Part shown: one piece after another, positions 1 to 64,000 of the stretch
Layout: every line of letters starts with the position of its first letter
Position numbering within the stretch: position 1 is the stretch's first letter
NCBI RefSeq assembly: GCF_019635935.1
Contig: NZ_JAHBYN010000001.1
Span: 2,507,532-2,571,531 of the forward strand
Reading direction: 5' to 3'
From: Parvibaculum sp.
GTDB taxonomy: Bacteria > Pseudomonadota > Alphaproteobacteria > Parvibaculales > Parvibaculaceae
Length of the DNA stretch: 64,000 nt
Notes under the pieces: generated by a model
The model's input: only the letters and a program-made list of their open reading frames with translations
What the model was told of the DNA's origin: nothing
Database searches by the model: none
Position numbers and translations under genes: made by a program

Positions 1-553
1 GCACCGCGCGCCCGGCGACCGCGATTGAAAATCCTTCATTGGCGATCCAGCGAAGACCATCCATCGTCTTTGCGAAAGCTCCCGATCCGCGCTCGGCGTC
101 GTGCAGCGCCGCCGTGTGATGGTCGAGGCTGACCCGCAGCGTCAATCGCGCGCCGTGATGCGCCTTGAGGTCGAGCAATCCACGTCTGATCCCGGGCCGC
201 ATCATCGGCTGCATGGCGTTGGTGAGGATCAGCACCCGGTGGCCGCGTTCGAGCGCGTCCGCCGCCATCGCCAGCATGTCGGGGTTCATGAAGGGCTCGC
301 CGCCCGTGAACCCGATCTCGATGGGTTCGTGCCCGGCCATATCGAAGACATGCGCCGCCTCCGCCGCCGTGATGTAGACCAGCCGGTCGTCGGTCGGGCT
401 CGACCTTATGTAGCAATTGGCGCATTCGATATTGCAGAGCGTGCCGGTGTTGATCCACAGCGTCTTCAACGTGCGAAATTGCACCTGCGCGCGGGTCTCG
501 CCCTTCGCGGTGATGTCGGGATGGCTGAATTTGATCGGTGTGGCGTCGGTCAT
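1..553 (-). CDS. Radical SAM protein, 5' part (runs off the window edge)
   Basis: Frame not in the ORF track. ATG at 553 reads MTDATPIKFSHPDITAKGETRAQVQFRTLKTLWINTGTLCNIECANCY (CxxxCxxC), then GFTGGEPF, and stays open to position 1. Confidence 0.85.
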   Translation of the reverse strand, partial: MTDATPIKFSHPDITAKGETRAQVQFRTLKTLWINTGTLCNIECANCYIRSSPTDDRLVYITAAEAAHVFDMAGHEPIEIGFTGGEPFMNPDMLAMAADALERGHRVLILTNAMQPMMRPGIRRGLLDLKAHHGARLTLRVSLDHHTAALHDAERGSGAFAKTMDGLRWIANEGFSIAVAGRAV

Positions 554-663
554 GGCGGGAGCCTAGCACGAGGGCGCGCCTCACTTCCGCTCACGATCCC
601 GCGATTTTCGGGAACTTTCCGGGCCTTTTCGCAAGCATGCGCCCATGCTAGAACCGCCCTCGC

Positions 664-737
664 GCGGGTGTAGCTCAATGGTAGAGCAGAAGCTTCCCAA
701 GCTTACGACGAGGGTTCGATTCCCTTCACCCGCTCCA
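664..737 (+). tRNA. tRNA-Gly (anticodon CCC), CCA encoded
   Basis: GCGGGTG acceptor pairs with CACCCGC; D-loop TAGCTCAATGGTAGAGC; anticodon loop TTCCCAA (CCC at 696-698); T-loop GTTCGATTC; ends TCCA. Confidence 0.97.
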
Positions 738-793
738 GTCCAATCGCACCCGAACCCTCGGTTTCTTGTTCTGCGCCGCCTGGCGGCGCGGGA

Positions 794-824
794 GTTCGAT
801 TCCCTTCGCCCGCACCAGTCCAAT
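794..824 (+). repeat. Second copy of tRNA-Gly 3' end plus flank (att-like direct repeat)
   Basis: GTTCGATTCCCTTCGCCCGCACCAGTCCAAT matches 714-744 at 29/31 nt, 80 bp downstream. Confidence 0.9.
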
Positions 825-920
825 TGCTTGCCACCCGCCAATGGCCCATTTGGGTCATGCGCCGGCCCGGGCGCCGCGCCACCCTGAAAGTCTCGAACGC
901 GGACTTCCAGGATGGAAAAC

Positions 921-1016
921 ATGCCGATCGCTCGACATCTCGCTGCCGGCGCGCTGGGCCTTCTGCTCGGACTGGTGTTTTTTGTGGCGATCACGACCGC
1001 ATCGGTTCTGGTCTAG
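921..1016 (+). CDS. Putative 31-aa single-TM small protein
   Basis: MPIARHLAAGALGLLLGLVFFVAITTASVLV*; purine-rich AGGATGGAAAAC before the ATG; stop shares CTAG with the convergent gene. Confidence 0.5.
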   Translation: MPIARHLAAGALGLLLGLVFFVAITTASVLV

Positions 1017-1609
1017 CGCGGGATCGTGGACGGTGGCATGCCCGCCGGCATTTTCGTTGCCGTCACACCGTCGGGCAGGCGGAACAGCGCCGCGTCCTGC
1101 GCCCCACGCTGAAGTTCGCTCAGCGTCATCGCGAATTTCCCGGCGGGGCTTGCGCCCTCGGCCTTCACAGGAATGCCGTCGCGCGTCAGCCAGACGAAAA
1201 CGGTCGCTGCATCTTCCGCGCGGTCGATGCGGTATTTGGTTGTCTGCTCGCCTTCCACGGCTTCCTCGCCGAGCTTTTCGGCCTCGATGCCCTCATCGTA
1301 TATCTCGCCGATCCCGTAGTCGGCGACATCATCCATGTTCATTTCCATCGCCATGTTCATGTCCGGCATATACATCAGCATCTTTTTTTCGTCCGGAAGC
1401 AGGATCGTTACCTGCCGCACACCTTGCATCGTCGTTTCCCAGCGTTCGGTGCCGCGGTCGTAATAGACCTTGCTGTTCATCGTCATGCCCTGCGCCTCGA
1501 CCGTGCGCACGGCGCTATATGCCGTGTCCGGCGGCGTGAGCGTTGCGGCGGATGCGGGCTGGATCGAAACCACGGCGACGAAGAGTGCGGTGAACAGGAT
1601 CAAACGCAC
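1013..1609 (-). CDS. Secreted/periplasmic protein, DUF4412/LolA-like fold
   Basis: GTG start with GAGGA RBS; signal peptide (…SIQPASAA); beta-rich body ending LFRLPDG. Confidence 0.65.
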   Translation of the reverse strand: MRLILFTALFVAVVSIQPASAATLTPPDTAYSAVRTVEAQGMTMNSKVYYDRGTERWETTMQGVRQVTILLPDEKKMLMYMPDMNMAMEMNMDDVADYGIGEIYDEGIEAEKLGEEAVEGEQTTKYRIDRAEDAATVFVWLTRDGIPVKAEGASPAGKFAMTLSELQRGAQDAALFRLPDGVTATKMPAGMPPSTIPR

Positions 1610-1838
1610 GGCAAGTCCTCTCTGATTTCCGGTTCGCAAATGAGCGCCGTCGAGGCTAGCTCGTTTTGGTGCCTGGCGAAATGCCAGCGATTCCGGGGGA
1701 GTTTGCGGGTTGGCCCGGCGGGCGAGCTGTGCAATGCTTGCCTCGAAATCACATAACCAGCCGATGCACCGCAGCGCGCCCCTTCGCTGCTCCACATACC
1801 ATTTGCGCATTTCAAGATTGCCCGGGAGGACGCTGGCC

Positions 1839-3830
<1,992 letters not shown>

Positions 3831-3889
3831 TGCGGTTCGCCCCAGCTTCTTGTATAAGTCGGGCATCCGCTGTTCCGCCCGAGGTCCGA

Positions 3890-5416
3890 ATGAGCCTCTC
3901 CCTCTATACGCTGATCGAATCGTCCTTCCCCGACGACCGCACGCGCCTTGCCCTTGAGGTGCCGGGCCGCACCCATGGGCCGCGCGACTGGTCCTTCGAT
4001 CGCCTGTCCGCCTATGCCGCGCGCTATGCAGCGCTCTTTGCGCAGCTTGGCCTGAAGCCCGGCGACCGCATTGCCCTGCAGGTCGAAAAGTCGCCCGAGG
4101 CGCTGGTGATCTATCTGGCCTGTTTGCGTGGCGGCTTCGTGTTCCTGCCCATGAACACCGCCTATCGCGTCGAGGAGGTCGACTATCTCGTCGGCGATGC
4201 CGAGCCCGCTCTGATCGTTTGCGACCCCGCGGTGGAAACCGCCATCGCCGACATCGCCGCGCGGCGCGGCGTGCCGCATCTGCTGACGCTCGACGCCGAC
4301 GCGCATGGCAGTTTCATTGACGCGGTCGCGACGGTTGCGGATGCTGTGCGGCCTGCCACCTGCGGCGCGGAGGATCTGGCGGTCATTCTCTATACGTCGG
4401 GAACCACCGGAAAGCCGAAAGGCGCCATGCTGACGCATGGCAATCTCGCGGCCAATGGATTGGCGTTGCGCGACGCCTGGCGTTTCACCGACGCCGACGT
4501 GCTGCTGCACGCCCTGCCGATTTTCCATGCGCACGGGTTATTCGTCGCCTGCCATTGCGCGCTTCTGTCGGGCGCGAAAATGATCTGGCGGCAGAAATTC
4601 GACCGCGCCGACGTGATTGCCCTGTTGCCGCGCGCCACCACTTTCATGGGCGTGCCGACCTTCTATACGCGCCTGCTCGCCGGGGACGACTTCAATGCCT
4701 CGCTGGTCGGCCATATGCGTCTGTTCACCTCCGGTTCCGCCCCCTTGCTCGCCGAGACCTTCGAGGCGTTCCGGGCGCGCACCGGTCATGCGATCCTTGA
4801 GCGCTACGGCATGACCGAGACCGGCATGAACACATCGAACCCCTATGACGGCGAACGTCGCGCCGGCACGGTTGGCTTTCCGCTGCCGGATGTCGAGCTG
4901 CGCGTGACGGACGAGGAAGGCCTGCCGCGCGCCTCCGGCGAGATCGGCGGCCTTGAGGTGCGCGGCCCCAATGTCTTTTCCGGCTATTGGCGGATGCCCG
5001 AAAAATCGGCGGCCGAGTTTGCGGAGGGCGGCTGGTTTCGAACCGGCGACATCGCAATGATCGACGCCGACGGCTATGTGCATCTGGTCGGCCGCGCCAA
5101 GGACCTCATCATCTCCGGCGGCTTCAACGTCTACCCGAAGGAGATCGAGGAGCTGGTCGACGACATGGCCGAAGTTCTGGAATCGGCCATCGTCGGCGTA
5201 CCTCATTCCGATTTTGGCGAGGCAAGTGTCGCGGTGGTCGTGCTGCGCGAAGGCGCGGCGCTCGATGAGGCGGCGCTCATTGCGCGGTTGAGGGAAAAGA
5301 TCGCCAATTACAAGGTGCCGAAGCGGGCCTTCTTCGTCGAAAGCCTGCCGCGCAACACCATGGGCAAGGTTCAGAAAAACCTGCTGCGCGAGGACTACAA
5401 GACGGCCTGCGCCTGA
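3890..5416 (+). CDS. matB: Malonyl-CoA synthetase (MatB-type acyl-CoA synthetase)
   Basis: YTSGTTGKPKG AMP-binding loop, LPIFHAHGLF, ILERYGMTET, GRAKDLIISGG, LPRNTMGKVQK. Confidence 0.88.
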   Translation: MSLSLYTLIESSFPDDRTRLALEVPGRTHGPRDWSFDRLSAYAARYAALFAQLGLKPGDRIALQVEKSPEALVIYLACLRGGFVFLPMNTAYRVEEVDYLVGDAEPALIVCDPAVETAIADIAARRGVPHLLTLDADAHGSFIDAVATVADAVRPATCGAEDLAVILYTSGTTGKPKGAMLTHGNLAANGLALRDAWRFTDADVLLHALPIFHAHGLFVACHCALLSGAKMIWRQKFDRADVIALLPRATTFMGVPTFYTRLLAGDDFNASLVGHMRLFTSGSAPLLAETFEAFRARTGHAILERYGMTETGMNTSNPYDGERRAGTVGFPLPDVELRVTDEEGLPRASGEIGGLEVRGPNVFSGYWRMPEKSAAEFAEGGWFRTGDIAMIDADGYVHLVGRAKDLIISGGFNVYPKEIEELVDDMAEVLESAIVGVPHSDFGEASVAVVVLREGAALDEAALIARLREKIANYKVPKRAFFVESLPRNTMGKVQKNLLREDYKTACA

Positions 5417-5419
5417 ACG

Positions 5420-5950
5420 TCAGCTCTTGCGATCGGCTTCGCGGCGCTTGACCGGCGCCTTGCCGTCGCGGCGGCGGCGGTCGGGCCCGGTGAATTCCGC
5501 CGAGCGCACGATTGCGCGGGGCCGGGTCAGAACCGTCTCGATGCGGGTTGTCAGCTGCTGCGCCGAGAAGGGCTTGGAAAGAATTTCGGTTACGCCCGCG
5601 TCCCGCGCCGCGATGATCGCGCCGCGCTCGCGCTGCTCGGTCACATAGATGACCGGAATGGTGCTGAGTTCGCTTTCGTCGGCGGTCCGAATGGCGCGCA
5701 CGACGGAGAGCCCGTCAAGCGGCGGTTCGAGATCGTCCATGATCGCCAGATCGACCTTGCCGCGCATCAGCGCGCCCAGCGCTTCTTCGCCGGAGCGAAC
5801 GCTTGTTATGTTGCGAACGCCGAGGCCCGACAGGATGCCGCGCAGCAGGTTGGCCATGTACTGCGTGTCTTCGACGATGAGCACGCCCAGCTGTGCGTAT
5901 CGCTCGGGGCTGATGGTCTTGGTATCCGGCGCCGTGTTGTCCTGTGCCAT
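5420..5950 (-). CDS. CheY-like response regulator with C-terminal Arg-rich extension (Cle-type)
   Basis: REC residues ED, D (IMDD), T and KP are present; tail EFTGPDRRRRDG matches [Y/F]xGPx[R/K]R. Confidence 0.85.
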   Translation of the reverse strand: MAQDNTAPDTKTISPERYAQLGVLIVEDTQYMANLLRGILSGLGVRNITSVRSGEEALGALMRGKVDLAIMDDLEPPLDGLSVVRAIRTADESELSTIPVIYVTEQRERGAIIAARDAGVTEILSKPFSAQQLTTRIETVLTRPRAIVRSAEFTGPDRRRRDGKAPVKRREADRKS

Positions 5951-6024
5951 ATTTGTCTCTCGTTCGCTCGCCCGCCGCTGCCCGGCGCCTGTCCCGACTA
6001 TGGCCGAAACTCTTTATCGATTCG

Positions 6025-8022
6025 TTAGTGCGGCCCGCCCGAAGAGCTGTTTCCGTGCGGGATTTCGACCGGATTCGGGGAAGTTTGCAGCCGCGCGAGC
6101 TGTACCGCCATCATGCGGCTGAGGCCGTGGTCGGTCTTTTCCCAGTGGAAGGGCCTGGTGGCGAGCTGCCAGATCGCCTTGTAGGCCGCGACCGAAATCA
6201 GCAGCCAATAGGCCGGCATCATCAGCGTCTGCACGAAGAGCGGCGCCAGGCCGCGGGAGGCGACGGCCGCCATCCCGGCGGCGATGGAAAAGGAATAGCC
6301 GGACACCAGGACGGCGGCATTGAAAAAGGCCAGCGCCGTACCGTGCTGAAATCCGCCCGGTCCGCCGGCAAGGATGAGCGCCAGCGCCATGCTGGCGTAG
6401 AACATCGGGTGGAGCAGGTTCGACAACGAAAACCCGCCCATCACGATCTGGAAACCGACAAATCCCCGGAAGCCCAAGGCCCGGTAGAGCCGCACGGGGT
6501 GGCGCATCCGCACCAGATAGGTCTGCATCCAGCCTTTTACCCAGCGCGAGCGCTGGCGGACCCAGTTGTTGAGGCGGCAATTGGCTTCTTCCTGCGTCGT
6601 CGAGCGAATGATCCCGCAGCGATAGCCCATCAGTGCGAAGCGCTGTCCAAGGTCGGCATCTTCCGTCACATTGTTCGGATCCCATGCCCCCACCGCGCGC
6701 AATGCATCGATGCGGAAATGCGTCGAAGTGCCGCCAAGCGGAATCGGCAACCCGAGCCGCACCAGCGTCGGCAGCAGCAAGTCGAAGAAAGCGGCATATT
6801 CGATGGCGAATTGCCGCGTCAGCCAGTTTTCGTTCCAGTTGTAGTAGTTGAGCTGTGCCTGCACACAAGCCAGCCTTTCGTCGCCCAGCGCAAACGCGGC
6901 GACCGCCTTTTTGAGCTGCAGCGGCTCGGGCAGGTCTTCCGCATCGTAAATGACGAGCAGCTCGCCCCGTGCAAAGGGGAGCGCGAAATTGCAGGCCTTC
7001 GGCTTGGTCCGCGGCAGGCTCGTTGGCACACGGATGAAATCGAAATGGTCGGGAAGTTTCAGCGCCTTGGCGGCCTCCCATGTCGTGACGTCGCTCGCCT
7101 CGAACACGAGCTTGATGTCGAGCTTCGACGCCGGATAATCGAGGTCCTGCAATGCCCGCGCGATGATCGGCAGCACGCGCGCCTCGTCGTATAGCGGCAC
7201 CATCACCGTATAGACCGGCAGCGCGTCGTCCGGCGGCGCGCCGCGGCTTTGATAGGCGCGTTCCTCCGCGGTCGGTTGCGCCATCATGCCGACGAAAATC
7301 GAGGTGTAACGCAATGCGGCGACGGCGAAAAAACACAGACCGAGCACGACGTTGAGCGCCACCAGCGCGGCCGTGGGCGCGGCGACAAAGGCGGCGAGAG
7401 CAAGGATTGCAAGTCCGGCCAGAACGATCGCCTGCCGGCGCGTGACGGGGGTTGCAGCCGAGCTTTCCGGCATCTGCCGTGCAAGATCGAAGATTGCCCG
7501 CTCGTTCAGCGCGTCGCCGAACTCGTTCATGATCGTGCGGTCGATGTCGCGTGGCGAAGTAACGAAGACCGGTTGCGGCCGTCCTTCGTGCTGCGCGATC
7601 GCCGCGCGCGCCGTCGGCGGATCAGCCGCCACATAAATCGTCTCGGCGCCGTGCCGCCGCCAGGGCAGGCACTGTGTGCGCAGGTAGAAGTCGATTTCCT
7701 CCGCCCGCCGCAGCGCCCGGTCCCGCGGATCGGCCAGCAGGTTGACGAACGGGATGCCGTGCTGTGCCGCGTAAAGGCGCGCCATGTCGACCAGCCGCGC
7801 CGCGCCGGTGCTCACCATCACGCGGCCAAGCGATGTTCCCCAGTGGCGCTGCCGGTCGAGCGCCGTTGCAATGACCTCGGGCAGCGTCAGGCCGGAGGCC
7901 ACCGCCAATTCGCCGATCAGCGGCTTCGCGCCGCCTGGCGTCCGCTGTCGCACCGGGCGTCGCCGGCGGCCGGCACGCTTGGGCGCGGCCGCAGCTCCCT
8001 CGGCGGTTTTCTTTTCTTTCAA
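6025..8022 (-). CDS. Processive GT2 glycosyltransferase with N-terminal MshEN/GSPII_E_N-like domain
   Basis: VPLYDE, TKPKACN, IYDAED, VTEDADLG and QRSRW motifs plus C-terminal TMs; tandem 24-aa MshEN-like repeats. Start uncertain (TTG at 8022 chosen; ORF open to 8223). Confidence 0.85.
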   Translation of the reverse strand: MKEKKTAEGAAAAPKRAGRRRRPVRQRTPGGAKPLIGELAVASGLTLPEVIATALDRQRHWGTSLGRVMVSTGAARLVDMARLYAAQHGIPFVNLLADPRDRALRRAEEIDFYLRTQCLPWRRHGAETIYVAADPPTARAAIAQHEGRPQPVFVTSPRDIDRTIMNEFGDALNERAIFDLARQMPESSAATPVTRRQAIVLAGLAILALAAFVAAPTAALVALNVVLGLCFFAVAALRYTSIFVGMMAQPTAEERAYQSRGAPPDDALPVYTVMVPLYDEARVLPIIARALQDLDYPASKLDIKLVFEASDVTTWEAAKALKLPDHFDFIRVPTSLPRTKPKACNFALPFARGELLVIYDAEDLPEPLQLKKAVAAFALGDERLACVQAQLNYYNWNENWLTRQFAIEYAAFFDLLLPTLVRLGLPIPLGGTSTHFRIDALRAVGAWDPNNVTEDADLGQRFALMGYRCGIIRSTTQEEANCRLNNWVRQRSRWVKGWMQTYLVRMRHPVRLYRALGFRGFVGFQIVMGGFSLSNLLHPMFYASMALALILAGGPGGFQHGTALAFFNAAVLVSGYSFSIAAGMAAVASRGLAPLFVQTLMMPAYWLLISVAAYKAIWQLATRPFHWEKTDHGLSRMMAVQLARLQTSPNPVEIPHGNSSSGGPH

Positions 8023-8135
8023 GCGGGGGTTCCCCGAAATCGGTTTGCGACGGAACGCACGACAACAGGGTCCTGCACCTCGGAACTGACCTCTAATGCA
8101 GCCTATTAAAGATTTTCGTTTACCATAATAGACCA

Positions 8136-8156
8136 AAAGAACAGGGTACGTTCTTT
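8136..8156. promoter_or_regulatory. Inverted repeat AAAGAAC-N7-GTTCTTT, candidate operator
   Basis: Perfect 7-bp arms in the AT-rich divergent region between the GT2 and SBP genes. Confidence 0.4.
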
Positions 8157-8276
8157 GCTTAAAGACAGGCGGACGCGGCGCAATTCCGGTGGCGGCACGG
8201 GAACGGGCGTCTCGATGTGTCATACTGAGACGGTCGCAGTCGCTGAACTGACGGCAGGGGAACGGTTGGGGCGTTT

Positions 8277-9227
8277 ATGCGGTTTCTGCTCTATCTCAAC
8301 ACGATTGCGATCATCCTGCTGGCGGGCGCGCTGGTGCGGCTTTACGAGGACGCACCCTTGCCGTGGGCCGCGCCGCCGGTCGCGCTGGCGGCCGATCCTG
8401 CGCCGTCTGCGCCCGCCCCGTCGCCGCCACTGACGGCCGAACAATATGCGGCCCTGCAATTGCCCTTGCCGCACCCGGCGCGCACGCCGGCCGTCGCGCC
8501 CGATGCCGGTCCCGAGAAGCTGCGCCTGTTGACCGAAGGCGATTATCCGCCTTTCAACTTTCGCGGCGCCCAGGGCGATCTGACCGGTTTCGACATCGAA
8601 ATCGCGAATGCGCTATGCGCACGCCTGCGGGCGGAGTGCAGCTTCGAGCTTCGGCCCTGGATCGAGCTCGTCCCGGCGCTGAAGCGCGGCGAGGGCGATG
8701 CCGTGGTCGCTTCGATGCTGATCCCCGTGCCCGGTCGCGAAGCGCCCGCCGCCGTCGACGGCGTCGTTTTTACCGAACGCTACTATTCGACACCGGGCCA
8801 TTTCGCGGCGCGACGCACCGGCGCGCCCGTCGCGGCGACGCCGGCCGCGCTTGCCGGCAAGCGCATCGCGGTGCAGGCCGGCTCGGTGCATCACGCCTAT
8901 GTCCGGCATCGGTTCCCGGAAGCCCGGCCGCTCGCGCTGCCGACGCTCGCTGAGGCGCAGGCCGCACTCGCTGGCGGCGACGCCGATCTCCTTTTCGCGG
9001 ACCGGAACGCCCTCCTGCGCTGGACGGCGGCGGGCGAGGGTGCCTGCTGCCGTCTCGCCGGCTCGGGCTATGGGGATCCGGCATGGTTCGGCGAGGGCGC
9101 GGGCATTGCCCTGCGCGCCGGCGACGAGGCGCTGCGCGACAGGCTCAACGCCGCGCTCGAGGAACTGGTGGCCGACGGCACCTATGCCCGCATCAGCACC
9201 CGCTATTTCGCCAACAATATCTACTGA
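8277..9227 (+). CDS. Polar amino-acid ABC-type substrate-binding protein (PBPb), N-terminally anchored
   Basis: TEGDYPPFNF, GFDIEIANALC, LKRGEGDAVV, GTYARIS motifs; hydrophobic N-terminus followed by a Pro-rich linker. Confidence 0.88.
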   Translation: MRFLLYLNTIAIILLAGALVRLYEDAPLPWAAPPVALAADPAPSAPAPSPPLTAEQYAALQLPLPHPARTPAVAPDAGPEKLRLLTEGDYPPFNFRGAQGDLTGFDIEIANALCARLRAECSFELRPWIELVPALKRGEGDAVVASMLIPVPGREAPAAVDGVVFTERYYSTPGHFAARRTGAPVAATPAALAGKRIAVQAGSVHHAYVRHRFPEARPLALPTLAEAQAALAGGDADLLFADRNALLRWTAAGEGACCRLAGSGYGDPAWFGEGAGIALRAGDEALRDRLNAALEELVADGTYARISTRYFANNIY

Positions 9228-9234
9228 AATCCGC

Positions 9235-9765
9235 TCAGTTCTTTTCCTCGGCCATCAGGTCGCGCGGCCGTCCGAAGAAGACGCTGCGGCCTTTGCCCTC
9301 GGCGATGTTGGCCCAGTGCTCGACATCGAATTCCAGCACGATGAAGCCGCCGGTCGGCACGCCATGCGCGATGCGCAGCGCCGTCTCTTCGTCGGGATCT
9401 TCGGCCAGCGCCATCGCCAGCAGCACCAGACCCGGATTGTGAGCGACGACCAGCAGTGTCTGCGCCGTATCGGGCGCCTGGCGGATTTCGTCGAGCATCG
9501 CGTCGGGCATCGCATGATAGAGCTCGTCGCGATAGATGACCGGCACATCCTTGCCGAGCCGTAGGCTGAGCGGCGCGCAGGTTTCTCGTGCCCGTGCCGC
9601 CGTCGAGCACAGAACGGTGTCCGGCCGGTAGGGGCAGGAGGCAATATAGCCGGCCATGAATTCAGCGGCCTTTGCACCGCGCGCATTAAGCGGCCGGTCG
9701 AAATCGTCCTTCGCCGGATCGCCCCAATCCGACTTTGCGTGGCGCAGCAGGCACAACTGTTTCAT
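9235..9765 (-). CDS. sixA: Histidine phosphatase, SixA family
   Basis: MKQLCLLRHAKSDW, DFDRPLNARG, STAARARET, VVAHNPG; GGAGG RBS. Confidence 0.88.
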   Translation of the reverse strand: MKQLCLLRHAKSDWGDPAKDDFDRPLNARGAKAAEFMAGYIASCPYRPDTVLCSTAARARETCAPLSLRLGKDVPVIYRDELYHAMPDAMLDEIRQAPDTAQTLLVVAHNPGLVLLAMALAEDPDEETALRIAHGVPTGGFIVLEFDVEHWANIAEGKGRSVFFGRPRDLMAEEKN

Positions 9766-10592
9766 GTCCGTTGTTCCTCCCCGCGCCGCGCGCTGCCTGA
9801 AAACGGATTGACGAGGCTCCAGCCGAGACCGGCCGGCGCGGGCGCCGGAAAATCCGCAAGCCCGATCCGCATGGCGTCGTGACCGTCGCGCGGTTGTGCG
9901 CGATAGGTGCCGAACACCCGATCCCAGAGCGAAAGGCTGAAGCCGAAATTCATGTCTTGTTCGTCCCGATGGATCGAATGATGCACCCTGTGCATATCGG
10001 GTGTCACGACGGCGCGCCTCAAAATCCGGTCGGCTGCGACAGGCAGCCGCACATTCGAATGATTGAACATCGCCGCCGCGTTGAGCAGCACCTCGAACAG
10101 GATCACCGCAACGACAGGCGCACCGATCAGCGCGACCGCCGCGATCTTCACGCCCATGCTGATCAGGATTTCGACCGGGTGAAAGCGGATGCCGGTCGTC
10201 ACGTCGAGTTCGGGGTCGGCATGGTGCACCCGGTGCAGCCGCCACAGGAAACCGACATGGTGGAAAACGACATGCTGGCCATAGATGAGCGCGTCGAGCG
10301 CGAGCATCGAAAGGGGGACGGCGATGATGGCCGGCGTCTGCGTCCAGTTGAAGAGCCCGAAGCCGCGCCGTTCCGCTTCCACGGCCGTCGCCGCCGCAAC
10401 GACCGGCAGCGCAATGCGCACCAGCACGGCGCCGAGCGCCGACAGGGCGATGTTGGTCGGCCAGCGCCGCCACCGCGTCAAGGCTTGCGGCCGGCGCGGC
10501 GCGGCCAGCTCCCAAAGCGCCATCGCCGCCAGCACCGCCGCAAAGGCGGCAAGCCGGACTTGGGGTTCGTGGGTCGACAGAAATTCGGTCAT
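9762..10592 (-). CDS. Sterol desaturase / fatty-acid hydroxylase family protein
   Basis: His boxes QHVVFH, HRVHH, FNHSN, HRVHH; NFGFSLSLWDRVFGT. Confidence 0.9.
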   Translation of the reverse strand: MTEFLSTHEPQVRLAAFAAVLAAMALWELAAPRRPQALTRWRRWPTNIALSALGAVLVRIALPVVAAATAVEAERRGFGLFNWTQTPAIIAVPLSMLALDALIYGQHVVFHHVGFLWRLHRVHHADPELDVTTGIRFHPVEILISMGVKIAAVALIGAPVVAVILFEVLLNAAAMFNHSNVRLPVAADRILRRAVVTPDMHRVHHSIHRDEQDMNFGFSLSLWDRVFGTYRAQPRDGHDAMRIGLADFPAPAPAGLGWSLVNPFSGSARRGEEQRT

Positions 10593-10771
10593 ACGCCTCG
10601 GTTTGGTCCTGCGCGGGCTTTCGGACCGCGAAAAGGCCCCGCACAATGGGTCCCGTGCGGATGGCAACTATAGTGGCGCTTTGTCATCAAGAAAAAGGGC
10701 GCGTTGCCCGGCATTGAGATAAAATGGCGGCACGGGACCGGGATATACGGGGTTCGGAAGGGACGGCGGCG

Positions 10772-11563
10772 ATGCGTGGCGGTGTGTGGTCTGCTTGCTT
10801 GATTTTGATGCTCGCCGCGGCGCCCGCCGGGGCCGAACCGGCGCCGGACGGCGGTCCGGGCATGACCGCGGAACGGGATGGCGCGGGCGGCCGGGCGTTC
10901 GAAGCGCCATGGGGCCGGGCGCCGGCGGAACCTTCCGTCGCCGGAGACGAGACCTTTCAAGGCGGCTTCAACTGCCGGGCGCCCGCAAGCGCCGCGGGGT
11001 CCGGGCCGATCGTTTGCCAGAGCCGGATCAATCCGGTCCTGCCGGATTTCCTGTTCAGCTTGCGCTGGTATCTCGATCCTGAGACCGGCGAACGCGTCGT
11101 CACCGGCATTTCGATCCGCCGCGAAGGCCGGGCCGAACCGTTTCAGGTGATTGCCGGCCTTGAGGCGCGCACCGCGCCGGAAATCGCCGATGGCGGCTTC
11201 GAGATCATTGACATGGATTTCGACGGCTATCTCGACATGCGTCTCATTGCCGGGGGAACGGCCGGGCCGAACATGCTCTACCGCAACTGGCTCTGGGTCG
11301 CCGACAGCGGCCGCTTTGTCGAAAGCGCCATGCTCGACGAAATCGTCACGCCCGAATTCGATCCGGAGACGCGGGAGATCGTCAGCCGCTGGCGCTCAAG
11401 CGCAGCGGAGGGCGGCGTCGACGTTTATACTTGGGACGATGGCGTGCCGGTCATGATCCATCGCGAGGTCGACCGTTTCGACGGCCCCGCGCGCTGCACC
11501 CGCACGTTTTTCGACCGCATTGACGATGAAATGCGCGAAACCGGATCGGGCGCCTGTTCCTGA
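10772..11563 (+). CDS. Secreted hypothetical protein, XAC2610-related-like
   Basis: Signal peptide; DMDFDGYLD Ca-loop-like motif followed by WLW…F…FDPETREI. Confidence 0.55.
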   Translation: MRGGVWSACLILMLAAAPAGAEPAPDGGPGMTAERDGAGGRAFEAPWGRAPAEPSVAGDETFQGGFNCRAPASAAGSGPIVCQSRINPVLPDFLFSLRWYLDPETGERVVTGISIRREGRAEPFQVIAGLEARTAPEIADGGFEIIDMDFDGYLDMRLIAGGTAGPNMLYRNWLWVADSGRFVESAMLDEIVTPEFDPETREIVSRWRSSAAEGGVDVYTWDDGVPVMIHREVDRFDGPARCTRTFFDRIDDEMRETGSGACS

Positions 11564-11582
11564 GAATTTGCGCCGGCAACCC

Positions 11583-11993
11583 TCAGAGCGGCATGTGCCG
11601 CGCCCGCGCGCCGCGTTCGATGGCGGCGGCGGTCAGCTTGTCGATGTCGAGCGCGTCGCGCAGCAATTGCAGCAGCCGGATTTCCTCCGCGCCCACCGCG
11701 AGATCGGATGTCGCGATTTCGACCGCCAGCGCATAGCCCGTCTCGCGCAGATGCGGCGGCAGCGCGTCCTTCACCAGCCCGAACACTGCGTCGAGTCCGC
11801 CATCTTCCTGCAGGATCGCGGCGCATTCCTTCGCCACCGGGATCAGCCGCTCGGCATTGAAATTGCGGAAGGCCGGCAGCGTCTGGACGATGGTGCCGAT
11901 GTCGCGCAACTCGTTGTCGCTCATCGCGCGATCGACGGCGCTCATCGTCACCATGATGTAGATCAGGGCATTTTCGGGAGAAATCGTCGACAT
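11583..11993 (-). CDS. TerB family protein
   Basis: LIYIMVTMSAVD, RETGYALAVEIATSD, EIRLLQLLRDAL. Confidence 0.85.
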   Translation of the reverse strand: MSTISPENALIYIMVTMSAVDRAMSDNELRDIGTIVQTLPAFRNFNAERLIPVAKECAAILQEDGGLDAVFGLVKDALPPHLRETGYALAVEIATSDLAVGAEEIRLLQLLRDALDIDKLTAAAIERGARARHMPL

Positions 11994-12025
11994 GAGGCTT
12001 CCTTGGCTCGAATTTGCGGGCGAGC

Positions 12026-14917
12026 TTAGAGTTTGGTCCGGTTGGGGGCAAGCGCGTCGCCGAGAAAGGCCCGCGTCTCGGATATCGCCTCGGCAAGCCC
12101 CACCCGGTGAATTGTGACGCCGGGCGGAAAGGCCGAGGTCAGCCGTGTCGGCAGTCTTGAATCGAGCGCCACAAAGACGCCCCGGTCGCTGGCGCGCCGG
12201 ATCAGCCGTCCGAACGCCTGCTTCAGCCGCAGCCGCGTCAGCATGTCGTCATAGCGCGCCTTGCCGAAAACCTCGCGCCGCGCCTTGTGCAGAATGTCGG
12301 GCCGGGGCCAGGGCACACGGTCGAACACGATCATCCGCAGCGCATCGCCGGGCACGTCGACACCGTCGCGCACCGCATCTGTGCCAAGCAGGCAGGAATG
12401 TTTCTCGGCGCGAAAAACATCGACCAGCGTGCCCGTGTCGAGCGCGTCCACATGCTGCGCATAAAGCGTCAGCCCGGCTTCCTCCAGCGGCACGACGATC
12501 CGTTCATGCACAGCCCGCAAGCGGTGAATGGCGGTGAATAGTCCGAGCGCGCCGCCGCCCGACGCGCGAAAGAGTTCGCGGTAGGCCGCCGCGACCTGTG
12601 CAAGGTCGTCGCGCGCCACGTCGCGCACCACAAAAATGCGCACCTGCTTGTCGTAATCGAAGGGCGATGCCATGAAGGCCCGCCGTGCGGGCAGCGCCAG
12701 ATGCGCCGCGCCGGTTCGGATCTCCGCCGTCTCCCAGCCGTCATTGTCTTCCGTTTCGTCGATCAGCCGGTCGCGCAGCGTCGCCGAGGTAATGAGCACG
12801 CCATGCGCCGGCTCGATCACGGCATTGGCGAACGGTATCGTCGGATCGCGCCAGTGCCGGTGCATGCCGACATCGCCCTCGCGGCCGAAAATCCGTTCGA
12901 TCGAAAACCAGTCGACGAATTCCGCCGGCGTCGCGGCGCTTAGGCTCGCCAGCATCGCGCGCCATGACGGAACGAGAATGCGTGCCCGCCGGTCGAGCCC
13001 GCGCGCGGCCGCGTCCATGCGGATGCGCGTCGCGCTGTCGAGGTCTTCGGCCTCGTCGTCGAGCCGCGCCCGCAGGCGTTCGGCGACCAGCCGCAAGGGC
13101 GCGACCAGCCGGGCGAGAGCGGCGTCGAGTTCGCTTGCCGCTGAGGCAAGGCCTTCGACCGGCGGATCGGTGTCGGCTTCGAGCGAGAAGGGACTGTCAT
13201 TGTCTTCGGCCCGCGCGTGGACCTGCTGGCGCACCAGCGCCAGGAATTTTTCGGCCGCGCCGCGAGGGCTTCCGTCGTTGAGCCGCGCTGTCCAGCCCGG
13301 CCCCGGCAGCGCGGCGGCGGCCGAAAGCGCCGCGGCAAGCGCTTCTTCGGCCAGTTCGTCGCCGCCGACAAGATCGCCGATGCGCTCGTCGAGCCCGCGC
13401 CCGCGCCTTCCGCGCTGGCCTTCCGCGCCGCGCACCCAGCGCCGGAGCTCGGCCGTTTCGATGCCCGAAATCGAAGCCGAGAAGGCGCTGTCGGCGGCAT
13501 CGAAAATGTGATGCCCCTCGTCGAAGACGAAGCGCGACCTTGCTTCGCGGCCGCTCGGCGCCTCGTCCTCCGCGCCGCCCGCCGTGTCGGCGGGTTTGGC
13601 GGTCACGGTCTGTCCCATCACGCGGTCGAGCGCGGCCTGCCGCATCACCAGCGCATGATTGGCGACCACGATGTCGGCGCGTCGCGCCTTGCGGATTGCG
13701 CGTTCGATGAAGCATTTCCGGTAATGCGGGCAGGCGGTGTAGACGCATTCGCCGCGCCGGTCCGTGAGCCCGGTGCGCCCCGTCGCGCCGCCGAGCCGGG
13801 CGCCGAGCCATGCGGGAAAGTCGCCGCCCACCATGTCGCCGTCGCGGCTGGCTTTCGCCCAGCGCGCCACGAGGCCAATGGCGGTTGCGCTTCCCGAAAG
13901 TGCAGCCCGGTCCGCAAGTTCGGCGAAATTGAGCAAACAGAGATAGTTCTCGCGTCCCTTGCGGATGACGGTTTTCTCGGCCTTCTCGGCCGGGTCGGGA
14001 TAGAGCCGCGAAAGTTCCTGGTCGAGCTGGCGTTGCAGGTTCTTGGTGTAGGTCGAAATCCACACCGTCCCCTTGTTGCGCGTCGCCCACAGGCTCGCCG
14101 GCGCGATATAGCCGATGGTCTTGCCGATGCCGGTGCCCGCTTCGGCGATGACGACGTTGGGCGCCCCCGCCGCCTCGCGTGGACCGAAGGCGAAGGCGGC
14201 GGCGGCGGCGAAATCGGCCTGCCCCTCGCGCCGTTCGGCGTCGGCGCCCGCGAGCTCGGCCAGCCGCTCCCGCGCTTCCGCCTCGCTGACCGGCTGCGAC
14301 CCGGCGGGCGGGCGCGGCGCCTGCTCCTCCCATTCCGGCAATTCGTTCCAGATGTCGAAGCCGCGGCTTGCCGGCGGCCGTCCGTCCCGTCCGAGCGCGT
14401 CGGCCAGCGCCGCGACCACGCCCGGACCCCAGGCCCATCCGCCCTCCGCCATGCGAAAGGCGGTGCGCGCCGCCGACGGCCGGTCGGGCAGCGCACGGTC
14501 CTGCAGCCGCGCCAGCATTTGCGCGGCCGCCGCATGCAGCATGAGGGCTTGTGTCTCCGGCGTGTCGCCGGCATCGAGGCCGAGCGCGGCTGCCAGCCCG
14601 TCCGGTGTCGGCAGGCAGGGCGCCGCCGGATGCACGAAGGCGAAGAGTTCCATCAGGTCGAACACATGCGGTCCCGGCGCGCCGAACGGCCGTCCGCGCG
14701 CAATGCGCCGTGCCGTGAAGCCCGCATGCACCAGCATCACCGGCTCGCGCTCGATCAGCGCCAGCGCCGCCTCGGCGCCGAGTTCCTCGACCTCACCCTC
14801 GGCGCTGACGACGACAGCACCGCCCGCCGCACGGCTCGGCACGATGGCCGGCGCTTCGGGCAGGAATGCGCCACCGGTCGGGCCGTGCGTCGAATCGGAA
14901 GGTGCGTGTGAGGACAT
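12026..14917 (-). CDS. DinG/YoaA family ATP-dependent DNA helicase
   Basis: EAGTGIGKT Walker A, KGRENYLC, Fe-S Cys cluster (C…CPHYRKC), FDEGH, LITSATL, GVDVPG, QAFGRLIR. Confidence 0.92.
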   Translation of the reverse strand: MSSHAPSDSTHGPTGGAFLPEAPAIVPSRAAGGAVVVSAEGEVEELGAEAALALIEREPVMLVHAGFTARRIARGRPFGAPGPHVFDLMELFAFVHPAAPCLPTPDGLAAALGLDAGDTPETQALMLHAAAAQMLARLQDRALPDRPSAARTAFRMAEGGWAWGPGVVAALADALGRDGRPPASRGFDIWNELPEWEEQAPRPPAGSQPVSEAEARERLAELAGADAERREGQADFAAAAAFAFGPREAAGAPNVVIAEAGTGIGKTIGYIAPASLWATRNKGTVWISTYTKNLQRQLDQELSRLYPDPAEKAEKTVIRKGRENYLCLLNFAELADRAALSGSATAIGLVARWAKASRDGDMVGGDFPAWLGARLGGATGRTGLTDRRGECVYTACPHYRKCFIERAIRKARRADIVVANHALVMRQAALDRVMGQTVTAKPADTAGGAEDEAPSGREARSRFVFDEGHHIFDAADSAFSASISGIETAELRRWVRGAEGQRGRRGRGLDERIGDLVGGDELAEEALAAALSAAAALPGPGWTARLNDGSPRGAAEKFLALVRQQVHARAEDNDSPFSLEADTDPPVEGLASAASELDAALARLVAPLRLVAERLRARLDDEAEDLDSATRIRMDAAARGLDRRARILVPSWRAMLASLSAATPAEFVDWFSIERIFGREGDVGMHRHWRDPTIPFANAVIEPAHGVLITSATLRDRLIDETEDNDGWETAEIRTGAAHLALPARRAFMASPFDYDKQVRIFVVRDVARDDLAQVAAAYRELFRASGGGALGLFTAIHRLRAVHERIVVPLEEAGLTLYAQHVDALDTGTLVDVFRAEKHSCLLGTDAVRDGVDVPGDALRMIVFDRVPWPRPDILHKARREVFGKARYDDMLTRLRLKQAFGRLIRRASDRGVFVALDSRLPTRLTSAFPPGVTIHRVGLAEAISETRAFLGDALAPNRTKL

Positions 14918-14953
14918 GGGCGGCGAGTATAGCCGCGCGGGGCCTGAATGAAA

Positions 14954-16840
14954 TCAGTTGCCGAGGCTCGGATAGGCCTTGGCGAGTTCGCGCCATGTGG
15001 CGGTGATTTTCTGCTGCAGCCGCTGCACGTCGCGCATCGCGGCATCGATCTCGCCGTAGTTAAGTGCGGTTTCGATGTCGCCGGCCACATGCGAAATCGC
15101 CGCAAGGCCGATATTGCCGGCGGCGGCCCGCAAGGCATGCGCCCCTTCGGCCAGCGCTGCCTCGTTGCGTTCGGTGCGCGCCCGCTCGACGGCGCGATGC
15201 AGCGTCAATACGCGCTCGAGTCCCGACAGCAAATGATCCGTAATGCGTTGCGGTCCGACTTCGCGCTCGATGTCGTAAAGATGCCCGAGATCGATCAGCT
15301 GTTCCGGCTCCTTGCGCCTTGGCATCGTTGCATCGGCCGCGAGCGATGCGAAGTAACTGGCCGCGCCGCCCGGTTCCATCGGCAGCAGGAACCAGAAGGT
15401 GCTCCCCTGTCCCGGCGCGCTATCGACGCCGATCCGGCCGTCCATCAGCCGCACCAGCCGGTCGCAGATCGGCAGGCCGAGGCCCATGCCGCCCGCCTTG
15501 CCGGCGAAGCGGAAGTCGCGCGCATCGCCGCCCTGCCAGAAGGTTTCAAATAGCTGCGCGCGGGATTCGTCCGAAAGGCCGGGCCCTGTATCGGTAACCG
15601 AAAAGCGGATGACGGTGTCGCCGTCCGGTGTCTGGATCGGCGCAATGCGAACGACAATGCCGCCCTTGTCGGTGAATTTTATGCTGTTGCCGATCAGGTT
15701 GGTCAGCACCTGGCGGACGCGGTCGGCATCGGCCAGCATGTCGACATCCGCACCCTGCGCGACATCGAGTTCCAGCGAAAGTCCGCGTTCGTTCGCCTGG
15801 TGACGCATCATCCGCACGACGCTCCCGGCAAGCTCCGTCGGGTCGAAGCGGCGGTGCTTCAGTTCCAGCGACAGCGCTTCCATCTGCGACAGGTCGATCA
15901 TGTCGTCGAAGAGGCGACGCAGCAGCTGGCTTGTCTCCTCCATCGACTGTGCGATTTTCCGCTGCGCGTCGCTCAACGGTTCGTCGGCGAGATGCATCGC
16001 CATGTTGCTCAGGCCTTCCAGCGGCGCTCGCACCTCATGGTTCATGATGTCGAGAAACGCCTGCTTGGCCTGCATGGCGGCAGTCGCGCGCGCTTCCGCG
16101 TCCACGGCGTCGCGATGCTTTTGCTCGGCCACTGCATGGGCGCGCGCCATCCGCTCGGCGAGATCGGCATTTTCGAAACGCAGCCGGAACGCCTCGCGAT
16201 AGCTGGCATTCACGCGCCGCGTCCAGCCGGCGACGGTGGCGAAAAACATGGCCGCCAGCATGACGGTGGCGATCGCCAGGGGCTCGGCGCGCCACAGCAA
16301 CATCGCCACGGTCGGCAAGCATGAGGCGGCGATGTAATAGATGACGGCAGGAGGATGGTTGGCGCGTGTGATGGCTGTCGCCATGGCAAGACAGGCGAGG
16401 ACCAGCAGGTAGAATATCTCATGCGTGAACGAGGCGCCCGGCAGCCACAGCAACGACCCGACGCCCCATGTCGAGCCGCTGACAAGCGTGACCAGCGCAT
16501 AGCGGTTGGCCCACAGCGCTGCATTGCCCACGGCGTCGGGATCGGCGCGAAACCCTGCCCGCACCCGGTCGAACAGAAACTGCGCCACAAGCTGGATCGC
16601 CGCGACGATGCCGATGGTCCAGAGTGGCGCATAGGGCCAGAACGCAAGCCCCACCACCACGATGGCGCCGAAAACGGTCAGCCGGCTTGCTTCGCCGAGC
16701 TCCAGCAACAGGCGCACCTGCTCGGCGTCGATCCGTGCGTCGATGGGGTGGCTGCGGCGAACGGGGCCAACCGGCGCGGCGGCGCCCGCGCCGTCGGCGC
16801 CGGTTGTTGTCGATCCCTGCTCCGGTTCGGCGTCTCTCAA
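14954..16840 (-). CDS. Membrane sensor histidine kinase with C-terminal HPt domain and no receiver
   Basis: Multiple N-terminal TMs; H-box MNHEVRAPL; NLIGNSIKFT, DTGPG, GMGLGL; HPt AHALRAAAGNIG. TTG start with upstream GGAG. Confidence 0.85.
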   Translation of the reverse strand: MRDAEPEQGSTTTGADGAGAAAPVGPVRRSHPIDARIDAEQVRLLLELGEASRLTVFGAIVVVGLAFWPYAPLWTIGIVAAIQLVAQFLFDRVRAGFRADPDAVGNAALWANRYALVTLVSGSTWGVGSLLWLPGASFTHEIFYLLVLACLAMATAITRANHPPAVIYYIAASCLPTVAMLLWRAEPLAIATVMLAAMFFATVAGWTRRVNASYREAFRLRFENADLAERMARAHAVAEQKHRDAVDAEARATAAMQAKQAFLDIMNHEVRAPLEGLSNMAMHLADEPLSDAQRKIAQSMEETSQLLRRLFDDMIDLSQMEALSLELKHRRFDPTELAGSVVRMMRHQANERGLSLELDVAQGADVDMLADADRVRQVLTNLIGNSIKFTDKGGIVVRIAPIQTPDGDTVIRFSVTDTGPGLSDESRAQLFETFWQGGDARDFRFAGKAGGMGLGLPICDRLVRLMDGRIGVDSAPGQGSTFWFLLPMEPGGAASYFASLAADATMPRRKEPEQLIDLGHLYDIEREVGPQRITDHLLSGLERVLTLHRAVERARTERNEAALAEGAHALRAAAGNIGLAAISHVAGDIETALNYGEIDAAMRDVQRLQQKITATWRELAKAYPSLGN

Positions 16841-16928
16841 AGGTCAGGTCTCCGGGCGATGGCCGACGGCAATCCGGCCCCGATTGTCGCGTTGACGGAG
16901 GGGTGTGCTAAGCATAGGGTCCGCGCGC

Positions 16929-16934
16929 TTGACA
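16929..16934 (+). promoter_or_regulatory. Possible sigma70 -35 box (TTGACA) for lysS
   Basis: Perfect TTGACA 30 nt before the ATG; no clear -10 box. Confidence 0.3.
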
Positions 16935-16964
16935 AAGCCTTAAGTGATCCTTTCGAGACCAGAA

Positions 16965-18587
16965 ATGCCAGCCGACTCAACAACGATAGCACCATCCGCG
17001 CTCCTTGAGGCCGCCCGCGTCAGCAAGGCCTGGCCGTTCGAGGAAGCGCGCAAGATCGTCGACCGTCTGGAGAAGGAAGGCGAAACCGGCCGCACGGTCC
17101 TGTTCGAGACAGGGTACGGCCCATCCGGCCTCCCGCATATAGGCACATTCGGCGAAGTGGCGCGCACCACCATGGTCCGCCGCGCCTTCGAGATTTTGGC
17201 ACCCGGCGTGCCGACGCGCCTGATCTGTTTCTCCGACGACATGGACGGCCTGCGCAAGGTGCCGACCAATGTGCCCAATCAGGAGATGCTGGCCGGCTAC
17301 ATCAACATGCCGCTGACGAAAGTGCCCGATCCCTTCGGCACCCATTCGAGCTTCGGCGCGCACAACAACGCCCGCCTGCGGGCCTTCCTCGACTCTTACG
17401 GCTTCGAGTACGAATTCGCGAGCTCGACCGAGTACTACAAGGCCGGCCGCTTCGACGCGACGCTCCTGAAGGTGCTCGAAAAGTTCGACGAGATCATGGA
17501 GATCATGCTGCCGAGCCTGCGCGAGGAGCGCCAGCAGAGCTACAGCCCGATCCTGCCCGTCAGCCCGCGCACCGGCCATGTGCTGCTGGTGCCGCTCGTC
17601 GCGCGCGACGCGAAGAGAGGCACCGTGAGCTATGCTGAACCCGACACCGGCGAGGTGGTCGAAGTCCCCGTCACCGGCGGCAACTGCAAGCTGCAATGGA
17701 AGGCCGACTGGGCGATGCGCTGGGTCGCGCTCGGCGTCGACTACGAGATGGCCGGCAAGGACCTGATCGATTCCGTCAAGCTCGCCTCGCGCATCTACCG
17801 TGTGCTGAGCAACAAGCGCCCGCCGGAAGGCTTCAACTACGAATTGTTTCTCGACGAGGAAGGCAAGAAGATTTCGAAGTCGAAGGGCAACGGCCTCTCG
17901 ATCGAGGACTGGCTGCGCTATGCGAGCCCGGAAAGCCTGCAATATTTCATGTTCCAGAGCCCGCGCGCCGGCAAGCGCCTTTATTTCGACGTCATCCCGC
18001 GCAATGTCGACGAATATCTGGGCGCGCTGACGGCCTATCCGAAGCAGGATGCGCGCGAGCGCCTCAACAACGCGGCCTTCCACATTCACGGTGGAAATCC
18101 GCCCACGGAAGACCTGCCGATCTCGTTTTCGCTGCTGCTCAATCTGGCGAGCGCCAGCCATTCCGAAGACCGCAACGTGCTCTGGGGCTTCATCCGCAAC
18201 TATGCGCCCGACGCGACGCCCGAAAATCATCCGCGCCTCGACCATCTCGTCGGCTACGCGATCAACTACTTCCACGATTTCGTGAAGCCCGCCAAGAAGT
18301 ACCGCGCGCCGAGCGACATCGAGCGCGCGGCGCTGGACGATCTCGCCGCCCGCCTCGACGCCGCGCCCGCCGAGGCGAGCGCCGAGGAACTGCAGAACAT
18401 CGTCTACGAAATCGGCAAGACCCATGAGTTCGCGAACCTGCGCGACTGGTTCCGGGCGCTTTACGAAGTGCTGCTGGGCGAGGAGCAGGGTCCGCGCTTC
18501 GGCACCTTCGTCAAGCTTTATGGCGTCAAGGAAACCGTGGCGCTGATCCGCCGCGCGCTGGCCGGCGAGGACATGTCGAAAGGCTGA
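16965..18587 (+). CDS. lysS: Lysyl-tRNA synthetase, class I
   Basis: [15 protein letters not shown] (HIGH-like), [21 protein letters not shown] (KMSKS-like). Confidence 0.96.
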
Positions 18588-18590
18588 GCC

Positions 18591-19235
18591 TCACTGGCTC
18601 GCCCAGATGATCCGCGCCATCCATAAAATCTCTTCCGCTTTCAGCACCCGGTCGTCATGTGCCGGATTGAGCGAATGCAGCTCGACGCTTTTCGCGGTCC
18701 GCCGCGCCAGCACCTTGGCCATCACCTCGCCATCGACCGTCTTCACCACCACGCGGTCGCCGCGCCGGATACCCGCCGCCGGCGACACGATGATGATGTC
18801 GCCGTCGCGATAAACGGGTGCCATGCTGTCGCCGCTGACTTCCAGCGCATAGGCGTGTTCGTCGTCGAAATCGGGGAAGGCGACTTCCTCCCAGCTTCCG
18901 CCGACCGGAAACCCGGCATCGTCGAAAAAGCCGCCGCCGCCGGCTTGCGCCAGCCCGATCAGCGGCACGTTCCGGGCGCGCGCGGCTTTCTGCGTATCGC
19001 CGCCCACCAGCATCAGGAATTCGTCGAACCCCGCCCCCGTCGCGTCCAGAATGCGCGCCAGGCTCTCGGTATTGGGCCAGCGCGGCCGCCCCTTGGCGGT
19101 AATCCGCTTCGACTTGTTGAATGTCGTCGGGTCGAGCCCGGCCGCCTTGGCAAGCCCCGAAGCGGTCAGCCCGTGCCGTGCCGCCAGCGCGTCGATGGCG
19201 GCCCACAGCCGGCTATGGGAGAGCTTGCGCGCCAT
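18591..19235 (-). CDS. HTH + S24 peptidase (LexA/CI-like) transcriptional regulator
   Basis: N-terminal HTH WAAIDALAARHGLTASGLAKAAGLDPTTFN; S24 VSGDSM and VMAK dyad. Confidence 0.9.
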   Translation of the reverse strand: MARKLSHSRLWAAIDALAARHGLTASGLAKAAGLDPTTFNKSKRITAKGRPRWPNTESLARILDATGAGFDEFLMLVGGDTQKAARARNVPLIGLAQAGGGGFFDDAGFPVGGSWEEVAFPDFDDEHAYALEVSGDSMAPVYRDGDIIIVSPAAGIRRGDRVVVKTVDGEVMAKVLARRTAKSVELHSLNPAHDDRVLKAEEILWMARIIWASQ

Positions 19236-19390
19236 GGCCCGAATGAATTCCTCGTTTCGCGGATCGCTGGGAATAGTGCCACATCGCCCGGGCGTCCGCA
19301 TCCCGGATTTGCGGCTTTGATTCCTATGCCCCGCCTTGTTCTGCCTCCACCCGCTGGTTAGAGTGCGCCCGCGCAGCCGGAGAAACCGCA

Positions 19391-19738
19391 TTGCCTTCCA
19401 TCCTCTACAAAATCGTCGGCGAGCATGAGTGGCTCGCCGCCGCCGCCGAAGGCCGCTTCATCGGTTCGGCGGTCGATCTCGATGACGGCTTCATCCATTT
19501 CTCGACCGCCGGACAGGTCGCCGAAACGGCGGCCCGCCATTTCGCCGGCCGCAAGGGGCTGGTGCTGGTTGCGGTCGAGGCGGCCGCCCTCGGCGCGGCG
19601 CTGAAATGGGAGCCCTCGCGCGGCGGCGCGCTCTTTCCCCATCTCTACGACGTGCTGGACCTCAAGGCCGTGCGCCGCGTCGTGCCGCTGCCCGTCGGCG
19701 AAGACGGTGCGCATCTCTTTCCGGAGCTCGATGTATGA
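19391..19738 (+). CDS. DUF952 family protein
   Basis: LYKIV, DGFIHFST, KWEPSRGGALFPHLY. Confidence 0.9.
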   Translation: MPSILYKIVGEHEWLAAAAEGRFIGSAVDLDDGFIHFSTAGQVAETAARHFAGRKGLVLVAVEAAALGAALKWEPSRGGALFPHLYDVLDLKAVRRVVPLPVGEDGAHLFPELDV

Positions 19739-20790
19739 CGCGCATCGACCTCTTTCCGCTGGCGCGCCCCGTGATGAGCCTGCTCGACCCCGAAGCGGCG
19801 CACCGATTGACGTTGCGCGCGCTCCGCATGGGCCTCGGCCCCCGCGCCCGCGAAGCCGATCCCGTCTCGCTCGCGATCGACGTCCTCGGCTTTCATTTCG
19901 AAAATCCGCTCGGCATCGCCGCCGGCTTCGACAAGAACGGCGAAGTGCCGGACGCGATGCTGGCGATGGGCATGGGCTTTGCCGAAGTCGGCACGGTGAC
20001 GCCGCGCCCGCAAGCGGGAAACCCGCGGCCGCGCATTTTCCGCCTGCCGGTTCATCGCGCGGTCATCAACCGTCTCGGTTTCAACAACGAAGGTCATGCG
20101 GCGCTGAAGAAGCGGCTTGAGGCGCGCCGCAAGAAGCCCGGCATCGTCGGCGTCAATATCGGCGCCAACAAGGACGCGGCCGACCGCATCGCCGACTACG
20201 AAGCCGGCATCCGCGTCTTCGAAGGGCTGGCGAGCTATTTCACGGTCAACATTTCCTCGCCCAACACGCCGGGCCTGCGCGGTCTGCAAAACCGCGCCGA
20301 ACTCGAAACGCTGATCGCGCGCGTGCTCGCCGCACGCAAGACCCGGACGCCGGTGCTGCTGAAAATCGCCCCCGATCTCGGGGAAGACGAACTTGCCGAC
20401 ATCGCGGAAGTCGCGCTGGCGCAAGGGCTCGACGGTTTGATCGTGTCGAACACCACCATCGCCCGCGGCGATCTGGTTTCCGGCGTTCACGCGCAGGAGA
20501 CGGGCGGCCTTTCCGGCACACCGCTATTTGAAATGTCGACCGCCGTCCTTGCCGGCATCTACCGGCTGACGAAAGGCCGCCTGCCGCTTGTCGGCGTCGG
20601 CGGCATTTCGAACGGTCGCGACGCCTATCTGAAAATCCGCGCCGGCGCCTCGCTGTTGCAGCTTTACTCGGCCCTCACCTATGAAGGCCCCGGCCTCATC
20701 GCGCGCATCAAGCGCGAGCTGGCCGCCCATCTCGCCGAAGACGGCTTCGCGCATCTGAAGGACGCCGTCGGCGCCGATGTCAAACTCTAG
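19735..20790 (+). CDS. pyrD: Quinone-dependent dihydroorotate dehydrogenase
   Basis: NPLGIAAGFDKN, INRLGFNN, NISSPNTPGLR, LKIAPD, GGLSG; ATGA overlap with DUF952. Confidence 0.96.
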   Translation: MTRIDLFPLARPVMSLLDPEAAHRLTLRALRMGLGPRAREADPVSLAIDVLGFHFENPLGIAAGFDKNGEVPDAMLAMGMGFAEVGTVTPRPQAGNPRPRIFRLPVHRAVINRLGFNNEGHAALKKRLEARRKKPGIVGVNIGANKDAADRIADYEAGIRVFEGLASYFTVNISSPNTPGLRGLQNRAELETLIARVLAARKTRTPVLLKIAPDLGEDELADIAEVALAQGLDGLIVSNTTIARGDLVSGVHAQETGGLSGTPLFEMSTAVLAGIYRLTKGRLPLVGVGGISNGRDAYLKIRAGASLLQLYSALTYEGPGLIARIKRELAAHLAEDGFAHLKDAVGADVKL

Positions 20791-20802
20791 GAGACCGGAC
20801 GC

Positions 20803-21153
20803 ATGCCAAAGCCCGTCATCTATCACAATCCGCGCTGCTCGAAGTCGCGCCAGACGCTGGCCTTGCTGGAAGAAAACGGTCACGCGCCGAAGGTGATCGA
20901 GTATCTGAAAGAGCCGCCCACCGCCGCCGAGCTTCAGGCGATCCTGAAGAAACTGAAAATGAAGCCGCGCGATCTCATGCGCAAGGGCGAGGACGTCTAC
21001 AAGTCGCTCGGCCTCGACAACGAAAAACTCTCCGACGACAAGCTGGTCAAGGCGATGGTCGAAAACCCGATCCTGATCGAACGCCCCATCGTCGTCGGCG
21101 GCGCAAAGGCGAAAATCGGCCGCCCGCCGGAAAGCGTGCTTGATCTTTTCTAG
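20803..21153 (+). CDS. arsC: Arsenate reductase (glutaredoxin type) / ArsC family
   Basis: IYHNPRCSKSRQTL, NPILIERPIV, IGRPPE. Confidence 0.92.
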   Translation: MPKPVIYHNPRCSKSRQTLALLEENGHAPKVIEYLKEPPTAAELQAILKKLKMKPRDLMRKGEDVYKSLGLDNEKLSDDKLVKAMVENPILIERPIVVGGAKAKIGRPPESVLDLF

Positions 21154-21255
21154 AGCGTTTCCAGGTGAAGTGGAGGCCGGTTCACCGTCCGGAAACGCGA
21201 CAAAACAAAGACCTAGAGTCGTTCATCGTTTCATGGAAACGATGAACGACTCTAG
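21150..21255. mobile_element. Bru-RS/RIME-like non-autonomous palindromic element (MITE-like)
   Basis: CTAGAGCGTTTCC…GGAAACGCGACAAAACAAAGA, then a perfect 20-bp stem (21213-21232 / 21236-21255); bounded by CTAG. Confidence 0.8.
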
Positions 21256-22571
21256 ATCGCGCGTCTCAATCGCGGAAAATAAAATCCGAGCGAGGCGGCC
21301 CGCATCAGGTTGAAGCCTGTCAACGCCGCCCAGAGCCCGTGATTGCCGTAAGGCAGCAACAGCCACCACAGTGCCAGAAATATCAGGCTCGATGTGAGCG
21401 CCGCATTGCGCATTTCTGGTCCCCGCGTCGCGCCGATGAAAATACCGTCGAGCTGGTAGCACCAGACCGACAGCACCGGCAGCATCGCCGCCCAGAAGAG
21501 ATAGACCCGCGCCACCGCGCGCACTTCCGCATCGACACTGAGAAAATCGATAACGGCGCCGCCGCCCGCGAAAATGCCGAGCGACAGCACACACGCGATC
21601 CCCGCCGCCCACAGCGTCGAAAGCCGCACCGAACGGTCGAAATCGTCGCGGCTGCGCGCGCCGACCGCGCGCCCGACCAGCGCCTCGGCGGCAAGCGCAA
21701 AGCCGTCGAGGAAAAAGGCGCTCACCGTCACGAATTGCAGCAGGATCGAATTGACCGCCAGCGTCACCGTTCCGGCCTCGGCGCTTTTTGCGGTGAACCA
21801 GGCAAAGGAAAGCATCAGCACCACGGTGCGCAGCATGATGTCGCGATTGACCGCGATGGTGCGCGCAAGCTGCGCCGCATCCAGTAGCCGCGCCCGCGTC
21901 CATTGGCCGGGATAGAAGCGCAGATAATGCGCCGCGATGCCGAGCCCGAGCAGCGCTGCGGAAAATTCGGCAATCAGCGTACCCGCCGCGATCCCGGCAA
22001 CGCCCCAGCCGAGCCCCAGCGCCAGCAGAATGTTGAAGAAGATGTTGACCAGGTTGAGAAACACCTGCAGCACCAGTGCCACCTGCGCGTGCCCGAGCCC
22101 GATGAACCAGCCGACCAATGCGTAATTGGCAAGCGCCGCCGGCGCGCTCCAGACGCGAATGTCGAAATAGTTGCGCGCCAGCGGCTCCACGTCCGGCCCG
22201 CCGTCGAGAAGGAAGAAGGCAATTTCGCGGATCGGCCATTGCAGGGCAATCAGCGCGAGACCCACCGCGCCGGCAATCAGCATCGCGCGACCGAGCGCGG
22301 CGCGGATTTCTTCGCCGTCCTTCGCGCCCAGTGCCTGCGCGGTGAGCCCGGTCGTTCCCATGCGCAGGAACCCGAAAGTCCAGAAGACCATCGTGAAGAT
22401 CAGCGCGCCGATGGCGACCGCGCCGATATATTTCGGATCGCCGAGCCGTCCCATCACGGCGGTATCGGCAATGCCGAGCAGCGGCGTTGAGAGGTTGGAC
22501 AAAACGATCGGCGCGGCAATCGCCAGCACCGTGCGGTGCGTCACCCGCGATGCCGGCGTCACGGCGCTCAT
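21252..22571 (-). CDS. MATE family efflux transporter (DinF-like)
   Basis: LAIAAPIVLSNLSTPLLGIADTAV, FGFLRMGTTGL, FFLDGFA, LDGIFIG. Confidence 0.92.
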   Translation of the reverse strand: MSAVTPASRVTHRTVLAIAAPIVLSNLSTPLLGIADTAVMGRLGDPKYIGAVAIGALIFTMVFWTFGFLRMGTTGLTAQALGAKDGEEIRAALGRAMLIAGAVGLALIALQWPIREIAFFLLDGGPDVEPLARNYFDIRVWSAPAALANYALVGWFIGLGHAQVALVLQVFLNLVNIFFNILLALGLGWGVAGIAAGTLIAEFSAALLGLGIAAHYLRFYPGQWTRARLLDAAQLARTIAVNRDIMLRTVVLMLSFAWFTAKSAEAGTVTLAVNSILLQFVTVSAFFLDGFALAAEALVGRAVGARSRDDFDRSVRLSTLWAAGIACVLSLGIFAGGGAVIDFLSVDAEVRAVARVYLFWAAMLPVLSVWCYQLDGIFIGATRGPEMRNAALTSSLIFLALWWLLLPYGNHGLWAALTGFNLMRAASLGFYFPRLRRAI

Positions 22572-23005
22572 TTGTCGGCAGGTTCGTCCGCCGGCTTCAG
22601 CAGGAAGTGTCCGTGCGCGGCGGCGATGGGCCGCGCCCGGTCGTCCTGCCACGCCTCGGCGCGCACCGTGGCGACGCGCCGTCCCTGCTTGGTGATCTCG
22701 GCGCGGCCATAAGTGTCGACGGGCCGCCCGGAGCGCAGATAGTCGATGGTGAGGCCAATGGGCTTTGGCAACGCGCCCGCGCCCGCCTCGAAGGCAAGCT
22801 GCGCGATGGCCGTCGTCTCCAGAAACGCGCCGATCACGCCGCCATGCAGCGCCGGCAGCACGGGATTGCCGATCAGCTTCTGCGAGAATTGCAGCACCGT
22901 CGTGATCTCGTTGCCGCGCTGGTCGATGCGGATGCCGAGAAATCGCGCATATGGGATCGCCTGCATCAAGGCGTCGATGTCGGGCGCCTTTGTATCCTCG
23001 CTCAT
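22568..23005 (-). CDS. PaaI family thioesterase
   Basis: LIGNPVLPALHGGVIGAFLE, TIDYLR, GRRVA. Confidence 0.88.
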   Translation of the reverse strand: MSEDTKAPDIDALMQAIPYARFLGIRIDQRGNEITTVLQFSQKLIGNPVLPALHGGVIGAFLETTAIAQLAFEAGAGALPKPIGLTIDYLRSGRPVDTYGRAEITKQGRRVATVRAEAWQDDRARPIAAAHGHFLLKPADEPADK

Positions 23006-23526
23006 TGGCCGCCGTCCTTCTTCTGCGCCAGCATCGCCAGCGCCTCGGCGGCTGCTTCGGGCGTCATCGGCATCGGCATGGTGCGGTTGGCCGCCAGCAT
23101 GAAGGTGCCGACACAGGTGGCGATCGGATCGTTCTCGTCGGTGTGATAGGCGGTGCCGCGTACAAAGGCGATGTTGGTCGTCACCTTGTAGCAATGCGTA
23201 TGCGCCACGAGGTCGAGCTTCGGCGTCGCCGGCTTCATGTAGTCGATGCGCAAATCGAGCGTCGCGATCGACATGCGCTCGGGCAGCGCCAGTTGCACGG
23301 CGATCCCGCATGCATTGTCGAGCAGCGAGGTGATGACGCCGCCGTGAATGACGCCGGTTTCGGGGTTGCCCACCAGCTTTTCGTCATAGGGCACCGCAAG
23401 CCAGGCTTCGTTCGGCGCCGCGTTGACCACGTTCATGCCGAGCGCCTTCGCATGCGGCACATGCTCGATCAGCACGTCCTTCATCAGCGCGATATGTTCC
23501 GGCGTGATCTTGAAACCCGAGGCCAT
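23002..23526 (-). CDS. PaaI family thioesterase
   Basis: LVGNPETGVIHGGVITSLLD, ATLDLRIDYM. Confidence 0.88.
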   Translation of the reverse strand: MASGFKITPEHIALMKDVLIEHVPHAKALGMNVVNAAPNEAWLAVPYDEKLVGNPETGVIHGGVITSLLDNACGIAVQLALPERMSIATLDLRIDYMKPATPKLDLVAHTHCYKVTTNIAFVRGTAYHTDENDPIATCVGTFMLAANRTMPMPMTPEAAAEALAMLAQKKDGGQ

Positions 23527-23646
23527 GACATTCCAGAAAATTGCATGAAGTAGCGATTTTGCGTTCTAGTAGCGCCATGATCGTTTGCCAAGTCAATTGG
23601 CATTTGGATCATACGCCGGTTGCATCGCGCGCCATGCGGGTCAACA

Positions 23647-24168
23647 ATGTCCGTGGGGACGTCGGAGGCAATATCTGCGCCGGAAATGGAGCGCAAGCTG
23701 ATGCTGCTTGTCGAAGGAGGCTTGACGCCTCTCACCGATCTCGATGCGTTGACGCCGCCATTGCCCATGCTGATCGCCTATTGGGAGAGTAAGCGGGCAG
23801 GCCGGACGATGCCCGCGCCCGCCGACATCGACCCCACCGAGATCCCCCGTCTGCTGCCCTACATGGCCATTGCCGACATCACCTACGAACCGCTCGACAT
23901 GCGCTACCGCCTGATGGGCACCCGCCTCGTCGAGATGGGCGGCGTCGATCGCACCGGCACCTCCATTCGCGAAGGTCACAGCGGCGAGCGTCTGGAGGAG
24001 CGTCTGGCGGCCCTGCAGCGCATGCTGGCATCGCCCGGTCCCGCCGCGCTGGGCGGCCGGCTCGACTGGCTCGGCCGCAGCTACCGTAAGTTCGAATGCG
24101 TGCATCTGCCGCTCTCCGCCGACGGCGAAAGGGTGACGCGCCTTGTGGCGGCCTACGCCTTTCCGTGA
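23647..24168 (+). CDS. Stand-alone PAS_5 domain protein
   Basis: LIAYWESKRAGRTMPAPADIDP…LLPY…RYRLMGT…LPLS. Start uncertain (23647 or 23686). Confidence 0.75.
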   Translation: MSVGTSEAISAPEMERKLMLLVEGGLTPLTDLDALTPPLPMLIAYWESKRAGRTMPAPADIDPTEIPRLLPYMAIADITYEPLDMRYRLMGTRLVEMGGVDRTGTSIREGHSGERLEERLAALQRMLASPGPAALGGRLDWLGRSYRKFECVHLPLSADGERVTRLVAAYAFP

Positions 24169-24236
24169 GTGCCGCCGCCGATCCCCTAACTATCTGAAAA
24201 TAAAACGATTCCAGAGACCGCTTCGGGCCCCCGAAA

Positions 24237-24264
24237 TTGACGGTTGTCGTCATTTGAGTAGAGT
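24237..24264 (+). promoter_or_regulatory. sigma70-like promoter (TTGACG-N16-TAGAGT) with overlapping TGACG-N5-CGTCA operator
   Basis: Palindrome at 24238-24252 lies over the -35 box of the TetR gene. Confidence 0.55.
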
Positions 24265-24316
24265 GGGGCGGAGCAGACGATTCCGGGGCGGGGCAGCCCC
24301 GGACCCAGGAGGAAAG

Positions 24317-24973
24317 ATGGCCGACGTCAAGGAAAGGCCGGTGGTGGAGGGTAGCACCTCGGCCGCCGCAAGGCCGCGCGGCAAGCGTGAACAGACCAAA
24401 CACAACAACCGCGAGGCGATCCTTGACGCGGCGCGCATCGTCTTCGCCGATCTCGGCTACGGCGCCACATCCGTCCGCGACATCATCCGCAAGACCGGCC
24501 TCGCGTCCGGCACCTTCTACAATTATTTCAAGAGCAAGGAAGAAGTCTTCGAAGCGTTGATGGACGAAGGCATGCGGCGCATCCGCCCGCGCCTGCGCGC
24601 CGAGCGCATCCGCTCGCGCACCTTCGAGGATTTCATCCGCAACGCCTACCGCGCCTATTTCGAATATCTGGCGACCGACAGCGATACCTTCCAGGTGATG
24701 CGCCGCAATCCCAACACGATGCGTGTGCGCATGGACTCGCCCGAAATTCTCGCCGGCTTCGAGGAGATCCGCGAATATCTCGAAGAAGACATCCGCAATG
24801 GCACACTGCCGGACGTCGATTCCGAATATCTGATGGCCGCTCTCGTCGGCATCGCCATGGAAATTGGCGATCGCATGTTGCGCCGCCCGGAAATGGATGC
24901 CGAGGCCGCCGCCGCTTTCGGCACACAGCTGGTCCTCAGCGGCTTCCGTGCCCTGCCGGCCAAAAAATCCTGA
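24317..24973 (+). CDS. TetR/AcrR family regulator
   Basis: ILDAARIVFADLGYGATSVRDII…GTFYNYFKSKEEVF; AGGAGG RBS. Confidence 0.93.
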   Translation: MADVKERPVVEGSTSAAARPRGKREQTKHNNREAILDAARIVFADLGYGATSVRDIIRKTGLASGTFYNYFKSKEEVFEALMDEGMRRIRPRLRAERIRSRTFEDFIRNAYRAYFEYLATDSDTFQVMRRNPNTMRVRMDSPEILAGFEEIREYLEEDIRNGTLPDVDSEYLMAALVGIAMEIGDRMLRRPEMDAEAAAAFGTQLVLSGFRALPAKKS

Positions 24974-25010
24974 ACCCGCGAAATCCAGGCACCGCCAAGG
25001 AAACCCGCCG

Positions 25011-26036
25011 ATGAGCGTCCAGAAATTTATCGTCCGTACCCTGCTGAAACTCCCCGACGGCATCCTGATAAAAATGTCGGGCGGCAAGCCGCTGGCGATC
25101 GACGGCCGCATTCTCGACGCCCGCACGCAGTTTCTGGCCGTGCAGGGCGCCAAGCAGCCCTCGATCACGACGCTCGACCCCGCTGCCGCCCGCGCTGGCA
25201 CGGCGGCGGGCCTGAGCCTGCTCGACGATGCGCCGCGCGAAAGCGTCGCCGTCCGCGAGCTCTCGGTGCTGGGTCCCGGCGGTCCGCTCGCGGCGCGCCT
25301 CTACACGCCGAAGGACGCTTCCGGCCCGCTGCCCGGCCTCGTCTTCTTTCACTTCGGCGGTTGCGTCATCGGCGACCTCGACACCTGCCACACCTTTTGC
25401 GCGATGATCGCCGACGTCGCGCAATGCGCGGTGCTCAACGTCGCCTATCGCCTGGCGCCTGAACACAAGTTTCCGGCGGCCGTCGACGACGCGCTGACCG
25501 CATATCGCTGGGCCGAAGCGCACGCCGCCGATCTCGGCATGATCGCCGGCCGCATCGGCGTCGGCGGCGACAGCGCCGGCGGCTATCTCTCGGCCGTTGT
25601 CGCGCAGGAGGAAAAGCGCGCCGGCCGCGCCGGTCCCGCGTTGCAATTGCTGATCTATCCGGTCACCGACTGGGAATGGAAGGGCGGCTCGATGGACAGT
25701 TGCGCCAATGTCTATCCGCTGACCGCCGACATCATGTCCTGGTTCGCCGGTCTCTACCTCAACAACGCGGCCGAGGCAAAAGACGTCCGCGTCTCGCCGA
25801 TGAAGGAGCCGGACTTGTCCGGCCTCGCACCCGCCATCGTCGTGACGGCGGGCTTCGACCCCTTGCGCGATCAGGGCGCGGCCTATGCCGAAAAGCTGAA
25901 AGCCGCCGGCGTCCCCGTTACCTATCGCTGCGAAGACAGTCTCGCCCACGCCTTCACCGCCATGACCGGCGTCGTCCCCGCGGCAAAAGCCGCCTGCGAA
26001 AAAATTGCCACGGATGTCGACAAGGCGCTGAACTGA
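25011..26036 (+). CDS. Alpha/beta hydrolase, hormone-sensitive-lipase family esterase
   Basis: YRLAPEHKFP, GDSAG nucleophile elbow, DPLRD, HAF; oxyanion motif reads HFGG. Confidence 0.9.
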   Translation: MSVQKFIVRTLLKLPDGILIKMSGGKPLAIDGRILDARTQFLAVQGAKQPSITTLDPAAARAGTAAGLSLLDDAPRESVAVRELSVLGPGGPLAARLYTPKDASGPLPGLVFFHFGGCVIGDLDTCHTFCAMIADVAQCAVLNVAYRLAPEHKFPAAVDDALTAYRWAEAHAADLGMIAGRIGVGGDSAGGYLSAVVAQEEKRAGRAGPALQLLIYPVTDWEWKGGSMDSCANVYPLTADIMSWFAGLYLNNAAEAKDVRVSPMKEPDLSGLAPAIVVTAGFDPLRDQGAAYAEKLKAAGVPVTYRCEDSLAHAFTAMTGVVPAAKAACEKIATDVDKALN

Positions 26037-26037
26037 A

Positions 26038-26610
26038 TTGGAAGCTTTCCTCGTTTCGCTTGGCGTCGTCGCCATTGCCGAAATCGGCGACAAGACACAG
26101 CTTCTGGCGCTGCTGCTGGCCGCCCGCTTTCGCGCGCCGGTGCCGGTCATCGCCGGTATATTTGTCGCGACGGTCCTCAACCATGCAGGCGCCGCCTTTG
26201 TCGGCGTCCTGCTCGCCGACTGGCTGACCGGCGAAATTCTCGCATGGATACTCGCGGTTTCGTTTCTGGCCATGGGTGTATGGGCGCTGATCCCCGATGC
26301 GCCGCCCGGCGACGACGAAGTGAAGCCGCGCTTCGGCCCCTTCGCCGCCACCGCCATCGCCTTCTTCCTGGTCGAAATGGGCGACAAGACTCAGATCGCG
26401 ACCGCCGCGCTCGCCGCGCATTACCAGTCGCTCGTCCTCGTCGCTTTCGGCACCACGCTCGGCATGATGGCGGCCAATGTGCCGGCGGTGCTGCTGGGCG
26501 ACGTCGCGGCGAAGCGCGTGCCCCTGCACATTGTCCGCGCCGCAACCGCCGCCATCTTCATCGTCCTCGGTCTTGTCGCCGCCGCCGGCGCCTATGGCTA
26601 TGCGTCCTGA
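26038..26610 (+). CDS. TMEM165/GDT1 (UPF0016) Mn2+/Ca2+ exporter
   Basis: Twin E[IM]GDKTQ motifs; TTG start 1 nt after the upstream stop. Confidence 0.92.
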   Translation: MEAFLVSLGVVAIAEIGDKTQLLALLLAARFRAPVPVIAGIFVATVLNHAGAAFVGVLLADWLTGEILAWILAVSFLAMGVWALIPDAPPGDDEVKPRFGPFAATAIAFFLVEMGDKTQIATAALAAHYQSLVLVAFGTTLGMMAANVPAVLLGDVAAKRVPLHIVRAATAAIFIVLGLVAAAGAYGYAS

Positions 26611-27476
26611 TCCGATTGCAGGAATGTAATCAGCATCTCGTTGATCGGCTGCACCTCCTCGCGATGCACCCAATGCGAGCCCTCGGCGAAGAAGAGCGTT
26701 CCCCCGCGCTCGCAAAGCGCGATACTTTCGCGCGCCAGCGCCGTCTCGGCGAACTGGTCCTTCTCGCCCCAGATCAGCAGCAGCGGCGTTTCGATGCGGC
26801 CCGGCGCCTCGGGCATCTCCTTTTTCAGCAGCGCCCGGTACCAATGGAGCATCGAGGTCAGCGCCTTCGGCTCGCGCCACGCTTTCTTGTAGGCCTCGAC
26901 CTCGCCGTCGAACACGCCCGCGCGCGCCGCCGCTTTCAACGTCTCGACGAATGGCTCGAAATTCTTTCGCCGGATCGCCATTTCCGGCAGCCAGCGCAGC
27001 CGCATCGCCTTCACATAGCGGCTTTTCTTGCGCTGCGCTTTGTCGCCATACATCGACCGTTTCCAGACCGCCGGATGCGGCGCGTTGATCGCCGCCGCCT
27101 TTTCCAGGTGCGCGCCCCGCGTCGATGCGAGCCACCACGCAACGCTCGCGCCCCAGTCGTGACCGACGACGCGCAGCCGCGTCTCGCCGAAATGCGCCCC
27201 GAACGCCACAATGTCGTCGGCCAGCTCGTCGAGATCGTAGGCCCGGACGCCGCGCGGCTTGCCACTCAGCCCGTAACCGCGCTGGTCCGGCGCGACGACG
27301 CGAAACCCCGCCTTCGCCAGCGCCGGCATCTGGTGCGACCAGCCGAGGCAGGTGTCGGGAAAGCCGTGCAGCAGGATCACGAGTGGCCCGTCCGCCGGAC
27401 CCATTTCGGCATAGTGCAGCGAGATCCGGTCGAGATGCGCCACGCCGAACCGTGCTTCTTCCATACCGTTTATCAT
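26598..27476 (-). CDS. Alpha/beta hydrolase, epoxide-hydrolase-like
   Basis: LLHGFP, APDQRGYGLS, VGHDWGA, LLIWGEKD, SHWVH. Confidence 0.88.
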   Translation of the reverse strand: MINGMEEARFGVAHLDRISLHYAEMGPADGPLVILLHGFPDTCLGWSHQMPALAKAGFRVVAPDQRGYGLSGKPRGVRAYDLDELADDIVAFGAHFGETRLRVVGHDWGASVAWWLASTRGAHLEKAAAINAPHPAVWKRSMYGDKAQRKKSRYVKAMRLRWLPEMAIRRKNFEPFVETLKAAARAGVFDGEVEAYKKAWREPKALTSMLHWYRALLKKEMPEAPGRIETPLLLIWGEKDQFAETALARESIALCERGGTLFFAEGSHWVHREEVQPINEMLITFLQSDQDA

Positions 27477-27605
27477 TTTGCGTATTTCCTCCGGCGGCCC
27501 GCCCGTGCCTATTCTCCACCCGCACCGTGGCGAAGTTGGGACCGCCTCTCTATGCTTGGCGCACACAGCAATTTGCCAAAAGCGAAAATTCCGGGGAGTC
27601 TCAAA

Positions 27606-28580
27606 ATGCGAACCATGCGTGTGCATGAATTGTCCGACGACATTGACGTCCTGCGTATGGACGAGGTCGAGTTGCCGCCGCCGGGCGCAGGCGAGCTGCG
27701 CCTGCGGCTCAAGGCCTGTTCGGTCAATTTTCCCGACATCCTGATGGTGCAGGGCAAATACCAGTTCAAGCCCGAGCTGCCCTTCGCGCCCGGCATGGAA
27801 GGCGCGGGCATTGTCGAAAGCATCGGCGCGGGCGTGACGAAGTTCAAGCCGGGCGACCGCGTCGTCGCGGGGCTCCGCACCGGCGGCTTTGCCGAGGAAG
27901 CCAATGTCGCCGAAGCCGCCTGCCGCGCCATTCCCGGCGCCATGGATTTCGCCGAGGCCGCCGCCTATCCGGCCGCCTATCTCACCGCGTACGTCGCGCT
28001 GGTCTGCCGCGGTCATCTGCAGAAGGGCGAAACGCTTCTGGTCCACGGCTCGACCGGCGGCGTCGGCCTTGCCGCTGTCGAAATGGGCAAGCTTCTCGGC
28101 GCCACCGTCATCGCCACCTCGGCGTCCGATGAAAAACTGAAAGTGGTGAAAGCGCGCGGCGCCGATCATGTGCTGAATGTCACGCGCGGCTTCCGCGAAC
28201 AGGTGAAGGAACTGACGGAAGGCCGGGGCGCCGACGTGATCTACGATCCGGTCGGCGGCGATGTATTTGACGAAAGCACCCGTTGCATCGCCTGGAACGG
28301 CCGTCTGCTGATCATCGGCTTCACCAGCGGCCGCATCCCGACGGTGTCGGTCAACATGCCGCTGATCAAGGGCTTCTCGGTCATCGGCGTCCGCGCCGGC
28401 GAATATGGCCGCCGCGACCCCGAAGCCGGCCGCGCCAACATCGAAGCGGTGTACCGCCTCGCGGTGGAAGGAAAAATAAAACCCCACATCTGCGCCCGCT
28501 TCCCCCTCGACCGCGCCGTCGACGCCATGCGCATGCTGCAAAACCGCGAAGCTGTAGGCAAGGTCGTCATCGAGATGTGA
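27606..28580 (+). CDS. NADPH:quinone oxidoreductase (MDR family)
   Basis: VNFPDIL, PGMEGAG, LVHGSTGGVG, YDPVGG, GKVVI. Confidence 0.9.
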   Translation: MRTMRVHELSDDIDVLRMDEVELPPPGAGELRLRLKACSVNFPDILMVQGKYQFKPELPFAPGMEGAGIVESIGAGVTKFKPGDRVVAGLRTGGFAEEANVAEAACRAIPGAMDFAEAAAYPAAYLTAYVALVCRGHLQKGETLLVHGSTGGVGLAAVEMGKLLGATVIATSASDEKLKVVKARGADHVLNVTRGFREQVKELTEGRGADVIYDPVGGDVFDESTRCIAWNGRLLIIGFTSGRIPTVSVNMPLIKGFSVIGVRAGEYGRRDPEAGRANIEAVYRLAVEGKIKPHICARFPLDRAVDAMRMLQNREAVGKVVIEM

Positions 28581-28593
28581 AGCGCGGCCGCGC

Positions 28594-28685
28594 AAGAAAG
28601 AGGTTTGCACGCGGAGACACGGAGACACGGAGAAGAGATTACTGGCGCTCCGCGCCTCCGCGTCTCCGCGTGCAAAACCTTTCTT
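28594..28685. repeat. Long REP-like hairpin built from 8-nt C[AG]CGGAGA units
   Basis: Left arm TTTGCA-CGCGGAGA-CACGGAGA-CACGGAG; right arm CTCCGCG-CCTCCGCG-TCTCCGCG-TGCAAA; lies between convergent genes. Confidence 0.8.
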
Positions 28686-28688
28686 CCC

Positions 28689-29579
28689 TCAAACGCTCCG
28701 TTGTGCCTTGTCCTTGTCGTTGGCGCTGCGGATCATTTCGCGCATCTTCCCCCAGTCGTCGTCGGTGAGCTTCGACAGCCGCGAGAAATTTCCGCCGCCG
28801 GCCGAATAGCCCGCGCCGTCGATGGCGATGGTCTGCCCGGTCAGATATTCGCAGCCGTCGCCCATCAGAAACGTCGCGAGGTTTTTCAATTCGTCCATCT
28901 CGCCGACGCGCCCCATCGGAATGCCGTCGCGTGAGCCTTCGCCGTCGGTCGACTGGCCGGGCGAAAGCCGCGCCCAGGCGCCTTCGGTCGGAAACGGCCC
29001 CGGCGCAATCGCGTTGAGGCGGATGCCGTAAGGGCCCCATTCGGCGGCGAGCGATTTGGTCATGATGTTGACGCCTGCCTTCGACATCGCGCTCGGCACC
29101 GTGAAAGGCCCGCCATTCCATATCCATGTTGTCAGAATAGAAATCACGCTGCCCTTCACCTTGTCGGCGATCCAGCGCGTGCCCACCGCATGCGTCACGT
29201 AGAAACTGCCGTGAAAGACGATATTGGCGATCGCGTCGAAACCGCGCGGCGAAAGGTCTTTCGTCGGCGAGATGAAATTGCCGGCCGCATTGTTGACGAG
29301 CCCGGTCAGCGGTCCGCCATCGGCCCAGATTTCGCCGACCATGTCGTCGACCGCCTGCGCAACGCGGATGTCGACGCTATGCGTCTTGACGGAGCCGCCG
29401 TGGCGGCCCATCAGCTCTTTCGCCGTCTCGTCGAGAACGTTTTTGCGCCGCCCGCAGATGTAAACTTCGGCCCCGAGCCGAAGATAATCCTCGGCCATTT
29501 CCTTGCCGAGCCCGGTGCCGCCGCCCGTCACCAGAATGCGCTTGCCCTTCAAGAGCCCGTCGCGAAACATCGAAACCAT
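28689..29579 (-). CDS. SDR oxidoreductase, 2,4-dienoyl-CoA reductase-like
   Basis: TGGGTGLG, NNAAGNF, SAMSKAGV, NAIAPGP; GGAGG RBS. Confidence 0.88.
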   Translation of the reverse strand: MVSMFRDGLLKGKRILVTGGGTGLGKEMAEDYLRLGAEVYICGRRKNVLDETAKELMGRHGGSVKTHSVDIRVAQAVDDMVGEIWADGGPLTGLVNNAAGNFISPTKDLSPRGFDAIANIVFHGSFYVTHAVGTRWIADKVKGSVISILTTWIWNGGPFTVPSAMSKAGVNIMTKSLAAEWGPYGIRLNAIAPGPFPTEGAWARLSPGQSTDGEGSRDGIPMGRVGEMDELKNLATFLMGDGCEYLTGQTIAIDGAGYSAGGGNFSRLSKLTDDDWGKMREMIRSANDKDKAQRSV

Positions 29580-29679
29580 CTTGTCCTCCCGCATGTTTGT
29601 TGGGGAGGAGATTAGCGCGCGGCGCGGACGCCGTCTCGCGTCGCATGATGACGCAAGGGAAGCCGTCGTCCCCTCACGC

Positions 29680-29946
29680 TCACTTCCCGCGCTCCGTCAT
29701 CATCGTCCACAGCCGGACGACAATGAAAATCGGCACCACGACGATGGCGCCGAGCACCAGATATTGGAACGACCAGTCGATGGCCTCGAAGCCCATCTCC
29801 CAGACCCGGATTGCCGTGTCGAGGAAGTCGCGCCAGAGGTCGATGGGCTTGATGCCGAGAATGGCGAGCACGATGCCGACCGCGACCGACGCCACCGCCA
29901 GCTTGAAAATTGTGGCGAGCACGGGCCCGCCGAATATCCGGTCCAT
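29680..29946 (-). CDS. Small membrane protein, DUF6460-like
   Basis: IFKLAVASVAVGIVLAILGIKP…YLVLGAIVVVPIF. Confidence 0.7.
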   Translation of the reverse strand: MDRIFGGPVLATIFKLAVASVAVGIVLAILGIKPIDLWRDFLDTAIRVWEMGFEAIDWSFQYLVLGAIVVVPIFIVVRLWTMMTERGK

Positions 29947-29974
29947 TTTGAAATCCGCTCCTGTGACGCCGCTC

Positions 29975-30808
29975 TCAGTCCTTGCCAGCATAGACCGTCC
30001 GGGCCGGGAAGGGGATGGTAATTCCCTCGCGGTCGAACCGCTCTTTCACCCGCCGCGTCAGCTCGAATTTCAGCGGCCAGTAATCGGTGGTCAGGCTCCA
30101 GACCCGGACCGTGATGTCGACCGAGCTGTCGCCCAGATTGCCGACGCCCATGAAAAGCTCCGGCTCCTTGAGGCAACGCGGATCGGCCTCGAATACGTCC
30201 CGGATCGCGTCCATCGCCTTGCCGATATCGTCGCCATAGGAAATGCCGAAGGAAAAATCGACACGCCGCGTAGGATGAAACGAAAAGTTGCGCAGCGCCT
30301 GTCCCCAGATCTGGCTGTTGGGCACGAAAATCTGCACATTGTCCGGCGTCGTCAGTTCGGTGGTGAACAGCGACAGCAGCTTCACCGTCCCGGCAATCCC
30401 GCCGACTTCGACATAGTGCCCGGCGCGGAACGGCCGGAAGATCAGCAGCATCACACCGGCGGCCACATTCGACAGCGTGCCCTGCAAGGCAAGGCCGACC
30501 GCAAGACCGGCGGCGCCCAGCAGCGCGATCAGGCTTGCCGTTTGCACGCCGAATTTCGCCAGCACGGCCAGCAGCGTGAAGATCAGCACCAGATAGCGCA
30601 CCATCGTGCCGAAGAAATTCTGCAGCATCTCGTCGATGCCGGGAATGCGCGCAATGCCGGCAATCGTCCACGTCCTCGCTTTTCCGGCGAACCAGAAGCC
30701 GGCAATCAGGATCAGGATGGCCGACAGCATCGACAGCCCGTGCTCGATGAAGGTCGGCAGCAGCGCATCGAGATGTTCGCGGAGTTCGGGCGGCAACTGA
30801 TCGAACAT
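29975..30808 (-). CDS. mscS: Small-conductance mechanosensitive channel
   Basis: LGAAGLAVGLALQGTLSNVAAGV, PFRAG, IFVPNS. Confidence 0.92.
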   Translation of the reverse strand: MFDQLPPELREHLDALLPTFIEHGLSMLSAILILIAGFWFAGKARTWTIAGIARIPGIDEMLQNFFGTMVRYLVLIFTLLAVLAKFGVQTASLIALLGAAGLAVGLALQGTLSNVAAGVMLLIFRPFRAGHYVEVGGIAGTVKLLSLFTTELTTPDNVQIFVPNSQIWGQALRNFSFHPTRRVDFSFGISYGDDIGKAMDAIRDVFEADPRCLKEPELFMGVGNLGDSSVDITVRVWSLTTDYWPLKFELTRRVKERFDREGITIPFPARTVYAGKD

Positions 30809-31005
30809 GGGGGCGGGGCACTCCGTGTCGTGAAAGGGCCATGGAAGGTATCGCCAGTCTCCCATGATGATCCTCTGAATTGAAGCCCCGCCACGGCCCG
30901 GCGGTTTCGTCGGTGGCTTCATTCGAGCGTATTTCGGGAGATAGGCTGAAAACGGGGATCGAGCGCATCGCTGACAATTGGCCGCAACCTGCTAACCTTC
31001 CGCCC

Positions 31006-33573
31006 ATGACAGCCCCGCTCCCCGCGCCCCGAACACCGCAAGCGCCCGCCGCGCTGCCGCCGGCCTTCGCCCGCTGGTTCGCCGCCCGCGGCTGGCGCCC
31101 GCGCGCGCATCAACTGGCGCTGCTCGATCTCGCCTGCACCGGAAATTCCGCGCTGCTGATCGCCCCCACCGGCGCCGGCAAGACGCTGGCGGGCTTCCTC
31201 CCCTCGCTGGTCGATCTCGCAGAAAATCCGCCATCGAAGCCCGCGCTGCACACGCTCTACATCTCGCCGCTGAAGGCGCTCGCCGTCGACGTAAAGCGCA
31301 ACCTCGAAATCCCGATTGCCGAAATGGGTCTCGACATCGCCATCGAAACCCGCACCGGCGACACGCCGCAGAACCGCCGCCTGCGCCAGCGCCACACGCC
31401 GCCCTCAATCCTGATGACGACGCCGGAGCAACTGGCGCTGCTGCTTTCCTACAGCGATGCGCCCAAATTCTTCGCCGCGCTCTCCTGCATCGTCCTCGAC
31501 GAGCTGCACGCATTGGCCAATTCGAAACGCGGCGATCTCTTGTCGCTCGGCCTCGCACGTCTCTCGCGTCTTGCGCCCGCCGCGCGCCGCGTCGGCCTGT
31601 CCGCTACCGTCGCCGAGCCCGATGCGCTCAGGCGTTATCTGATGCCGCAGTCGCCAAGTGATGAAACAGGCGGCGAAAGCCTCGCCGAAATCGTCGTCGC
31701 GCCGCCCGGTGCCGCGCCCGAAATCAACATTGTCGCCACGGGCCTGCCCGACGAAGAGGGCGGCGAGGCGCGCATCCCCTGGTCGGGTCATTCGGCGCGT
31801 CACGCGCTCCCCGCCGTCTACGAGGCGATCCGGCAAAACCGCATCGTGCTGGTCTTCGTCAACACGCGCTCTCAGGCCGAATTCGTCTTTCAGGAACTCT
31901 GGCGCCTCAACGACGACGCGCTCCCGATCGCGCTGCATCACGGCTCGCTCGCCGCCGAAGCCCGCCGCAAGGTCGAGGCCGCCATGTCGGCGGGCACGCT
32001 TCGCGCCGTCGTCTGCACCTCGACCCTCGATCTCGGCATCGACTGGGGCGAGGTCGATCTCGTCGTCAACATGGGCGCCCCGAAAGGCGCGAGCCGCCTG
32101 CTGCAGCGCATCGGCCGCGCCAATCACCGCCTCGACGAACCCTCGCGCGCGCTGCTGGTGCCGGCCAACCGTTTCGAGGTGCTCGAATGCGAGGCGGCCC
32201 GCGCCGCCGCCCTTGAAGGTGCGCAGGACGGCATGGTCGCGCGGCAAGGCGCGCTCGACGTGCTGGCGCAGCACATTCTCGGTTGTGCCTGTTCGCAGCC
32301 ATTCGACCCCGACGATCTCTATACGGAGGTTCGCTCCGCCGCGCCCTACCGCGCGCTGACGCGCGACGATTTCGGCAAACTGGTCGATTTCGTCGCCACC
32401 GGCGGCTATGCCCTGAAGACCTATGACCGCTTCGCGCGGCTCCGCCCCAACGCGAAGCTCGAAGGCGACATGCGCCTGCGCGCGTCCTCGCCTTCCGTCG
32501 TCCAGCAATACCGCATGAATGTCGGCACCATCGTCGAGGCGCCGATGCTGAAGGTGCGGATGATAAGGCGCGGCGGGCGCCGCCCCGTCGGAGGCATGGG
32601 CGGGCGTTACCTCGGCGAGATCGAGGAATATTTCATCGACCAGCTCTCCCCCGGCGACACTTTCCTCTTCGCCGGCCACATCCTGCGTTTCGAAGGTCTC
32701 GCCGAAACCGAGGCGCTCGTCACGAAGTCGCCATCCGGCGAACCGATGATCCCGTCCTACTACGGCGGCAAGTTTCCGCTCTCGACCTATCTGGCCGCCC
32801 GTGTCCGCCGCATGCTGGCGCACAAACCCGAATGGCGGCATCTGCCGCCGCAGGTCCGCGAATGGCTCGAAATGCAGAGCTGGCGCTCGGTGCTGCCCGG
32901 CGAAGACAATCTGCTGGTCGAGTGCTTCCCGCGCGGCGACAAGTACTATCTCGTCTGCTACCCCTTCGAGGGTCGCCTCGCGCATCAGACGCTCGGCATG
33001 CTGCTGACCCGCCGCCTCGACCGCGCCGGCGCGCGGCCGATGGGCTTCGTCGCCTCTGAATATTCGCTGGCGATCTGGTGCCTGCGCGATCCGGGCCTGA
33101 TGCATGAGCGTCACGAGCTGCCGCTCGGCGAGTTGTTCGCCGAAGACATGCTGGGCGACGATCTCGACGCATGGCTCGCCGAATCGAGCCTCTTGAAACG
33201 CACCTTCCGCGATTGCGCCATTATTGCCGGCCTGATCGAGCGCCGCTATCCGGGCCATGAGAAGTCGGGCCGTCAGGTCACCTTCTCCTCCGACCTCATA
33301 TATAATGTGCTGCGCGAGCACGAGCCCGACCACATCCTGCTGCGCGCCACCTTCAACGACGCCGCCACCGGCCTGCTCGACATCGCCCGCGTCGCTGCCA
33401 TGCTGAAACGCATCCGTGGCCGCATCGTCCTGAAACGCCTCGACCGCGTCTCCCCGCTCGCCGTCCCGGTCCTCCTCGACATCGGCAAGGTCCAGGTCGA
33501 CGGCGAGGCCAGCGAAGCGCTACTCTCCGAAGCGGCCGACAAGCTGATCGAGGAAGCGACGCGGCTGGTGTGA
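31006..33573 (+). CDS. lhr: Ligase-associated DNA damage response DEXH helicase (Lhr family)
   Basis: APTGAGKT, YISPLKAL, LDELH, GLSAT, LDLGID, QRIGRANH. Confidence 0.92.
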   Translation: MTAPLPAPRTPQAPAALPPAFARWFAARGWRPRAHQLALLDLACTGNSALLIAPTGAGKTLAGFLPSLVDLAENPPSKPALHTLYISPLKALAVDVKRNLEIPIAEMGLDIAIETRTGDTPQNRRLRQRHTPPSILMTTPEQLALLLSYSDAPKFFAALSCIVLDELHALANSKRGDLLSLGLARLSRLAPAARRVGLSATVAEPDALRRYLMPQSPSDETGGESLAEIVVAPPGAAPEINIVATGLPDEEGGEARIPWSGHSARHALPAVYEAIRQNRIVLVFVNTRSQAEFVFQELWRLNDDALPIALHHGSLAAEARRKVEAAMSAGTLRAVVCTSTLDLGIDWGEVDLVVNMGAPKGASRLLQRIGRANHRLDEPSRALLVPANRFEVLECEAARAAALEGAQDGMVARQGALDVLAQHILGCACSQPFDPDDLYTEVRSAAPYRALTRDDFGKLVDFVATGGYALKTYDRFARLRPNAKLEGDMRLRASSPSVVQQYRMNVGTIVEAPMLKVRMIRRGGRRPVGGMGGRYLGEIEEYFIDQLSPGDTFLFAGHILRFEGLAETEALVTKSPSGEPMIPSYYGGKFPLSTYLAARVRRMLAHKPEWRHLPPQVREWLEMQSWRSVLPGEDNLLVECFPRGDKYYLVCYPFEGRLAHQTLGMLLTRRLDRAGARPMGFVASEYSLAIWCLRDPGLMHERHELPLGELFAEDMLGDDLDAWLAESSLLKRTFRDCAIIAGLIERRYPGHEKSGRQVTFSSDLIYNVLREHEPDHILLRATFNDAATGLLDIARVAAMLKRIRGRIVLKRLDRVSPLAVPVLLDIGKVQVDGEASEALLSEAADKLIEEATRLV

Positions 33574-33599
33574 GCGGCGACCTTTCGAAAAACAAAAGT

Positions 33600-33625
33600 G
33601 TCACCCCGGCGCAAGCCGGGCTCCA
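33600..33625. repeat. REP-like element
   Basis: GTCACCCCGGCGCAAGCCGGGCTCCA has a CCCGGC/GCCGGG stem with GTCA…TCCA flanks, typical of alphaproteobacterial REPs. Confidence 0.6.
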
Positions 33626-33652
33626 TGGGCATCTCGAACTGACACCTGACAA

Positions 33653-34366
33653 ATGTACGAATTGAAACAGGACCTCCATCTCGAAATGCACCCCGCGCTC
33701 ACCGTTTGCGGACAGGCTTTCGACCTGACGCCCGAAGGCGCGGCCTTCCTCGCCGCCGAGCGTCTGCTCGTCGCCGCCGACCTCCATCTCGAAAAAGGTT
33801 CGTCCTATGCCGCGCGGGGCATCGCGCTCCCGCCCTACGACACCCGCGCGACGCTCGTCCGCCTCGAAAACCTGATCGCCCGTTTCCGCCCGCGCGTCGT
33901 CGTTGCGCTCGGCGACAGTTTCCACGACGCCCGCGCCGACAGCCGCATGGCGCCGAAAGACGCCGCGCATCTTGCCAGGCTCACGCGGAGCTGCGACTGG
34001 ATCTGGATTTCCGGCAATCACGATCCGGCGCCGCCGCCGCAATTCGGCGGCGAAATCATGGAACAATTTCGTCTCGGCCCGCTGACCTTCCGTCACGAGC
34101 CGCAGGCGGCACCCGCCACCGGCGAGATAGCCGGCCATCTTCATCCGTGTGCGGCGGTTCGCGTGCGCGGCCGCCGCCTGCGCCGCCGCTGCTACACGTC
34201 GGACGGCACGCGCATGGTTCTCCCCGCCTTCGGCGCCTATGCCGGCGGTCTCAACGTCCTCGACCGCGCCTTCGACGATCTGCTCCCCGGCCTCGATTTC
34301 CATGCCTGGATGATGGGCGGCCGCACCGTCGTCCCCGTCGCCGCCCGCCGCCTCGAAGCGGATTGA
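33653..34366 (+). CDS. pdeM: Ligase-associated metallophosphoesterase/endonuclease PdeM
   Basis: ADLHLEKG, LGDSFHD, GNHD, FRHEP, GHLHP, LPAFG. Start could be 33686. Confidence 0.92.
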   Translation: MYELKQDLHLEMHPALTVCGQAFDLTPEGAAFLAAERLLVAADLHLEKGSSYAARGIALPPYDTRATLVRLENLIARFRPRVVVALGDSFHDARADSRMAPKDAAHLARLTRSCDWIWISGNHDPAPPPQFGGEIMEQFRLGPLTFRHEPQAAPATGEIAGHLHPCAAVRVRGRRLRRRCYTSDGTRMVLPAFGAYAGGLNVLDRAFDDLLPGLDFHAWMMGGRTVVPVAARRLEAD

Positions 34367-34422
34367 TCCGTATAGGGATCGAATAGCGGAATTTGCCCCT
34401 GTTTCGAGGATAAACCCTCTCT

Positions 34423-34451
34423 CTGTCATCCATCTGTCAAAAAACTGTCAC
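34423..34451 (+). promoter_or_regulatory. Triple PHO box (PhoB-type direct repeats)
   Basis: CTGTCAT-CCAT-CTGTCAA-AAAA-CTGTCAC: three heptamers at exact 11-bp period (34423, 34434, 34445). Confidence 0.8.
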
Positions 34452-34504
34452 AAATGGCCTTCGCAGCGGGGATAAAAAAAGTAATCCCCTGGGTTATCCC
34501 CGTT

Positions 34505-35275
34505 CTAGCCGAACGTCGCCAGCACCGGAAAAGTCTCCAGCAGGAAGATCGCGATCCGCTCGAACGAACCGAGGATCATCAGCGTCCCGGTCGCCGCCAG
34601 CAGCAGCCCCGCCGCCATTTCGACCTTGCGCATGTGACGGCGGAAGCTCGACGCAAAAGACAAAAATCCGCGTACGGCAAATGCCGCCGCGATAAATGGA
34701 ATGCCGAGCCCCAGCGAATAGACGGTGAGCAGCGCCGCACCCGCCTGCAAACTTTCCTGCGCCGCCGCGATCGTCAGGATCGTCGCGAGGATCGGACCGA
34801 TGCAGGGCGTCCATCCGAAGGCGAAGGCAAGCCCGAGAACATAAGGGCTGAAAAACTGCATCGCCGGGCTGCGCGCGACATCGCCATTGCCCGCGATGCG
34901 AAAACGCATGTCGCGATCGAGCAGCGCAATGCGAAAGAGACCCATGTAATGCAGGCCGAAAATCACAATCACCGCCCCTGCAATTTGCGACAGTACGATC
35001 TTGTTCGACATGATGAACGGATTGATCGCCGAGGCGCTGGCGCCAAGCGCGACGAAGATCGTCGTGAAGCCGAGCACGAAACCGGCCGCGCCCAGCGCGA
35101 CGCGCTGTGTCAGCCCTTCGGATGCCAGCGGCTTTCCCTCCGCATCCTCGCGCGTCAACTCTTCGAGCGACGTGCCGGCGATGAAGCAGAGATAGGCCGG
35201 CACCAGCGGCAACACGCAAGGCGACAGAAAACTGATCAGCCCGCCGGCGGCGGCGGCGAAATATCCGATCTCCAT
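34505..35275 (-). CDS. ccdA: Cytochrome c biogenesis / thiol-disulfide transporter CcdA
   Basis: FLSPCVLPLVPAYL and FAFGWTPCIGPILA (two catalytic Cys). Confidence 0.93.
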   Translation of the reverse strand: MEIGYFAAAAGGLISFLSPCVLPLVPAYLCFIAGTSLEELTREDAEGKPLASEGLTQRVALGAAGFVLGFTTIFVALGASASAINPFIMSNKIVLSQIAGAVIVIFGLHYMGLFRIALLDRDMRFRIAGNGDVARSPAMQFFSPYVLGLAFAFGWTPCIGPILATILTIAAAQESLQAGAALLTVYSLGLGIPFIAAAFAVRGFLSFASSFRRHMRKVEMAAGLLLAATGTLMILGSFERIAIFLLETFPVLATFG

Positions 35276-36075
35276 TAGGGTCGCCTCATCACGGCCGAAG
35301 CCAGCCAGCCCGCAAATGCCGCACCGAGAACGGCGAGCAATCCGTATAGCAACGGGTCGCTATGCGCCATCCGATAGATGAAACGTTCGATGCCGCGCTT
35401 GTCGATATAGAGCGGCGACGAAATCGTGTCGATCACATCGCCATCCTGAAACAGATAGACCTTGGCGGTATAAAGGCCAACCGGCACATTGGCGGGAATG
35501 TCGACACGCGCGCGAAAAAGCGTCTGCCCGAGAAATGTCACGCCGCCCGGCACGCTGACATAGAGCCGGTCGCGCTGCCTGTTGCGGATCAGTGCCTTCC
35601 AGAAAGCGGTCTCCTGCTCCGGCAGCAGAATCTGCACCGTCCCGTCGATGGCGCGCGCCTCCGCAACGCCGGGATCGATGCTTTCGATGCCGATGCGCAG
35701 TGCTTTCAGAATATCCGGTGTGGTCGTCACTTCGAGCGGCCGCGTGCTGGCAACCGCGTAGTAGCCCGGCACGTCGGGATAGGTGACGGAATCGTGGTTG
35801 ACCCAGATGCCGGCCACGCGCTCCTTGCGTCTCACCATCGCCGGTGCGTTCGGCCCCTGCACCACGACGACGATGTCGCGGTTGAGCGCGCGTGTGCCGG
35901 GCGTGCGCGCCTCGACCGCGCCGAAGAGCAGGATCTGGGTACCCGTGAAGTTCGAGCGAATGGCGATCTGGTGTTCGGAAAGATCGGTCACCAGCTGGTC
36001 CGCGCGCAGGGGCGTCGCCGCCAGAACGGCGACGGCGAGCGCAAGCGCGAGGCGATATGTCGAAACGGCGTTCAT
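35275..36075 (-). CDS. Conserved alphaproteobacterial TIGR02186-type membrane protein
   Basis: IAIRSNFTG, VRRKERVAGIWVN, LFRARVDIPANVPVG; C-terminal TM; TAATG overlap with ccdA. Confidence 0.85.
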   Translation of the reverse strand: MNAVSTYRLALALAVAVLAATPLRADQLVTDLSEHQIAIRSNFTGTQILLFGAVEARTPGTRALNRDIVVVVQGPNAPAMVRRKERVAGIWVNHDSVTYPDVPGYYAVASTRPLEVTTTPDILKALRIGIESIDPGVAEARAIDGTVQILLPEQETAFWKALIRNRQRDRLYVSVPGGVTFLGQTLFRARVDIPANVPVGLYTAKVYLFQDGDVIDTISSPLYIDKRGIERFIYRMAHSDPLLYGLLAVLGAAFAGWLASAVMRRP

Positions 36076-36995
36076 CTGTGCGGCACCACGTCGACAACGG
36101 AATAGAGATCGGCCGGCGTCGTCACCAGTTCGTAGCCGAGCCGGAGGCTGATCAGCAACAGGATCGCGGCGAGCAGCGCACGCAATTGTTCGGCCGGAAG
36201 TCTTTCCGCCGCCCGCACGCCATATTGCGCGCCGACGACGCCGCCGATCACCAGCAGGAATCCGAGCACGATATCGACGGCGAAATTTGTGTAGGCATGC
36301 ATGACGCCGGTCAGCGCCGTTACGAACACGATCTGGAAAAACGACGTGCCGATCACGACATTGGTCGGCATCCGCAGGAGATAGATCATCGCCGGGATCA
36401 TGATGAAGCCGCCGCCGACGCCCATGATCGCCGACAATGTGCCGACGAAATAGCCGACAAGGATCGGCGGAATGACGCTGATGTAAAGTTTCGAGCGGCG
36501 AAACCGCATCTTGAAGGGCAGGCCGTGGATCCAGTTGTGGTGGCCGCCGCGCCGCGCCGGCAGGGCGCCGCCCCGCGCCGCACGTATCGCGCGCACACTC
36601 TCCACCATCATCATCGCGCCGATGACGCTCAGGAAAACCACATAGACGAGCGAGATGACGAGGTCGATCTGGCCCATGCGGCTCAGCGCCTTGAAGAGGA
36701 AGATGCCGCTGATCGAACCGGCGACGCCGCCCGCCAGCAGCACCGCCCCCATTTTGAAGTCGATGGATTTTCGCGTGAAATGCGCGAGCGCCCCCGTCAC
36801 CGACGAAGCGACGACCTGCGTCGTCTGCGTGCCGACGGCGACGGCGGGCGGGATGCCGAGAAAGATCAGCAGCGGCGTCATCAGGAAGCCGCCGCCGACG
36901 CCGAACATGCCCGAAAGGAAACCGATCGCAACGCCCATGGCCAGAATGGTCAACACGCTGACCGGCATCTCGGCGATCGGAAGATAAATCTGCAT
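36072..36995 (-). CDS. TauE/SafE family (sulfite exporter-like) permease
   Basis: MQIYLPIAEM, GMFGVGGGFLMTPLL, IMGVGGGFIMIP. Confidence 0.92.
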   Translation of the reverse strand: MQIYLPIAEMPVSVLTILAMGVAIGFLSGMFGVGGGFLMTPLLIFLGIPPAVAVGTQTTQVVASSVTGALAHFTRKSIDFKMGAVLLAGGVAGSISGIFLFKALSRMGQIDLVISLVYVVFLSVIGAMMMVESVRAIRAARGGALPARRGGHHNWIHGLPFKMRFRRSKLYISVIPPILVGYFVGTLSAIMGVGGGFIMIPAMIYLLRMPTNVVIGTSFFQIVFVTALTGVMHAYTNFAVDIVLGFLLVIGGVVGAQYGVRAAERLPAEQLRALLAAILLLISLRLGYELVTTPADLYSVVDVVPHR

Positions 36996-37003
36996 GACGC
37001 GCG

Positions 37004-37032
37004 GCTCCGGCGGCCGAAAGCCGTCCCGGAGC
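37004..37032 (-). promoter_or_regulatory. Hairpin sequestering the tauE Shine-Dalgarno
   Basis: GCTCCGG-CGGC-loop-GCCG-TC-CCGGAGC; on the minus strand the GGAG sits in the stem 9 nt before the ATG. Confidence 0.4.
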
Positions 37033-37113
37033 GAAAAGGGACGGAAAAACGGATGCGGATTTGGGTAACACGTCCGCGCGGGAATTCCTAGGCATCCCGC
37101 GCCGGAAACGGGA

Positions 37114-40089
37114 TCAGCCGAAGCGCGCCTCGAGCGTCGCCAGCGTCTCGGACGTCACCGTGCCCGTCGCCTCCAGCCCCTCGGTCATCTGGTAGCTGAG
37201 AATGGCGTCGCGTGTGCGCGGGCCCATCAGCCCGTCGGGCGATCCGGCATCGTAGCCGAGCCGGTTGAGCAGCGCCTGCGTGCGCGCGATGGCGTCGCGT
37301 GTCGGCGCCGCATCGCCGCCGATATTGCCCACCGCCGAGACGTCCCAGCTCTTCAGCGTGCTGATGTCGCCATTGGCAAGCGGTTCCGGCGTCCGGGCGC
37401 GCCATGTTTCGGCAGCCACCTTCGCCTTGGCGAGGTCGGCGGCATCCATCGTCGCGGCCAGCGCATCGCGCTTGGCGGCCGCGCCTTTGTCGCCACCCTT
37501 GGCGGCGATCGCGAGCCATTTATAGGCCTCGATGGGGTTCTTCTCGATGCCGAGCCCGCGCTCGTTGAGCACCGCGAGATTGTACTGGCTGTCGCCGAGG
37601 CCGTAATTGGCGGCGGCATCGAACCATTTGGCGGCGGTCGTGAAGTCCTGCGCGGTGCCGCGGCCTTCCGCGTGAATGACGGCGAGATTGTGCATCGCCT
37701 TCACATTGCCGCTCTCCGCCGCCTTCTCGTAAAGCGTCCGCGCCCTGGCGTCGTCCTGCGGAACGCCGCGCCCTTTCTCGTATTGCGTGGCGAGGCGGTA
37801 TTGCGCGATGGCGAGATCCTGATTGGCCGCGCGCTCGAACCATTCGGCGGCGCGCGCCATGTCCTGCGACACGCCCTCGCCATTGGCAAAGCGCTGCCCG
37901 AGTTCGTATTGCGCCGCCGCGTCGCCGCGCGTCGCCGCATCCATCAGCGTCAGCCGTGCCGGTTCGACGGGCGCGGTCTCGACGGGCTTGGCCGGCGCCG
38001 CCGTTGCGGGCGCCGCCGGTGTCAGCGTCGCCTGGCCGGCCGGCTGCGCGGTCGCGGGTTTCGGCGTTGCGGGTTTCGGTTCGGGCACCAGCGCTTCGTC
38101 CGGCGCTTTCGCTGCCGGTGGCGTGGTGGACGCCGGCGTCGTGGCTTCGCTTGCCGCCGCGCCGGCGTCCTCCGGACTGGCCTCCGGATTTTCGTTCTGG
38201 CTGGCGCCGCCCGGTGCAAGCACCGAAGGTTGCGGCGCGCTCTGTTCGACGATCGGGCGTTCGGGTTGCGCAATGCGCGGCGCCGGGCCTTCTTTCAGCA
38301 TCACATAGGCGCCGGCCATCAGCGCCAGCAACACAAAGCTCGCCGCAAGACCGGTGATCAGTTTGCGCCGGCCCGCGCCGTGGTCCTCGGCCGAAAAACG
38401 CGCCGGCGATTCCGGATAGCCGGGCGCCGGCGGCGTGGCGTAGTAGGGCTCCTGCCGCGGCGACTGCCCGCCTTGCGCGGCGGCCTGCGCGGCGCGGCGT
38501 GCGGCGGCGAGAAAATCATTGGCGGCGCGCTGTCCGGCGTTCTCCACCGGCGGCGGCGCGGGATCGGGCGGAATGATGCCGTCATCGACAGGCGCGCGCA
38601 TCTGTGCGTCGTCAAAGCTCTCGTCGTCGGCGGGATAGGGCGGCGGCGCGTCATTCTCGTAGGGCGCATCGGCGGGCGGCGGCGCCGAAACGGCCGGCGC
38701 GGCCGTGCGGCCCCAATCGGTTGCGTTGAGCGCCGGACCGAGATTGCCGCCCATTGCCGGGTTGAGCATCGGCGGCGCATCGAATTGCGGTAGCGGGAAG
38801 CCGGGGCCTGACGGTGCGAAACCGGCGGCAACGCCCGCATTGAGCTGCGGCGAAAGCGTCGCCTGCTTCACGGCCTTGGTTTCGCGTTCGAGATATCCGA
38901 GACGGTTCGTCATCTTCTCGATCATCGACTGCAGCGTCGTCAGCGCCTCGCGGTCGCGGCTGTCGGTCGCGCTCAGATTTTCGTTGATGCCGGCAATCGC
39001 CTGCTCGACGGTCTGCGCCGCCTGCATCGTCAGTTGTTCGTTGTGTTCGAGGCGCTGCGCCATCTGCTCGAGACGTTGCGCCAGCGCCTGCGGAATTTCG
39101 TGGCGCTGCACATTGTCGAGCTCTTCGAGCTTGCGCGCGATGCTGCTGACGCTCGTCTCGAAAGTCTTGACCGTTTCCTCGGTGCGATGTTCGGTCTGCT
39201 CCAGCCGCCGCGCCATTTGCTCAAGGCTCGTCTGGAGCCGGTCGATGGTGGCGCGCTGGCTGTCGGCGTGGGATTTTTCCTCGATGGCCTTCAGCGCGGC
39301 TTCCACGGCTTGCGGGCCGATGCCGGTGACGCCGTGCTCCATCTTTTCCATGCGCGTCGCAAGCTGCATCAACGCGTCTTCGAGCGCGCGCGCCCGCTTC
39401 TTGGCTTCCTCGCGCTCGGTTTCTTCTTCCGCCGTTTCGACGCGGTCGGAAAGCGAAGCCAGCGACTGGCGGATTTCGCTCAGCGTTTCGTCGGTGCGCC
39501 GCTCGGTCGCGTCGAGATGATCGACGACCGCATTGACGGCTTTTTCGAGTGTCTGGATCGTGCGCGCATCCTCGGGACGCAACCCGCCGCCGCGCGCGCG
39601 TTCGGCGCGTTCCATGCGTTCGTGAAGCTGCTGCAATTTCCGGTCGAGCGGATCCAGCGATCGCGCATCGGAAACCCGGGCCTCGGAATATCTGTCGTCC
39701 ATGTCGTACTCCGACTGGTCGATGCGCTGGGCGAGTTGTCCCACCGTCGCTTCGAGCCTGCGCGTCATTTCCGCGGTGCGGCGTTCGCTATTCTCGACCC
39801 GCTGCACCACCTCGCGCACCGCCTCCGCCACGGGAGCGAGATCGACCCCGGCGGCAGGCTTCGGTTCGGCCGGCGCCGGTTGCGGCATGGCCTCGGGCGG
39901 CGGCGCATAGGCATTTCGGTAGGCAGCGGACGCGGCGCCATCGGCGCCCACTTCGTCCGTGCCCGTATCCATGATGACCTGGTTCAGCCACGCGCCGAGC
40001 GTCACGCCCGCCCGCCGGGCGGCCTGCTTGGCCGCCTCGCGCGCCTCGGGCTCAATGCCCTTGACGCTCCATGGAACCCCCGGTCTCAT
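37114..40089 (-). CDS. podJ: Polar organelle development protein PodJ (coiled coil, TM, Sel1 repeats, PG-binding domain)
   Basis: WSVKGIEPEAREAAKQAARRAGVTLGAWLN N-terminus; Sel1 repeats (AQYELG, AMHNLA, SQYNLA); C-terminal QALLNRLGYDAGSPDGLMGPRTRDAI. Confidence 0.88.
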   Translation of the reverse strand: MRPGVPWSVKGIEPEAREAAKQAARRAGVTLGAWLNQVIMDTGTDEVGADGAASAAYRNAYAPPPEAMPQPAPAEPKPAAGVDLAPVAEAVREVVQRVENSERRTAEMTRRLEATVGQLAQRIDQSEYDMDDRYSEARVSDARSLDPLDRKLQQLHERMERAERARGGGLRPEDARTIQTLEKAVNAVVDHLDATERRTDETLSEIRQSLASLSDRVETAEEETEREEAKKRARALEDALMQLATRMEKMEHGVTGIGPQAVEAALKAIEEKSHADSQRATIDRLQTSLEQMARRLEQTEHRTEETVKTFETSVSSIARKLEELDNVQRHEIPQALAQRLEQMAQRLEHNEQLTMQAAQTVEQAIAGINENLSATDSRDREALTTLQSMIEKMTNRLGYLERETKAVKQATLSPQLNAGVAAGFAPSGPGFPLPQFDAPPMLNPAMGGNLGPALNATDWGRTAAPAVSAPPPADAPYENDAPPPYPADDESFDDAQMRAPVDDGIIPPDPAPPPVENAGQRAANDFLAAARRAAQAAAQGGQSPRQEPYYATPPAPGYPESPARFSAEDHGAGRRKLITGLAASFVLLALMAGAYVMLKEGPAPRIAQPERPIVEQSAPQPSVLAPGGASQNENPEASPEDAGAAASEATTPASTTPPAAKAPDEALVPEPKPATPKPATAQPAGQATLTPAAPATAAPAKPVETAPVEPARLTLMDAATRGDAAAQYELGQRFANGEGVSQDMARAAEWFERAANQDLAIAQYRLATQYEKGRGVPQDDARARTLYEKAAESGNVKAMHNLAVIHAEGRGTAQDFTTAAKWFDAAANYGLGDSQYNLAVLNERGLGIEKNPIEAYKWLAIAAKGGDKGAAAKRDALAATMDAADLAKAKVAAETWRARTPEPLANGDISTLKSWDVSAVGNIGGDAAPTRDAIARTQALLNRLGYDAGSPDGLMGPRTRDAILSYQMTEGLEATGTVTSETLATLEARFG

Positions 40090-40245
40090 CCGAATCACTA
40101 TGCCCGTTAACCCTCTGAGGCAGTATAAACCGCGCTATCTGGTATTACGAACGCGCGCTGCCCCAAAACCTTGTAGCGGTTGCACCATCGCCGGACGGCG
40201 TGTGAATGCAGGCCGGCAACTTCCCTCATAAAGCGCCAACCTAGG

Positions 40246-40260
40246 TAAAGACGGGGTTAA
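40246..40260 (-). promoter_or_regulatory. Candidate CtrA box upstream of podJ
   Basis: Minus strand TTAA-CCCCGTC-TTTA(C), one mismatch to TTAA-N7-TTAAC; extra GTTAAC at 40106-40111. Confidence 0.5.
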
Positions 40261-40286
40261 CGGGGGCCATTTCCGGGGCGTCGGCC

Positions 40287-41363
40287 TCAGCCCACGGAAT
40301 GATCGTTGCGAAGCCCGAGCATCGCCACGTCGCTCCATTTCGACCAGGCGCGGGCATGGTCAAGCGCCCGGCCGTAAGAGGCCGCGACCCGGCCCGCAAG
40401 GTCGCTGCTCGCGGCAAGTTCGGCGAGCACGGCGCGCGCCGCCTCGGCCATCGCTTCCGCGACCGGCTCCGGCCAGGTCCTGAGCTCCGTGCCGCCGGCC
40501 GCAACCAGTCCGGCAAAGGCTTCGGCGTTGTGGAAGGTGAAGTCGGCCAGCGTTTCGGCGGCGCTCGCCATCGCCGCGCCGCGCACGATGTCCTTGAGGT
40601 CCGGCGCGAGGCTCTCGAACTTCGCCCTGTTGACCGCGAGCTCCAGCGCCGGCCCCGCTTCGTGGAAGGCCGGCAGATAATAGTAGCGCGCGGCCTTGTT
40701 GAGCCCGAAGGCGATGTCGTTCCACGGGCCGACCCATTCGGCCGCGTCTATCGTGTTGTTCTTCATCGCGGTGAAAATTTCGCCGGGCGGCGTCAGCACG
40801 ACGCTGGCGCCGAGCCTGCGCATCACCTCGCCGCCGAGCCCGGCGATGCGGAACTTCAACCCCTTGAGATCGTCGAGCGAATTGACTTCCTTGCGGAACC
40901 ACCCGCCTGCCTGCACGCCGCTCGACCCGGCGTAAAAAGGCACCACGCCGAAGGGCGCATAGGCTTCTTCCCAAAGGGCCTGTCCGCCGCCGAATTGCAG
41001 CCAGCCGGCCATTTCCGGCGCCATCATGCCGAATGGCACGCCGGTGAAATAGTGGAAGACCGGGTTCTTGCCCTGCCAGTAATAGGGCGTGCCGTGCCCC
41101 ATTTCGCAGGTGCCTTGCGACACGGCGTCGAAGACCTCGAAGGGCGGCACAAGCTCGCCCGCGCCGAAAAGCTTCACCGTCAGCCGCCCGCCCGACATCG
41201 CGCCGATCCGGTCGGCGAGCCGTTGCGCGTTGACGCCGACGCCCGGCGCGCCCTTCGGCCAGGCCGTCGCCATCTTCCATTCGATGGCGCCGTCGGCCCG
41301 TGCCAGTGCCGGCATGGCCAGCGCGCCGGCGGCTGCGCCGCCGATAAATTCTCTGCGTTTCAT
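40287..41363 (-). CDS. TRAP transporter substrate-binding protein (DctP/TakP type), Tat signal
   Basis: RREFI twin-Arg; WKMATAWP, GELVPPFEVFDAVSQG, GLKFRIAGLGG, AAEWVGPWND. Confidence 0.92.
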   Translation of the reverse strand: MKRREFIGGAAAGALAMPALARADGAIEWKMATAWPKGAPGVGVNAQRLADRIGAMSGGRLTVKLFGAGELVPPFEVFDAVSQGTCEMGHGTPYYWQGKNPVFHYFTGVPFGMMAPEMAGWLQFGGGQALWEEAYAPFGVVPFYAGSSGVQAGGWFRKEVNSLDDLKGLKFRIAGLGGEVMRRLGASVVLTPPGEIFTAMKNNTIDAAEWVGPWNDIAFGLNKAARYYYLPAFHEAGPALELAVNRAKFESLAPDLKDIVRGAAMASAAETLADFTFHNAEAFAGLVAAGGTELRTWPEPVAEAMAEAARAVLAELAASSDLAGRVAASYGRALDHARAWSKWSDVAMLGLRNDHSVG

Positions 41364-41430
41364 GATGCTGCTTCCCCGAAATTCGCTCGCGCGAGCATCT
41401 CACCTCGAAGGCCCGCCCCGCAATGGGCCG

Positions 41431-41991
41431 TCAGTTCCCGGCGAACACCTGCACGGCGATGATCCGCGTTCCCGCCCGCCCGATGCCGACGCCGCTGCGC
41501 GTCGCCTCTGCCGCCTGCATGTTCTGCCGGTGCTGCGGGCTCTGCGCCCATTTCTCGACCATGAGCTTCGCCAGCGCCGCATCGCTCATCGCGGCGTAGC
41601 TGGGCCCATCCACCACCTGGACGTTTTCCGAGATGCGGGCGTTGAAGTTCTTGTCGACCGCCAGCACCCGTTCGCGCGGGCCCTGACCTTCCGGGTTGTG
41701 ATGGCCGAAATAGCCGCGCAGCGCCATGTCGGCGGCATGGACGGCGGCGGCGCGCTGCAGCGTCGCATCGGTCGCAAGCGGGCCCGCACCGCGCGTCTTG
41801 CGCCAGTCGTTGACGGCCATCGTCACGGCGCGGCCGAGCGGTGTGTCGGCCTCGGCCGCGGCGCTGGCGGCGGCCGGCAAGCTTGCGGTGCTGACATTGA
41901 CCGGCGGCTGTTCCCGCATCGGACCGGGCGCACAGGCCGCCAGCATCGAAATCGCCGCGAGGGCTGCAATCGGGAGCCTTGTCGGTCGCAT
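41431..41991 (-). CDS. CAP/SCP domain lipoprotein
   Basis: Lipobox LAAC; HAADMA…FGH, ENV, WAQSPQHRQNM; GGAGG RBS. Confidence 0.88.
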   Translation of the reverse strand: MRPTRLPIAALAAISMLAACAPGPMREQPPVNVSTASLPAAASAAAEADTPLGRAVTMAVNDWRKTRGAGPLATDATLQRAAAVHAADMALRGYFGHHNPEGQGPRERVLAVDKNFNARISENVQVVDGPSYAAMSDAALAKLMVEKWAQSPQHRQNMQAAEATRSGVGIGRAGTRIIAVQVFAGN

Positions 41992-42049
41992 GTCATGCCT
42001 CCGTGCCGTTCGCCGCGACCATATCAGATCGTCCCGCCGCCGACTCTTC

Positions 42050-42078
42050 TTGACGCTTACGTCAACGTAAACTAGAGT
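42050..42078 (+). promoter_or_regulatory. sigma70 promoter (TTGACG-N17-TAGAGT) with two overlapping LiuR-type palindromes
   Basis: TTGACG-CTTA-CGTCAA (42050-65) and TTACG-TCAA-CGTAA (42057-70) upstream of a MerR/LiuR gene. Confidence 0.75.
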
Positions 42079-42143
42079 CCGGTCCAATTCAGAAAAACGG
42101 CTGAAAACAGCCAAAAATTCCGCATTCAGGGAGCGATCATCTC

Positions 42144-42653
42144 ATGGACCAGCAGCTTCACAGCGCCATCGAGGCGCCCCGCCGCAACAGCCGCGATGCC
42201 GCCGGCGAGACCTTCTCGATCACCCAGCTCGCCGAGGAATTCGGCCTGACGACCCGCGCCATCCGCTTCTATGAAGACAAGGGACTGCTGTCGCCCGAGC
42301 GCCGCGGCCAGACCCGCGTCTATCACCCGCGCGACCGCGCGCGCCTGACGCTGATCGTGCGCGGCAAGAACGTCGGGCTGGCGCTGGCCGAGATCAAGGA
42401 AATCCTGAGCCACTACGACCAGGAAGACGGTTGCGTGACGCAAAACCGCGTCGCCATCGGCAAGTTCCGCCGCCGCATCGAAAGCCTCAAGGAGCAGCGC
42501 CGCGAGATCGACCTCCAGATCAAGACGCTGGAAGAGAGCTGTGCCCGCCTTGAGGCGCAGATCGCCGCCAGCGAAAAGCGCGACCGGGCCGAAAAGAAGC
42601 TCGTCGCCTCCGAAGCGGCGAAGACGAAAAAGCCGGAAAAGGCTATCGTCTGA
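42144..42653 (+). CDS. liuR: MerR family regulator, LiuR-like
   Basis: [32 protein letters not shown]…YHPRDRARL. Confidence 0.85.
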
Positions 42654-42705
42654 GGCTTGGCGCGGCCGGCAAGAACCGGCCCCGCAAACCCGCCGGAGGA
42701 AACCC

Positions 42706-44499
42706 ATGCCGACCTACAAAGCGCCGCTGCGCGAATACCGCTTTCTGCTGAACGAGTTGCTGAACTTCTCGCAATATGGCGACCTGCCGGGCTTTGCCGA
42801 TGCGCCGGCCGATCTCGTCGACGCCATTCTCGAGGAAGCCGGCAAGCTCACCGAGGAAGTTCTGCAGCCGCTGAACCAGATCGGCGACCGCGAAGGCTGC
42901 AAGCTCGAAAACGGCGTGGTGACGACGCCCACGGGCTTCAAGGAAGCTTACAAGCTGCTGGTCGATGGCGGCTGGCCGGCGCTTGTGGCCGACACGGAAT
43001 ATGGCGGGCAGGGGCTCCCGAACGCGCTCGGCGTCATCTTCAACGAAATGGTCTCGTCGGCCAATATGGCCTTCGGCATGTATCCGGGCCTCAGCCACGG
43101 CGCATACTCCGCGCTTTCGCAGCACGGCACCGACGAACAGAAAAAGAAATATCTGCCCAAGCTCGTGACCGGCGAATGGACCGGCACGATGAACCTGACC
43201 GAACCGCATTGCGGCACCGATCTCGGCCTGTTGCGTTCGAAGGCCGTGCCGGTCGGCGACGGTTCCTACAAGATCAGCGGCCAGAAGATTTTCATCTCGG
43301 CCGGCGACCACGACCTTGCCGACAACATTCTGCATCTGGTGTTGGCGCGCATCGAAGGCGCGCCCGCCGGCGTCAAGGGCATCTCGCTCTTCCTGGTGCC
43401 GAAATTCCTGGTCAATGACGACGGCTCGCTCGGAAACCGCAACGGCGTCTCGGTCGGCTCGCTCGAAGAGAAAATGGGCATCCACGGCAACGCGACCTGC
43501 GTGCTGAACTACGACGAGGCGATCGGCTGGCTGGTCGGCGAGGAGCACAAGGGCCTGCGCGCCATGTTCACGATGATGAACGAAGCGCGCCTCGGCGTCG
43601 GCCTGCAGGGCCTCTCGCAATCCGAAGTCGCATACCAGAATGCGGTCACCTATGCGCTGGAACGCCTGCAGGGTCGTTCGCTCACGGGCCCGAAAGCCGA
43701 AGACAAGCCCGCCGATCCGCTGATCGTCCATCCCGACATCCGCCGCATGCTGCTCAACGCCAAATCCTTCAACGAAGGCGCCCGCGCGCTTCTGGTCTGG
43801 ACGGCGCTGCATGGCGATCTTTCGCACCGTTCCAACGACGAAAAGACCCGCGAATTCGGCGACGACATGATGTCGCTGCTGACGCCGGTGTTGAAAGGCT
43901 ACTTCACCGATCGCGGTTTCGCCCATGCGGTCGATGCGCAGCAGGTCTATGGCGGCCACGGCTATATCGACGAATGGGGCATGGGCCAGTTCGTGCGCGA
44001 TGCCCGCATCGCCATGATCTATGAAGGCGCCAACGGCGTGCAGGCGCTCGATCTCGTCGGCCGCAAGCTGGCGCAGAATGGCGGCCGCGGCGTCTTCGCC
44101 TTCTTCAAGACCATCGACGATTTCATCGCCGCCAACAAGGCGAACGCCGATCTGAAGCCTTTCCTCGATCCGCTCGCCGCCGCGCGCAAGGACCTCGAAA
44201 CGGCGACCATGTGGTTCATGGAAAACGCGCTTGTAAATCCCGATCACGCCGGCGCCGGCTCGACGCCCTACATGCATCTCTTCGGCATCACCGGCCTTGC
44301 CTTCATGTGGGCGATGATGGCGAAGGTTTCGCTCGAAAAGCTCGCCGCCCAAAGTGAGGGCGACAGGGCCTGGTACGAAACGAAAATCAAGACCGGCCGC
44401 TTCTACATGGAACATGTGGTGCCCGAAACGGCGACGCATCTCGCGCGCATCCGCCACGGCGCCGATCCCATGATGGCGATGGCCGCCAACGAATTCTGA
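42706..44499 (+). CDS. Acyl-CoA dehydrogenase (long form, FadE-like)
   Basis: [35 protein letters not shown]. Confidence 0.93.
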
Positions 44500-44524
44500 A
44501 TGTCGAAGACAGGGAGCACGACGA

Positions 44525-45682
44525 ATGAGTCTGAATGCCGGTTACAAATCGCCTTGGCTGAACGAGGAACTTGAAATCCTCCAGGGCGCGGTCGCCAAGT
44601 TCTATGAAAGGGAATTCCAGCCGCATGTCGAGCGCTGGGAGGACCAGGGCTGCGTCGATCGCGACGCCTGGCTGAAGGCGGGCGAAGCCGGTATTCTCTG
44701 CGCGTCGATCAAGGAGGAATACGGCGGCGGCGGCGGCAATTTCGCCCATGAAATGGTGATCGCCGAAGAGCAGGGCCGCGCCGGCATTTCCGGCTTCGGC
44801 AACTCCGTGCATTCGGGCATCGTCGCCCACTACATCCAGTCCTACGGCACCGAGGATCAGAAGAAGAAGTGGCTGCCGAAAATGGCGTCGGGCGAAATCG
44901 TCGGCGCCATCGCGATGACCGAACCCGGCACCGGCTCCGATCTGCAGGGCGTCAAGACGACGGCGAAGAAGTCCGGCAACCAGTATGTGGTCAACGGCCA
45001 GAAGACCTTCATCACCAACGGCCAGCAGGCAAACCTCATTTGCGTCGTCGCCAAGACCGATCCGGCCGGCGGCGCTAAGGGCACCTCGCTGATCATGGTC
45101 GAAACCGACGAGGCCGAAGGCTTCCGCCGCGGCCGCAACCTGAAGAAGATGGGCCAGAAGGCGCAGGACACGTCCGAGCTTTTCTTCGACGAAGTGAAAG
45201 TGCCGACCTCGAACCTGCTCGGCACCGAGGAAGGCAAGGGCTTCTTCCAGTTGATGCAGCAGTTGCCGCAGGAACGCCTCATTATTTCGGTGCAGGCCTG
45301 CGTCGCGATGGAAATGGCGCTGAAATACACGACCGACTATGTGAAGGAGCGCACCGCCTTCGGCCAGCGCATCCTCGATTTCCAGAACACGCAGTTCAAG
45401 CTCGCCGAATGCAAGACCGAAGCGACCATCGCCCGCGTCTTTGTCGACGACTGCGCGGTGAAGCTTCTCGACGGCAAGCTCGACGCCACGACAGCCGCCA
45501 TGGCCAAGTGGTGGACGACGCAGAAGGAAAACGAAATCATCGACACCTGTCTGCAGTTCTTCGGCGGCTATGGCTACATGATGGAATATCCGATCGCCAA
45601 GCTCTACACGAATGCCCGCATCCAGAAGATCTACGGCGGCACCAACGAAATCATGAAAATGCTGGTCGCCCGCACGCTCTGA
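44525..45682 (+). CDS. Acyl-CoA dehydrogenase (LCAD-type catalytic Glu)
   Basis: [30 protein letters not shown]. Confidence 0.93.
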
Positions 45683-45728
45683 CGCGGCGCCGGAAATACG
45701 AAAACAATTTCCCCCAGGGAGACATCCA

Positions 45729-46934
45729 ATGACCGAATGTTTTGTCTACGACACCGTGCGCACGCCGCGCGGCAAGGGCAAGAAGGACGGCGCGCTGCAC
45801 GAAGTGACCGCGCTCGAACTCTCGACCCAGACCTTGAAAGCGATCCGCGACCGCAACGGCCTCGACACCTCGAAGGTCGACGACGTCGTGCTCGGCTGCG
45901 TCGACCCCGTCGGCGAGCAGGGCGGCGACATTGCCCGCATCGCCGTGCTGAATGCCGACTACGCGCAGACGACCGCCGGCGTGCAGATCAACCGCTTCTG
46001 CGCCTCCGGCCTCGAAGCGACCAACATGGCGGCCGCCAAGGTCATGTCCGGCGAAGCCGATATGGCGATCGGTGGCGGCGTCGAGTCGATGTCGCGCGTC
46101 GGCATGGGCGCGTCGGGCGGCGCCTGGTCGTCCGATCCCAACATCGCCTTCAAGTCCTATTTCACGCCGCAGGGGATCGGCGCCGATCTCGTCTGCACCA
46201 AATACGGCTTCACCCGCACCGATGTCGACGCTTATGCGGTCGAAAGCCAGAAACGCGCGAAGAATGCCTGGGACAAGGGCTATTTTGCGAAGTCCGTCAT
46301 CCCGGTGAAGGACATCAACGGCCTCACCATTCTCGATCACGACGAGCACATGCGCCCCGAGGCGACCATGCAGTCGCTGGCCGCGCTGCAGCCTTCCTTC
46401 GCCTCGCTTGGCGAGTTTGCCTTCGATGGCATCGCGCTCGACCGCTACCCGGAAGTCGAAGAGATCGTCCATGTCCATCACGCCGGCAATTCGTCCGGCA
46501 TCGTCGATGGCGCGTCCGCCGTTCTCGTCGGCAATGCGGCCACCGGCAAGGGCATGGGCCTGAAGCCGCGCGCCCGCATCCGCGCCATGGCCTCGATCGG
46601 TTCGGAGCCCTGCATCATGTTGACGGGCCCGGCCGATGTGTCGCGCAAGGTGCTGGCCAAGGCCGGCATGAAGCCCGAGGACATCGACCTCTATGAGCTG
46701 AACGAAGCCTTCGCCTCCGTCGTGTTGCGCATGATGCAGGCGCTCGACATTCCGCACGAAAAGATGAACGTCAATGGCGGCGCCATCGCGATGGGCCATC
46801 CGCTCGGCGCCACCGGCGGCATGATCCTCGGCACCGTGCTCGACGAGCTCGAACGCCGCGATCTCAACACCGCCCTCATCACGCTCTGCGTCGGCGCGGG
46901 CATGGGCACCGCCACCATCATCGAACGCGTGTGA
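45729..46934 (+). CDS. Acetyl-CoA C-acyltransferase (thiolase)
   Basis: [34 protein letters not shown]. Confidence 0.95.
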
Positions 46935-46941
46935 GGCGACA

Positions 46942-49197
46942 ATGACCACGTATGAAAACTTCAAATTCGACGTCGACGCCGACGGCATCGCCCTCGTCAC
47001 CTGGGACATGCCCGGCCGTTCGATGAACGTGCTTTCGCAAAGCTCGATGGCCGACATGGCCGCGATCATCGAAAAGATCATGTCCGACGACGCCATCAAG
47101 GGCGCCGTGCTGACCTCCGGCAAGGACGCCTTCTGCGCCGGCGCCGATCTTTCGATGATGGGCGGTCAGGCCGGCGGCGGTTCCGGCGGCGGTTCGCAGG
47201 AAGAGCGCGTCAAGGCGATGTATGAGGGCAACCTCAAATTCAACATGCTGCTGCGCTCGCTCGAAACCTGCGGCAAGCCCGTGGTCGCCGCAATCAACGG
47301 CACGGCGCTGGGCGGCGGCCTCGAAGTCACGCTCGCCTGCCACTACCGCGTCGCGTCGGACAATCCGAAAACGCAGATCGGCCTCCCCGAAGCGAAGGTC
47401 GGTCTCCTGCCCGGCGGCGGCGGCACGCAGCGCCTGCCGCGTCTCATCGGCGCGCAGGCCGCACTGCCGCTGATCCTGCAAGGCACCTCGCTCGATCCGC
47501 AAAAGGCATTGAAGGCCGGCATCGTCCACAAGGTCGTGCCCGCCGCCGAACTGATCGCGGCCGCCAAGGCGTGGCTGAAGGAAGGCCTCGCCCAGCCGAA
47601 AGTGAAACTCGGCAAGAAAGGCCCGGAAGTTTATGCCATCGCCATCCAGCCCTGGGACCGCGAAGGCTACAAGGTGCCGGGCGGCGATCCGCATTCGAAG
47701 GGCGGTGGTCAGGTCTTCACCATCGGCAACGCGACGTTGCACAAGCAGACGCATGGCAATTTCCCGGCGCAGAAATTCATCATGTCCTGCGTCTATGAAG
47801 GCCTGCAGGTGCCGATCGAGGCGGGCTTGCGCATCGAGACGCGCTACTTCACCAAGCTGCTGATGGACCCGCGTTCGAAGGCGATGATCCGTTCGCTCTT
47901 CCTCTCGATGCAGGAACTGGCGAAAGGCGCGCGCCGCCCGGCGGGCATCGCGCCCTTCCAGGTGAAGAAGCTCGGCATACTCGGCGCCGGCATGATGGGC
48001 GCCGGCATCGCTTACGTCTCGGCGCAGGCCGGAATGGAAGTGGTGCTTCTCGATACCGATCAGGCGAATGCCGAAAAGGGCAAGGCCTATTCGGAGAAGC
48101 TGCTGGCGAAGGCGCTCGAACGCGGCAAGACCACGCAGGAGAAGGCCGACAAGCTGCTCGGCCTCATCAAGCCGACGACGAATTACGACGACCTCAAAGG
48201 CGCCGATCTCGTCATCGAAGCGGTCTTCGAAAGCCGCGACATCAAGGCCGAAGTGACGAAGAAGGCCGAACCGATGCTCGCCGCCGGCGGCATCTACGGC
48301 TCCAACACCTCGACGCTGCCGATCACCGGCCTTGCCGAAGCCGCCGCCAAGCCGGACAACTTCATCGGCATCCATTTCTTCTCGCCCGTCGACAAGATGC
48401 AGCTTGTCGAAATCATCATGGGCAAGAAGACGAGCGACGAGACGCTCGCCAAGGCGATGGATTACGTGAAGCAGATCCGCAAGACGCCGATCGTCGTCAA
48501 CGACTCCAGAGGCTTCTACACCTCGCGTTGCTTCGGCACCTATGTCGGCGAAGGTCTCGCGATGCTGGGCGAAGGCGTGCCCCCCGCGATGATCGAGAAT
48601 GTCGGCCGCATGACCAGCATGCCGATGGCGCCGCTCGCCTTGAACGACGAAGTCTCGCTCGACCTCGCCTACAAGGTGCGCGAGCAGACGAAGAAGGACC
48701 TCGGCGACAAATATGTCGGCTCGCCTGCCGACGATCTCGTCAAGAAGATGGTGGTGGACCTCGGCCGCGTCGGCAAGAAGGCCGGCAAGGGTTTCTACGA
48801 CTATCCCGCTGACGGCAAGAAGAAGCTCTGGCCGGGCCTCGCCGATCTCGTCGGCAAAGCCCAAAACCCCGACGACCTCGATGTGCAGGAGCTGAAAAAC
48901 CGCTTCCTCTACATTCAGGCGCTGGAAGCGGCGCGCTGCTTCGAGGAAGGCGTGGTAACGGACGTGCGCGACGCCGATGTCGGTGCGATCCTCGGCTGGG
49001 GCTTCGCGCCCTGGGCCGGCGGCCCGCTGTCGCTGATCGACATGGTGGGCACGGCAGCCTTTGTCGAAGCCTGCGACAAGCTCGCCCAGAAATACGGGCC
49101 CCGCTTCACGCCGTCGAAGCTGCTGCGCGACATGGCCTCGAAGGGCGAAACCTTCTATGGCCGCTTCGCCCCCAACAAGGAGAAGGCGGCGGCCTGA
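46942..49197 (+). CDS. fadJ: Fatty-acid oxidation complex alpha subunit (enoyl-CoA hydratase / 3-hydroxyacyl-CoA dehydrogenase)
   Basis: GGGLE and GLPEAKVGLLPG crotonase motifs; GAGMMG, SNTSTLPI, HFFSPV. Confidence 0.93.
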   Translation: MTTYENFKFDVDADGIALVTWDMPGRSMNVLSQSSMADMAAIIEKIMSDDAIKGAVLTSGKDAFCAGADLSMMGGQAGGGSGGGSQEERVKAMYEGNLKFNMLLRSLETCGKPVVAAINGTALGGGLEVTLACHYRVASDNPKTQIGLPEAKVGLLPGGGGTQRLPRLIGAQAALPLILQGTSLDPQKALKAGIVHKVVPAAELIAAAKAWLKEGLAQPKVKLGKKGPEVYAIAIQPWDREGYKVPGGDPHSKGGGQVFTIGNATLHKQTHGNFPAQKFIMSCVYEGLQVPIEAGLRIETRYFTKLLMDPRSKAMIRSLFLSMQELAKGARRPAGIAPFQVKKLGILGAGMMGAGIAYVSAQAGMEVVLLDTDQANAEKGKAYSEKLLAKALERGKTTQEKADKLLGLIKPTTNYDDLKGADLVIEAVFESRDIKAEVTKKAEPMLAAGGIYGSNTSTLPITGLAEAAAKPDNFIGIHFFSPVDKMQLVEIIMGKKTSDETLAKAMDYVKQIRKTPIVVNDSRGFYTSRCFGTYVGEGLAMLGEGVPPAMIENVGRMTSMPMAPLALNDEVSLDLAYKVREQTKKDLGDKYVGSPADDLVKKMVVDLGRVGKKAGKGFYDYPADGKKKLWPGLADLVGKAQNPDDLDVQELKNRFLYIQALEAARCFEEGVVTDVRDADVGAILGWGFAPWAGGPLSLIDMVGTAAFVEACDKLAQKYGPRFTPSKLLRDMASKGETFYGRFAPNKEKAAA

Positions 49198-49222
49198 TCC
49201 GCCGCACGGCCCAACAAAAACG

Positions 49223-49257
49223 GAAGCCCCGCCCCGAAAGGGACGGGGCTTTCTTTT
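49223..49257 (+). terminator. Rho-independent terminator after fadJ
   Basis: GAAGCCCCG…CGGGGCTTTC stem with GAAA loop, followed by TTTT. Confidence 0.8.
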
Positions 49258-49326
49258 GGCCGCTTTGGCAGAAATTGCGTGTCGTTTGTCATTTCCGCCA
49301 GCCGCCCCCGGGCCTAGTCTGGCCCC

Positions 49327-50415
49327 ATGACCGCTGCCGCCAAGCCAAAGCCCCGCAGATCCGCCCCGGCCCCCCGCCGGGTGATGATGCTCGCCTATGC
49401 CGACGCCCAGATTCTCGACATCGCCGGCCCCTTGCAAATCTTGAGCACAGCGCTGCTGCCCGATGGCCGCCCGGCCTATGCGATCGAACTCGTATCCGCC
49501 GATCCCGGCCCGGTCATGACGACAAGCGGCCTTGTACTGCACGCCAGCCGCGCCATGGCCGATGTGCCGCCGCGCGATCTGGCGGCGCTCGATGTCTTGA
49601 TGGTGACGGGCGGCCTCGGCTCGCGCGACGCGATGGAAGACGAGCGCCTGCTGGCTTTCGTCCGCAAGGCCGCCGCGCCCGCCGGCCGCGTCGTCTCGAT
49701 TTGCACCGGCGCCGTCATCCTCGCCGCCGCCGGCCTGCTGGATGGCCGCCGCGCCACGACCCATTGGGCCTATGCGCCGATCATGCGCAAGCGCTTCCCC
49801 GCCGTCACGGTGGAAGAAGATGCGATCTATGTGCGCGACGGCAAGTTCTGGACAAGCGCGGGCGTCACCGCCGGCATGGACCTCGCGCTGGCGCTGGTCG
49901 AGGAGGATCTCGGCCGCGACATGGCGCTCACGCTTGCGCGTCATCATGTGATGTATCTGATGCGCCCCGGCGGCCAGTCGCAATTTTCGGCGCAGCTCGC
50001 CGCCCAGCGCATCGCCGACACGCGCCTTGCCCGCGTCTGCGCTTTCGTCATTGAAAATCCGTGTGCCGATCTTTCCGTGCCGGCGCTGGCGTCGCGCGCC
50101 GCCATGAGCGAACGCAGTTTCGCCCGCCGCTTCGCCGAGGAAACCGGCATCACCCCGGCGCAATTCGTCGAGCGCGCCCGCCTCGACGAAGCCTGCCGCC
50201 GCCTCGCCGACAGCGACATGCCGCTCGATGCCGTCTCGGCCGATGCCGGTTTCGGCGCCGCCGAGCGCATGCGCCGCGCCTTCATCCGCCACCTCGGCGT
50301 CACGCCCGGCCGCTACCGCGAAAGATTCCGCACCGCCCGGCGCGATCTTCTCCCCTCGCCGGAAACATCCGGGGTCCAACATCATTCACCCTCCGCACAG
50401 GACGCGCATGCATGA
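49327..50415 (+). CDS. GlxA family AraC regulator (DJ-1-like + HTH)
   Basis: SICTGA, ATTHW, WTSAGVTAGMDL, RPGGQSQFS, MSERSFARRF. Confidence 0.92.
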   Translation: MTAAAKPKPRRSAPAPRRVMMLAYADAQILDIAGPLQILSTALLPDGRPAYAIELVSADPGPVMTTSGLVLHASRAMADVPPRDLAALDVLMVTGGLGSRDAMEDERLLAFVRKAAAPAGRVVSICTGAVILAAAGLLDGRRATTHWAYAPIMRKRFPAVTVEEDAIYVRDGKFWTSAGVTAGMDLALALVEEDLGRDMALTLARHHVMYLMRPGGQSQFSAQLAAQRIADTRLARVCAFVIENPCADLSVPALASRAAMSERSFARRFAEETGITPAQFVERARLDEACRRLADSDMPLDAVSADAGFGAAERMRRAFIRHLGVTPGRYRERFRTARRDLLPSPETSGVQHHSPSAQDAHA

Positions 50416-51041
50416 CCGCCGCACCCGCAAGAAACCGCACCATCGGCATCCTGATTTTCGACGACGTCGAGGAGCTTGATTTCGTCGGCCCCTATGAAGT
50501 CTTCACCATGTCGAACGAGGCGCATGGGTTCGAGGGCCGCGAGCGTCCCGACACCGTATTGCTGATCTCGGAAACGGGCGGTTCCGTCACCGGCGCCAAG
50601 GGCATGCGCGTCGAAGCGCATGTGTCGATCGCCGATGCACCGAAGCTCGATCTGCTGCTGGTGCCGGGCGGGCAGGGCACGCGCCGCGAAGTCGAGAACG
50701 AAAAGCTGCTGGCATGGATCGCGCGCCAGGACACTGCCGAATGGGTAACAAGCGTCTGCACCGGCGCGTTGATCCTTTGCGCGGCCGGTGCGGCGAAGGG
50801 CAAGCGTGTCACCACCCATTGGGCTTTCATCGAGCAGCTCCGCAAGCGCGGCGAAGCATCGGAAGTGCTTGAAAACATCCGCTATGTTCGCGACGGCAAT
50901 GTCGTGACCGCCGCCGGCGTTTCGGCTGGCATCGACATGGCGCTCTGGCTCACCGGCCAGATGCACGGTGAAGCCCATGCGCGCCTGACGCAGCGCCTGA
51001 TGGAATACGACCCCGCGCCGCCCTATAGCGCCGCCGTCTGA
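50412..51041 (+). CDS. DJ-1/PfpI family protein (isonitrile-hydratase-like)
   Basis: EELDFVGPYEVF, VPGG, SVCTGA, AGVSAGIDM, EYDPAPP. Confidence 0.9.
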   Translation: MTAAPARNRTIGILIFDDVEELDFVGPYEVFTMSNEAHGFEGRERPDTVLLISETGGSVTGAKGMRVEAHVSIADAPKLDLLLVPGGQGTRREVENEKLLAWIARQDTAEWVTSVCTGALILCAAGAAKGKRVTTHWAFIEQLRKRGEASEVLENIRYVRDGNVVTAAGVSAGIDMALWLTGQMHGEAHARLTQRLMEYDPAPPYSAAV

Positions 51042-51078
51042 TTGCGCTATCCTCCCCCGAAACACCGGGGAGAGAAAA

Positions 51079-52101
51079 ATGGCGGCGGCGACGAGAACCG
51101 AACTCAACGGCTGGCTGGCAAGCGCCGAGCTGCATCAGCGTTACCTGACGGGACTGATCCTGCGCGCCGTCGTCTTCAAGGGCGAGGCGGCGGGGACCGA
51201 ACTGAATTTTCGTACCTTCCAGGCGCAGCACCGCGAGAAGTTTCTGGGGGGCTACAAAAATCTCGGCCTCGACAAGCTGCCGCCCGCCGTCGCCTGCGCA
51301 CAATACATTTATCTCGCCAACCATGTCGGCGGCGTGAAGTGCGAGTTCATTCCCGAAAGCGATCGCAAGGCCTGGGTGCGTTACCTGCCGCCGCGCTGGA
51401 TCTGGGACGGCGCGGCGATCTGTGCGGTGCCCAACGATGTGAGCATCGCCTTCATGCGCGCCTTCCATTCGCAGGTCGGCGTGACGCTCGGCAATCCCAA
51501 TCTCGGCTTCGTCTGCACCAACATCACCACCCGCATCGACCCCTGCCTCGAAGGTTATTTCATCGAGGAGGAGCAGCCGCTGGCGGCGGATGAGCGCCTC
51601 CGCTTCCGCTTCGACGAAAACGGCCCGGATGTCGATTCTTCGAAACTCCCCCATGTCGAATGGTCCGAAGAGCGCATGATCAAGGCGAAGCGCAACTACG
51701 CCGTGCAATATATCCGCTCGATCCTGCCCGCCGCCGTCTCGCTCTTCGGTGAGGACGAGGCGCGCAAGCTCGGCTGGGAAGCCGGCCGCCTGATCGGCAT
51801 GCAATGCTACGACGCGACCGCGGCCCTGATCGGCGTCGAACGAAACGACGCCGACGCCTTCGCGCGCTATCTCGGCGCCATGCTCGATGCCGGCGGCGAC
51901 AAGCCGGATGTGAAAGGCGCCGAAGTGTCGATTTCGACATGGCGCATGATGGAGGGCAGGGAAGGTGTCACGCCCGCCTGCTTCGATGCCTGGAACGCGC
52001 TTTGGGAAGGCGCGCTCGCGGTTCACAACCGGCACATGAAACTCGAAGTGACCGCCCGCATGGACGAGGGCGCGGATCGCTGGGCTTGGCGCGTCCGATA
52101 G
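51079..52101 (+). CDS. Conserved hypothetical protein, possibly tandem V4R/ATC-hydrolase-like domains
   Basis: 340-aa ORF with host-like codons and AGAG RBS; two half-domains, each with G…NP/HN…G signatures. Confidence 0.6.
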   Translation: MAAATRTELNGWLASAELHQRYLTGLILRAVVFKGEAAGTELNFRTFQAQHREKFLGGYKNLGLDKLPPAVACAQYIYLANHVGGVKCEFIPESDRKAWVRYLPPRWIWDGAAICAVPNDVSIAFMRAFHSQVGVTLGNPNLGFVCTNITTRIDPCLEGYFIEEEQPLAADERLRFRFDENGPDVDSSKLPHVEWSEERMIKAKRNYAVQYIRSILPAAVSLFGEDEARKLGWEAGRLIGMQCYDATAALIGVERNDADAFARYLGAMLDAGGDKPDVKGAEVSISTWRMMEGREGVTPACFDAWNALWEGALAVHNRHMKLEVTARMDEGADRWAWRVR

Positions 52102-52170
52102 ACGATCCGCCGGAAATCCGCTCTACTCCCGCAAAAGAAACGCGAACACTGAGGGGAGCCCCGAGAAATC

Positions 52171-53133
52171 ATGTCAGGCAGCAATCCGTTCGACCCGAAG
52201 CTCTACACCGCCGATGCCATTTCGGCCGAAACGAAGGCCATCAACGACGCCATTATCAAGGCAATGGACGGCGCGCCCGACTGGTGGGACATCGGCGCAC
52301 AGGAAGTGCGCGACGCGCGCGCCCGCGGCGACGGTCCCTTCCCGCTGGCGCCGAAATCGCCCCGCGCCCGCACAATTGAGATAGATGGCAAGGGCGGCAA
52401 GATCGCGCTGCGCGTTATCGCGCCCGACAATCCGAAAGGCGTCTATCTGCATATTCACGGCGGCGGCTGGACGCTCGGCGCCGCCGACCAGCAGGACCCG
52501 CTGCTCGAGCGCATCGCGGACAATGTCGGTCTTGCCTGTGTCAGCGTCGAATACCGCCTGGCACCGGAACATCCCTATCCGGCGGGCCCGGACGATTGCG
52601 AAGCGGCGGCGGTCTGGCTGGTGAAAAACGCGAAGAAGGAATTCGGCACCGACAAGCTGACCATCGGCGGCGAAAGCGCCGGCGGGCACCTGTCGGCCGT
52701 CACGGTCCTGCGCATGCGCGACCGTCATGGCTACACCGGCTTCAAGGGCGCCAATCTCGTCTTCGGCGCCTTCGACATGTCGATGACGCCGAGCCAGCGC
52801 GCCTTCGGCAACGAACGCCTGATCCTCCGCACGCTCGACATCCAGAAATTCGGCGACGCCTTCATGCCGCCCCATGTCGACCGGCGCGACCCCGATGTCT
52901 CCCCCCTTTATGCCGACCTCAAGGGCCTCTGTCCGGCGCTCTTCACCGTCGGCACGCGCGACGCCCTGCTGGACGACAGCCTGTTCATGTACACGCGCTG
53001 GATCGCCGCCGGCAACGAAGCCGAACTCGGCATCTATCCGGGCGGCGCCCACGGCTTCGTCGCCTTCCCCGGCGAACTGGCCCGCGCCGCCAACGCTCAG
53101 GCCGACGCCTTCCTGAAGCGCGTGGTGGGGTAG
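52171..53133 (+). CDS. Alpha/beta hydrolase (HSL family esterase)
   Basis: [30 protein letters not shown]. Confidence 0.92.
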
Positions 53134-53188
53134 TTGATTTGCTGTCGATTCGGTGTCCCGTACTCAGCTAGGTCGAGAGGAGTGAGCG

Positions 53189-54010
53189 ATGGAGACAACG
53201 GAGAAAATCGTTGAAGCCTATGTACGCTATGTACGGCACTGGGCAACCATTCCGAATGTCCGGTGCGACGGGCAGCAAGAGATTGACCTCATCGCTGTCG
53301 ATCCAACTTCCGGAAAGCACTATCACATCGAAACTAGCGTTTCTGTGTCGCAGGGCTTTTCTAAGCTCACGGCGAAGACGTTCGATCCTGAGCTGAGGAA
53401 GCAGCGCGTTCACCAAGCGTCGATGCGCCGTACCTTAGGCTTTTTCGTCGATCACAAGTTTGGCACAAAGGCAGTCAAGGATAAGCTCGCGAAGTATGGT
53501 TTTAGTGAGAGCGACAACCACAAGATCATCGTGACGTGGGGCTGGACAGAAGATGCCAAGACGGCTGCCAAAATCGCAGGAATTGAACTTTGGGATTTCA
53601 GAGAAATAATTCGCGACATCGCGTCCGAAATTCGAGACGCGAGGAGCTATTTCACTGACGACACGCTCCGCACGATCAATCTTTATGTGCAGGCGACGGA
53701 GGGAGCGGCCCGGAGCATACGTACTGCCTCCAACCCACAAGAATTCGGGCGTCGAGCGCCGGCTCGGGTGATCGACAACCAGAAGAATTCCGCACCATTC
53801 TGGGTTTACCGCAACTCAGTCGTTCGACGCGCGCGACTGCATCGCGCCGCCTGTACCTATTGCAACGATGGTGCCGGAATGCACAGGGTTGGTAGCAGGT
53901 ACAACGACGAATGGAGGCCGTTCGCGAGTGAACGGGACGCCAAAGCGTTTCTTGCATCCACCGGATACGACGACGCAAAGAACTGCGGCGTTTGCATGGG
54001 GCCGCGCTAG
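53189..54010 (+). CDS. Putative PD-(D/E)xK (Mrr-like) nuclease fused to an Ada-like Zn-binding domain
   Basis: GAGGAG RBS; EIDLIA…HIETS; KIIVTWGWTEDAKTAAKIAGIELWD; C-terminal LHRAACTYC…FASERDA…CGVC. Visibly AT-richer codons than flanking genes. Confidence 0.65.
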   Translation: METTEKIVEAYVRYVRHWATIPNVRCDGQQEIDLIAVDPTSGKHYHIETSVSVSQGFSKLTAKTFDPELRKQRVHQASMRRTLGFFVDHKFGTKAVKDKLAKYGFSESDNHKIIVTWGWTEDAKTAAKIAGIELWDFREIIRDIASEIRDARSYFTDDTLRTINLYVQATEGAARSIRTASNPQEFGRRAPARVIDNQKNSAPFWVYRNSVVRRARLHRAACTYCNDGAGMHRVGSRYNDEWRPFASERDAKAFLASTGYDDAKNCGVCMGPR

Positions 54011-54068
54011 CACCCTGGAACCGCTATGCCTTAGTTTTGGCTAGCCTTATCGGTCCAGCCTCTATAAT

Positions 54069-54097
54069 TTGAACAATGTTCATAAATTTGATATTAA
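54069..54097 (+). promoter_or_regulatory. Promoter (TTGAAC-N17-TATTAA) with TGAACA-N-TGTTCA operator
   Basis: Perfect 6-bp inverted repeat at 54070-54082 ahead of the crotonase-TetR operon; TATAAT also at 54063-54068. Confidence 0.6.
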
Positions 54098-54129
54098 TTC
54101 AATAAATCATGAAAGCCCGGGAGGAAGCC

Positions 54130-55008
54130 ATGCCCTTCGAGCACATTCTCTATGAGCGGCAGGGCCGCATCGCCACCATCACGCTGAACCGCCCCGACCG
54201 CCTCAACGCCATAGCCGCCGGCATGCCGCGCGAGCTCGCCCGTGCCGTCGAGCAGGCGAACGACGATGACGACGTGCACGTGATCGTGCTGACCGGCGCC
54301 GGCCGCGCCTTCTGCGCCGGCTACGACCTCAAGGACTTCGCGGAAACCCCGGCGCGCAATCAGGGCGCGGGCACACCGGCGGGCGATCCGCGTCCCTGGG
54401 ACCCGATGGTCGACTTCAACATGATGCATGCCAACACGCGGGACTTCATGTCGCTCTGGCGCTGCCACAAGCCGACGATTGCCAAGGTGCGCGGCTTCGC
54501 GGTGGCGGGCGGCTCCGACATCGCGCTTTGTTGCGACATGGTGGTGATGGCGGAGGATGCGAAGATCGGCTATCCGCCGGCGCGCGTCTGGGGCTGCCCC
54601 ACCACCGCCATGTGGGTCTACCGCCTCGGGCCCGAACGCGCCAAGCGCATGCTCTTCACCGGCGATCTCGTGACGGGCGCCGAGGCCGCCGAAATGGGCC
54701 TCGTCCTCGAAGCGGTGCCGGACGACGATCTCGATGCGCGGGTGGAGGCGCTCGCGGCCCGCATGGCCGGTGTGCCGCGCAACCAGTTGATGATGCAGAA
54801 GCTGCTGGTCAATCAGGCCTATGAAAACATGGGGCTGCAGACGACGCAGATGTTCGCGACGCTGTTCGACGGCATCACCCGCCATTCGCCCGAGGGCGTC
54901 TGGTTCAAGCAGCGCGCCGAACAGGTCGGCTTCCAGCAGGCGGTGAAGGAACGCGACGGCGACGCGCCCATCGCCGACGGCGTTTCGCGCCCGACCTGGA
55001 AATTCTGA
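54130..55008 (+). CDS. Crotonase/enoyl-CoA hydratase family protein (atypical catalytic residues)
   Basis: ITLNRPDRLNA, FCAGYDL, AVAGGSDIAL, IGYPP; GGAGG RBS. Confidence 0.9.
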   Translation: MPFEHILYERQGRIATITLNRPDRLNAIAAGMPRELARAVEQANDDDDVHVIVLTGAGRAFCAGYDLKDFAETPARNQGAGTPAGDPRPWDPMVDFNMMHANTRDFMSLWRCHKPTIAKVRGFAVAGGSDIALCCDMVVMAEDAKIGYPPARVWGCPTTAMWVYRLGPERAKRMLFTGDLVTGAEAAEMGLVLEAVPDDDLDARVEALAARMAGVPRNQLMMQKLLVNQAYENMGLQTTQMFATLFDGITRHSPEGVWFKQRAEQVGFQQAVKERDGDAPIADGVSRPTWKF

Positions 55009-55616
55009 TGCAGGCGGCTACCGCATCCGGCAAGCGCCGCACGGCCCTGCGCGATCACAAGCGCAAGGCGATCCTCGCCGCCGCGCGCCGCGTCTGCGAT
55101 GCGGGCGGGCCGGAGGCGCTGACCATCCGCGCCGTCGCCGCCGAAGCGGGCTATGTGCCGGGCGCGGTCTATTCCTATTTCGCCGGTATCGACGAGCTTG
55201 CCATCGCGCTCACCGCCGAGGAACTCGGGCATCTCGCAAGGCGCATGCGCGAGGCGGCCGAAAAGGCGAAGTCGCCCGCCGATGCGCTCGCCGCCGCGGC
55301 GCGCGAGGCGCTGGCCGCCACCGCCGGCAACGCGCCGCATGTGCGCCTCGCCGGGCGGTTGATGTCGGCCGGCGCGCTCGATCCCGATCTCAACCGCGCC
55401 GTCACCGGCCGCGTCATCGCGGTGCTCGAAACGCTGGGCGGGCCCTTGCGCGCCGCGACCGGCCTTGAAGGTGCGGCCGCCCACCGCGAAATCCTCTGCC
55501 TCGCCGCCTTCCTGATCGGCCTGCGCGTGCTCGAAGGCTCGGGCCGTCTGGAAGCATTGGGTTTCGCTGCGGAAACCTTGCTGGCGCACCGCCTCTCCGC
55601 GCTCCCGGGTGCATGA
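55008..55616 (+). CDS. TetR family regulator
   Basis: ILAAARRV…LTIRAVAAEAGYVPGAVYSYF; TGATG overlap. Confidence 0.88.
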   Translation: MQAATASGKRRTALRDHKRKAILAAARRVCDAGGPEALTIRAVAAEAGYVPGAVYSYFAGIDELAIALTAEELGHLARRMREAAEKAKSPADALAAAAREALAATAGNAPHVRLAGRLMSAGALDPDLNRAVTGRVIAVLETLGGPLRAATGLEGAAAHREILCLAAFLIGLRVLEGSGRLEALGFAAETLLAHRLSALPGA

Positions 55617-55677
55617 CAACAGGCGGGCCCGCCCCTATGCTGCGGCACCCGCCATCGACGAACTGTGTCCCCTGAAT

Positions 55678-56571
55678 ATGACCGGCATGATCGACACCTA
55701 TCGCGGCTATGTCTCGCTGCAGGAATGCGACGAGATGGGCCACATGAACATCCAGCATTACATTTCGAAAAGCTCGGACAGTTCCTACAATCTGCGCGTG
55801 GCGCTGGACCTCGGCGCGCTCGATCAGGCGCAGACCGGCCTCGGCTATGTCGCGCTCGAACATCACATCCGCTTCCACCGCGAGCTTCGCGCCAGCGATC
55901 TCGTCGTCATTCGCTCCGGCATCGTCGAGATGCGCGAGAAGACGATGCGCATCTATCAGGAGATGCGCGAGGTGCTGGACGACCGCCTGGCCGCCACCTA
56001 TGTGATCGACACCGGCTGCCTCGATCTCGCGACGCGGCGGCTGACCGCCTGGCCCGAAGAGACGCGGGCCCGCGCCGCCGCGATGGCGGCCGAATTGCCG
56101 CCCGAAGCGCTGCCGCGTTCGCTGCCGAAGGAGGCGCTGGAGCGCGACGTGTCGTTGGCCCGCGCCGATGCCGACGGCATGGTCGAGACCAACCGCTCGG
56201 TCGTCAACACCTGGGAATGCGACACCAACAATCACATGAATGCGCGCTTCTTCATGGCGCGCTTCTCCGACGCCCAAGGCCACATGTGGGCGCATGCAGG
56301 CCTCGGCCGTCACGAGCAGGCGGCCCGCGGCCTCGCCACCGCCACCGTCGAGATAAGGCTTGCCTATCTGCGCGAGTTGCGCGCCGGCGAAACGCTGTTC
56401 GTGCGCACCGGCATCGACGCCACCGACGGCAAGACCATCCGCTATCGTCACTGGCTCTTTTCGGGCGACACCGGCGAGCCGGCCTGCATCGCCGAAGGCG
56501 CAGGCCTCCTGTTCGACAAGTCGACCCGCAAGGCCGTGCCGCTGCCCGACGCGCTGCGCCGGCGCGGCTGA
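55678..56571 (+). CDS. Double hot-dog acyl-CoA thioesterase
   Basis: ECDEMGHMN and ECDTNNHMN motifs, one in each half. Confidence 0.85.
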   Translation: MTGMIDTYRGYVSLQECDEMGHMNIQHYISKSSDSSYNLRVALDLGALDQAQTGLGYVALEHHIRFHRELRASDLVVIRSGIVEMREKTMRIYQEMREVLDDRLAATYVIDTGCLDLATRRLTAWPEETRARAAAMAAELPPEALPRSLPKEALERDVSLARADADGMVETNRSVVNTWECDTNNHMNARFFMARFSDAQGHMWAHAGLGRHEQAARGLATATVEIRLAYLRELRAGETLFVRTGIDATDGKTIRYRHWLFSGDTGEPACIAEGAGLLFDKSTRKAVPLPDALRRRG

Positions 56572-56610
56572 ACCCATTCGTCATCACCATCGAAAGCAAG
56601 AGAAAGAAAC

Positions 56611-57531
56611 ATGAGCGAGATGATCGAGGTTGCCCGGTCGAGCGTCCAGACCTGGGAAAGCGACCAGATGGGTCACATGAATGTGCAGTTCTATGTCGAC
56701 AAGGCGGGGCAGGGGCTTGCGGCGCTGGCGCTGCGCCTCGGCGTCGGGCCGCGCTTTGCCCGCGCCGAGGGCGCGCGGTTCTTCGTGCGCGACCATCATG
56801 TGCGTTTCCTGCGCGAGCAGCGACCCGGCGCGCCCTTCTTCATCCGCGCCGGCATTCTCGATGTGCACGATTTCGGCCTGCGCGTCTACGAGGAGATGGT
56901 CAACACGGTGTCGGGCGAGGTGGCGGCATCCTTCATCGCCGAGGTCGAACTGCTCGACGAGGAAAGCCGCGAGATGAAGCCGCTGCCGGCAAAGGTGAAG
57001 ACAGCGGCAAAAGCGCTTGTCGTCGAACTGCCGGTGCATGGGAGCCCGCGCGGCCTCGAAATCTATGCGCCGCGCCCGTCGCCGAAGCTTGCCGATGCCG
57101 ACGGCATGGGCATGGTGCGCACCTGGCAGGGCGAAATCGACGCCGCGCAATGCGACGGTCAGGGCTTCCTGACCATTCGTCATTTCATGGGCATCGTGTC
57201 CGACGGTATTCCGAACCTGCTGGCGCAGACCAGCGGCGCAGACCGCTCGAAGACGCCGTCCGTCGGCGGCGCGGCGCTCGAATACCGCTTTGTCTATCGC
57301 CGTCATCCGCGCGCGGGCGACGTGCTGACGCTCCGCAGCGGCCTCAAGAATGTCGGCCCGAAAATCTATACCTGGTGCCACTGGCTGTTCGATCTCGAAA
57401 CCGGCGAGGCCATCGCCACCGCCGAGGCCGTCGCCATCGCGCTCGACCTGACGACGCGCAAGGCGATTGCCATTCCGGACGAAATGCGCGCCAATCTGGA
57501 GACACTGGTGATCGAGGGACTTGGTGTCTGA
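56611..57531 (+). CDS. Double hot-dog acyl-CoA thioesterase (paralog)
   Basis: WESDQMGHMNV; second half QCDGQG…; FLREQRPG. Confidence 0.85.
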   Translation: MSEMIEVARSSVQTWESDQMGHMNVQFYVDKAGQGLAALALRLGVGPRFARAEGARFFVRDHHVRFLREQRPGAPFFIRAGILDVHDFGLRVYEEMVNTVSGEVAASFIAEVELLDEESREMKPLPAKVKTAAKALVVELPVHGSPRGLEIYAPRPSPKLADADGMGMVRTWQGEIDAAQCDGQGFLTIRHFMGIVSDGIPNLLAQTSGADRSKTPSVGGAALEYRFVYRRHPRAGDVLTLRSGLKNVGPKIYTWCHWLFDLETGEAIATAEAVAIALDLTTRKAIAIPDEMRANLETLVIEGLGV

Positions 57532-57559
57532 AGAGATGGGCGTCTGAGGGGGGGCAATC

Positions 57560-58726
57560 ATGGCCGGATTTCTGCGCGATGAACTGAAGGCAGAGGAAAC
57601 CGCATTTCTCGACCGCGCCGCCGCCTTCACGGCGAAGACCGTCGCACCGCAAGCGAATGAATGGGAACGCGCCCGCCGCCAGCCGGTCGAGGCGCTCCGC
57701 GAGGCGGCCGCTCTCGGTCTCCTCCGCCTTGAAACGCCGAAGGAGCAGGGCGGCCTCGGCCACCGCTATCTCGTCAAGCTGGCGCTTTGCGATGAAATGT
57801 CCCGCGCCGACATGGCCTTCACGTTCTCCCTGGTGAACACGCAGAACGTCGCCGCGCGGTTGGCCCTCTCGCCGACGGCGCGGCATCGCGACGTCCATGT
57901 TCCCGCCTTGATGTCCGGCGACATCTTCGGCGCCACGGCCCTGAGCGAGCCCGGCGCGGGCAGCGACTTCTCGTCCATCCGCACGCGCGCGGAAAAGGTC
58001 GATGGCGGCTGGCGCCTCAACGGCGAAAAAGCCTGGATCACCAACGGCGCGATCGCCGATCTCTTCATCACCTATGTGCAGACCGACCCGGCGGCCGGAT
58101 GGCGCGGCATCGCCTGCATCCTGGTCGATGCCCGCCGCGAAGGCTTCACGCGCCGCCCTGCTTACGATCTCATCGGCGGCCACGCGATCGGCGCGGGCGG
58201 CTTCGCGCTCGAAAACTATCTGGCGCCGGAGGAAGACCTGATCGCCCCGCCCGGCGAAGCCTTCAAGCTGGCGATGAAAGGCGTCAACGGCGCCCGCGTC
58301 TATGTCGCCGCGATGTGCGCCGGGTTGCTGGCCGACGCGCTGGAAAAGGCGCTTGGCTATGGCACGGCGCGCGAGACATTCGGCCGGAAGCTTCTCGACC
58401 ATCAGGGGCTCAACTGGTCGCTCGGCGACGTCGCCAACGATCTCGAAGCGCTGCGCGGGTTGACGCTCGCCGCCGGCCGCCTGATCGACCGGGGCGAGGA
58501 TGCCGTAATGGCGGCGGCGCATGCCAAGAAATTTGCCGGCCGCGTCACGCTCGCCCGCATCGCCGACTGCATCCAGGCGATGGGCGCCGCAGGCCTGCGC
58601 GAGGAGCACGGCCTCGGCCGCCACCTCGCTTGCGCGAAGATCGCCGCCTATACCGATGGCAGCACCGAAATGATGAACGAGCGCATCGGCGCGGGACTCA
58701 TCAAGACCTATGGGCTGACGGGCTAG
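57560..58726 (+). CDS. Acyl-CoA dehydrogenase family protein
   Basis: ALSEPGAGSD, KAWITNG, RETFG, YTDGSTE. Confidence 0.9.
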   Translation: MAGFLRDELKAEETAFLDRAAAFTAKTVAPQANEWERARRQPVEALREAAALGLLRLETPKEQGGLGHRYLVKLALCDEMSRADMAFTFSLVNTQNVAARLALSPTARHRDVHVPALMSGDIFGATALSEPGAGSDFSSIRTRAEKVDGGWRLNGEKAWITNGAIADLFITYVQTDPAAGWRGIACILVDARREGFTRRPAYDLIGGHAIGAGGFALENYLAPEEDLIAPPGEAFKLAMKGVNGARVYVAAMCAGLLADALEKALGYGTARETFGRKLLDHQGLNWSLGDVANDLEALRGLTLAAGRLIDRGEDAVMAAAHAKKFAGRVTLARIADCIQAMGAAGLREEHGLGRHLACAKIAAYTDGSTEMMNERIGAGLIKTYGLTG

Positions 58727-59646
58727 CGCCCTTCCGCTTCAAGCCGCGCCGCGAACGCGCGCACTTCGTCGATGACGATTTGCGGAAATTCCATCGGCAG
58801 GAAATGCGTCGCGCCCGGCACCATCGCGATATGCGCCTTGCGGTCGCGGGCGCGCAGGAGCGTCGGAAAAGGCGCCCGGCAGGTCGAGCCGTGCTCGGCA
58901 TAGAGAAGCGCCAGCGGTACATAGAGTTTCGCCACCGCGCGGTTCATGTTGTGACCATGGGCCCGGAAATTCGCGGCCTCCCATTCCGGCGCGCAGAGAA
59001 GTTCGGCCTCGCCATTGTCGCGCAGGCTCGTACCGCTCTCGATATAATCTTCCAGGAATTCGCGCGGCCAGGTGCGGAAGGCGCCGCGGCCGAAATAGCG
59101 CTCGACCGCGACTTCGCGGCTTTCGAAAATCGCGCGGCGGCGTTCCGCGCCGTCGGCCAGCGACATCGGCCCGCCCTTGCGGCCGAGCCAGCGATAGAGC
59201 GTCATCATGTAGCGGAACATCGGCGGCGTCATCACCGGGTCGACCAGTACCAGCCCGCGCACAAGGTCCGGCCGCTCCGACGCCGCCATAACGCTGGCGG
59301 CACCGCCCATCGAATGTCCCATCAGAATGATTTTCTGGCCGGTCGCCGCGTGGAAATCCTCGGCCATCGCGATCAGGTCGTCGCGATAGACATACCAGTT
59401 GCGATGCGTCGCCGGGTCGGCAGTCAGCGTCGTCGCCCCGTGCCCGCGCGCGTCCCAGGCGCGGATATGGAATTCGTTGGCGAGCGGCCCCAGCAGGCGC
59501 CGGTAGGTGCCGCCGCTGAAACCGTTGGCATGGGCGAAATGCAGCGGTGGTTTGCCGGTGCCGTCGTCCCATTCGAGAAAGGAGATCGCGCCGTCCGGGC
59601 GCGGAAGTTCGCGGCGCGCGGGCGCTGCATTCACGGCGACATTCAT
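58723..59646 (-). CDS. Alpha/beta hydrolase
   Basis: HANGF, DARGHG, GHSMGG, LVDPV, HFLPME. Confidence 0.88.
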   Translation of the reverse strand: MNVAVNAAPARRELPRPDGAISFLEWDDGTGKPPLHFAHANGFSGGTYRRLLGPLANEFHIRAWDARGHGATTLTADPATHRNWYVYRDDLIAMAEDFHAATGQKIILMGHSMGGAASVMAASERPDLVRGLVLVDPVMTPPMFRYMMTLYRWLGRKGGPMSLADGAERRRAIFESREVAVERYFGRGAFRTWPREFLEDYIESGTSLRDNGEAELLCAPEWEAANFRAHGHNMNRAVAKLYVPLALLYAEHGSTCRAPFPTLLRARDRKAHIAMVPGATHFLPMEFPQIVIDEVRAFAARLEAEGR

Positions 59647-59651
59647 TGAAC

Positions 59652-60824
59652 TCAATCCAGAAGTTTCTTCTTGCGCAGCCAGCCCGCGACCAGCGCCACC
59701 GCTTCGGCCATCTTGTCGGGCTGCCCTATATAATAATGCGTCGCGCCCTTGACCACATGAAACTCCTTGTCGTCATGCGCGACGCCCGCGAAGATCCGCG
59801 CCGCATGGCTCGGTGTGCAGGCATCGTCGGCGCTGTTCTCGACCACCAGCACCGGCACCGAAATGTCGCCGGCGCATTTCGGCCCGTCGGCCCGGCTTTC
59901 GCGGTAGGACCATTGCGAGAGCCATGCGCGCAGCGAGCAATAACGCGCCAGCCCCGCGGGCATCATGTTGACGATTTTCGGTTCGCCCATGAAACACCAG
60001 TTGGGCCCCTTGCGGTCATTGGCGTCGATCGACAGATCCATCCAGCGCGGATCGGCCATCGTGCCATGTACGACGAAGCCGAATTCCTCGTTGGTGCGTC
60101 CGGCCCGCTTCATGGCGGCAAGCTTGTCCTTCACCCAATTGTCGATGCGCTCCGAACGCGCGATCTGCGCGGCCCGAAACCGCGCAATGAACGCGTCCGT
60201 ATAAGGCGGCTGGTTGGGATTTTGCGGATCGTAAAGATCGAGCTCGACCTCGCGGTCGTCCGGGTCCAGCTCGTTGCGGATCGACGGGTCGAGCCACTCG
60301 GTCAGCGTGATGGCGCGGCTGACATGCGCGGCAAGCTGCAACACCGCATCGGCCGGTATCAGTTTCGCGCCCGCAACGTCCACCGCGTCGCCCGCCGGCG
60401 TCGCGGTGATCCAGGGTTTCTCGGCCTGGCTTTGATAGAACATCGACAGCGAGCCGCCGCCCGACCACCCGGCCAGGATCACCTTCTCGTAGCCGAGCTT
60501 CTCTTTCGCATAGCGAATGTAATGCCCGAGATCGAGCAGCACCTTCTCCATGATCAGTGCCGAGTCGTTGTGCGGATAGCGGCTGCCGCAGGTGAGACAG
60601 GGAATGCCGGCGGCCGCCAGCGCATTCGGCATCGGCAGCAGGTTCATCGTTCCCGTCGGATGCATGAACACCAGAACCGTTTTTGACGAGACGCCCTTCG
60701 GCTTCAGGTGCTGTCCCTCGACGACGACGGTGTCCATCGCGCCGGCATAAGTTTCCTTGAACGCCGCCTTCTCCTGCCAGTGCAGGAAAAACGGGATGCG
60801 TTCGACTTCGTGAGGGCCGCTCAT
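59652..60824 (-). CDS. Alpha/beta hydrolase of unknown function
   Basis: AGWSGGG nucleophile elbow, ADDAC, ATHYY. Confidence 0.8.
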   Translation of the reverse strand: MSGPHEVERIPFFLHWQEKAAFKETYAGAMDTVVVEGQHLKPKGVSSKTVLVFMHPTGTMNLLPMPNALAAAGIPCLTCGSRYPHNDSALIMEKVLLDLGHYIRYAKEKLGYEKVILAGWSGGGSLSMFYQSQAEKPWITATPAGDAVDVAGAKLIPADAVLQLAAHVSRAITLTEWLDPSIRNELDPDDREVELDLYDPQNPNQPPYTDAFIARFRAAQIARSERIDNWVKDKLAAMKRAGRTNEEFGFVVHGTMADPRWMDLSIDANDRKGPNWCFMGEPKIVNMMPAGLARYCSLRAWLSQWSYRESRADGPKCAGDISVPVLVVENSADDACTPSHAARIFAGVAHDDKEFHVVKGATHYYIGQPDKMAEAVALVAGWLRKKKLLD

Positions 60825-61645
60825 TCGGCAGCCCTCGCCGCGGCTTTCTTGAAGTCGGGTTTGCGCTTGTTGAGAAAGGCGTCCACCGCCTCGTGATGCT
60901 CCGGTGTCGTCCAGCAGATTTTGAGCGCATCCGTTTCGCGCTTCTGGGCGAGCTTCAGGTCGGTCTCGCTGGCGTTTTGCGTGATGAGCTGTTTCGTCAT
61001 GCGCAATTGCCGCGACGGGTTCTCGGCCATCTGGCCGGCAATCTCGATCGCCTTGTCGAGAAGGGCCGCCTGCGGCACCACATATTCGCACAAGCCTTTC
61101 TCGCGTGCCTCCGCCGCCGGATAAAGCCGCGCCGTCAGCATCATCTCATTGGCGTGCCCCCACCCCATCCGCGCCACGAGGAAATGCGACGAGGCGAGTT
61201 CGGGCACGATCCCGACCTTGACGAAGACCATGCCGAATTTCGCTTCCTCCGCCGCGACGATCGTGTCGAAGGGCAGGATCATCGTGACGCCGATCCCGAC
61301 CGCCGGTCCGTTCACGGCCGCGACCATCGGCTTCGACGAACGCACCAGCTCGATCCAGTCGACTCCCGCCGGCATCCCGCCCGAACCGCCGGCCGTGTCG
61401 TTGCCGGGGTCCTTGCCGTCGAGCCTTGTCTTGAAGGTCGCGTCCATGTCGGCGCCGGCGCAGAAGCCGCGCCCCGCGCCCGTCATCACGATGGCGCCGA
61501 TATCCGCATCGTCATTCGCCGCCATGATCGCATGCGCCTGTTCTTCCGCCATGCGCGGCGTCCAGGCATTGAGCTTGTCGGGCCGGTTGAGCGTGATCAG
61601 GCAGATCGCCCCGCGCTTCTCGACCGTGATTTGCTGGTAGTCCAT
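60821..61645 (-). CDS. Crotonase family protein, probably enoyl-CoA isomerase-like
   Basis: LNRPDKLNA, FCAGAD, GIVPELASS (Glu at the isomerase position; hydratase Glu pair absent). Confidence 0.85.
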   Translation of the reverse strand: MDYQQITVEKRGAICLITLNRPDKLNAWTPRMAEEQAHAIMAANDDADIGAIVMTGAGRGFCAGADMDATFKTRLDGKDPGNDTAGGSGGMPAGVDWIELVRSSKPMVAAVNGPAVGIGVTMILPFDTIVAAEEAKFGMVFVKVGIVPELASSHFLVARMGWGHANEMMLTARLYPAAEAREKGLCEYVVPQAALLDKAIEIAGQMAENPSRQLRMTKQLITQNASETDLKLAQKRETDALKICWTTPEHHEAVDAFLNKRKPDFKKAAARAAE

Positions 61646-61796
61646 CTGACCGTCCTCCCGGCGTTTCTTCTTGGTCAAAGTCTAGGCAGCCCCCGGCGGG
61701 GCCACAAGGGAGCGCCCGCCCGGCCAGCCTGACGCTGCGTCCGCCGGGCGCTGCCAGCTCTGCCTGTTTCGTGTAAAAGGAAGCACGGTCATCCGG

Positions 61797-62789
61797 GTGG
61801 AGTTTCCCTTGTCGATTCTCGATCTTGCGCTTCAGAACATCGTCTCGCCGATGGTCCTGTTCTTTGCGCTGGGCGTCGCGGCGGCGCTGATCCGCTCCGA
61901 CCTCTCGGTGCCGGAGGCCGCGGCCAAGCTGCTGGCGCTCTATCTGATGCTGGCCATCGGTTTCAAGGGCGGCGCGGAGGTGGCGAAATCCGGTGTCGAT
62001 GCCGCCATGGCGCTGACCATCGGCGCCGGCATCCTTCTCTCCTTCGCGATCCCGGTCATCGGCTATGCGCTGCTGCGCCTGACGACGCGCCTGACGTCCG
62101 TCGATGCCGCCGCCGTCGCCGGTCACTACGGTTCGATCTCGATCGTCACTTTCGTTGCCGCCACCGAGGCGCTGAAAAGCCTTGGCCTTGCCTATGAAGG
62201 CTATCTGATCGCGGTCGCCGCCGTCATGGAAACGCCGGCCATCATCGCCGCGCTGTTGCTCGCCCGCCGCGGCGCCCCGGCGGAGGCGGGCGGCGAAAGC
62301 ACGAGCGCCCTGCTGCGCGAGGTCGCAACCAACGGCTCGGTCGTGGTGCTGGTCGGCTCGTTCCTGATCGGCTGGGCTACGGGCGCAGAGGGCATGGCCA
62401 TGATCGCCCCCTTCATCGTCGATCCCTTCCGCGGCATCCTCTGCCTCTTCCTGCTCGACATGGGACTGGTCGCCGGGCGCGGATTGCGCCAGGGCGGCCG
62501 CAGCCTGTCGCCGGCGCTGATCGGTTTCGGCATCTATTTCCCGCTGCTCTCGGCGGCGCTGACGGGCCTCATGGCGCTCGGCCTCGGACTTTCGGTCGGC
62601 GGCACGGCGCTGCTGATCACGCTGGCGGCGTCGGCCTCCTATATCGCGGTGCCCGCCGCCATGCGTCTGGCGCTGCCCGAGGCCAACCCCGCCATCTATC
62701 TGACGCTCTCGCTCGGCGTTACCTTCCCCTTCAACCTGACGCTCGGCATTCCGCTTTATGCGGCACTTGCCCAGCGCATTGCCGGATGA
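61797..62789 (+). CDS. sbtA: Sodium-dependent bicarbonate transporter family (SbtA/DUF897)
   Basis: AAHYGS-type GHYGSISIVTF, ASASYIAVPAA, LGVTFPFN. Confidence 0.9.
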   Translation: MEFPLSILDLALQNIVSPMVLFFALGVAAALIRSDLSVPEAAAKLLALYLMLAIGFKGGAEVAKSGVDAAMALTIGAGILLSFAIPVIGYALLRLTTRLTSVDAAAVAGHYGSISIVTFVAATEALKSLGLAYEGYLIAVAAVMETPAIIAALLLARRGAPAEAGGESTSALLREVATNGSVVVLVGSFLIGWATGAEGMAMIAPFIVDPFRGILCLFLLDMGLVAGRGLRQGGRSLSPALIGFGIYFPLLSAALTGLMALGLGLSVGGTALLITLAASASYIAVPAAMRLALPEANPAIYLTLSLGVTFPFNLTLGIPLYAALAQRIAG

Positions 62790-62797
62790 GGTCCGAC

Positions 62798-63109
62798 ATG
62801 GAGATGCATCCGAAAAAACGCATCGACATCGTGCTGGAGGCGCCGGTGCTGAAGCGCCTGACCGACCTGCTCGACCGTCTCGACGTCACCGGCTACACGG
62901 TGCTGCCGGTGCTGGGCGGCAAGGGCCATCACGGCGTCTGGAGCCGCGAGGGCCTGCCCTCTTCGGCCGGCGCGATGGTTTCGGTCACGGTGATCGCGGC
63001 GGAGGAAAATCTCGACGCGGTGCTTGAGCCGGTTTTCGCCCTGGTCAAGCGCCACATCGGCATCGTCACCGTGTCCGACGTCGCGGTGTTGCGGTCGGAT
63101 CGTTTCTGA
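62798..63109 (+). CDS. sbtB: PII-like SbtB partner protein
   Basis: KKRIDIVLE…VTGYTV…GKGHHG…GIVTVSDV; directly follows sbtA. Confidence 0.85.
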   Translation: MEMHPKKRIDIVLEAPVLKRLTDLLDRLDVTGYTVLPVLGGKGHHGVWSREGLPSSAGAMVSVTVIAAEENLDAVLEPVFALVKRHIGIVTVSDVAVLRSDRF

Positions 63110-63556
63110 TCAGCCGCGGTTCCTGAACGCCGCCACCGCCACCGCGATCATCGCCGCGACGACGCCCACGATCGCCAGCATGAACAGCGTGAAGGTCAGC
63201 GAGTTCCAGTCGAGCCCGGTGAAGCCGAGGCCGCGCCCGCCGGTCATCGCCGAGACGACCGAGGCGACGATGTTGCCCCAGCCCGTCACGATCAGCCCCC
63301 ACACGATGATGCCTTGCATCCGCGCGCTCATCGCCGCATGCGCCATCGCGGCGGCAACCGCGATCATCAGCATGCCGTTCAGCGCGCCTTCCATATGCGC
63401 CATCTTCCAGGCCCGCACATCGCCCGGCCACATCGTCGTCGCCGCCGGATCGAGCGATGCGACAAGCACCGAGGCAAACGGAAAGCCCGCCAGCATCCCG
63501 GCAAGAAACACCAGCGCCCCATGCGCCACCAGCGTCATCTGCATGTTCTTCGTCAT
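63110..63556 (-). CDS. StyC (styrene oxide isomerase)-like haem membrane protein
   Basis: AHG, PG…W..AH..ALNG, GWxN and RGLxF align without gaps to remembered StyC motifs. Confidence 0.7.
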   Translation of the reverse strand: MTKNMQMTLVAHGALVFLAGMLAGFPFASVLVASLDPAATTMWPGDVRAWKMAHMEGALNGMLMIAVAAAMAHAAMSARMQGIIVWGLIVTGWGNIVASVVSAMTGGRGLGFTGLDWNSLTFTLFMLAIVGVVAAMIAVAVAAFRNRG

Positions 63557-63584
63557 CGATTTCCCCTTCGTGAAATGATCTGTG

Positions 63585-64000
63585 TCACCATGCGCCGGCC
63601 CACATGTCCCAGTCGCGCGACTTGCCGGGGCCCATCAGCGCGAATTTCGGCTTGCGCGAAAGCATCCATTCGGTGACGCCCGGCATCCATGCCATGGCGC
63701 CCGCCTGCACCATGTTGAGGCGGCGATAAAGCGACAGGGCGCGGTTCATCGCGGGCTCGGGCGGCGTCCCCTCGATCAGCGCTTCGGCGGCCGCCAGCGC
63801 GCCGAGCCCGGCCCTTGTCATGCCGTCGCCGGTGATGATCGGCGCGCCTGCGCCGCTGATGCGGCTGAGGTCGAGCACGCCCGTCTGCCGGCTCGGCGTG
63901 AAGCGCCACGGGCTCACCGGCACCCAGGCGACGGCCGATGTCTGGTCCGCATCGTCGGGCGCAAGGCCGAGCGCCGCGCCCACCGCCTCGACCTCCGCCC
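63585..64000 (-). CDS. Hypothetical protein, 3' part (runs off the window edge)
   Basis: Frame open from the edge (…AEVEAVGAALGLAP…WDMWAGAW*) with host-like codons. Confidence 0.55.
   Translation of the reverse strand, partial: AEVEAVGAALGLAPDDADQTSAVAWVPVSPWRFTPSRQTGVLDLSRISGAGAPIITGDGMTRAGLGALAAAEALIEGTPPEPAMNRALSLYRRLNMVQAGAMAWMPGVTEWMLSRKPKFALMGPGKSRDWDMWAGAW

What the first reader, a model, noticed from the sequence alone, without database searches (positions are those of the whole stretch)
5420..8022. Candidate c-di-GMP surface-attachment module: MshEN-GT2 glycan synthase followed by a Cle-type CheY
Seen: the GT2 carries two 24-aa repeats separated by 5 aa (LIGELAVASGLTLPEVIATALDRQ / SLGRVMVSTGAARLVDMARLYAAQ), which is MshEN spacing, plus D, DxD, TED and QRxRW motifs of processive synthases. 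The next co-oriented gene, 74 bp away, is a receiver protein ending in FTGPDRRRR. Known: MshEN binds c-di-GMP (as in MshE and the N4-receptor synthase NfrB); Caulobacter Cle proteins bind c-di-GMP through [Y/F]xGPx[R/K]R and link the flagellar motor to holdfast production. Inference: an undescribed two-gene unit coupling motor or surface sensing to synthesis of a surface glycan (adhesin or phage receptor). Caveat: both repeats lack the leading Arg of RLG.
Basis: partly seen in the sequence, partly recalled or inferred. Interest (0 to 1): 0.75.

Follow-up and report, generated by a model that had tools for sequence, protein, structure and literature searches.

The report
Paired c-di-GMP-type glycan synthase and receiver
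A Parvibaculum bacterium carries a two-gene unit: a membrane sugar-polymer synthase with a built-in sensor domain for the signal molecule c-di-GMP, followed by a small CheY-like protein whose tail resembles another c-di-GMP-binding peptide. Both parts are known kinds, but this pairing and this tail variant have not been described.

Summary
On the minus strand, a 665-aa XagB-family processive GT2 synthase (6025..8022) carries an N-terminal MshEN domain. After a 74-bp gap with no terminator comes a 176-aa stand-alone receiver (5420..5950).

The receiver's tail is homologous to the c-di-GMP-binding peptide of Caulobacter CleD: its only PDB hit is 6SFT. It is not a canonical Cle. It has one [Y/F]xGPx[R/K]R copy, not two, and the structural motif is shortened to DRR-x9-RRxxD instead of x11. 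That variant is conserved across the subfamily.

The missing Arg of MshEN repeat 1 is the family norm (Leu in 69 of 87 relatives). The Ser in repeat 2 is a local change. All Gly, hydrophobic and Gln positions and the 5-aa spacer are kept.

The adjacency holds within Parvibaculaceae and close relatives: 7 of 7 metagenome loci carrying this receiver subtype have the synthase immediately upstream. About 72 canonical tandem-motif receivers have no synthase nearby, and 31 of them sit near motA. The pair is separable, since one genome keeps the receiver without the synthase.

Best reading: an operon encoding two c-di-GMP receptors, in which c-di-GMP switches on glycan synthesis. A link to the flagellar motor or to surface sensing is unproven. 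This is a new variant of known kinds, of moderate interest.

The parts
6025..8022 (-). XagB-family membrane-embedded processive GT2 synthase, 665 aa, with an N-terminal MshEN domain
   Evidence: Pfam GT2 families plus MshEN. The same 665-aa gene is called in public contigs. The AlphaFold model has pLDDT 90.3 and pTM 0.88. Foldseek top hits are BcsA, hyaluronan synthases and chitin synthases.
7762..7920 (-). MshEN_N: two 24-aa c-di-GMP-type repeats (residues 35-58 and 64-87) with a 5-aa spacer, forming a four-helix bundle
   Evidence: Repeat positions and family conservation. Unique in the window at 3 or fewer mismatches to the relaxed motif. Helices at 36-42, 48-61, 65-71 and 77-88 in the model. 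Aligns to PilF c-di-GMP-binding domains.
7468..7761 (-). MshEN_C subdomain and the long helix leading to the first transmembrane helix (about residues 88-185)
   Evidence: The Pfam PF05157 match corresponds to residues 88-164 of the 665-aa protein. Strands and helices at 107-183 in the model.
6538..7210 (-). GT-A catalytic domain with D311, DAED 360-363, TED 453-455 and QRSRW 490-494
   Evidence: These columns are invariant in 87 relatives. Pfam PF13632, PF13641 and PF00535.
5951..6024 (-). 74-bp intergenic gap with no terminator-like structure and GAGAG upstream of the ATG
   Evidence: No terminator found on this strand. The fold z-score is 0.17. The sequence was read directly.
5420..5950 (-). 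Stand-alone CheY-like receiver, 176 aa, with a C-terminal Arg-rich tail (a Cle-like variant)
   Evidence: Pfam Response_reg at 72.4 bits. The phospho-acceptor set E27, D28, D72, T104 and K126 is conserved, and R116 is invariant. The model shows a receiver fold, then a beta-hairpin, then a disordered tail.
5432..5521 (-). Arg-rich tail, residues 144-173: PRAIVRSAEFTGPDRRRRDGKAPVKRREAD, i.e. DRR-x9-RRxxD
   Evidence: The only PDB hit is the CleD peptide 6SFT (E = 0.019). P144, R145, G155-R160 and R170 are invariant. 78 of 114 homologues carry DRR-x9-[RK]RxxD.
8023..8276 (.). Divergent promoter region shared with the SBP_bac_3 gene. It is AT-rich and holds a conserved imperfect inverted repeat at about 8216-8232.
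   Evidence: Sequence. Alignment with Parvibaculum loci. No Rfam match and no CtrA box.

Best explanation
A two-gene operon in a Parvibaculum genome encodes two proteins with different c-di-GMP-receptor modules.

Gene 1 is an inner-membrane processive GT2 synthase and translocase of the XagB family. Its cytoplasmic N-terminal MshEN domain is inferred to bind one c-di-GMP and relieve inhibition of the catalytic domain. A surface or secreted glycan would then be made only at high c-di-GMP, by analogy with NfrB (MshEN) and BcsA (PilZ).

Gene 2 is a single-domain CheY-like receiver. Its disordered Arg-rich tail is inferred to fold around an intercalated c-di-GMP dimer, as the CleD peptide does. 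The receiver still has an intact phospho-acceptor pocket, so it could combine phosphorylation with c-di-GMP input.

What is shown: domain identities, fold, motif conservation, operon-like arrangement, and clade-specific linkage of this receiver subtype to the synthase.

What is inferred: ligand binding by either protein, activation of synthesis, and the target of the receiver. The target could be the flagellar switch, as for Cle, or the synthase itself.
For: - MshEN identity: Pfam score above cutoff. PilF and PilB MshEN domains are hit at E = 5e-16 to 1e-8. The four-helix bundle plus MshEN_C is modelled at pLDDT above 90.
- MshEN conservation in 87 relatives: spacer of 5 in 87/87, Gly3 in 86/87 for both repeats, Gly10 in 80 and 85, Gln24 in 75 and 85.
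- The literature says the hydrophobic and Gly residues matter more than 10-fold for binding, while alteration of Arg9 changes affinity no more than about fivefold (PMC5013675).
- Synthase: the fold matches BcsA, HAS and chitin synthases, and the D/DxD/TED/QxxRW motifs are invariant.
- Receiver tail: the only PDB hit is the CleD c-di-GMP peptide. The binding residues defined by NMR (DRR ... [R/K]RxxD, PMC7382256) are all present and invariant or nearly so. The alpha4 Arg required in Cle proteins is invariant. The model shows a hairpin followed by a disordered tail, as described for the apo CleD peptide.
- Linkage: the unit is flanked by divergent and convergent genes. The gap is 59-111 bp in five annotated loci and there is no terminator. 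GT then receiver is found in L001-L005, L017 and L081-L086, and in 7 of 7 metagenome loci of this receiver subtype, against 0 of about 72 for canonical tandem-motif receivers.
- Among the Hyphomicrobiales loci with the divergent SBP gene, the receiver is present where MshEN is detectable and absent where it is not.
Against: - Both MshEN repeats lack the leading Arg, and the dedicated NCBIfam c-di-GMP motif model scores below its cutoff (20.2 against 38 bits).
- The receiver tail has only one [Y/F]xGPx[R/K]R copy. It lacks the second aromatic residue, which stacks on a guanine in CleD. Its loop is 2 residues shorter, and single-residue loop deletions in the CleD peptide raised Kd 2- to 10-fold (PMC7382256).
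- The pair is separable. One related genome keeps SBP, receiver and AMP-ligase with no GT. Several relatives keep the GT with no receiver.
- All the conserved adjacency lies within one syntenic block of one family, so shared ancestry explains part of it.
- No bcsB, xagC or xagD partner or outer-membrane export gene is in the window.
- There are no expression data.
Confidence: 0.6

Rival explanations
1. The adjacency is inherited gene order without functional coupling. The synthase is an ordinary XagB-type EPS enzyme. The receiver is a Cle-like motor regulator that acts on FliM independently of the synthase. Both merely belong to the same c-di-GMP regulon.
For: The whole block (helicase, TerB, FA_hydroxylase, His_Phos, SBP, GT, receiver) is syntenic across the clade. 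One genome has lost the GT but kept the receiver in place. Other Hyphomicrobiales keep the GT without a receiver. Canonical relatives of the receiver sit next to motA.
Against: Genes downstream of the receiver vary (AMP-binding, DUF2804, MAPEG) while GT and receiver stay together. This receiver subtype is found with the GT in 7 of 7 metagenome loci and never with motA. It has lost the aromatic residue at the CheY Y106 position that the motA-linked group keeps.
Confidence: 0.3
2. The receiver is a conventional phosphorylation-controlled single-domain response regulator. Its basic tail is a disordered extension that does not bind c-di-GMP. It relays a signal from a histidine kinase, for example the HisKA-HATPase-Hpt protein at 14954..16840.
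For: The full phospho-acceptor set is conserved: E27, D28, D72, T104 and K126 at 89-98%. The tail departs from the published tandem motif and spacing. A kinase with an Hpt domain lies 9 kb away.
Against: The tail is the most conserved part of the protein (PR, FxGPDRRR, RR, D invariant or nearly so), which is not expected of a spacer. It keeps every residue that H-bonds c-di-GMP in the CleD peptide structure, and its only PDB match is that peptide.
Confidence: 0.15
3. The MshEN domain of this particular protein is degenerate and no longer binds c-di-GMP, as in XpsE. It serves only as a structural or protein-interaction module.
For: Leu and Ser replace the Arg at position 1 of both repeats, and Thr sits at a hydrophobic position of repeat 1. 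The NCBIfam c-di-GMP motif model scores below its cutoff. Wang et al. list R38G among the changes in non-binding XpsE.
Against: XpsE also lost both Gly, several Leu and the Gln, all of which are kept here. Leu at repeat 1 position 1 is the family norm (69 of 87), under the same strong conservation as the rest of the motif. Alteration of Arg9 changed affinity no more than about fivefold.
Confidence: 0.25

Closest known systems
XagB of the Xanthomonas xagABCD operon, and bcsB-xagBCD clusters of stalk-forming iron oxidisers
   Same: Same protein family: Xanthomonas loci L011 and L015 show 45-46% identity over residues 30-636, including the MshEN region. One relative (P0120) is named XagB by its source. 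It is a processive GT2 needed for a biofilm EPS, and it is up-regulated when the HD-GYP phosphodiesterase RpfG is deleted (PMC3609779).
   Different: Here there are no bcsB-like, xagC or xagD neighbours. A Cle-like receiver follows instead, and a membrane-anchored SBP_bac_3 gene is divergent. No held paper contains both MshEN and xag.
NfrB of E. coli (c-di-GMP-activated ManNAc-polymer synthase, receptor pathway of phage N4)
   Same: GT2 with DxD/TED/QxxRW fused to an MshEN domain that binds c-di-GMP and is needed for activity (PMC8669469). The MshEN regions align weakly (NCBIfam PRK11234 and PRK15489).
   Different: In NfrB the MshEN is C-terminal; here it is N-terminal. The GT domains are only distantly related (E = 0.039 to the NfrB model). 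There are no nfrA or ybcH partners. NfrB has the fully conserved motif, including Arg.
Caulobacter Cle proteins (CleA-E; CleD peptide structure 6SFT)
   Same: CheY-like receiver plus a C-terminal Arg-rich region. The PRxxV hairpin, [Y/F]xGPDRRR, [R/K]RxxD and the invariant alpha4 Arg are all present.
   Different: One motif copy instead of a tandem. The spacing is DRR-x9-RRxxD rather than x11. There is no second aromatic residue. Ile or Val replaces the aromatic residue at the CheY Y106 position. The gene is linked to a glycan synthase rather than to che or motor genes. The phospho-acceptor Asp is kept, whereas CleD has Glu at that position.
BcsA-PilZ cellulose synthase
   Same: Closest solved fold for the GT and membrane part (4P00, E = 1.5e-13). 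The logic is the same: a c-di-GMP receptor domain fused to a processive synthase.
   Different: The receptor domain is MshEN at the N terminus rather than PilZ at the C terminus. There is no BcsB partner in this locus. Sequence identity is about 20%.

Membership tests
MshEN domain (c-di-GMP receptor, Wang et al. 2016) | Domain-level homology to T2SSE_N/MshEN | tested here: met
   Pfam PF05157 scores 37.7 bits against a cutoff of 23.1. PilF and PilB MshEN domains are hit at E = 5e-16 to 7e-6, and MshE 5HTL at E = 0.077.
MshEN domain (c-di-GMP receptor, Wang et al. 2016) | Two 24-residue motifs joined by a 5-residue spacer, forming a four-helix bundle | tested here: met
   Residues 35-58 and 64-87 with spacer RHWGT. 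The spacer is 5 residues in 87 of 87 relatives. The model shows four helices at pLDDT above 90.
MshEN domain (c-di-GMP receptor, Wang et al. 2016) | Full motif RLGxx(L/V/I)(L/V/I)xxG(L/V/I)(L/V/I)xxxxLxxxLxxQ, including the leading Arg | tested here: inconclusive
   Gly3, Gly10, Gln24 and nearly all hydrophobic positions are kept. Position 1 is Leu in repeat 1 and Ser in repeat 2, and position 12 of repeat 1 is Thr: 3 mismatches to the relaxed pattern. NCBIfam NF053729 scores 20.2 bits, below its cutoff of 38.
MshEN domain (c-di-GMP receptor, Wang et al. 2016) | Binds c-di-GMP | not testable with these tools
   Needs ITC, DRaCALA or MST on residues 30-190.
Processive membrane GT2 synthases (BcsA, HAS, PgaC, NodC, NfrB type) | D, DxD, TED and QxxRW signatures with a GT-A fold fused to a transmembrane channel | tested here: met
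   D311, DAED 360-363, TED 453-455 and QRSRW 490-494 are invariant. The model has 2 + 3 long transmembrane helices and an interface helix. Foldseek hits BcsA, HAS and chitin synthases at E = 1e-13 to 1e-7.
XagB family / xag operon | Orthology to XagB | tested here: met
   Xanthomonas loci show 45-46% identity over nearly the full length. Relative P0120 is named XagB by its source.
XagB family / xag operon | Operon with bcsB-like or xagA, xagC and xagD | tested here: not met
   These partners flank the GT in most non-Hyphomicrobiales loci. They are absent from this locus and from the 64-kb window.
[quoted passage not shown] 2017) | Stand-alone CheY-like receiver with a C-terminal extension | tested here: met
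   PF00072 covers residues 23-138. The best NCBIfam model is CheY. The extension spans 139-176.
[quoted passage not shown] 2017) | Tandem repeat of [Y/F]xGPx[R/K]R in the Arg-rich region | tested here: not met
   Only one copy (FTGPDRR at 153-159). The second copy is replaced by APVKRR through a 2-residue deletion at the 'GP' position. Canonical relatives at about 40-45% identity do have the tandem.
[quoted passage not shown] 2017) | Structural binding motif DRR-x11-[R/K]RxxD (Hee et al. 2020) | tested here: inconclusive
   All ligand-contacting residues are present (D157, R158, R159, R169/R170, D173), but the spacer is 9, not 11. 78 of 114 homologues share x9. The only PDB hit of the tail is 6SFT, at E = 0.019.
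[quoted passage not shown] 2017) | Conserved Arg in helix alpha4 of the receiver | tested here: met
   R116 (CheY position 99) is invariant in 106 GT-linked and 65 canonical tandem-motif receivers. Its equivalence to CleD R113 is inferred from spacing, because the full CleD sequence was not obtained.
[quoted passage not shown] 2017) | c-di-GMP-dependent binding to FliM / the flagellar motor | not testable with these tools
   There is no motor or che gene in the window. The Y106-equivalent residue is Ile or Val here and Phe in the canonical group, which argues for caution.

The most novel reading that the evidence does not exclude
The GT-linked receivers are a distinct branch of the Cle-like family, marked by DRR-x9-RRxxD and Ile/Val at the CheY Y106 position. 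This branch would have been re-targeted from the flagellar switch to the MshEN-type glycan synthase. The receiver would then be a dedicated, c-di-GMP- and possibly phosphorylation-gated partner of the synthase. In this reading it takes the regulatory place of the BcsB/XagC/XagD partners that this clade lacks, giving a synthase controlled by two different c-di-GMP receptors with different stoichiometry and affinity.
Probability: 0.15. Interest if true: 0.75.

Novelty: new variant of a known kind. Interest (0 to 1): 0.5.

Why it matters
If both proteins bind c-di-GMP, this would be a compact natural case of two unrelated c-di-GMP receptor modules in one operon. MshEN binds a monomer through mainly hydrophobic contacts, while the Arg-rich peptide binds an intercalated dimer. 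The two could set two thresholds for making a surface glycan.

It would extend the experimentally shown NfrB principle, an MshEN-gated synthase, to the XagB family. That family runs from Proteobacteria to Chloroflexota, Actinomycetota, Bacillota and Bacteroidota, and is implicated in Xanthomonas biofilms and possibly in iron-oxidiser stalks.

It would also define a shorter natural c-di-GMP-binding peptide variant (DRR-x9-RRxxD), which is relevant to the engineered c-di-GMP-sequestering peptides.

Finally, the contrast between motA-linked canonical receivers and synthase-linked variant receivers gives a direct way to ask how Cle-type proteins choose their targets.

Tried and rejected
- RNA evidence for co-transcription: no RNA runs hold this sequence. 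The DNA runs are metagenomes only.
- Full-length CleD for a direct receiver comparison: a 33-aa query was too short, and a padded query returned only the PDB peptide itself. The comparison therefore rests on the 36-aa peptide, the published motifs and canonical tandem-motif relatives.
- Sequence search of the GT domain against the PDB found nothing at E <= 0.001. The fold search was needed instead.
- c-di-GMP riboswitch or any other Rfam element in or around the unit: none at E <= 1.
- CtrA box (TTAA-N7-TTAA) in the promoter region: none there, and the 3 one-mismatch matches in the window are no more than chance.
- Terminator in the 74-bp gap: none.
- bcsB, xagC and xagD homologues in the window: none.
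- Flagellar, chemotaxis, GGDEF or EAL genes in the window: none among the 20 large ORFs scanned. The window is otherwise housekeeping and metabolism. About 20 smaller ORFs were not scanned.
- The idea that the missing Arg of repeat 1 marks a degenerate domain was rejected, because Leu is the family norm there.
- The Roseobacter phage-resistance gene RD1_1962, described as an 'NfrB homologue' (PMC13392355), was considered as a possible family member. Its sequence could not be obtained, so it remains only a lead.
Full report
**What is there**

The window comes from a Parvibaculum species (Parvibaculaceae, Alphaproteobacteria). The closest homologues of both proteins are from Parvibaculum genomes and MAGs. 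Two genes lie on the minus strand.

- The first runs 8022..6025 with a TTG start and encodes 665 aa. Two independent public contigs call exactly this product.
- A 74-bp gap follows. It has no terminator-like hairpin and folds no better than shuffled sequence (z = 0.17).
- The second gene runs 5950..5420 and encodes 176 aa.
- The pair is bounded upstream by a divergent SBP_bac_3 gene (8277..9227, plus strand) and downstream by a convergent AMP-binding ligase gene (3692..5416, plus strand). It is therefore an isolated two-gene unit.

**The synthase**

Pfam finds three overlapping GT2 families and MshEN (PF05157, 37.7 bits, cutoff 23.1).

The N-terminal 161 residues match the c-di-GMP-binding MshEN/GSPII domains of Thermus PilF (E = 5e-16) and the N-termini of PilB ATPases. 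MshE itself (5HTL) is hit only at E = 0.077.

An AlphaFold model built on 87 relatives is confident, with pLDDT 90.3 and pTM 0.88. It shows, in order:
- a four-helix bundle (residues 36-88), made of the two 24-aa repeats;
- an alpha/beta MshEN_C subdomain;
- a long connecting helix and two transmembrane helices;
- a GT-A domain;
- an interface helix carrying QRSRW;
- three long transmembrane helices.

Foldseek places the GT and membrane part with BcsA, hyaluronan synthases and chitin synthases (E = 1e-13 to 1e-7). D311, DAED 360-363, TED 453-455 and QRSRW 490-494 are invariant in 87 relatives. The protein is therefore a membrane-embedded processive polysaccharide synthase and translocase with an N-terminal MshEN domain.

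**Is the MshEN domain likely to bind c-di-GMP?**

I scored the tandem site against the relaxed pattern used by Wang et al. 2016 (PMC5013675). It has 3 mismatches in 20 constrained positions. It is the only place in the six-frame translation of the window (66,675 positions) with 3 or fewer; the next best sites have 5.

Conservation in 87 relatives:

| Feature | Repeat 1 | Repeat 2 |
|---|---|---|
| 5-residue spacer | 87/87 (one spacer between the repeats) | |
| Gly at position 3 | 86/87 | 86/87 |
| Gly at position 10 | 80/87 | 85/87 |
| Gln at position 24 | 75/87 | 85/87 |
| Position 1 in the family | Leu in 69/87 | Arg in 66/87 |
| Position 1 in the window protein | Leu (the family norm) | Ser (7/87 share it) |

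The missing Arg in repeat 1 is a feature of the family. The missing Arg in repeat 2 is a change in this Parvibaculum subclade.

Wang et al. report that mutating the conserved hydrophobic residues lowers affinity more than 10-fold and that the G11L and G40I variants bind poorly, if at all. Altering Arg9 changed affinity no more than about fivefold. Non-binding XpsE has lost both Gly, several Leu and the Gln, and all of these are kept here.

Against binding, the NCBIfam model for the 53-aa c-di-GMP motif scores 20.2 bits, below its cutoff of 38. I rate binding as likely, but it is unproven.

**Which synthase family?**

The family is very large: 6,727 hits at E <= 1e-5 among 8,000 scored candidates. 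It spans many phyla. One relative is named XagB by its source, and Xanthomonas loci are 45-46% identical over almost the full length.

In 80 reference-genome loci, the N-terminal MshEN region is detectable in most members with a family HMM. Some members carry several copies. P0107 has four.

The usual neighbours are a BcsB-like gene upstream, then a large PMT_2-like membrane protein (XagC) and a 276-aa protein (XagD) downstream. This matches the published xagABCD and bcsB-xagBCD clusters. Those clusters are needed for biofilm EPS in Xanthomonas and have been proposed for iron-oxidiser stalks (PMC3609779; PMC4643136).

None of these partners is in this locus or anywhere in the 64-kb window. No held paper contains both MshEN and xag.

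**The receiver**

Pfam finds only Response_reg, covering residues 23-138. The best NCBIfam model is CheY.

The phospho-acceptor set is conserved in the subfamily: E27, D28, D72, T104 and K126.

The C-terminal tail, PRAIVRSAEFTGPDRRRRDGKAPVKRREAD, has exactly one PDB match. That match is the 36-aa c-di-GMP-binding peptide of Caulobacter CleD (6SFT, E = 0.019 in a search of 177,635 sequences).

The published definitions of the Cle region are:
- a tandem [Y/F]xGPx[R/K]R (PMC5677366);
- from the NMR structure, DRR-x11-[R/K]RxxD, preceded by a beta-hairpin (PMC7382256).

The window protein differs as follows:
- It has the hairpin region, one FTGPDRR copy, and DRR-x9-RR-EA-D.
- Alignment with canonical relatives shows a two-residue deletion exactly at the 'GP' of the second copy.
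- The second aromatic residue, which stacks on a guanine in CleD, is absent.

The variant is not decay. P144, R145, G155 to R160 and R170 are invariant, and 78 of 114 full-length homologues share the x9 form.

R116, in helix alpha4, is also invariant. An Arg there is required for Cle function.

The model shows a receiver fold, then a hairpin at 147-156, then a disordered tail. This is what is described for the apo CleD peptide. Single-residue loop deletions in the CleD peptide raised Kd 2- to 10-fold but did not abolish binding. A weaker or differently tuned site is therefore plausible.

The protein fails the tandem-motif criterion of the Cle family. It is best described as a Cle-like variant.

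**Is the adjacency conserved?**

Starting from the synthase:
- Down to about 50% identity, the block helicase, TerB, FA_hydroxylase, His_Phos_1, SBP_bac_3 (divergent), MshEN-GT2 and one or two receivers is conserved.
- The genes after the receiver vary: AMP-binding, DUF2804 or MAPEG.
- Among 80 reference loci, a Cle-like receiver immediately follows the GT only in L001-L005 and L017. These are Parvibaculaceae, a 'Rhodobiaceae' MAG and one Hyphomicrobiales MAG.

Starting from the receiver, a metagenome scan gave two groups:
- Seven loci carry the x9-type receiver at 46% identity or more, with upstream sequence available. All seven have the GT immediately upstream.
- About 72 loci carry canonical tandem-motif receivers at about 40% identity, mostly DRR-x11-RRxxD. 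None has the GT within 4 kb.
- In 31 of those canonical loci, a MotA gene lies about 0.6 kb downstream. In the three annotated examples a small gene lies between them, with a weak Hpt match in the one scanned.

The linkage to the synthase is therefore specific to this receiver subtype.

The two groups also differ at the position of CheY Y106, the aromatic switch residue that contacts FliM in CheY (my own knowledge). It is Ile or Val in 106 of 106 GT-linked receivers and Phe in 57 of 65 canonical ones.

**Limits of the linkage**

The pair is separable.
- One related genome (P0175, 58% identical receiver with x11 spacing) has SBP_bac_3, the receiver and the AMP-ligase in the same synteny, but no GT.
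- Other Hyphomicrobiales have the divergent SBP and the GT but no receiver. In these, MshEN is not detectable by the family HMM or by Pfam, and in several the N-terminal region is 65-125 residues shorter.
- In L017 both modules look degenerate. The MshEN signal is weak and the receiver tail reads GPCRR.

This co-occurrence of MshEN with the receiver fits a shared c-di-GMP logic. However, it rests on few, phylogenetically clustered loci, and all positive cases sit in one syntenic block.

**Mechanism**

The best-supported reading (confidence about 0.6) is an operon encoding two c-di-GMP receptors.
- The synthase would be held inactive until c-di-GMP binds its MshEN domain. This is the principle shown experimentally for NfrB (PMC8669469) and, with a PilZ domain, for BcsA.
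- The receiver's tail would fold on a c-di-GMP dimer and switch the receiver on, possibly combined with phosphorylation at D72.

What the receiver then binds is open.
- No motor, chemotaxis or cyclase genes were found among the ORFs of the window that I scanned.
- motA linkage belongs to the other subfamily.
- The Y106-equivalent residue is not aromatic.

The more novel alternative is that this branch was re-targeted to the synthase. It fits the linkage pattern, but I give it only about 0.15.

The rivals are inherited synteny without coupling, a purely phospho-controlled receiver, and a non-binding MshEN. They are listed with their tests.

**Novelty and verdict**

MshEN-glycosyltransferase fusions were noted in 2016, and one (NfrB) has been characterised. 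XagB is a named family, and Cle proteins and their peptide are well studied.

What I did not find described:
- the near-universal N-terminal MshEN of the XagB family as a c-di-GMP input;
- the DRR-x9-RRxxD receiver subfamily;
- the specific linkage of that subfamily to the synthase, in contrast with motA-linked canonical forms.

This is a new variant of known kinds. It is moderately interesting and can be tested directly in Parvibaculum lavamentivorans DS-1, which appears to carry the same pair: its GT and receiver homologues (P0035, P0145) share a 3.9-Mb contig.

Noticed in passing
window 14954-16840 (-): A membrane histidine kinase with HisKA, HATPase_c and a C-terminal Hpt domain but no receiver domain. 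It lies 9 kb from the orphan receiver and is a possible phosphodonor for it.
   Followed up: no
window about 8216-8232, in the divergent intergenic region 8023-8276: An imperfect inverted repeat, GTCTCA-N3-TGACAC, plus an AT-rich block (TCTATTA.GGTAAA). Both are conserved in the Parvibaculum loci L001, L002, L090 and L096. This may be an operator for the divergent SBP and GT promoters.
   Followed up: partly
window 8277-9227 (+); loci L001, L002, L004, L005, L017, L032, L041, L044, L052, L060, L063, L068, L078: An SBP_bac_3 protein with an N-terminal membrane anchor and a Pro/Ala-rich linker is transcribed divergently from the GT. This holds in 13 of 80 reference loci, so it is more widespread than the receiver adjacency. 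It could be plain synteny or a periplasmic partner of the synthase.
   Followed up: partly
loci L097-L169 (metagenome); L087, L088, L089: Canonical tandem-motif (Cle-type) receivers are common in soil and water metagenomes. In 31 of about 72 loci a MotA stator gene lies about 0.6 kb downstream; in three annotated examples a 160-173-aa gene lies between, with a weak Hpt match in the one scanned.
   Followed up: partly
protein P0107 (1105 aa); loci L036, L046, L050, L066: Some XagB-type synthases carry multiple tandem MshEN domains. P0107 has four.
   Followed up: no
loci L084, L085, L086, L004, L005, L093-L095: Many relatives have two tandem Cle-like receivers after the GT. The second has a different tail, YVGPDRRRRRDDGT..ERR. 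The window has only the first.
   Followed up: partly
place rD7uA5SI (no DNA held): A related genome keeps the same synteny (helicase, TerB-like, His_Phos, SBP, receiver, AMP-ligase), but the GT is missing between the SBP gene and the receiver.
   Followed up: partly
window 664-737 (+); 16944-18587 (+); 18591-19391 (-); 30880-33573 (+); 42541-49197 (+): tRNA-Gly(CCC), class I lysyl-tRNA synthetase, a LexA-like S24 peptidase, an Lhr-type helicase, and a beta-oxidation cluster (two acyl-CoA dehydrogenases, a thiolase, and a fused hydratase/dehydrogenase). This is an ordinary chromosomal context.
   Followed up: no

Follow-up and report, generated by a model that had tools for sequence, protein, structure and literature searches.

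What is an array that looks like a triple PHO box doing between two convergent genes, with nothing to regulate behind it? The site lies in a 138-bp spacer (34367-34504) between pdeM on the plus strand and ccdA on the minus strand, in a window of 64,000 nucleotides (64 kb) from Parvibaculum sp.; "the window" denotes this whole stretch, and its features are listed in Table 1. The first-pass annotation had described an orphan operator aimed antisense into ccdA, and had proposed a phosphate-starvation-induced antisense RNA, a PhoB roadblock or decoy, or the relic of a deleted Pho-regulon gene. Its geography was accurate: the array does lie between convergent genes, and 53 nt separate the last box from the ccdA stop codon. 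The lhr-type helicase gene and pdeM, members of the 'ligase-associated DNA damage response' set, lie side by side (30880-34366) and are preceded directly by genes for an SDR and a DUF6460 protein; neither a ligase nor an exonuclease gene was seen adjoining the pair.

Table 1. Coordinates of the array, its associated boxes and the surrounding genes, numbered from the first letter of the window.
Feature	Position	Strand	Basis or remark
Lhr-type helicase gene, ligase-associated, upstream of pdeM	30880-33573		TIGR04121
pdeM, ligase-associated DNA damage response endonuclease	33653..34366	+	TIGR04123, 234 bits
Palindrome ATCCGTATAGGGAT over pdeM stop codon	34366..34379	.	Separate recurrent motif, also in some family copies
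Whole repeat copy	34405..34502	+	Profile HMM of family core
Left inverted repeat CGAGGATAAACC, degenerate inverted box	34405..34416	.	83% complementary to GGGTTATCCCCG
Pyrimidine tract CCCTCTCT, upstream of array	34415..34422	+	Family consensus there (a)CCCCCCCT
Segment inverted relative to L006, L008, L017 (and L010-L013)	34418..34490	.	Local alignment
Unit 1 CTGTCATCCAT	34423..34433	+	
Unit 2 CTGTCAAAAAA	34434..34444	+	
Unit 3 CTGTCACAAAT	34445..34455	+	
Inverted box CGGGGATAA	34467..34475	-	GGGGATA at lattice offset +16 from array
Box GTAATCCCC	34481..34489	+	AATCCCC core at +31, on 11-bp lattice
Box GTTATCCCCG, doubling as right inverted repeat	34493..34502	+	TATCCCC core at +43, on lattice
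ccdA / DsbD_TM family gene	34505..35275	-	Last in TauE / TIGR02186 / DsbD_TM run

The array itself is real. The heptads CTGTCAT (34423-34429), CTGTCAA (34434-34440) and CTGTCAC (34445-34451) all lie on the plus strand with their starts exactly 11 bp apart, as had been noted, and the site reads CCCTCTCT, CTGTCATCCAT, CTGTCAAAAAA, CTGTCACAAAT and then GGCC. A search of the 64 kb for the triple pattern gives this one match, even when 2 mismatches are permitted; 100 dinucleotide-preserving shuffles produced it 0 times. For the two-unit pattern, the expectation in the window is only 0.07. CTGTCA is under-represented in the window (6 sites vs. 14.9 expected), and three of the six sites belong to the array. 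The description of the spacers as mostly A/T holds for those behind heptads 2 and 3 (AAAA and AAAT), less so for the first (CCAT).

The resemblance to a PhoB site holds too. By our count, units 2 and 3 (CTGTCAAAAAACTGTCAC) match 17 of the 18 positions of the textbook PhoB consensus, the A-rich spacer included. The E. coli definition of a PHO box asks for a pair of 11-nt direct repeat units whose core is CTGTCAT (PMC4415409); in Caulobacter, PhoB ChIP-seq gave the motif YGTCAYR with an A-rich 4-nt spacer (98 sites; bioRxiv 10.1101/741363). Units 2 and 3 likewise provide two 11-nt direct repeat units, each with a CTGTCAT-like 7-mer, around an A/T-rich 4-nt spacer, so that the match to the PhoB consensus reported by the first-pass annotation stands as a near-perfect PHO box. 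The same head-to-tail CTGTCAY units with an 11-nt period and an A-rich 4-nt spacer make up the PHO boxes of E. coli pstS and phoA and those of Caulobacter and Sinorhizobium, and arrays of more than two units are found at pstS and in the multi-unit PhoP operators of Streptomyces (PMC4415409; 10.1101/741363). From this likeness, PhoB or a very similar OmpR-family regulator would be the best candidate for binding the CTGTCA units. No pst or pho operon was detected in the collected loci when these were searched for PhoU, PstB and PhoB with approximate E. coli query sequences.

The site is not, as first thought, an orphan. Metagenome contigs that matched the locus stacked over 34423-34455 and nowhere else, their sequences to the left and right being unrelated, and contig depth in metagenome X3 was 285 at the array compared with 13 around it. 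Scanning the metagenome collection with the pattern CTGTCA-N5-CTGTCAAAAAACTGTCAC returned 50 loci, nearly all from three samples, one of which also contains the orthologue of the window locus (L071). After near-duplicates were removed, at least 48 copies with unrelated flanks remained, on Parvibaculum-type metagenome contigs. In X3 alone the consensus core is present on 42 contigs, with a summed depth of 867 (vs. 8-13 for single-copy contigs), and in the low-coverage sample X2/X5, whose contigs are almost identical to the window, it has at least 5 distinct flanks.

Across the 48 copies, the family consensus is (a)CCCCCCt-CTGTCAYsGAA-CTGTCAAAAAA-CTGTCACAAA, and the number of CTGTCA units per copy ranges from 3 to 5. 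Conservation extends beyond the search pattern to GAA in spacer 1, AAA behind unit 3 and the C-rich tract upstream, and there is none outside this core of about 40 bp. The window holds one family copy, which a profile HMM of the core matches at 34414-34468 only (E 2e-14); a single copy in 64 kb is consistent with the density of about one exact copy per 70 kb, as calculated from the summed lengths of the TARA scaffolds with a match. We take the site to be one copy of an interspersed, intergenic mosaic repeat of the Parvibaculum lineage, and this forms part of a fuller explanation, developed below, that we find modestly probable as a whole. Searches against plasmids gave chance-level matches only, and in the literature we found no paper that deals with repeats in Parvibaculum or with repetitive elements that carry PhoB sites.

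Does the array nevertheless drive transcription into ccdA? In this alternative, units 1-3 would replace the -35 element of a PhoB-activated promoter whose transcript, an antisense RNA or sRNA, would start near 34475 and run antisense into ccdA. The near-consensus PHO box formed by units 2 and 3 speaks for such a promoter, as does the absence of a coding gene behind it, a point on which the first-pass annotation was right. The sole plus-strand ORF there (34454-35278) is a spurious shadow that overlaps ccdA antisense, with a GC3 of 0.61 compared with 0.78-0.80 in real genes; it has no Pfam or domain match, and its ATG is missing in the relative L007. No phosphate-starvation gene and no Rfam RNA follows the array in the same orientation.

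At PHO-box promoters, a -10 element lies about 10 bp downstream of the box that takes the place of the -35. Here, positions +11 to +16 after the array read CGCAGC, and there is no -10-like hexamer 9-12 nt past 34451. A scan of 34367-34504 found neither a sigma-70-like promoter nor an intrinsic terminator. Across the 48 copies, no -10 is conserved at a fixed distance and no position behind the array shows conservation, so that the proposed promoter finds no support in the window copy or in the family. Terminator-like sites on the same strand are present downstream of 12 of 47 copies and are mostly weak; in a few copies, hairpins formed by the boxes and followed by the A-rich array read as opposite-strand terminators, which is not general.

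Nor does the spacer have the features of a small RNA gene, be it promoter, terminator or conserved structure or sequence. It is empty in Rfam at E values up to 10, as are 16 family loci, and the window as a whole matches a distant tRNA only. The alternative pairings that had been pointed out are both real: CGGGGATAA (34467-34475) and TTATCCCCG (34494-34502) are 100% complementary, and CGAGGATAAACC (34405-34416) and GGGTTATCCCCG (34491-34502) are 83% complementary, with the correction that GGATAAACCC starts at 34408 rather than 34409. Folding energies at the spacer are nonetheless unremarkable (z between -1.1 and -2.0). On these results, and with the ccdA target itself not conserved (see below), we consider a dedicated antisense promoter distinctly unlikely.

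One orthologous pair, L061/L107, has a layout of its own that does resemble an RNA gene of about 60 nt and counts on the side of the promoter model. A strong intrinsic terminator, GAGAGACGAATTCGTCTCTCTTTT, lies at +45 to +85 and is conserved between two lineages, and a TACACT-like hexamer occurs 12 nt behind the array. This copy looks like a candidate short RNA gene of about 60 nt.

By its CcdA protein the window belongs to Parvibaculum: the relatives in which this protein is 78-98% identical are all Parvibaculum or alphaproteobacterial MAGs. The pdeM-ccdA spacer could be followed through relatives, and the nearest of them (L001-L005, L007 and L071) share the layout of the window. In L006, L008, L010-L013 and L017, by contrast, the triple array occupies the opposite strand of the same spacer and points to pdeM; the flipped array adjoins the ccdA stop in L006, L008 and L017 and in the more distant L010-L013. 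In L014 the stop codons of pdeM and ccdA are 4 nt apart, with no spacer and no element. The direction into ccdA is therefore not conserved, because the cassette is inverted in some relatives and absent in another, and the view of the array as aimed at ccdA loses its footing. The same comparison removes the relic model, since none of the relatives compared has a gene inside the spacer.

Inversion of the cassette is evident from alignment: the segment listed in Table 1 scores 64-76 against L006, L008 and L017 as the reverse complement and 26-31 in the forward direction. The reverse-complement alignment spans the array, the 16-nt spacer behind it and the CGGGGATAA box. Inverted copies of the GGGGATAAACCC / GGGTTTATCCCC motif border the flipped segment; they are 83% complementary in the window and form a perfect inverted repeat of 13 bp in L002 and L007. 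In these two and in L071, the left inverted repeat reads CGGGGATAAACCC.

Could the cassette be a phase-variable switch that flips within populations and redirects its activity to ccdA or pdeM? Both orientations do occur among close relatives, some with perfect flanking repeats; in a neighbour-joining tree built from the flanking genes they are not clearly sorted, and either one flip or several would fit. However, the cassette carries no promoter, a recombinase gene was not found nearby, and four metagenome assemblies (contigs only) contained no strand-switch joints. Orientation is also kept in 5/5 other orthologous pairs of family members. We regard such a switch as highly improbable. In near-identical strains (L005 and one X2 contig), position 34445 has changed from C to A, which destroys the third CTGTCA and suggests relaxed constraint on the window copy of the repeat.

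The CTGTCA units are only part of the element. In order, the window copy consists of the left inverted repeat, the pyrimidine tract, three CTGTCAY units, a spacer, TTATCCCC-type boxes and the right inverted repeat, and throughout the family a second motif, TT(A/G)TCCCC, accompanies the arrays, often extended to an A-run plus CTTATCCCCGG(TT). An A7 run precedes box GTAATCCCC in the window, as it does in many family copies. Within the 64 kb window the motif is confined to the pdeM-ccdA spacer, and in 347 kb 100 of its 108 sites fall between -100 and +200 of an array, mainly downstream and mainly on the same strand. Of 50 arrays, 23 are followed by nine-mers like ACTTATCCC, which have 0-2 counts in 603 kb of background, and up to 28 by second-motif 9-mers (0-3 times in the same background). 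The boxes are predominantly direct (67, vs. 23 inverted). About a dozen copies are 'bare' arrays that lack second boxes, most of them near gene starts.

Both box types obey one register. The offsets of the second boxes from the array cluster at 9, 20, 31, 43, 53, 65, 76... nt, with a period-11 Rayleigh z of 36 for the boxes (10 when the inverted ones are taken alone). The window copy falls on this lattice, which spans about 100 bp and includes both box orientations. So strict an 11-bp lattice common to two box types suggests the cooperative assembly of two proteins, for which no precedent is known among interspersed repeats.

We then considered where the copies lie, using crude GC3-based gene calls on stop-to-stop ORFs. 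By these calls, the flanking genes are convergent at 15 copies, co-directional at 9 and 10 (in the two orientations) and divergent at 3, so that the family is enriched at gene 3' ends and in convergent spacers and depleted in divergent promoter regions. The strand of the array shows no preference relative to the genes (9 vs. 10 co-directional) and no GC-skew polarity (19/35). This combination of 3'-end enrichment, promoter avoidance and indifference to strand and skew argues for an element that works at the level of DNA rather than RNA. Its neighbours are housekeeping genes such as ychF, lepB, era, leuS, holA, radC and dnaB. One is phosphate-related: an array precedes a PiT transporter gene by about 100 nt, a position kept in a second lineage. 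Among individual placements (L093, L097, L100 and L106 765-793), one array starts 8 nt behind a tRNA-Thr gene, and at era the array stops 8-12 nt short of the start codon, with 5 units in L093 and 3 in L100.

When orthologous copies of two lineages are paired, the core and several boxes prove intact in both, with diverged spacers between them. Unit number nevertheless varies at orthologous loci (3 vs. 5 at era, 3 vs. 4 in L072/L082). An upstream poly-C tract (7-10 C) with an inverted GACAG pair characterises 15 of 17 copies of the TARA lineage but only 3 of 28 of the Ga0209024 lineage (L058-L107), and unit 1 is mostly CTGTCAC in the former and mostly CTGTCAT in the latter, even at orthologous loci. 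Such lineage-specific features at shared positions indicate concerted evolution of the family, and they agree with such evolution of a repeat no less well than with selection for binding.

The element may then be purely selfish or neutral, comparable to a MITE, REP or minisatellite, with its PHO likeness coincidental or a reflection of a transposase or recombinase site. Dispersal, the 3'-end preference, the inverted terminal boxes of the cassette, variable unit number at orthologues, lineage-specific homogenisation and the empty site in L014 would all be expected of it. Against this stand the core, perfectly conserved at orthologous sites despite the divergence of the flanking spacers, and the match to 17 of 18 positions of the textbook PhoB consensus, A-rich spacer included. 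The second-type boxes, moreover, are mostly direct and do not form hairpins. As weak evidence, tblastn with E. coli RAYT found no match in 347 kb plus the window, and no RAYT-like or other transposase gene turned up in the 347 kb. We rate a purely selfish origin as unlikely.

Several known systems share some of these properties. E. coli BIME, REP and RIP elements and Rhizobium RIMEs are short extragenic mosaics, present in tens to hundreds of copies per genome and enriched at 3' ends and between convergent genes; they combine few motifs in variable number and orientation, and some carry a site for a host protein (IHF in RIP). The Parvibaculum family has the same dispersed intergenic habit and 3'-end preference, and is itself a mosaic of a few recurrent motifs whose number and orientation vary. 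It differs in its architecture: where BIME and REP sequences are hairpin-forming palindromes, the Parvibaculum repeat consists of direct repeats on an 11-bp lattice. No GTAG-plus-palindrome signature of REP was found in it, and the site that it embeds is an array of response-regulator type.

Compared with genuine PHO boxes, the repeat has no -10 partner, no downstream Pho gene and no conserved orientation, and its core comes with a second type of box. The sites of the PHO regulon proper also vary in sequence, whereas about 40 bp of the repeat recur tens of times with identical spacers. Another parallel is found in E. coli, where Fitzgerald et al. (2023; PMC10294691) documented transcriptionally inert PhoB sites; these are likewise high-quality motifs that lie outside promoters and give no regulatory output. 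Those sites, however, are mostly intragenic, poorly conserved and single, whereas the Parvibaculum sites are intergenic, repeated and conserved at orthologous positions.

The bound protein could also be something other than PhoB. Viral contigs (L109, L112, L123, L148, L153 and L159) carry CTGTCAC units in tandem at an 11-bp period, 4-8 per array and with GC-rich spacers, and the presence of these arrays in unrelated phage contigs implies that other proteins can use such arrays, so that the assignment to PhoB is still an inference. An iteron-binding, centromeric or nucleoid-organising protein, for example, might form a filament on CTGTCA and TTATCCCC boxes at about 30-50 chromosomal sites. This would accommodate the lattice of about 100 bp with boxes in both orientations, and positions that are conserved irrespective of gene orientation. 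Modules of iterons and DnaA boxes at plasmid and phage origins, as well as the chromosomal DnaA-box clusters datA and DARS, combine phased direct repeats with adjacent TTATCC-type 9-mers spaced 2-3 bp apart and with A-rich tracts. The TTATCCCCG 9-mers of the repeat, at 2-3 bp spacing, may resemble such DnaA-box arrays, sharing 7 of 9 positions with TTATCCACA.

The likeness ends with the phasing. The 9-mer in the Parvibaculum repeat is TTATCCCCG and not TTATCCACA, the element occurs in tens of copies per genome with no initiator or rep gene adjacent, and a replication function is without support. In addition, an A-rich 4-bp spacer with exact CTGTCA heptads is a hallmark of PhoB, and the spacers of the phage arrays are GC-rich. 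An array for a non-PhoB protein is thus also improbable in our estimate. Separately, about 50 contigs of one phage group (L108, L111, L113...) share CTGTCACAAATCTGTCAACTTGCTGTCAC, for which GenBank phages and E. coli genomes gave no match.

Taken together, we favour, with modest confidence, a repeat copy that serves as a protein landing pad, probably for PhoB. Each copy is an 11-bp lattice that begins with three CTGTCAY-NNAA units (up to five elsewhere) and usually continues with (A-run)CTTATCCCCGG-type boxes in either orientation. Between pdeM and ccdA, inverted copies of the second box bound the cassette, and recombination between them would have flipped it relative to close relatives. We infer that the element acts as double-stranded DNA. 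Its CTGTCA units would form a high-affinity pad for phosphorylated PhoB, or a PhoB-like OmpR-family regulator, bound head to tail on one face of the helix, and the TTATCCCC boxes, in phase with these units, would bring in another protein alongside the array. The copy between pdeM and ccdA, which has no partner promoter, would be a decoy or architectural site rather than a dedicated antisense promoter, and is most likely transcriptionally inert for ccdA. Judged from sequence and position, most family copies may likewise be inert landing pads with a decoy or architectural role, because they are promoterless and lie mainly at gene ends. Of the earlier suggestions, a PhoB decoy or roadblock is compatible with these results as a property of the whole family, though not as one of the pdeM-ccdA locus in particular.

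In a bolder version of the landing-pad model, to which we give only a slim chance, the copies would be about 30-50 conserved, chromosome-wide nucleoprotein sites at which a PhoB triple box nucleates a phased TTATCC-type array for the second protein; DnaA is presumably one candidate for that protein, given the spacing of its 9-mers by 2-3 bp. If true, phosphate status would act through these sites on something global, for instance titration of the replication initiator or chromosome architecture, and the repeat would be an interspersed element of a new kind, loaded with a regulator and distinct both from gene-by-gene regulation and from junk.

A perfect-looking regulator site with no gene can, then, be a copy from a repeat family rather than a dedicated switch, and regulon predictions for Parvibaculum that rely on PHO-box scans would be inflated by tens of repeat copies. 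If PhoB does bind the copies, they would be a clear example from nature of a short repeat that has multiplied a transcription-factor site throughout a genome, with possible effects on titration of the regulator, on the phosphate-response threshold and perhaps on read-through at gene ends.

Two further motifs recur around the family. The longer copies (L064, L068, L085, L090 and L099) have in common a GC-rich motif, GCG..CGA(A/T)TCG, about 60-110 nt after the array; it contains a GANTC (CcrM methylation) site, and the order A-run, TTATCCCCGGTT box, motif is repeated. The 14-bp palindrome ATYCGTRTACGRAT, which in the window covers 34366-34379, is also found inside five family copies (L060, L064, L085, L090 and L094) at +20 to +32 after the array and, in related genomes (L080, L092 and L102), adjoining stop codons of other genes; it is possibly an operator or another module of the repeat.

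Follow-up and report, generated by a model that had tools for sequence, protein, structure and literature searches.

What is a lone gene of foreign composition doing between two housekeeping genes of Parvibaculum, and to which kind of protein family does it belong? The locus was analysed within a stretch of 64,000 nucleotides (hereafter the window), in which a single ORF, here called gene X, lies with the following landmarks.

53134..54068, no strand: variable, horizontally acquired segment of 935 bp with gene X as its sole content (GC profile and sister alignments)
53175..53182, plus strand: Shine-Dalgarno-like GAGAGGAG, 6 nt 5′ of the gene X ATG (read from the sequence)
53189..54010 including the stop codon, plus strand: gene X, 273 aa, ATG to TAG (ORF list)
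54069..54082, no strand: palindrome TTGAACAATGTTCA, the right boundary landmark, outside the cassette and preceding the ECH-TetR operon (conserved in the window and in sister contigs L097 and L099)

Alignment with its homologues revealed that gene X is intact, every family-invariant residue being present. Given that METTEKIVEAY is the near-invariant N-terminus in more than 800 homologues, the start codon is secure, and the original prediction of a single ORF with its own Shine-Dalgarno sequence holds. The segment forms one of just two GC dips in the whole 64-kb window, with a GC content of 0.52–0.58 against 0.65–0.73 in the flanks, and the GC3 of gene X is 0.635 versus 0.81–0.89 in five neighbouring genes. 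In two sister Parvibaculum contigs (L097 and L099), homology extends to the end of the esterase gene, whose stop codon ends at 53133, and restarts with TTGAACAATGTTCA at 54069, in near-exact agreement with the limits of 53134–54060 proposed from the sequence alone. Of the sister genomes, one has a GC-rich spacer of 86 bp in this slot, and another carries a HigBA toxin–antitoxin cassette there. The foreign composition that had been suspected is borne out by the GC and codon profile, and gene X is confirmed as a foreign single-gene cassette.

The cassette does lie between two housekeeping genes, as had been stated: upstream is an Abhydrolase_3 esterase gene (52171–53133), and downstream an ECH_1 enoyl-CoA hydratase gene (54109–55008) within an ECH-TetR operon. 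The claim that no methyltransferase is adjacent was likewise correct, no homologue of Res, Mod or HsdR being found in the whole window. At the island boundaries, a search for direct and inverted repeats gave nothing longer than expected by chance, and no recombinase accompanies the single-gene island. A promoter and terminator scan yielded no promoter 5′ of gene X and no terminator, its sole match falling within the ORF; gene X may be transcribed by read-through from the esterase gene. Among sequencing runs, the gene X sequence occurs in DNA or untyped runs only, several of them labelled as activated-sludge or sludge metagenomes, and in no RNA run.

Searches with the whole protein against Pfam (E up to 10), NCBIfam, PADLOC-DB v2.0.0 and PDB sequences returned nothing usable. 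The Pfam scan gave CagZ only, at E 0.17, with neither Mrr_cat (PF04471) nor NucS, and no transposase, integrase or metabolic family was matched in Pfam, NCBIfam or PADLOC. Homologues are nevertheless numerous, amounting to 838 in bacteria and archaea, none of them with a Pfam domain. Most members are about 175 aa in length and consist of the N-terminal part of gene X without its C-terminal zinc module, which in other members is replaced by DUF7662 or other small domains. The family is scattered across many phyla and archaea, including ANME-1 and Altiarchaeales, at about 45–67% identity, and accounts for 104 matches among 185,579 species genomes (one genome per species). No homologue was found in PLSDB plasmids or INPHARED phages, and IMG/VR contains one contig with a homologue. 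The family is thus sporadic yet highly conserved, and none of Pfam, NCBIfam and PADLOC describes it, just as the original prediction had it.

To place the family in its genomic context, we assembled 80 genome loci, 69 of which have enough upstream DNA. In 12 of these 69, a ResIII gene ends 0–31 nt upstream of the gene X homologue, and in eight of the 12 a Type III Mod gene (PADLOC MTase_III, >1000 bits) follows downstream. In this res-X-mod arrangement, gene X is same-strand, start/stop-coupled cargo, and its coupling with res recurs in several phyla. In the complete maps, what comes after res-X-mod is either SLFN_AlbA_2 with an integrase or a UvrD helicase. One res-X-mod operon belongs to the cultured strain Rhodovibrio sodomensis DSM 9895 (locus L013/L095). 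The arrangement is found in 5 of the 11 genome loci whose protein, like that of the window, has both the nuclease and the zinc domain. HsdR accompanies the family at three loci, and at one a Type ISP enzyme lies 47 nt upstream of the homologue; one locus is an integrase/resolvase/GmrSD/McrB island, and one homologue sits between terminase and portal genes on a prophage-like contig. The homologues are strongly associated with restriction-modification (R-M) and other defence loci, as their neighbourhoods had been expected to reveal, but the immediate neighbours at the 80 loci are mostly unrelated to defence, and at least two close two-domain homologues lie among metabolic genes; both observations weigh against a defence role. 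The window copy itself is solitary, embedding being a property of the family only.

Might gene X then encode a third core component of the Type III system? We sampled 72 operons of the same Type III Mod lineage and found gene X in none of them; furthermore, Res in X-bearing operons retains its own PD...EVK nuclease motif. This candidate role was rejected on both grounds. Instead, the Type III res|mod junction is a cargo slot: 30 of the 72 X-less operons carry other inserts there. Those scanned comprise the PADLOC candidates PDC-S13, PDC-S02 (YhcG PDDEXK), SoFic, PDC-S05, PDC-S68 and PDC-S11, together with a GmrSD-like protein, a DUF4062/HATPase_c_4 protein and two unknowns. Gene X is in this respect similar to defence genes that lie within R-M, BREX or Hma operons, such as PrrC in EcoprrI, BrxU and PADLOC candidates of the PDC-S class like YhcG/DUF1016 (PDC-S02), which are also small same-strand cargo within a restriction system, but it is unrelated to them in sequence and sits in Type III operons. 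The study that put forward guilt-by-embedding validated 7 of the 9 candidates it tested; its large survey took in Hma, BREX, DISARM and Type I R-M (bioRxiv 10.1101/2024.01.29.577857).

The same data invite a selfish explanation, in which gene X would be a homing-endonuclease-like or addiction gene of no benefit to the host, spreading by cutting X-less alleles or persisting by post-segregational killing, with R-M operons and hotspots as merely permissive sites. We regard this as unlikely. It would account for a single-gene island with neither recombinase nor flanking repeats, for intergenic insertions that in some cases leave gaps of just 1–4 nt (loci L062 and L019), for R-M-embedded copies being dispersed over the tree, and for a sister strain having the addiction module HigBA in the very same slot. 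The sporadic spread (104 of 185,579 species genomes) combined with an identity of 50–60% between phyla and to archaea points the same way, as does the copy between terminase and portal genes on a phage-like contig, the terminase–portal gap being a classic site of free-standing homing endonucleases. Like those phage enzymes, members of the family are single genes flanked by conserved ones, come with no recombinase, and combine a sporadic distribution with conservation. However, the flanking genes differ at nearly every locus, so that there is no conserved homing target, and gene X is often operon-coupled to res. The exception to this variety, the res|mod junction, also receives many unrelated defence candidates. 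Translational coupling to res in several phyla, the lack of an antitoxin-like partner, and C-terminal domain shuffling, which is more typical of defence effectors, further argue against a purely selfish gene.

The protein itself divides into an N-terminal domain, a linker and a C-terminal zinc module, with the following features in the N-terminal part.

53189..53728, plus strand: N-terminal domain, aa 1–180, predicted PD-(D/E)xK nuclease fold (AF2, Foldseek, conservation in 95 sequences)
53213, 53285 and 53330, plus strand: E9, D33 and E48, putative metal-binding residues of the N-terminal domain
53336, plus strand: S50, at the canonical Lys site
53456, plus strand: K90, a conserved basic candidate, together with R80 and R81
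aa 157–161: D157-D158-x-x-R161, conserved motif of the C-terminal helix within aa 1–180
53729..53797, plus strand: linker, aa 181–203, variable and of low confidence (pLDDT <50 at 184–198; unconserved columns)

The AF2 model of gene X has a pLDDT of 87 and comprises, among other elements, helix 4–15, strands 19–25, 31–37 and 44–50 and, further along, strand 110–116, helix 121–129 and strand 132–136, which gives the alpha-beta-beta-beta-alpha-beta core of the PD-(D/E)xK superfamily. In Foldseek searches against the PDB, the N-terminal domain best matched NucS (2vld; E 2.6e-4, probability 1.0), followed by EndoMS (5gke), Card1, MspJI, MunI, LmuA and SfsA; against BFVD, it retrieved viral proteins annotated as restriction endonuclease, Mrr, RecB-family and VRR-NUC. 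A PDB profile search with this domain gave AF1548 (1y88) as its sole match, weak (E 0.29) but positionally sensible: the HMM alignment places EID...E-x-S on EID...E-C-K. The motifs on which a nuclease had originally been proposed are all present (E5/E9, E31-I-D33, E48-T-S50, KIIVTWGW and GIELWD), and the Foldseek probability of 1.0 to NucS for the N-terminal half upholds the nuclease fold. The assignment to PD-(D/E)xK thus stands, but that to Mrr holds at the level of the superfamily only, the best match being NucS, Mrr_cat not being matched, and AF1548 being the sole hint of the Mrr class from sequence. Mrr, MspJI (4F0P) and AF1548 (1Y88) belong to the same superfamily as gene X, which differs from these Mrr_cat or Type IV enzymes in having no Mrr_cat Pfam match, no Lys and no N-terminal reader domain; its nuclease comes first, followed by a 70-aa zinc module as the only extra domain.

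Among 95 family sequences, E9 is conserved in 94, D33 in 93 and E48 in all 95, in line with the superfamily pattern of an Asp where beta2 begins, an Asp or Glu in beta3 and, often, a Glu in alpha1. By contrast, the family lacks the superfamily's Lys two residues past the beta3 acidic residue: position 50 is Gly in 52, Ser in 32, Thr in 4 and Arg in 4 of the 95 sequences. The original prediction of Ser in place of the usual Lys is accurate for the window copy and for the loss of Lys, but across the family Gly is found at this site as well as Ser. With the canonical Lys missing family-wide, catalytic activity of gene X is not assured. K90, kept in 90 of the 95 sequences and replaced by Arg in four more, is a possible relocated replacement.

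NucS/EndoMS as the top structural matches, together with the 12 loci at which gene X adjoins and couples to a DNA methyltransferase operon, raise the idea of a NucS/EndoMS- or Vsr-type repair endonuclease that acts on mismatches or methylation-associated damage and travels with methyltransferases, as Vsr travels with Dcm. Gene X and NucS/EndoMS (2VLD, 5GKE) have a PD-(D/E)xK core in common, and in both the acidic residues are placed on alpha1, beta2 and beta3. However, NucS is a two-domain protein with an N-terminal DNA-binding domain and a C-terminal D-E-K nuclease, whereas the fold of gene X begins at residue 1, contains a helical insert of 60 residues after beta3 and before beta4, has neither the N-terminal domain nor the catalytic Lys of NucS, and gives no NucS match in Pfam. 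NucS is also a lineage-wide, vertically inherited repair gene, in contrast to gene X, which is sporadic, horizontally transferred and missing from sister genomes. Given further that only 104 of 185,579 species genomes have the family, that gene X is missing from all 72 operons sampled within this methylase lineage, and that most copies have no methylase nearby, we consider a repair role very improbable.

In another reading, gene X is catalytically dead, and its nuclease scaffold serves as an adaptor or regulator that binds DNA or protein, for instance as a modulator of the neighbouring R-M enzyme. Gly or Ser at the Lys of (D/E)xK throughout the family would fit this, as would the very small size of the protein, the extreme conservation of its surface and of the D157-D158-x-x-R161 helix there, which one would expect of an interaction module, and its tight coupling to res, whose product retains the PD...EVK motif. 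Yet the 98–100% conservation of E9, D33 and E48 is hard to explain in the absence of metal binding, and active PD-(D/E)xK enzymes without the canonical Lys are known, for example BamHI and BglII. Moreover, for most gene X copies there is no R-M partner nearby that they could regulate. A dead scaffold therefore seems to us distinctly unlikely.

The C-terminal domain poses a separate question, since it had been likened to the metal-binding domain of Ada.

53798..54007, plus strand: zinc module, aa 204–273, His plus Cys4 (alignment invariants, AF2 of the domain alone, Foldseek)

The motifs that prompted this comparison, H218-x3-C222-x2-C225, F-x-S-x3-A and C266-x2-C269, are all found in the sequence. 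AF2 of the isolated module (pLDDT 86) gives the order beta-beta-[H218, C222-x2-C225]-loop-beta-alpha-beta-[C266-x2-C269], in which H218, C222 and C225 never vary, while conservation of C266 and C269 is at least 90%. The module is an independent, mobile domain that is also encountered by itself in proteins of about 71 aa, as a tandem of 2–3 copies, and attached to a membrane/SH3 protein. Its carriers among the 80 genome loci are restricted to Alphaproteobacteria. In Foldseek against the PDB, N-Ada (1u8b_A) was the top match of the isolated module at E 0.85 and probability 0.23, and the superposition (TM 0.41, rmsd 4.2 over 74 columns) is not significant. Alignment by hhalign with an E. coli N-Ada sequence that may be inexact gave a probability of 0.8%. 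None of 26 zinc-module sequences matched PF02805 at E up to 10, eight members weakly matched DUF6233, and a PDB search with the zinc-module profile returned no Ada chain, only collagen NC1 noise. No papers on DUF6233 or DUF7662 were found in the literature. The separate Cys-rich module of the original prediction is thus real, but its identification with Ada is no more than a lead.

These comparisons bear on the idea, central to the original prediction, that gene X is a Type IV modification-dependent enzyme whose zinc module, as a true N-Ada homologue, directs an Mrr-like nuclease to modified DNA. Several observations are in its favour: N-Ada in complex with DNA (1u8b) is the best PDB match of the isolated C-terminal domain; the two have the element order beta-beta-Cys knuckle-beta-alpha-CxxC in common; MspJI and Mrr-type nucleases are among the fold matches of the N-terminal domain; and GmrSD-type modification-dependent enzymes occupy the res|mod slot of other operons. 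N-Ada (PF02805, 1U8B) and the gene X module also have in common four Cys in two knuckles and an F...A...CxxC tail. However, besides the insignificant Ada scores, the absence of PF02805 matches and the weak DUF6233 matches, the gene X module has CxxC as its first knuckle, an invariant extra His and a 14-residue loop insert, whereas the first knuckle of Ada is Cx3C, its first Cys being the methyl acceptor. In addition, most of the family has no zinc module, and the module is found alone, in tandem or on a membrane/SH3 protein. Hence we rate this explanation as highly unlikely; Ada homology of the module and modification dependence of gene X are unsupported, and the Ada relationship is a lead only.

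We instead propose that gene X is a horizontally acquired cassette from an undescribed nuclease-fold family, whose members are accessory anti-phage or anti-mobile-element defence genes, an explanation to which we give about an even chance. Such genes would be either embedded in restriction operons or stand-alone. The protein would be a divalent-metal-dependent DNA endonuclease with E9, D33 and E48 as putative metal ligands, and a basic residue located elsewhere might stand in for the Lys, with K90 as first choice, ahead of R80, R81 and position 44. Its target could be the DNA of an invader or that of the infected cell itself, presumably recognised through a structure or state and not through a methylation-protected sequence, and the C-terminal His/Cys4 zinc module would be an optional targeting or regulatory add-on. 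A nuclease that has no cognate methylase needs a rule for telling self from non-self, which counts against a defence role for gene X, as do the absence of any PADLOC match and of homologues in PLSDB plasmids and INPHARED phages.

A bolder version of this proposal has, we think, only a slim chance of being right. Here the core of about 175 aa would be a self-sufficient, Lys-less immune nuclease that senses the state of DNA and not a sequence, and the zinc module of the alphaproteobacterial fusion a true, very divergent relative of N-Ada. The sensed state would be a structure or a backbone or base modification, with the zinc module sensing an altered backbone. The identity of 50–60% between members as distant as Alphaproteobacteria and the archaea ANME-1 and Altiarchaeales would then follow from a universal feature read by the core. 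Alternatively, such a nuclease could act as a guard that fires upon inhibition of the surrounding Type III enzyme.

In summary, this study presents gene X as a new candidate accessory defence nuclease and a credible candidate anti-phage gene, and provides a name and a context for the annotation of more than 800 hypothetical proteins. If the proposal is true, it would extend the idea of embedded defence genes to Type III R-M operons and offer a test case for PD-(D/E)xK catalysis without the canonical Lys. The new stand-alone His/Cys4 zinc module, which has no family assignment, would also gain attention. Should gene X sense the state of DNA, it would represent a novel one-gene restriction system that responds to modification or damage. 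If it is a working defence nuclease, a widespread and so far unannotated module of about 175 aa would join the prokaryotic immune repertoire.

Gene X, the 273-aa ORF under study, occupies a slot between an esterase gene and an enoyl-CoA hydratase (ECH) operon.

52171-53133: Abhydrolase_3/BD-FAE esterase gene, upstream of gene X
ending 6 nt upstream of the gene X start codon: GAGAGGAG, read from the sequence
53189-54010, + strand: gene X, ATG to TAG, 273 aa (ORF list), the sole ORF in the originally predicted interval
54109-55008: ECH gene, downstream of gene X, followed by the TetR gene and thioesterase genes
55008-55616: TetR regulator gene, in the same operon as ECH

The GC profile revealed a GC content of 0.52–0.58 in the gene X region versus 0.65–0.73 in both flanks, and the GC3 of gene X is 0.635 versus 0.81–0.89 in five neighbouring genes. 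The 64-kb window contains just one other GC dip (0.57), which is much weaker; it lies at 20803–21153 (+ strand) on a 116-aa gene with an ArsC/Spx-family look, judging from its translation. The esterase shares 97–78% identity with proteins of Parvibaculum MAGs and P. lavamentivorans DS-1, which places the host in Parvibaculum. In one sister Parvibaculum contig (L099, esterase 93% identical), esterase and ECH are separated by 140 bp with no intervening gene, the slot being just a GC-rich spacer of ~86 bp with a hairpin (L099 4967–5106). In two others (L097 and L098, 97% identity), the same slot houses genes for a HigB-like toxin and HTH_3 antitoxin on the opposite strand (L097 4978–5579). In DNA alignments of the window against these contigs, homology ends at the esterase stop codon (53133) and resumes at the palindrome TTGAACAATGTTCA (54069), so the variable segment spans 53134–54068, nearly exactly the interval first proposed. 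Gene X is an acquired cassette in this hotspot, and the slot from esterase stop to palindrome, where no recombinase is visible, is a small hotspot for cargo; repeats, a recombinase and a tRNA were looked for at the borders of the segment and none was found. Together with the absence of Res, Mod and HsdR homologues from the entire window, the low GC and GC3 and the sister genomes free of X confirm the original prediction of a solitary foreign gene. The palindrome itself (54069–54082), located ~40 nt ahead of the ECH start codon and conserved in 3/3 Parvibaculum contigs, may serve as operator for the TetR regulator encoded in the same operon.

Searches of Pfam, NCBIfam, PADLOC and PDB sequences with the X protein gave no usable match. 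A large protein collection holds 838 homologues, the nearest at 61% identity, none of which has a Pfam domain or any name beyond 'hypothetical', and a profile search of a 50%-clustered library retrieved 1505 representatives at E ≤ 1e-3. From a one-genome-per-species scan, which found 104 relatives, we kept 80 genome loci. Their proteins share 45–67% identity with the window protein and come from Alphaproteobacteria, Dehalococcoidia, Planctomycetota, Acidobacteriota, Verrucomicrobiota and other bacterial phyla, as well as the archaeal lineages ANME-1 (Methanophagales), Altiarchaeales and Bathyarchaeia. The majority of the family are single-domain proteins of 170–190 aa. The 260–285 aa form with the C-terminal extension of the window protein occurs, among the genome loci, only in Alphaproteobacteria, and other members bear alternative extensions, including DUF7662; the C-terminal domain of the family is shuffled.

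The AlphaFold model of X, built on a 44-sequence alignment (pLDDT 87), comprises an alpha/beta domain (residues 1–180), a disordered linker (184–198) and a small C-terminal domain. A Foldseek search of the PDB with the N-terminal domain placed NucS/EndoMS on top (2vld, E 2.6e-4, probability 1.0), followed by 5gke and, lower down, by Card1, MspJI, R2 endonuclease domains, MunI, Cdn1, LmuA and SfsA. Annotated matches among viral models are restriction endonuclease, Mrr-domain, RecB-family, VRR-NUC and PD-(D/E)XK proteins. Given these two sets of matches, the predicted nuclease fold is well supported; the original assignment to an Mrr-like nuclease holds only at superfamily level, the closest match being NucS rather than Mrr. 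Across 95 diverse sequences, E5, E9, T20, N23, E31, D33, H46, E48, R80, K90, D157, D158 and R161 are conserved at 90–100% or nearly so. A profile search of PDB sequences gave a weak match to AF1548 (1y88, E 0.29), in which E31-I-D33 of X falls on EID and E48-x-S50 on E-C-K, so that D33 and E48 are the canonical acidic pair and residue 50 the canonical Lys site. The Ser noted at the outset in place of this Lys was correctly read, and the replacement of the Lys is a family trait (G or S in 84/95). By its fold and acidic residues X belongs to the PD-(D/E)xK superfamily, but it lacks the Lys. A relocated basic residue could be K90, R80, R81 or the one at position 44. This last is R/K in 91/95 sequences and His in the window protein (53318–53320), sharing a face of strand beta3 with H46 and E48; residue 110, Tyr in 80/95 members, is Asn in the window protein. 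H44 and N110 may represent lineage-specific changes near the active site. We consider it improbable that X is an inactive adaptor or regulator.

The C-terminal zinc module (His + Cys4, residues 204–273) has invariant Y207, H218, C222, C225, G228, G230 and W242, with conservation of 90% or more at C266 and C269. In a model of the module alone (pLDDT 86), the elements run beta-beta-(H, CxxC)-loop-beta-alpha-beta-(CxxC). Of PDB structures it matches 1u8b best, the complex of methylated N-Ada with DNA, although not significantly so (E 0.85, probability 0.23, TM 0.41); hhalign against E. coli N-Ada gave a probability of 0.8%, and none of 26 zinc-module sequences matched PF02805. The Ada-likeness originally proposed therefore survives as a reasonable structural lead and not as an established relationship. 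Sub-threshold matches to DUF6233 appeared in 8 of the 26. Membership of Mrr_cat, NucS or Ada_Zn_binding cannot be demonstrated for X. The zinc module is an independent domain, most commonly a stand-alone protein of ~71 aa (P0390–P0454) without family assignment, and it also occurs in 2–3 tandem copies (P0199, P0220, P0229, P0268). P0199 has three copies, then a hydrophobic stretch, which reads as a membrane segment, and an SH3_3 domain. This broader occurrence speaks against a dedicated reader of the DNA backbone. The modification-dependent nuclease with an Ada-type reader, as first proposed, is quite improbable. Several JGI records of stand-alone modules say 'F-type ATPase subunit beta', apparently a mis-annotation. 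At one locus (L100 5001–5690), a stand-alone 71-aa module gene and a PaREP1-domain gene lie inside a suf (Fe-S assembly) operon, between an ABC ATPase gene and a second SufB/D-type gene, with the look of a two-gene insert.

We clustered the ORFs within 5 kb of X across the 80 genome loci. Among the 69 with at least 1.5 kb upstream of X, 12 encode a same-strand protein of ~1000 aa (less where contig or ORF is truncated) ending 0–31 nt before X, and in 8 of these 12 a protein of about 950–1000 aa follows X. The former is a Type III Res (ResIII, RE_endonuc), and the latter a Type III Mod (N6_N4_Mtase; PADLOC MTase_III PDLC03632, >1000 bits). Complete gene maps read res-X-mod, then SLFN_AlbA_2 and an integrase, or a UvrD helicase; the res-X-mod arrangement is present in 5/11 two-domain genome loci. 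Furthermore, Type I HsdR is associated with three X loci, a Type ISP enzyme lies 47 nt upstream in one, and one close two-domain homologue shares its island with integrase, resolvase, GmrSD and McrB. Another two-domain homologue (58% identity; L104 10001–10828, opposite strand, IMGVR_UViG_3300015615_000642) separates the large terminase (GpA) gene from the portal gene on a contig of a lambda-like phage or prophage, which also has a ParB_N-N6_N4_Mtase gene. PLSDB plasmids and INPHARED phages yielded no X homologue. Several homologues have metabolic genes around them, as the window copy does. The R-M-embedded copies do not group into one clade in a neighbour-joining tree but are scattered over it, and the family displays recurrent, operon-coupled embedding in restriction systems. 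Four loci have a large serine recombinase near X. A selfish homing-endonuclease-like or addiction gene appears unlikely; a repair nuclease, for all the likeness to NucS, is very improbable.

Metagenome contigs scanned with a Mod alignment yielded 80 loci of the same lineage (L105–L184), 72 with res upstream. None of these 72 operons carries X, and X as part of the Type III enzyme was rejected on this count. Res and mod are <100 nt apart in 42/72 loci, and the other 30 hold 0.3–3.9 kb of other DNA. Ten of the inserts were scanned against families, two of them being unknowns; the cargo, with that of L007 and of the X locus L022, is as follows.

Bro-N/PDC-S13, cluster of 7 loci
DUF4062 + HATPase_c_4, 6 loci
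YhcG/DUF1016 PDDEXK nuclease, PDC-S02, 3 loci
Fic/SoFic, 2 loci
ORF6N/PDC-S05, 2 loci
RecD-like PDC-S68
GmrSD-like protein
PDC-S11
L144:499-1209, + strand: cargo protein, no Pfam or PADLOC match
L146:4960-5697, - strand: cargo protein, no Pfam or PADLOC match
L007:6302-6985, + strand: cargo protein, 227 aa
L022:11241-11987, + strand: gene between X and mod, NYN/LabA-like by reading of its sequence

Since 30/72 operons hold inserts, with PADLOC candidates among those scanned, the res|mod junction serves as a slot for accessory defence cargo in this Type III lineage, X being one such gene. Some X loci have an extra gene between X and mod; with X and its NYN-like gene, the L022 operon holds two tandem cargo genes. 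The L144, L146 and L007 proteins are further unannotated candidates. Such 'embedded' defence genes were described by Payne et al., who found phage protection for 7/9 candidates tested; their 145 untested candidates became the PADLOC PDC models, and their large embedding survey dealt with Hma, BREX, DISARM and Type I R-M rather than Type III (bioRxiv 10.1101/2024.01.29.577857). PADLOC v2.0.0 has no model for X.

X behaves like these embedded candidates, and its family is so far uncatalogued. We give about even credence to X being an accessory defence nuclease that acts alone or alongside an R-M system. Such a nuclease would be metal-dependent, with the zinc module as an optional targeting or regulatory domain, and might tell self from non-self by DNA structure (as NucS), by modification, or through activation by a phage trigger. 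The X family is well defined, widespread and testable, yet many such defence candidates already exist.
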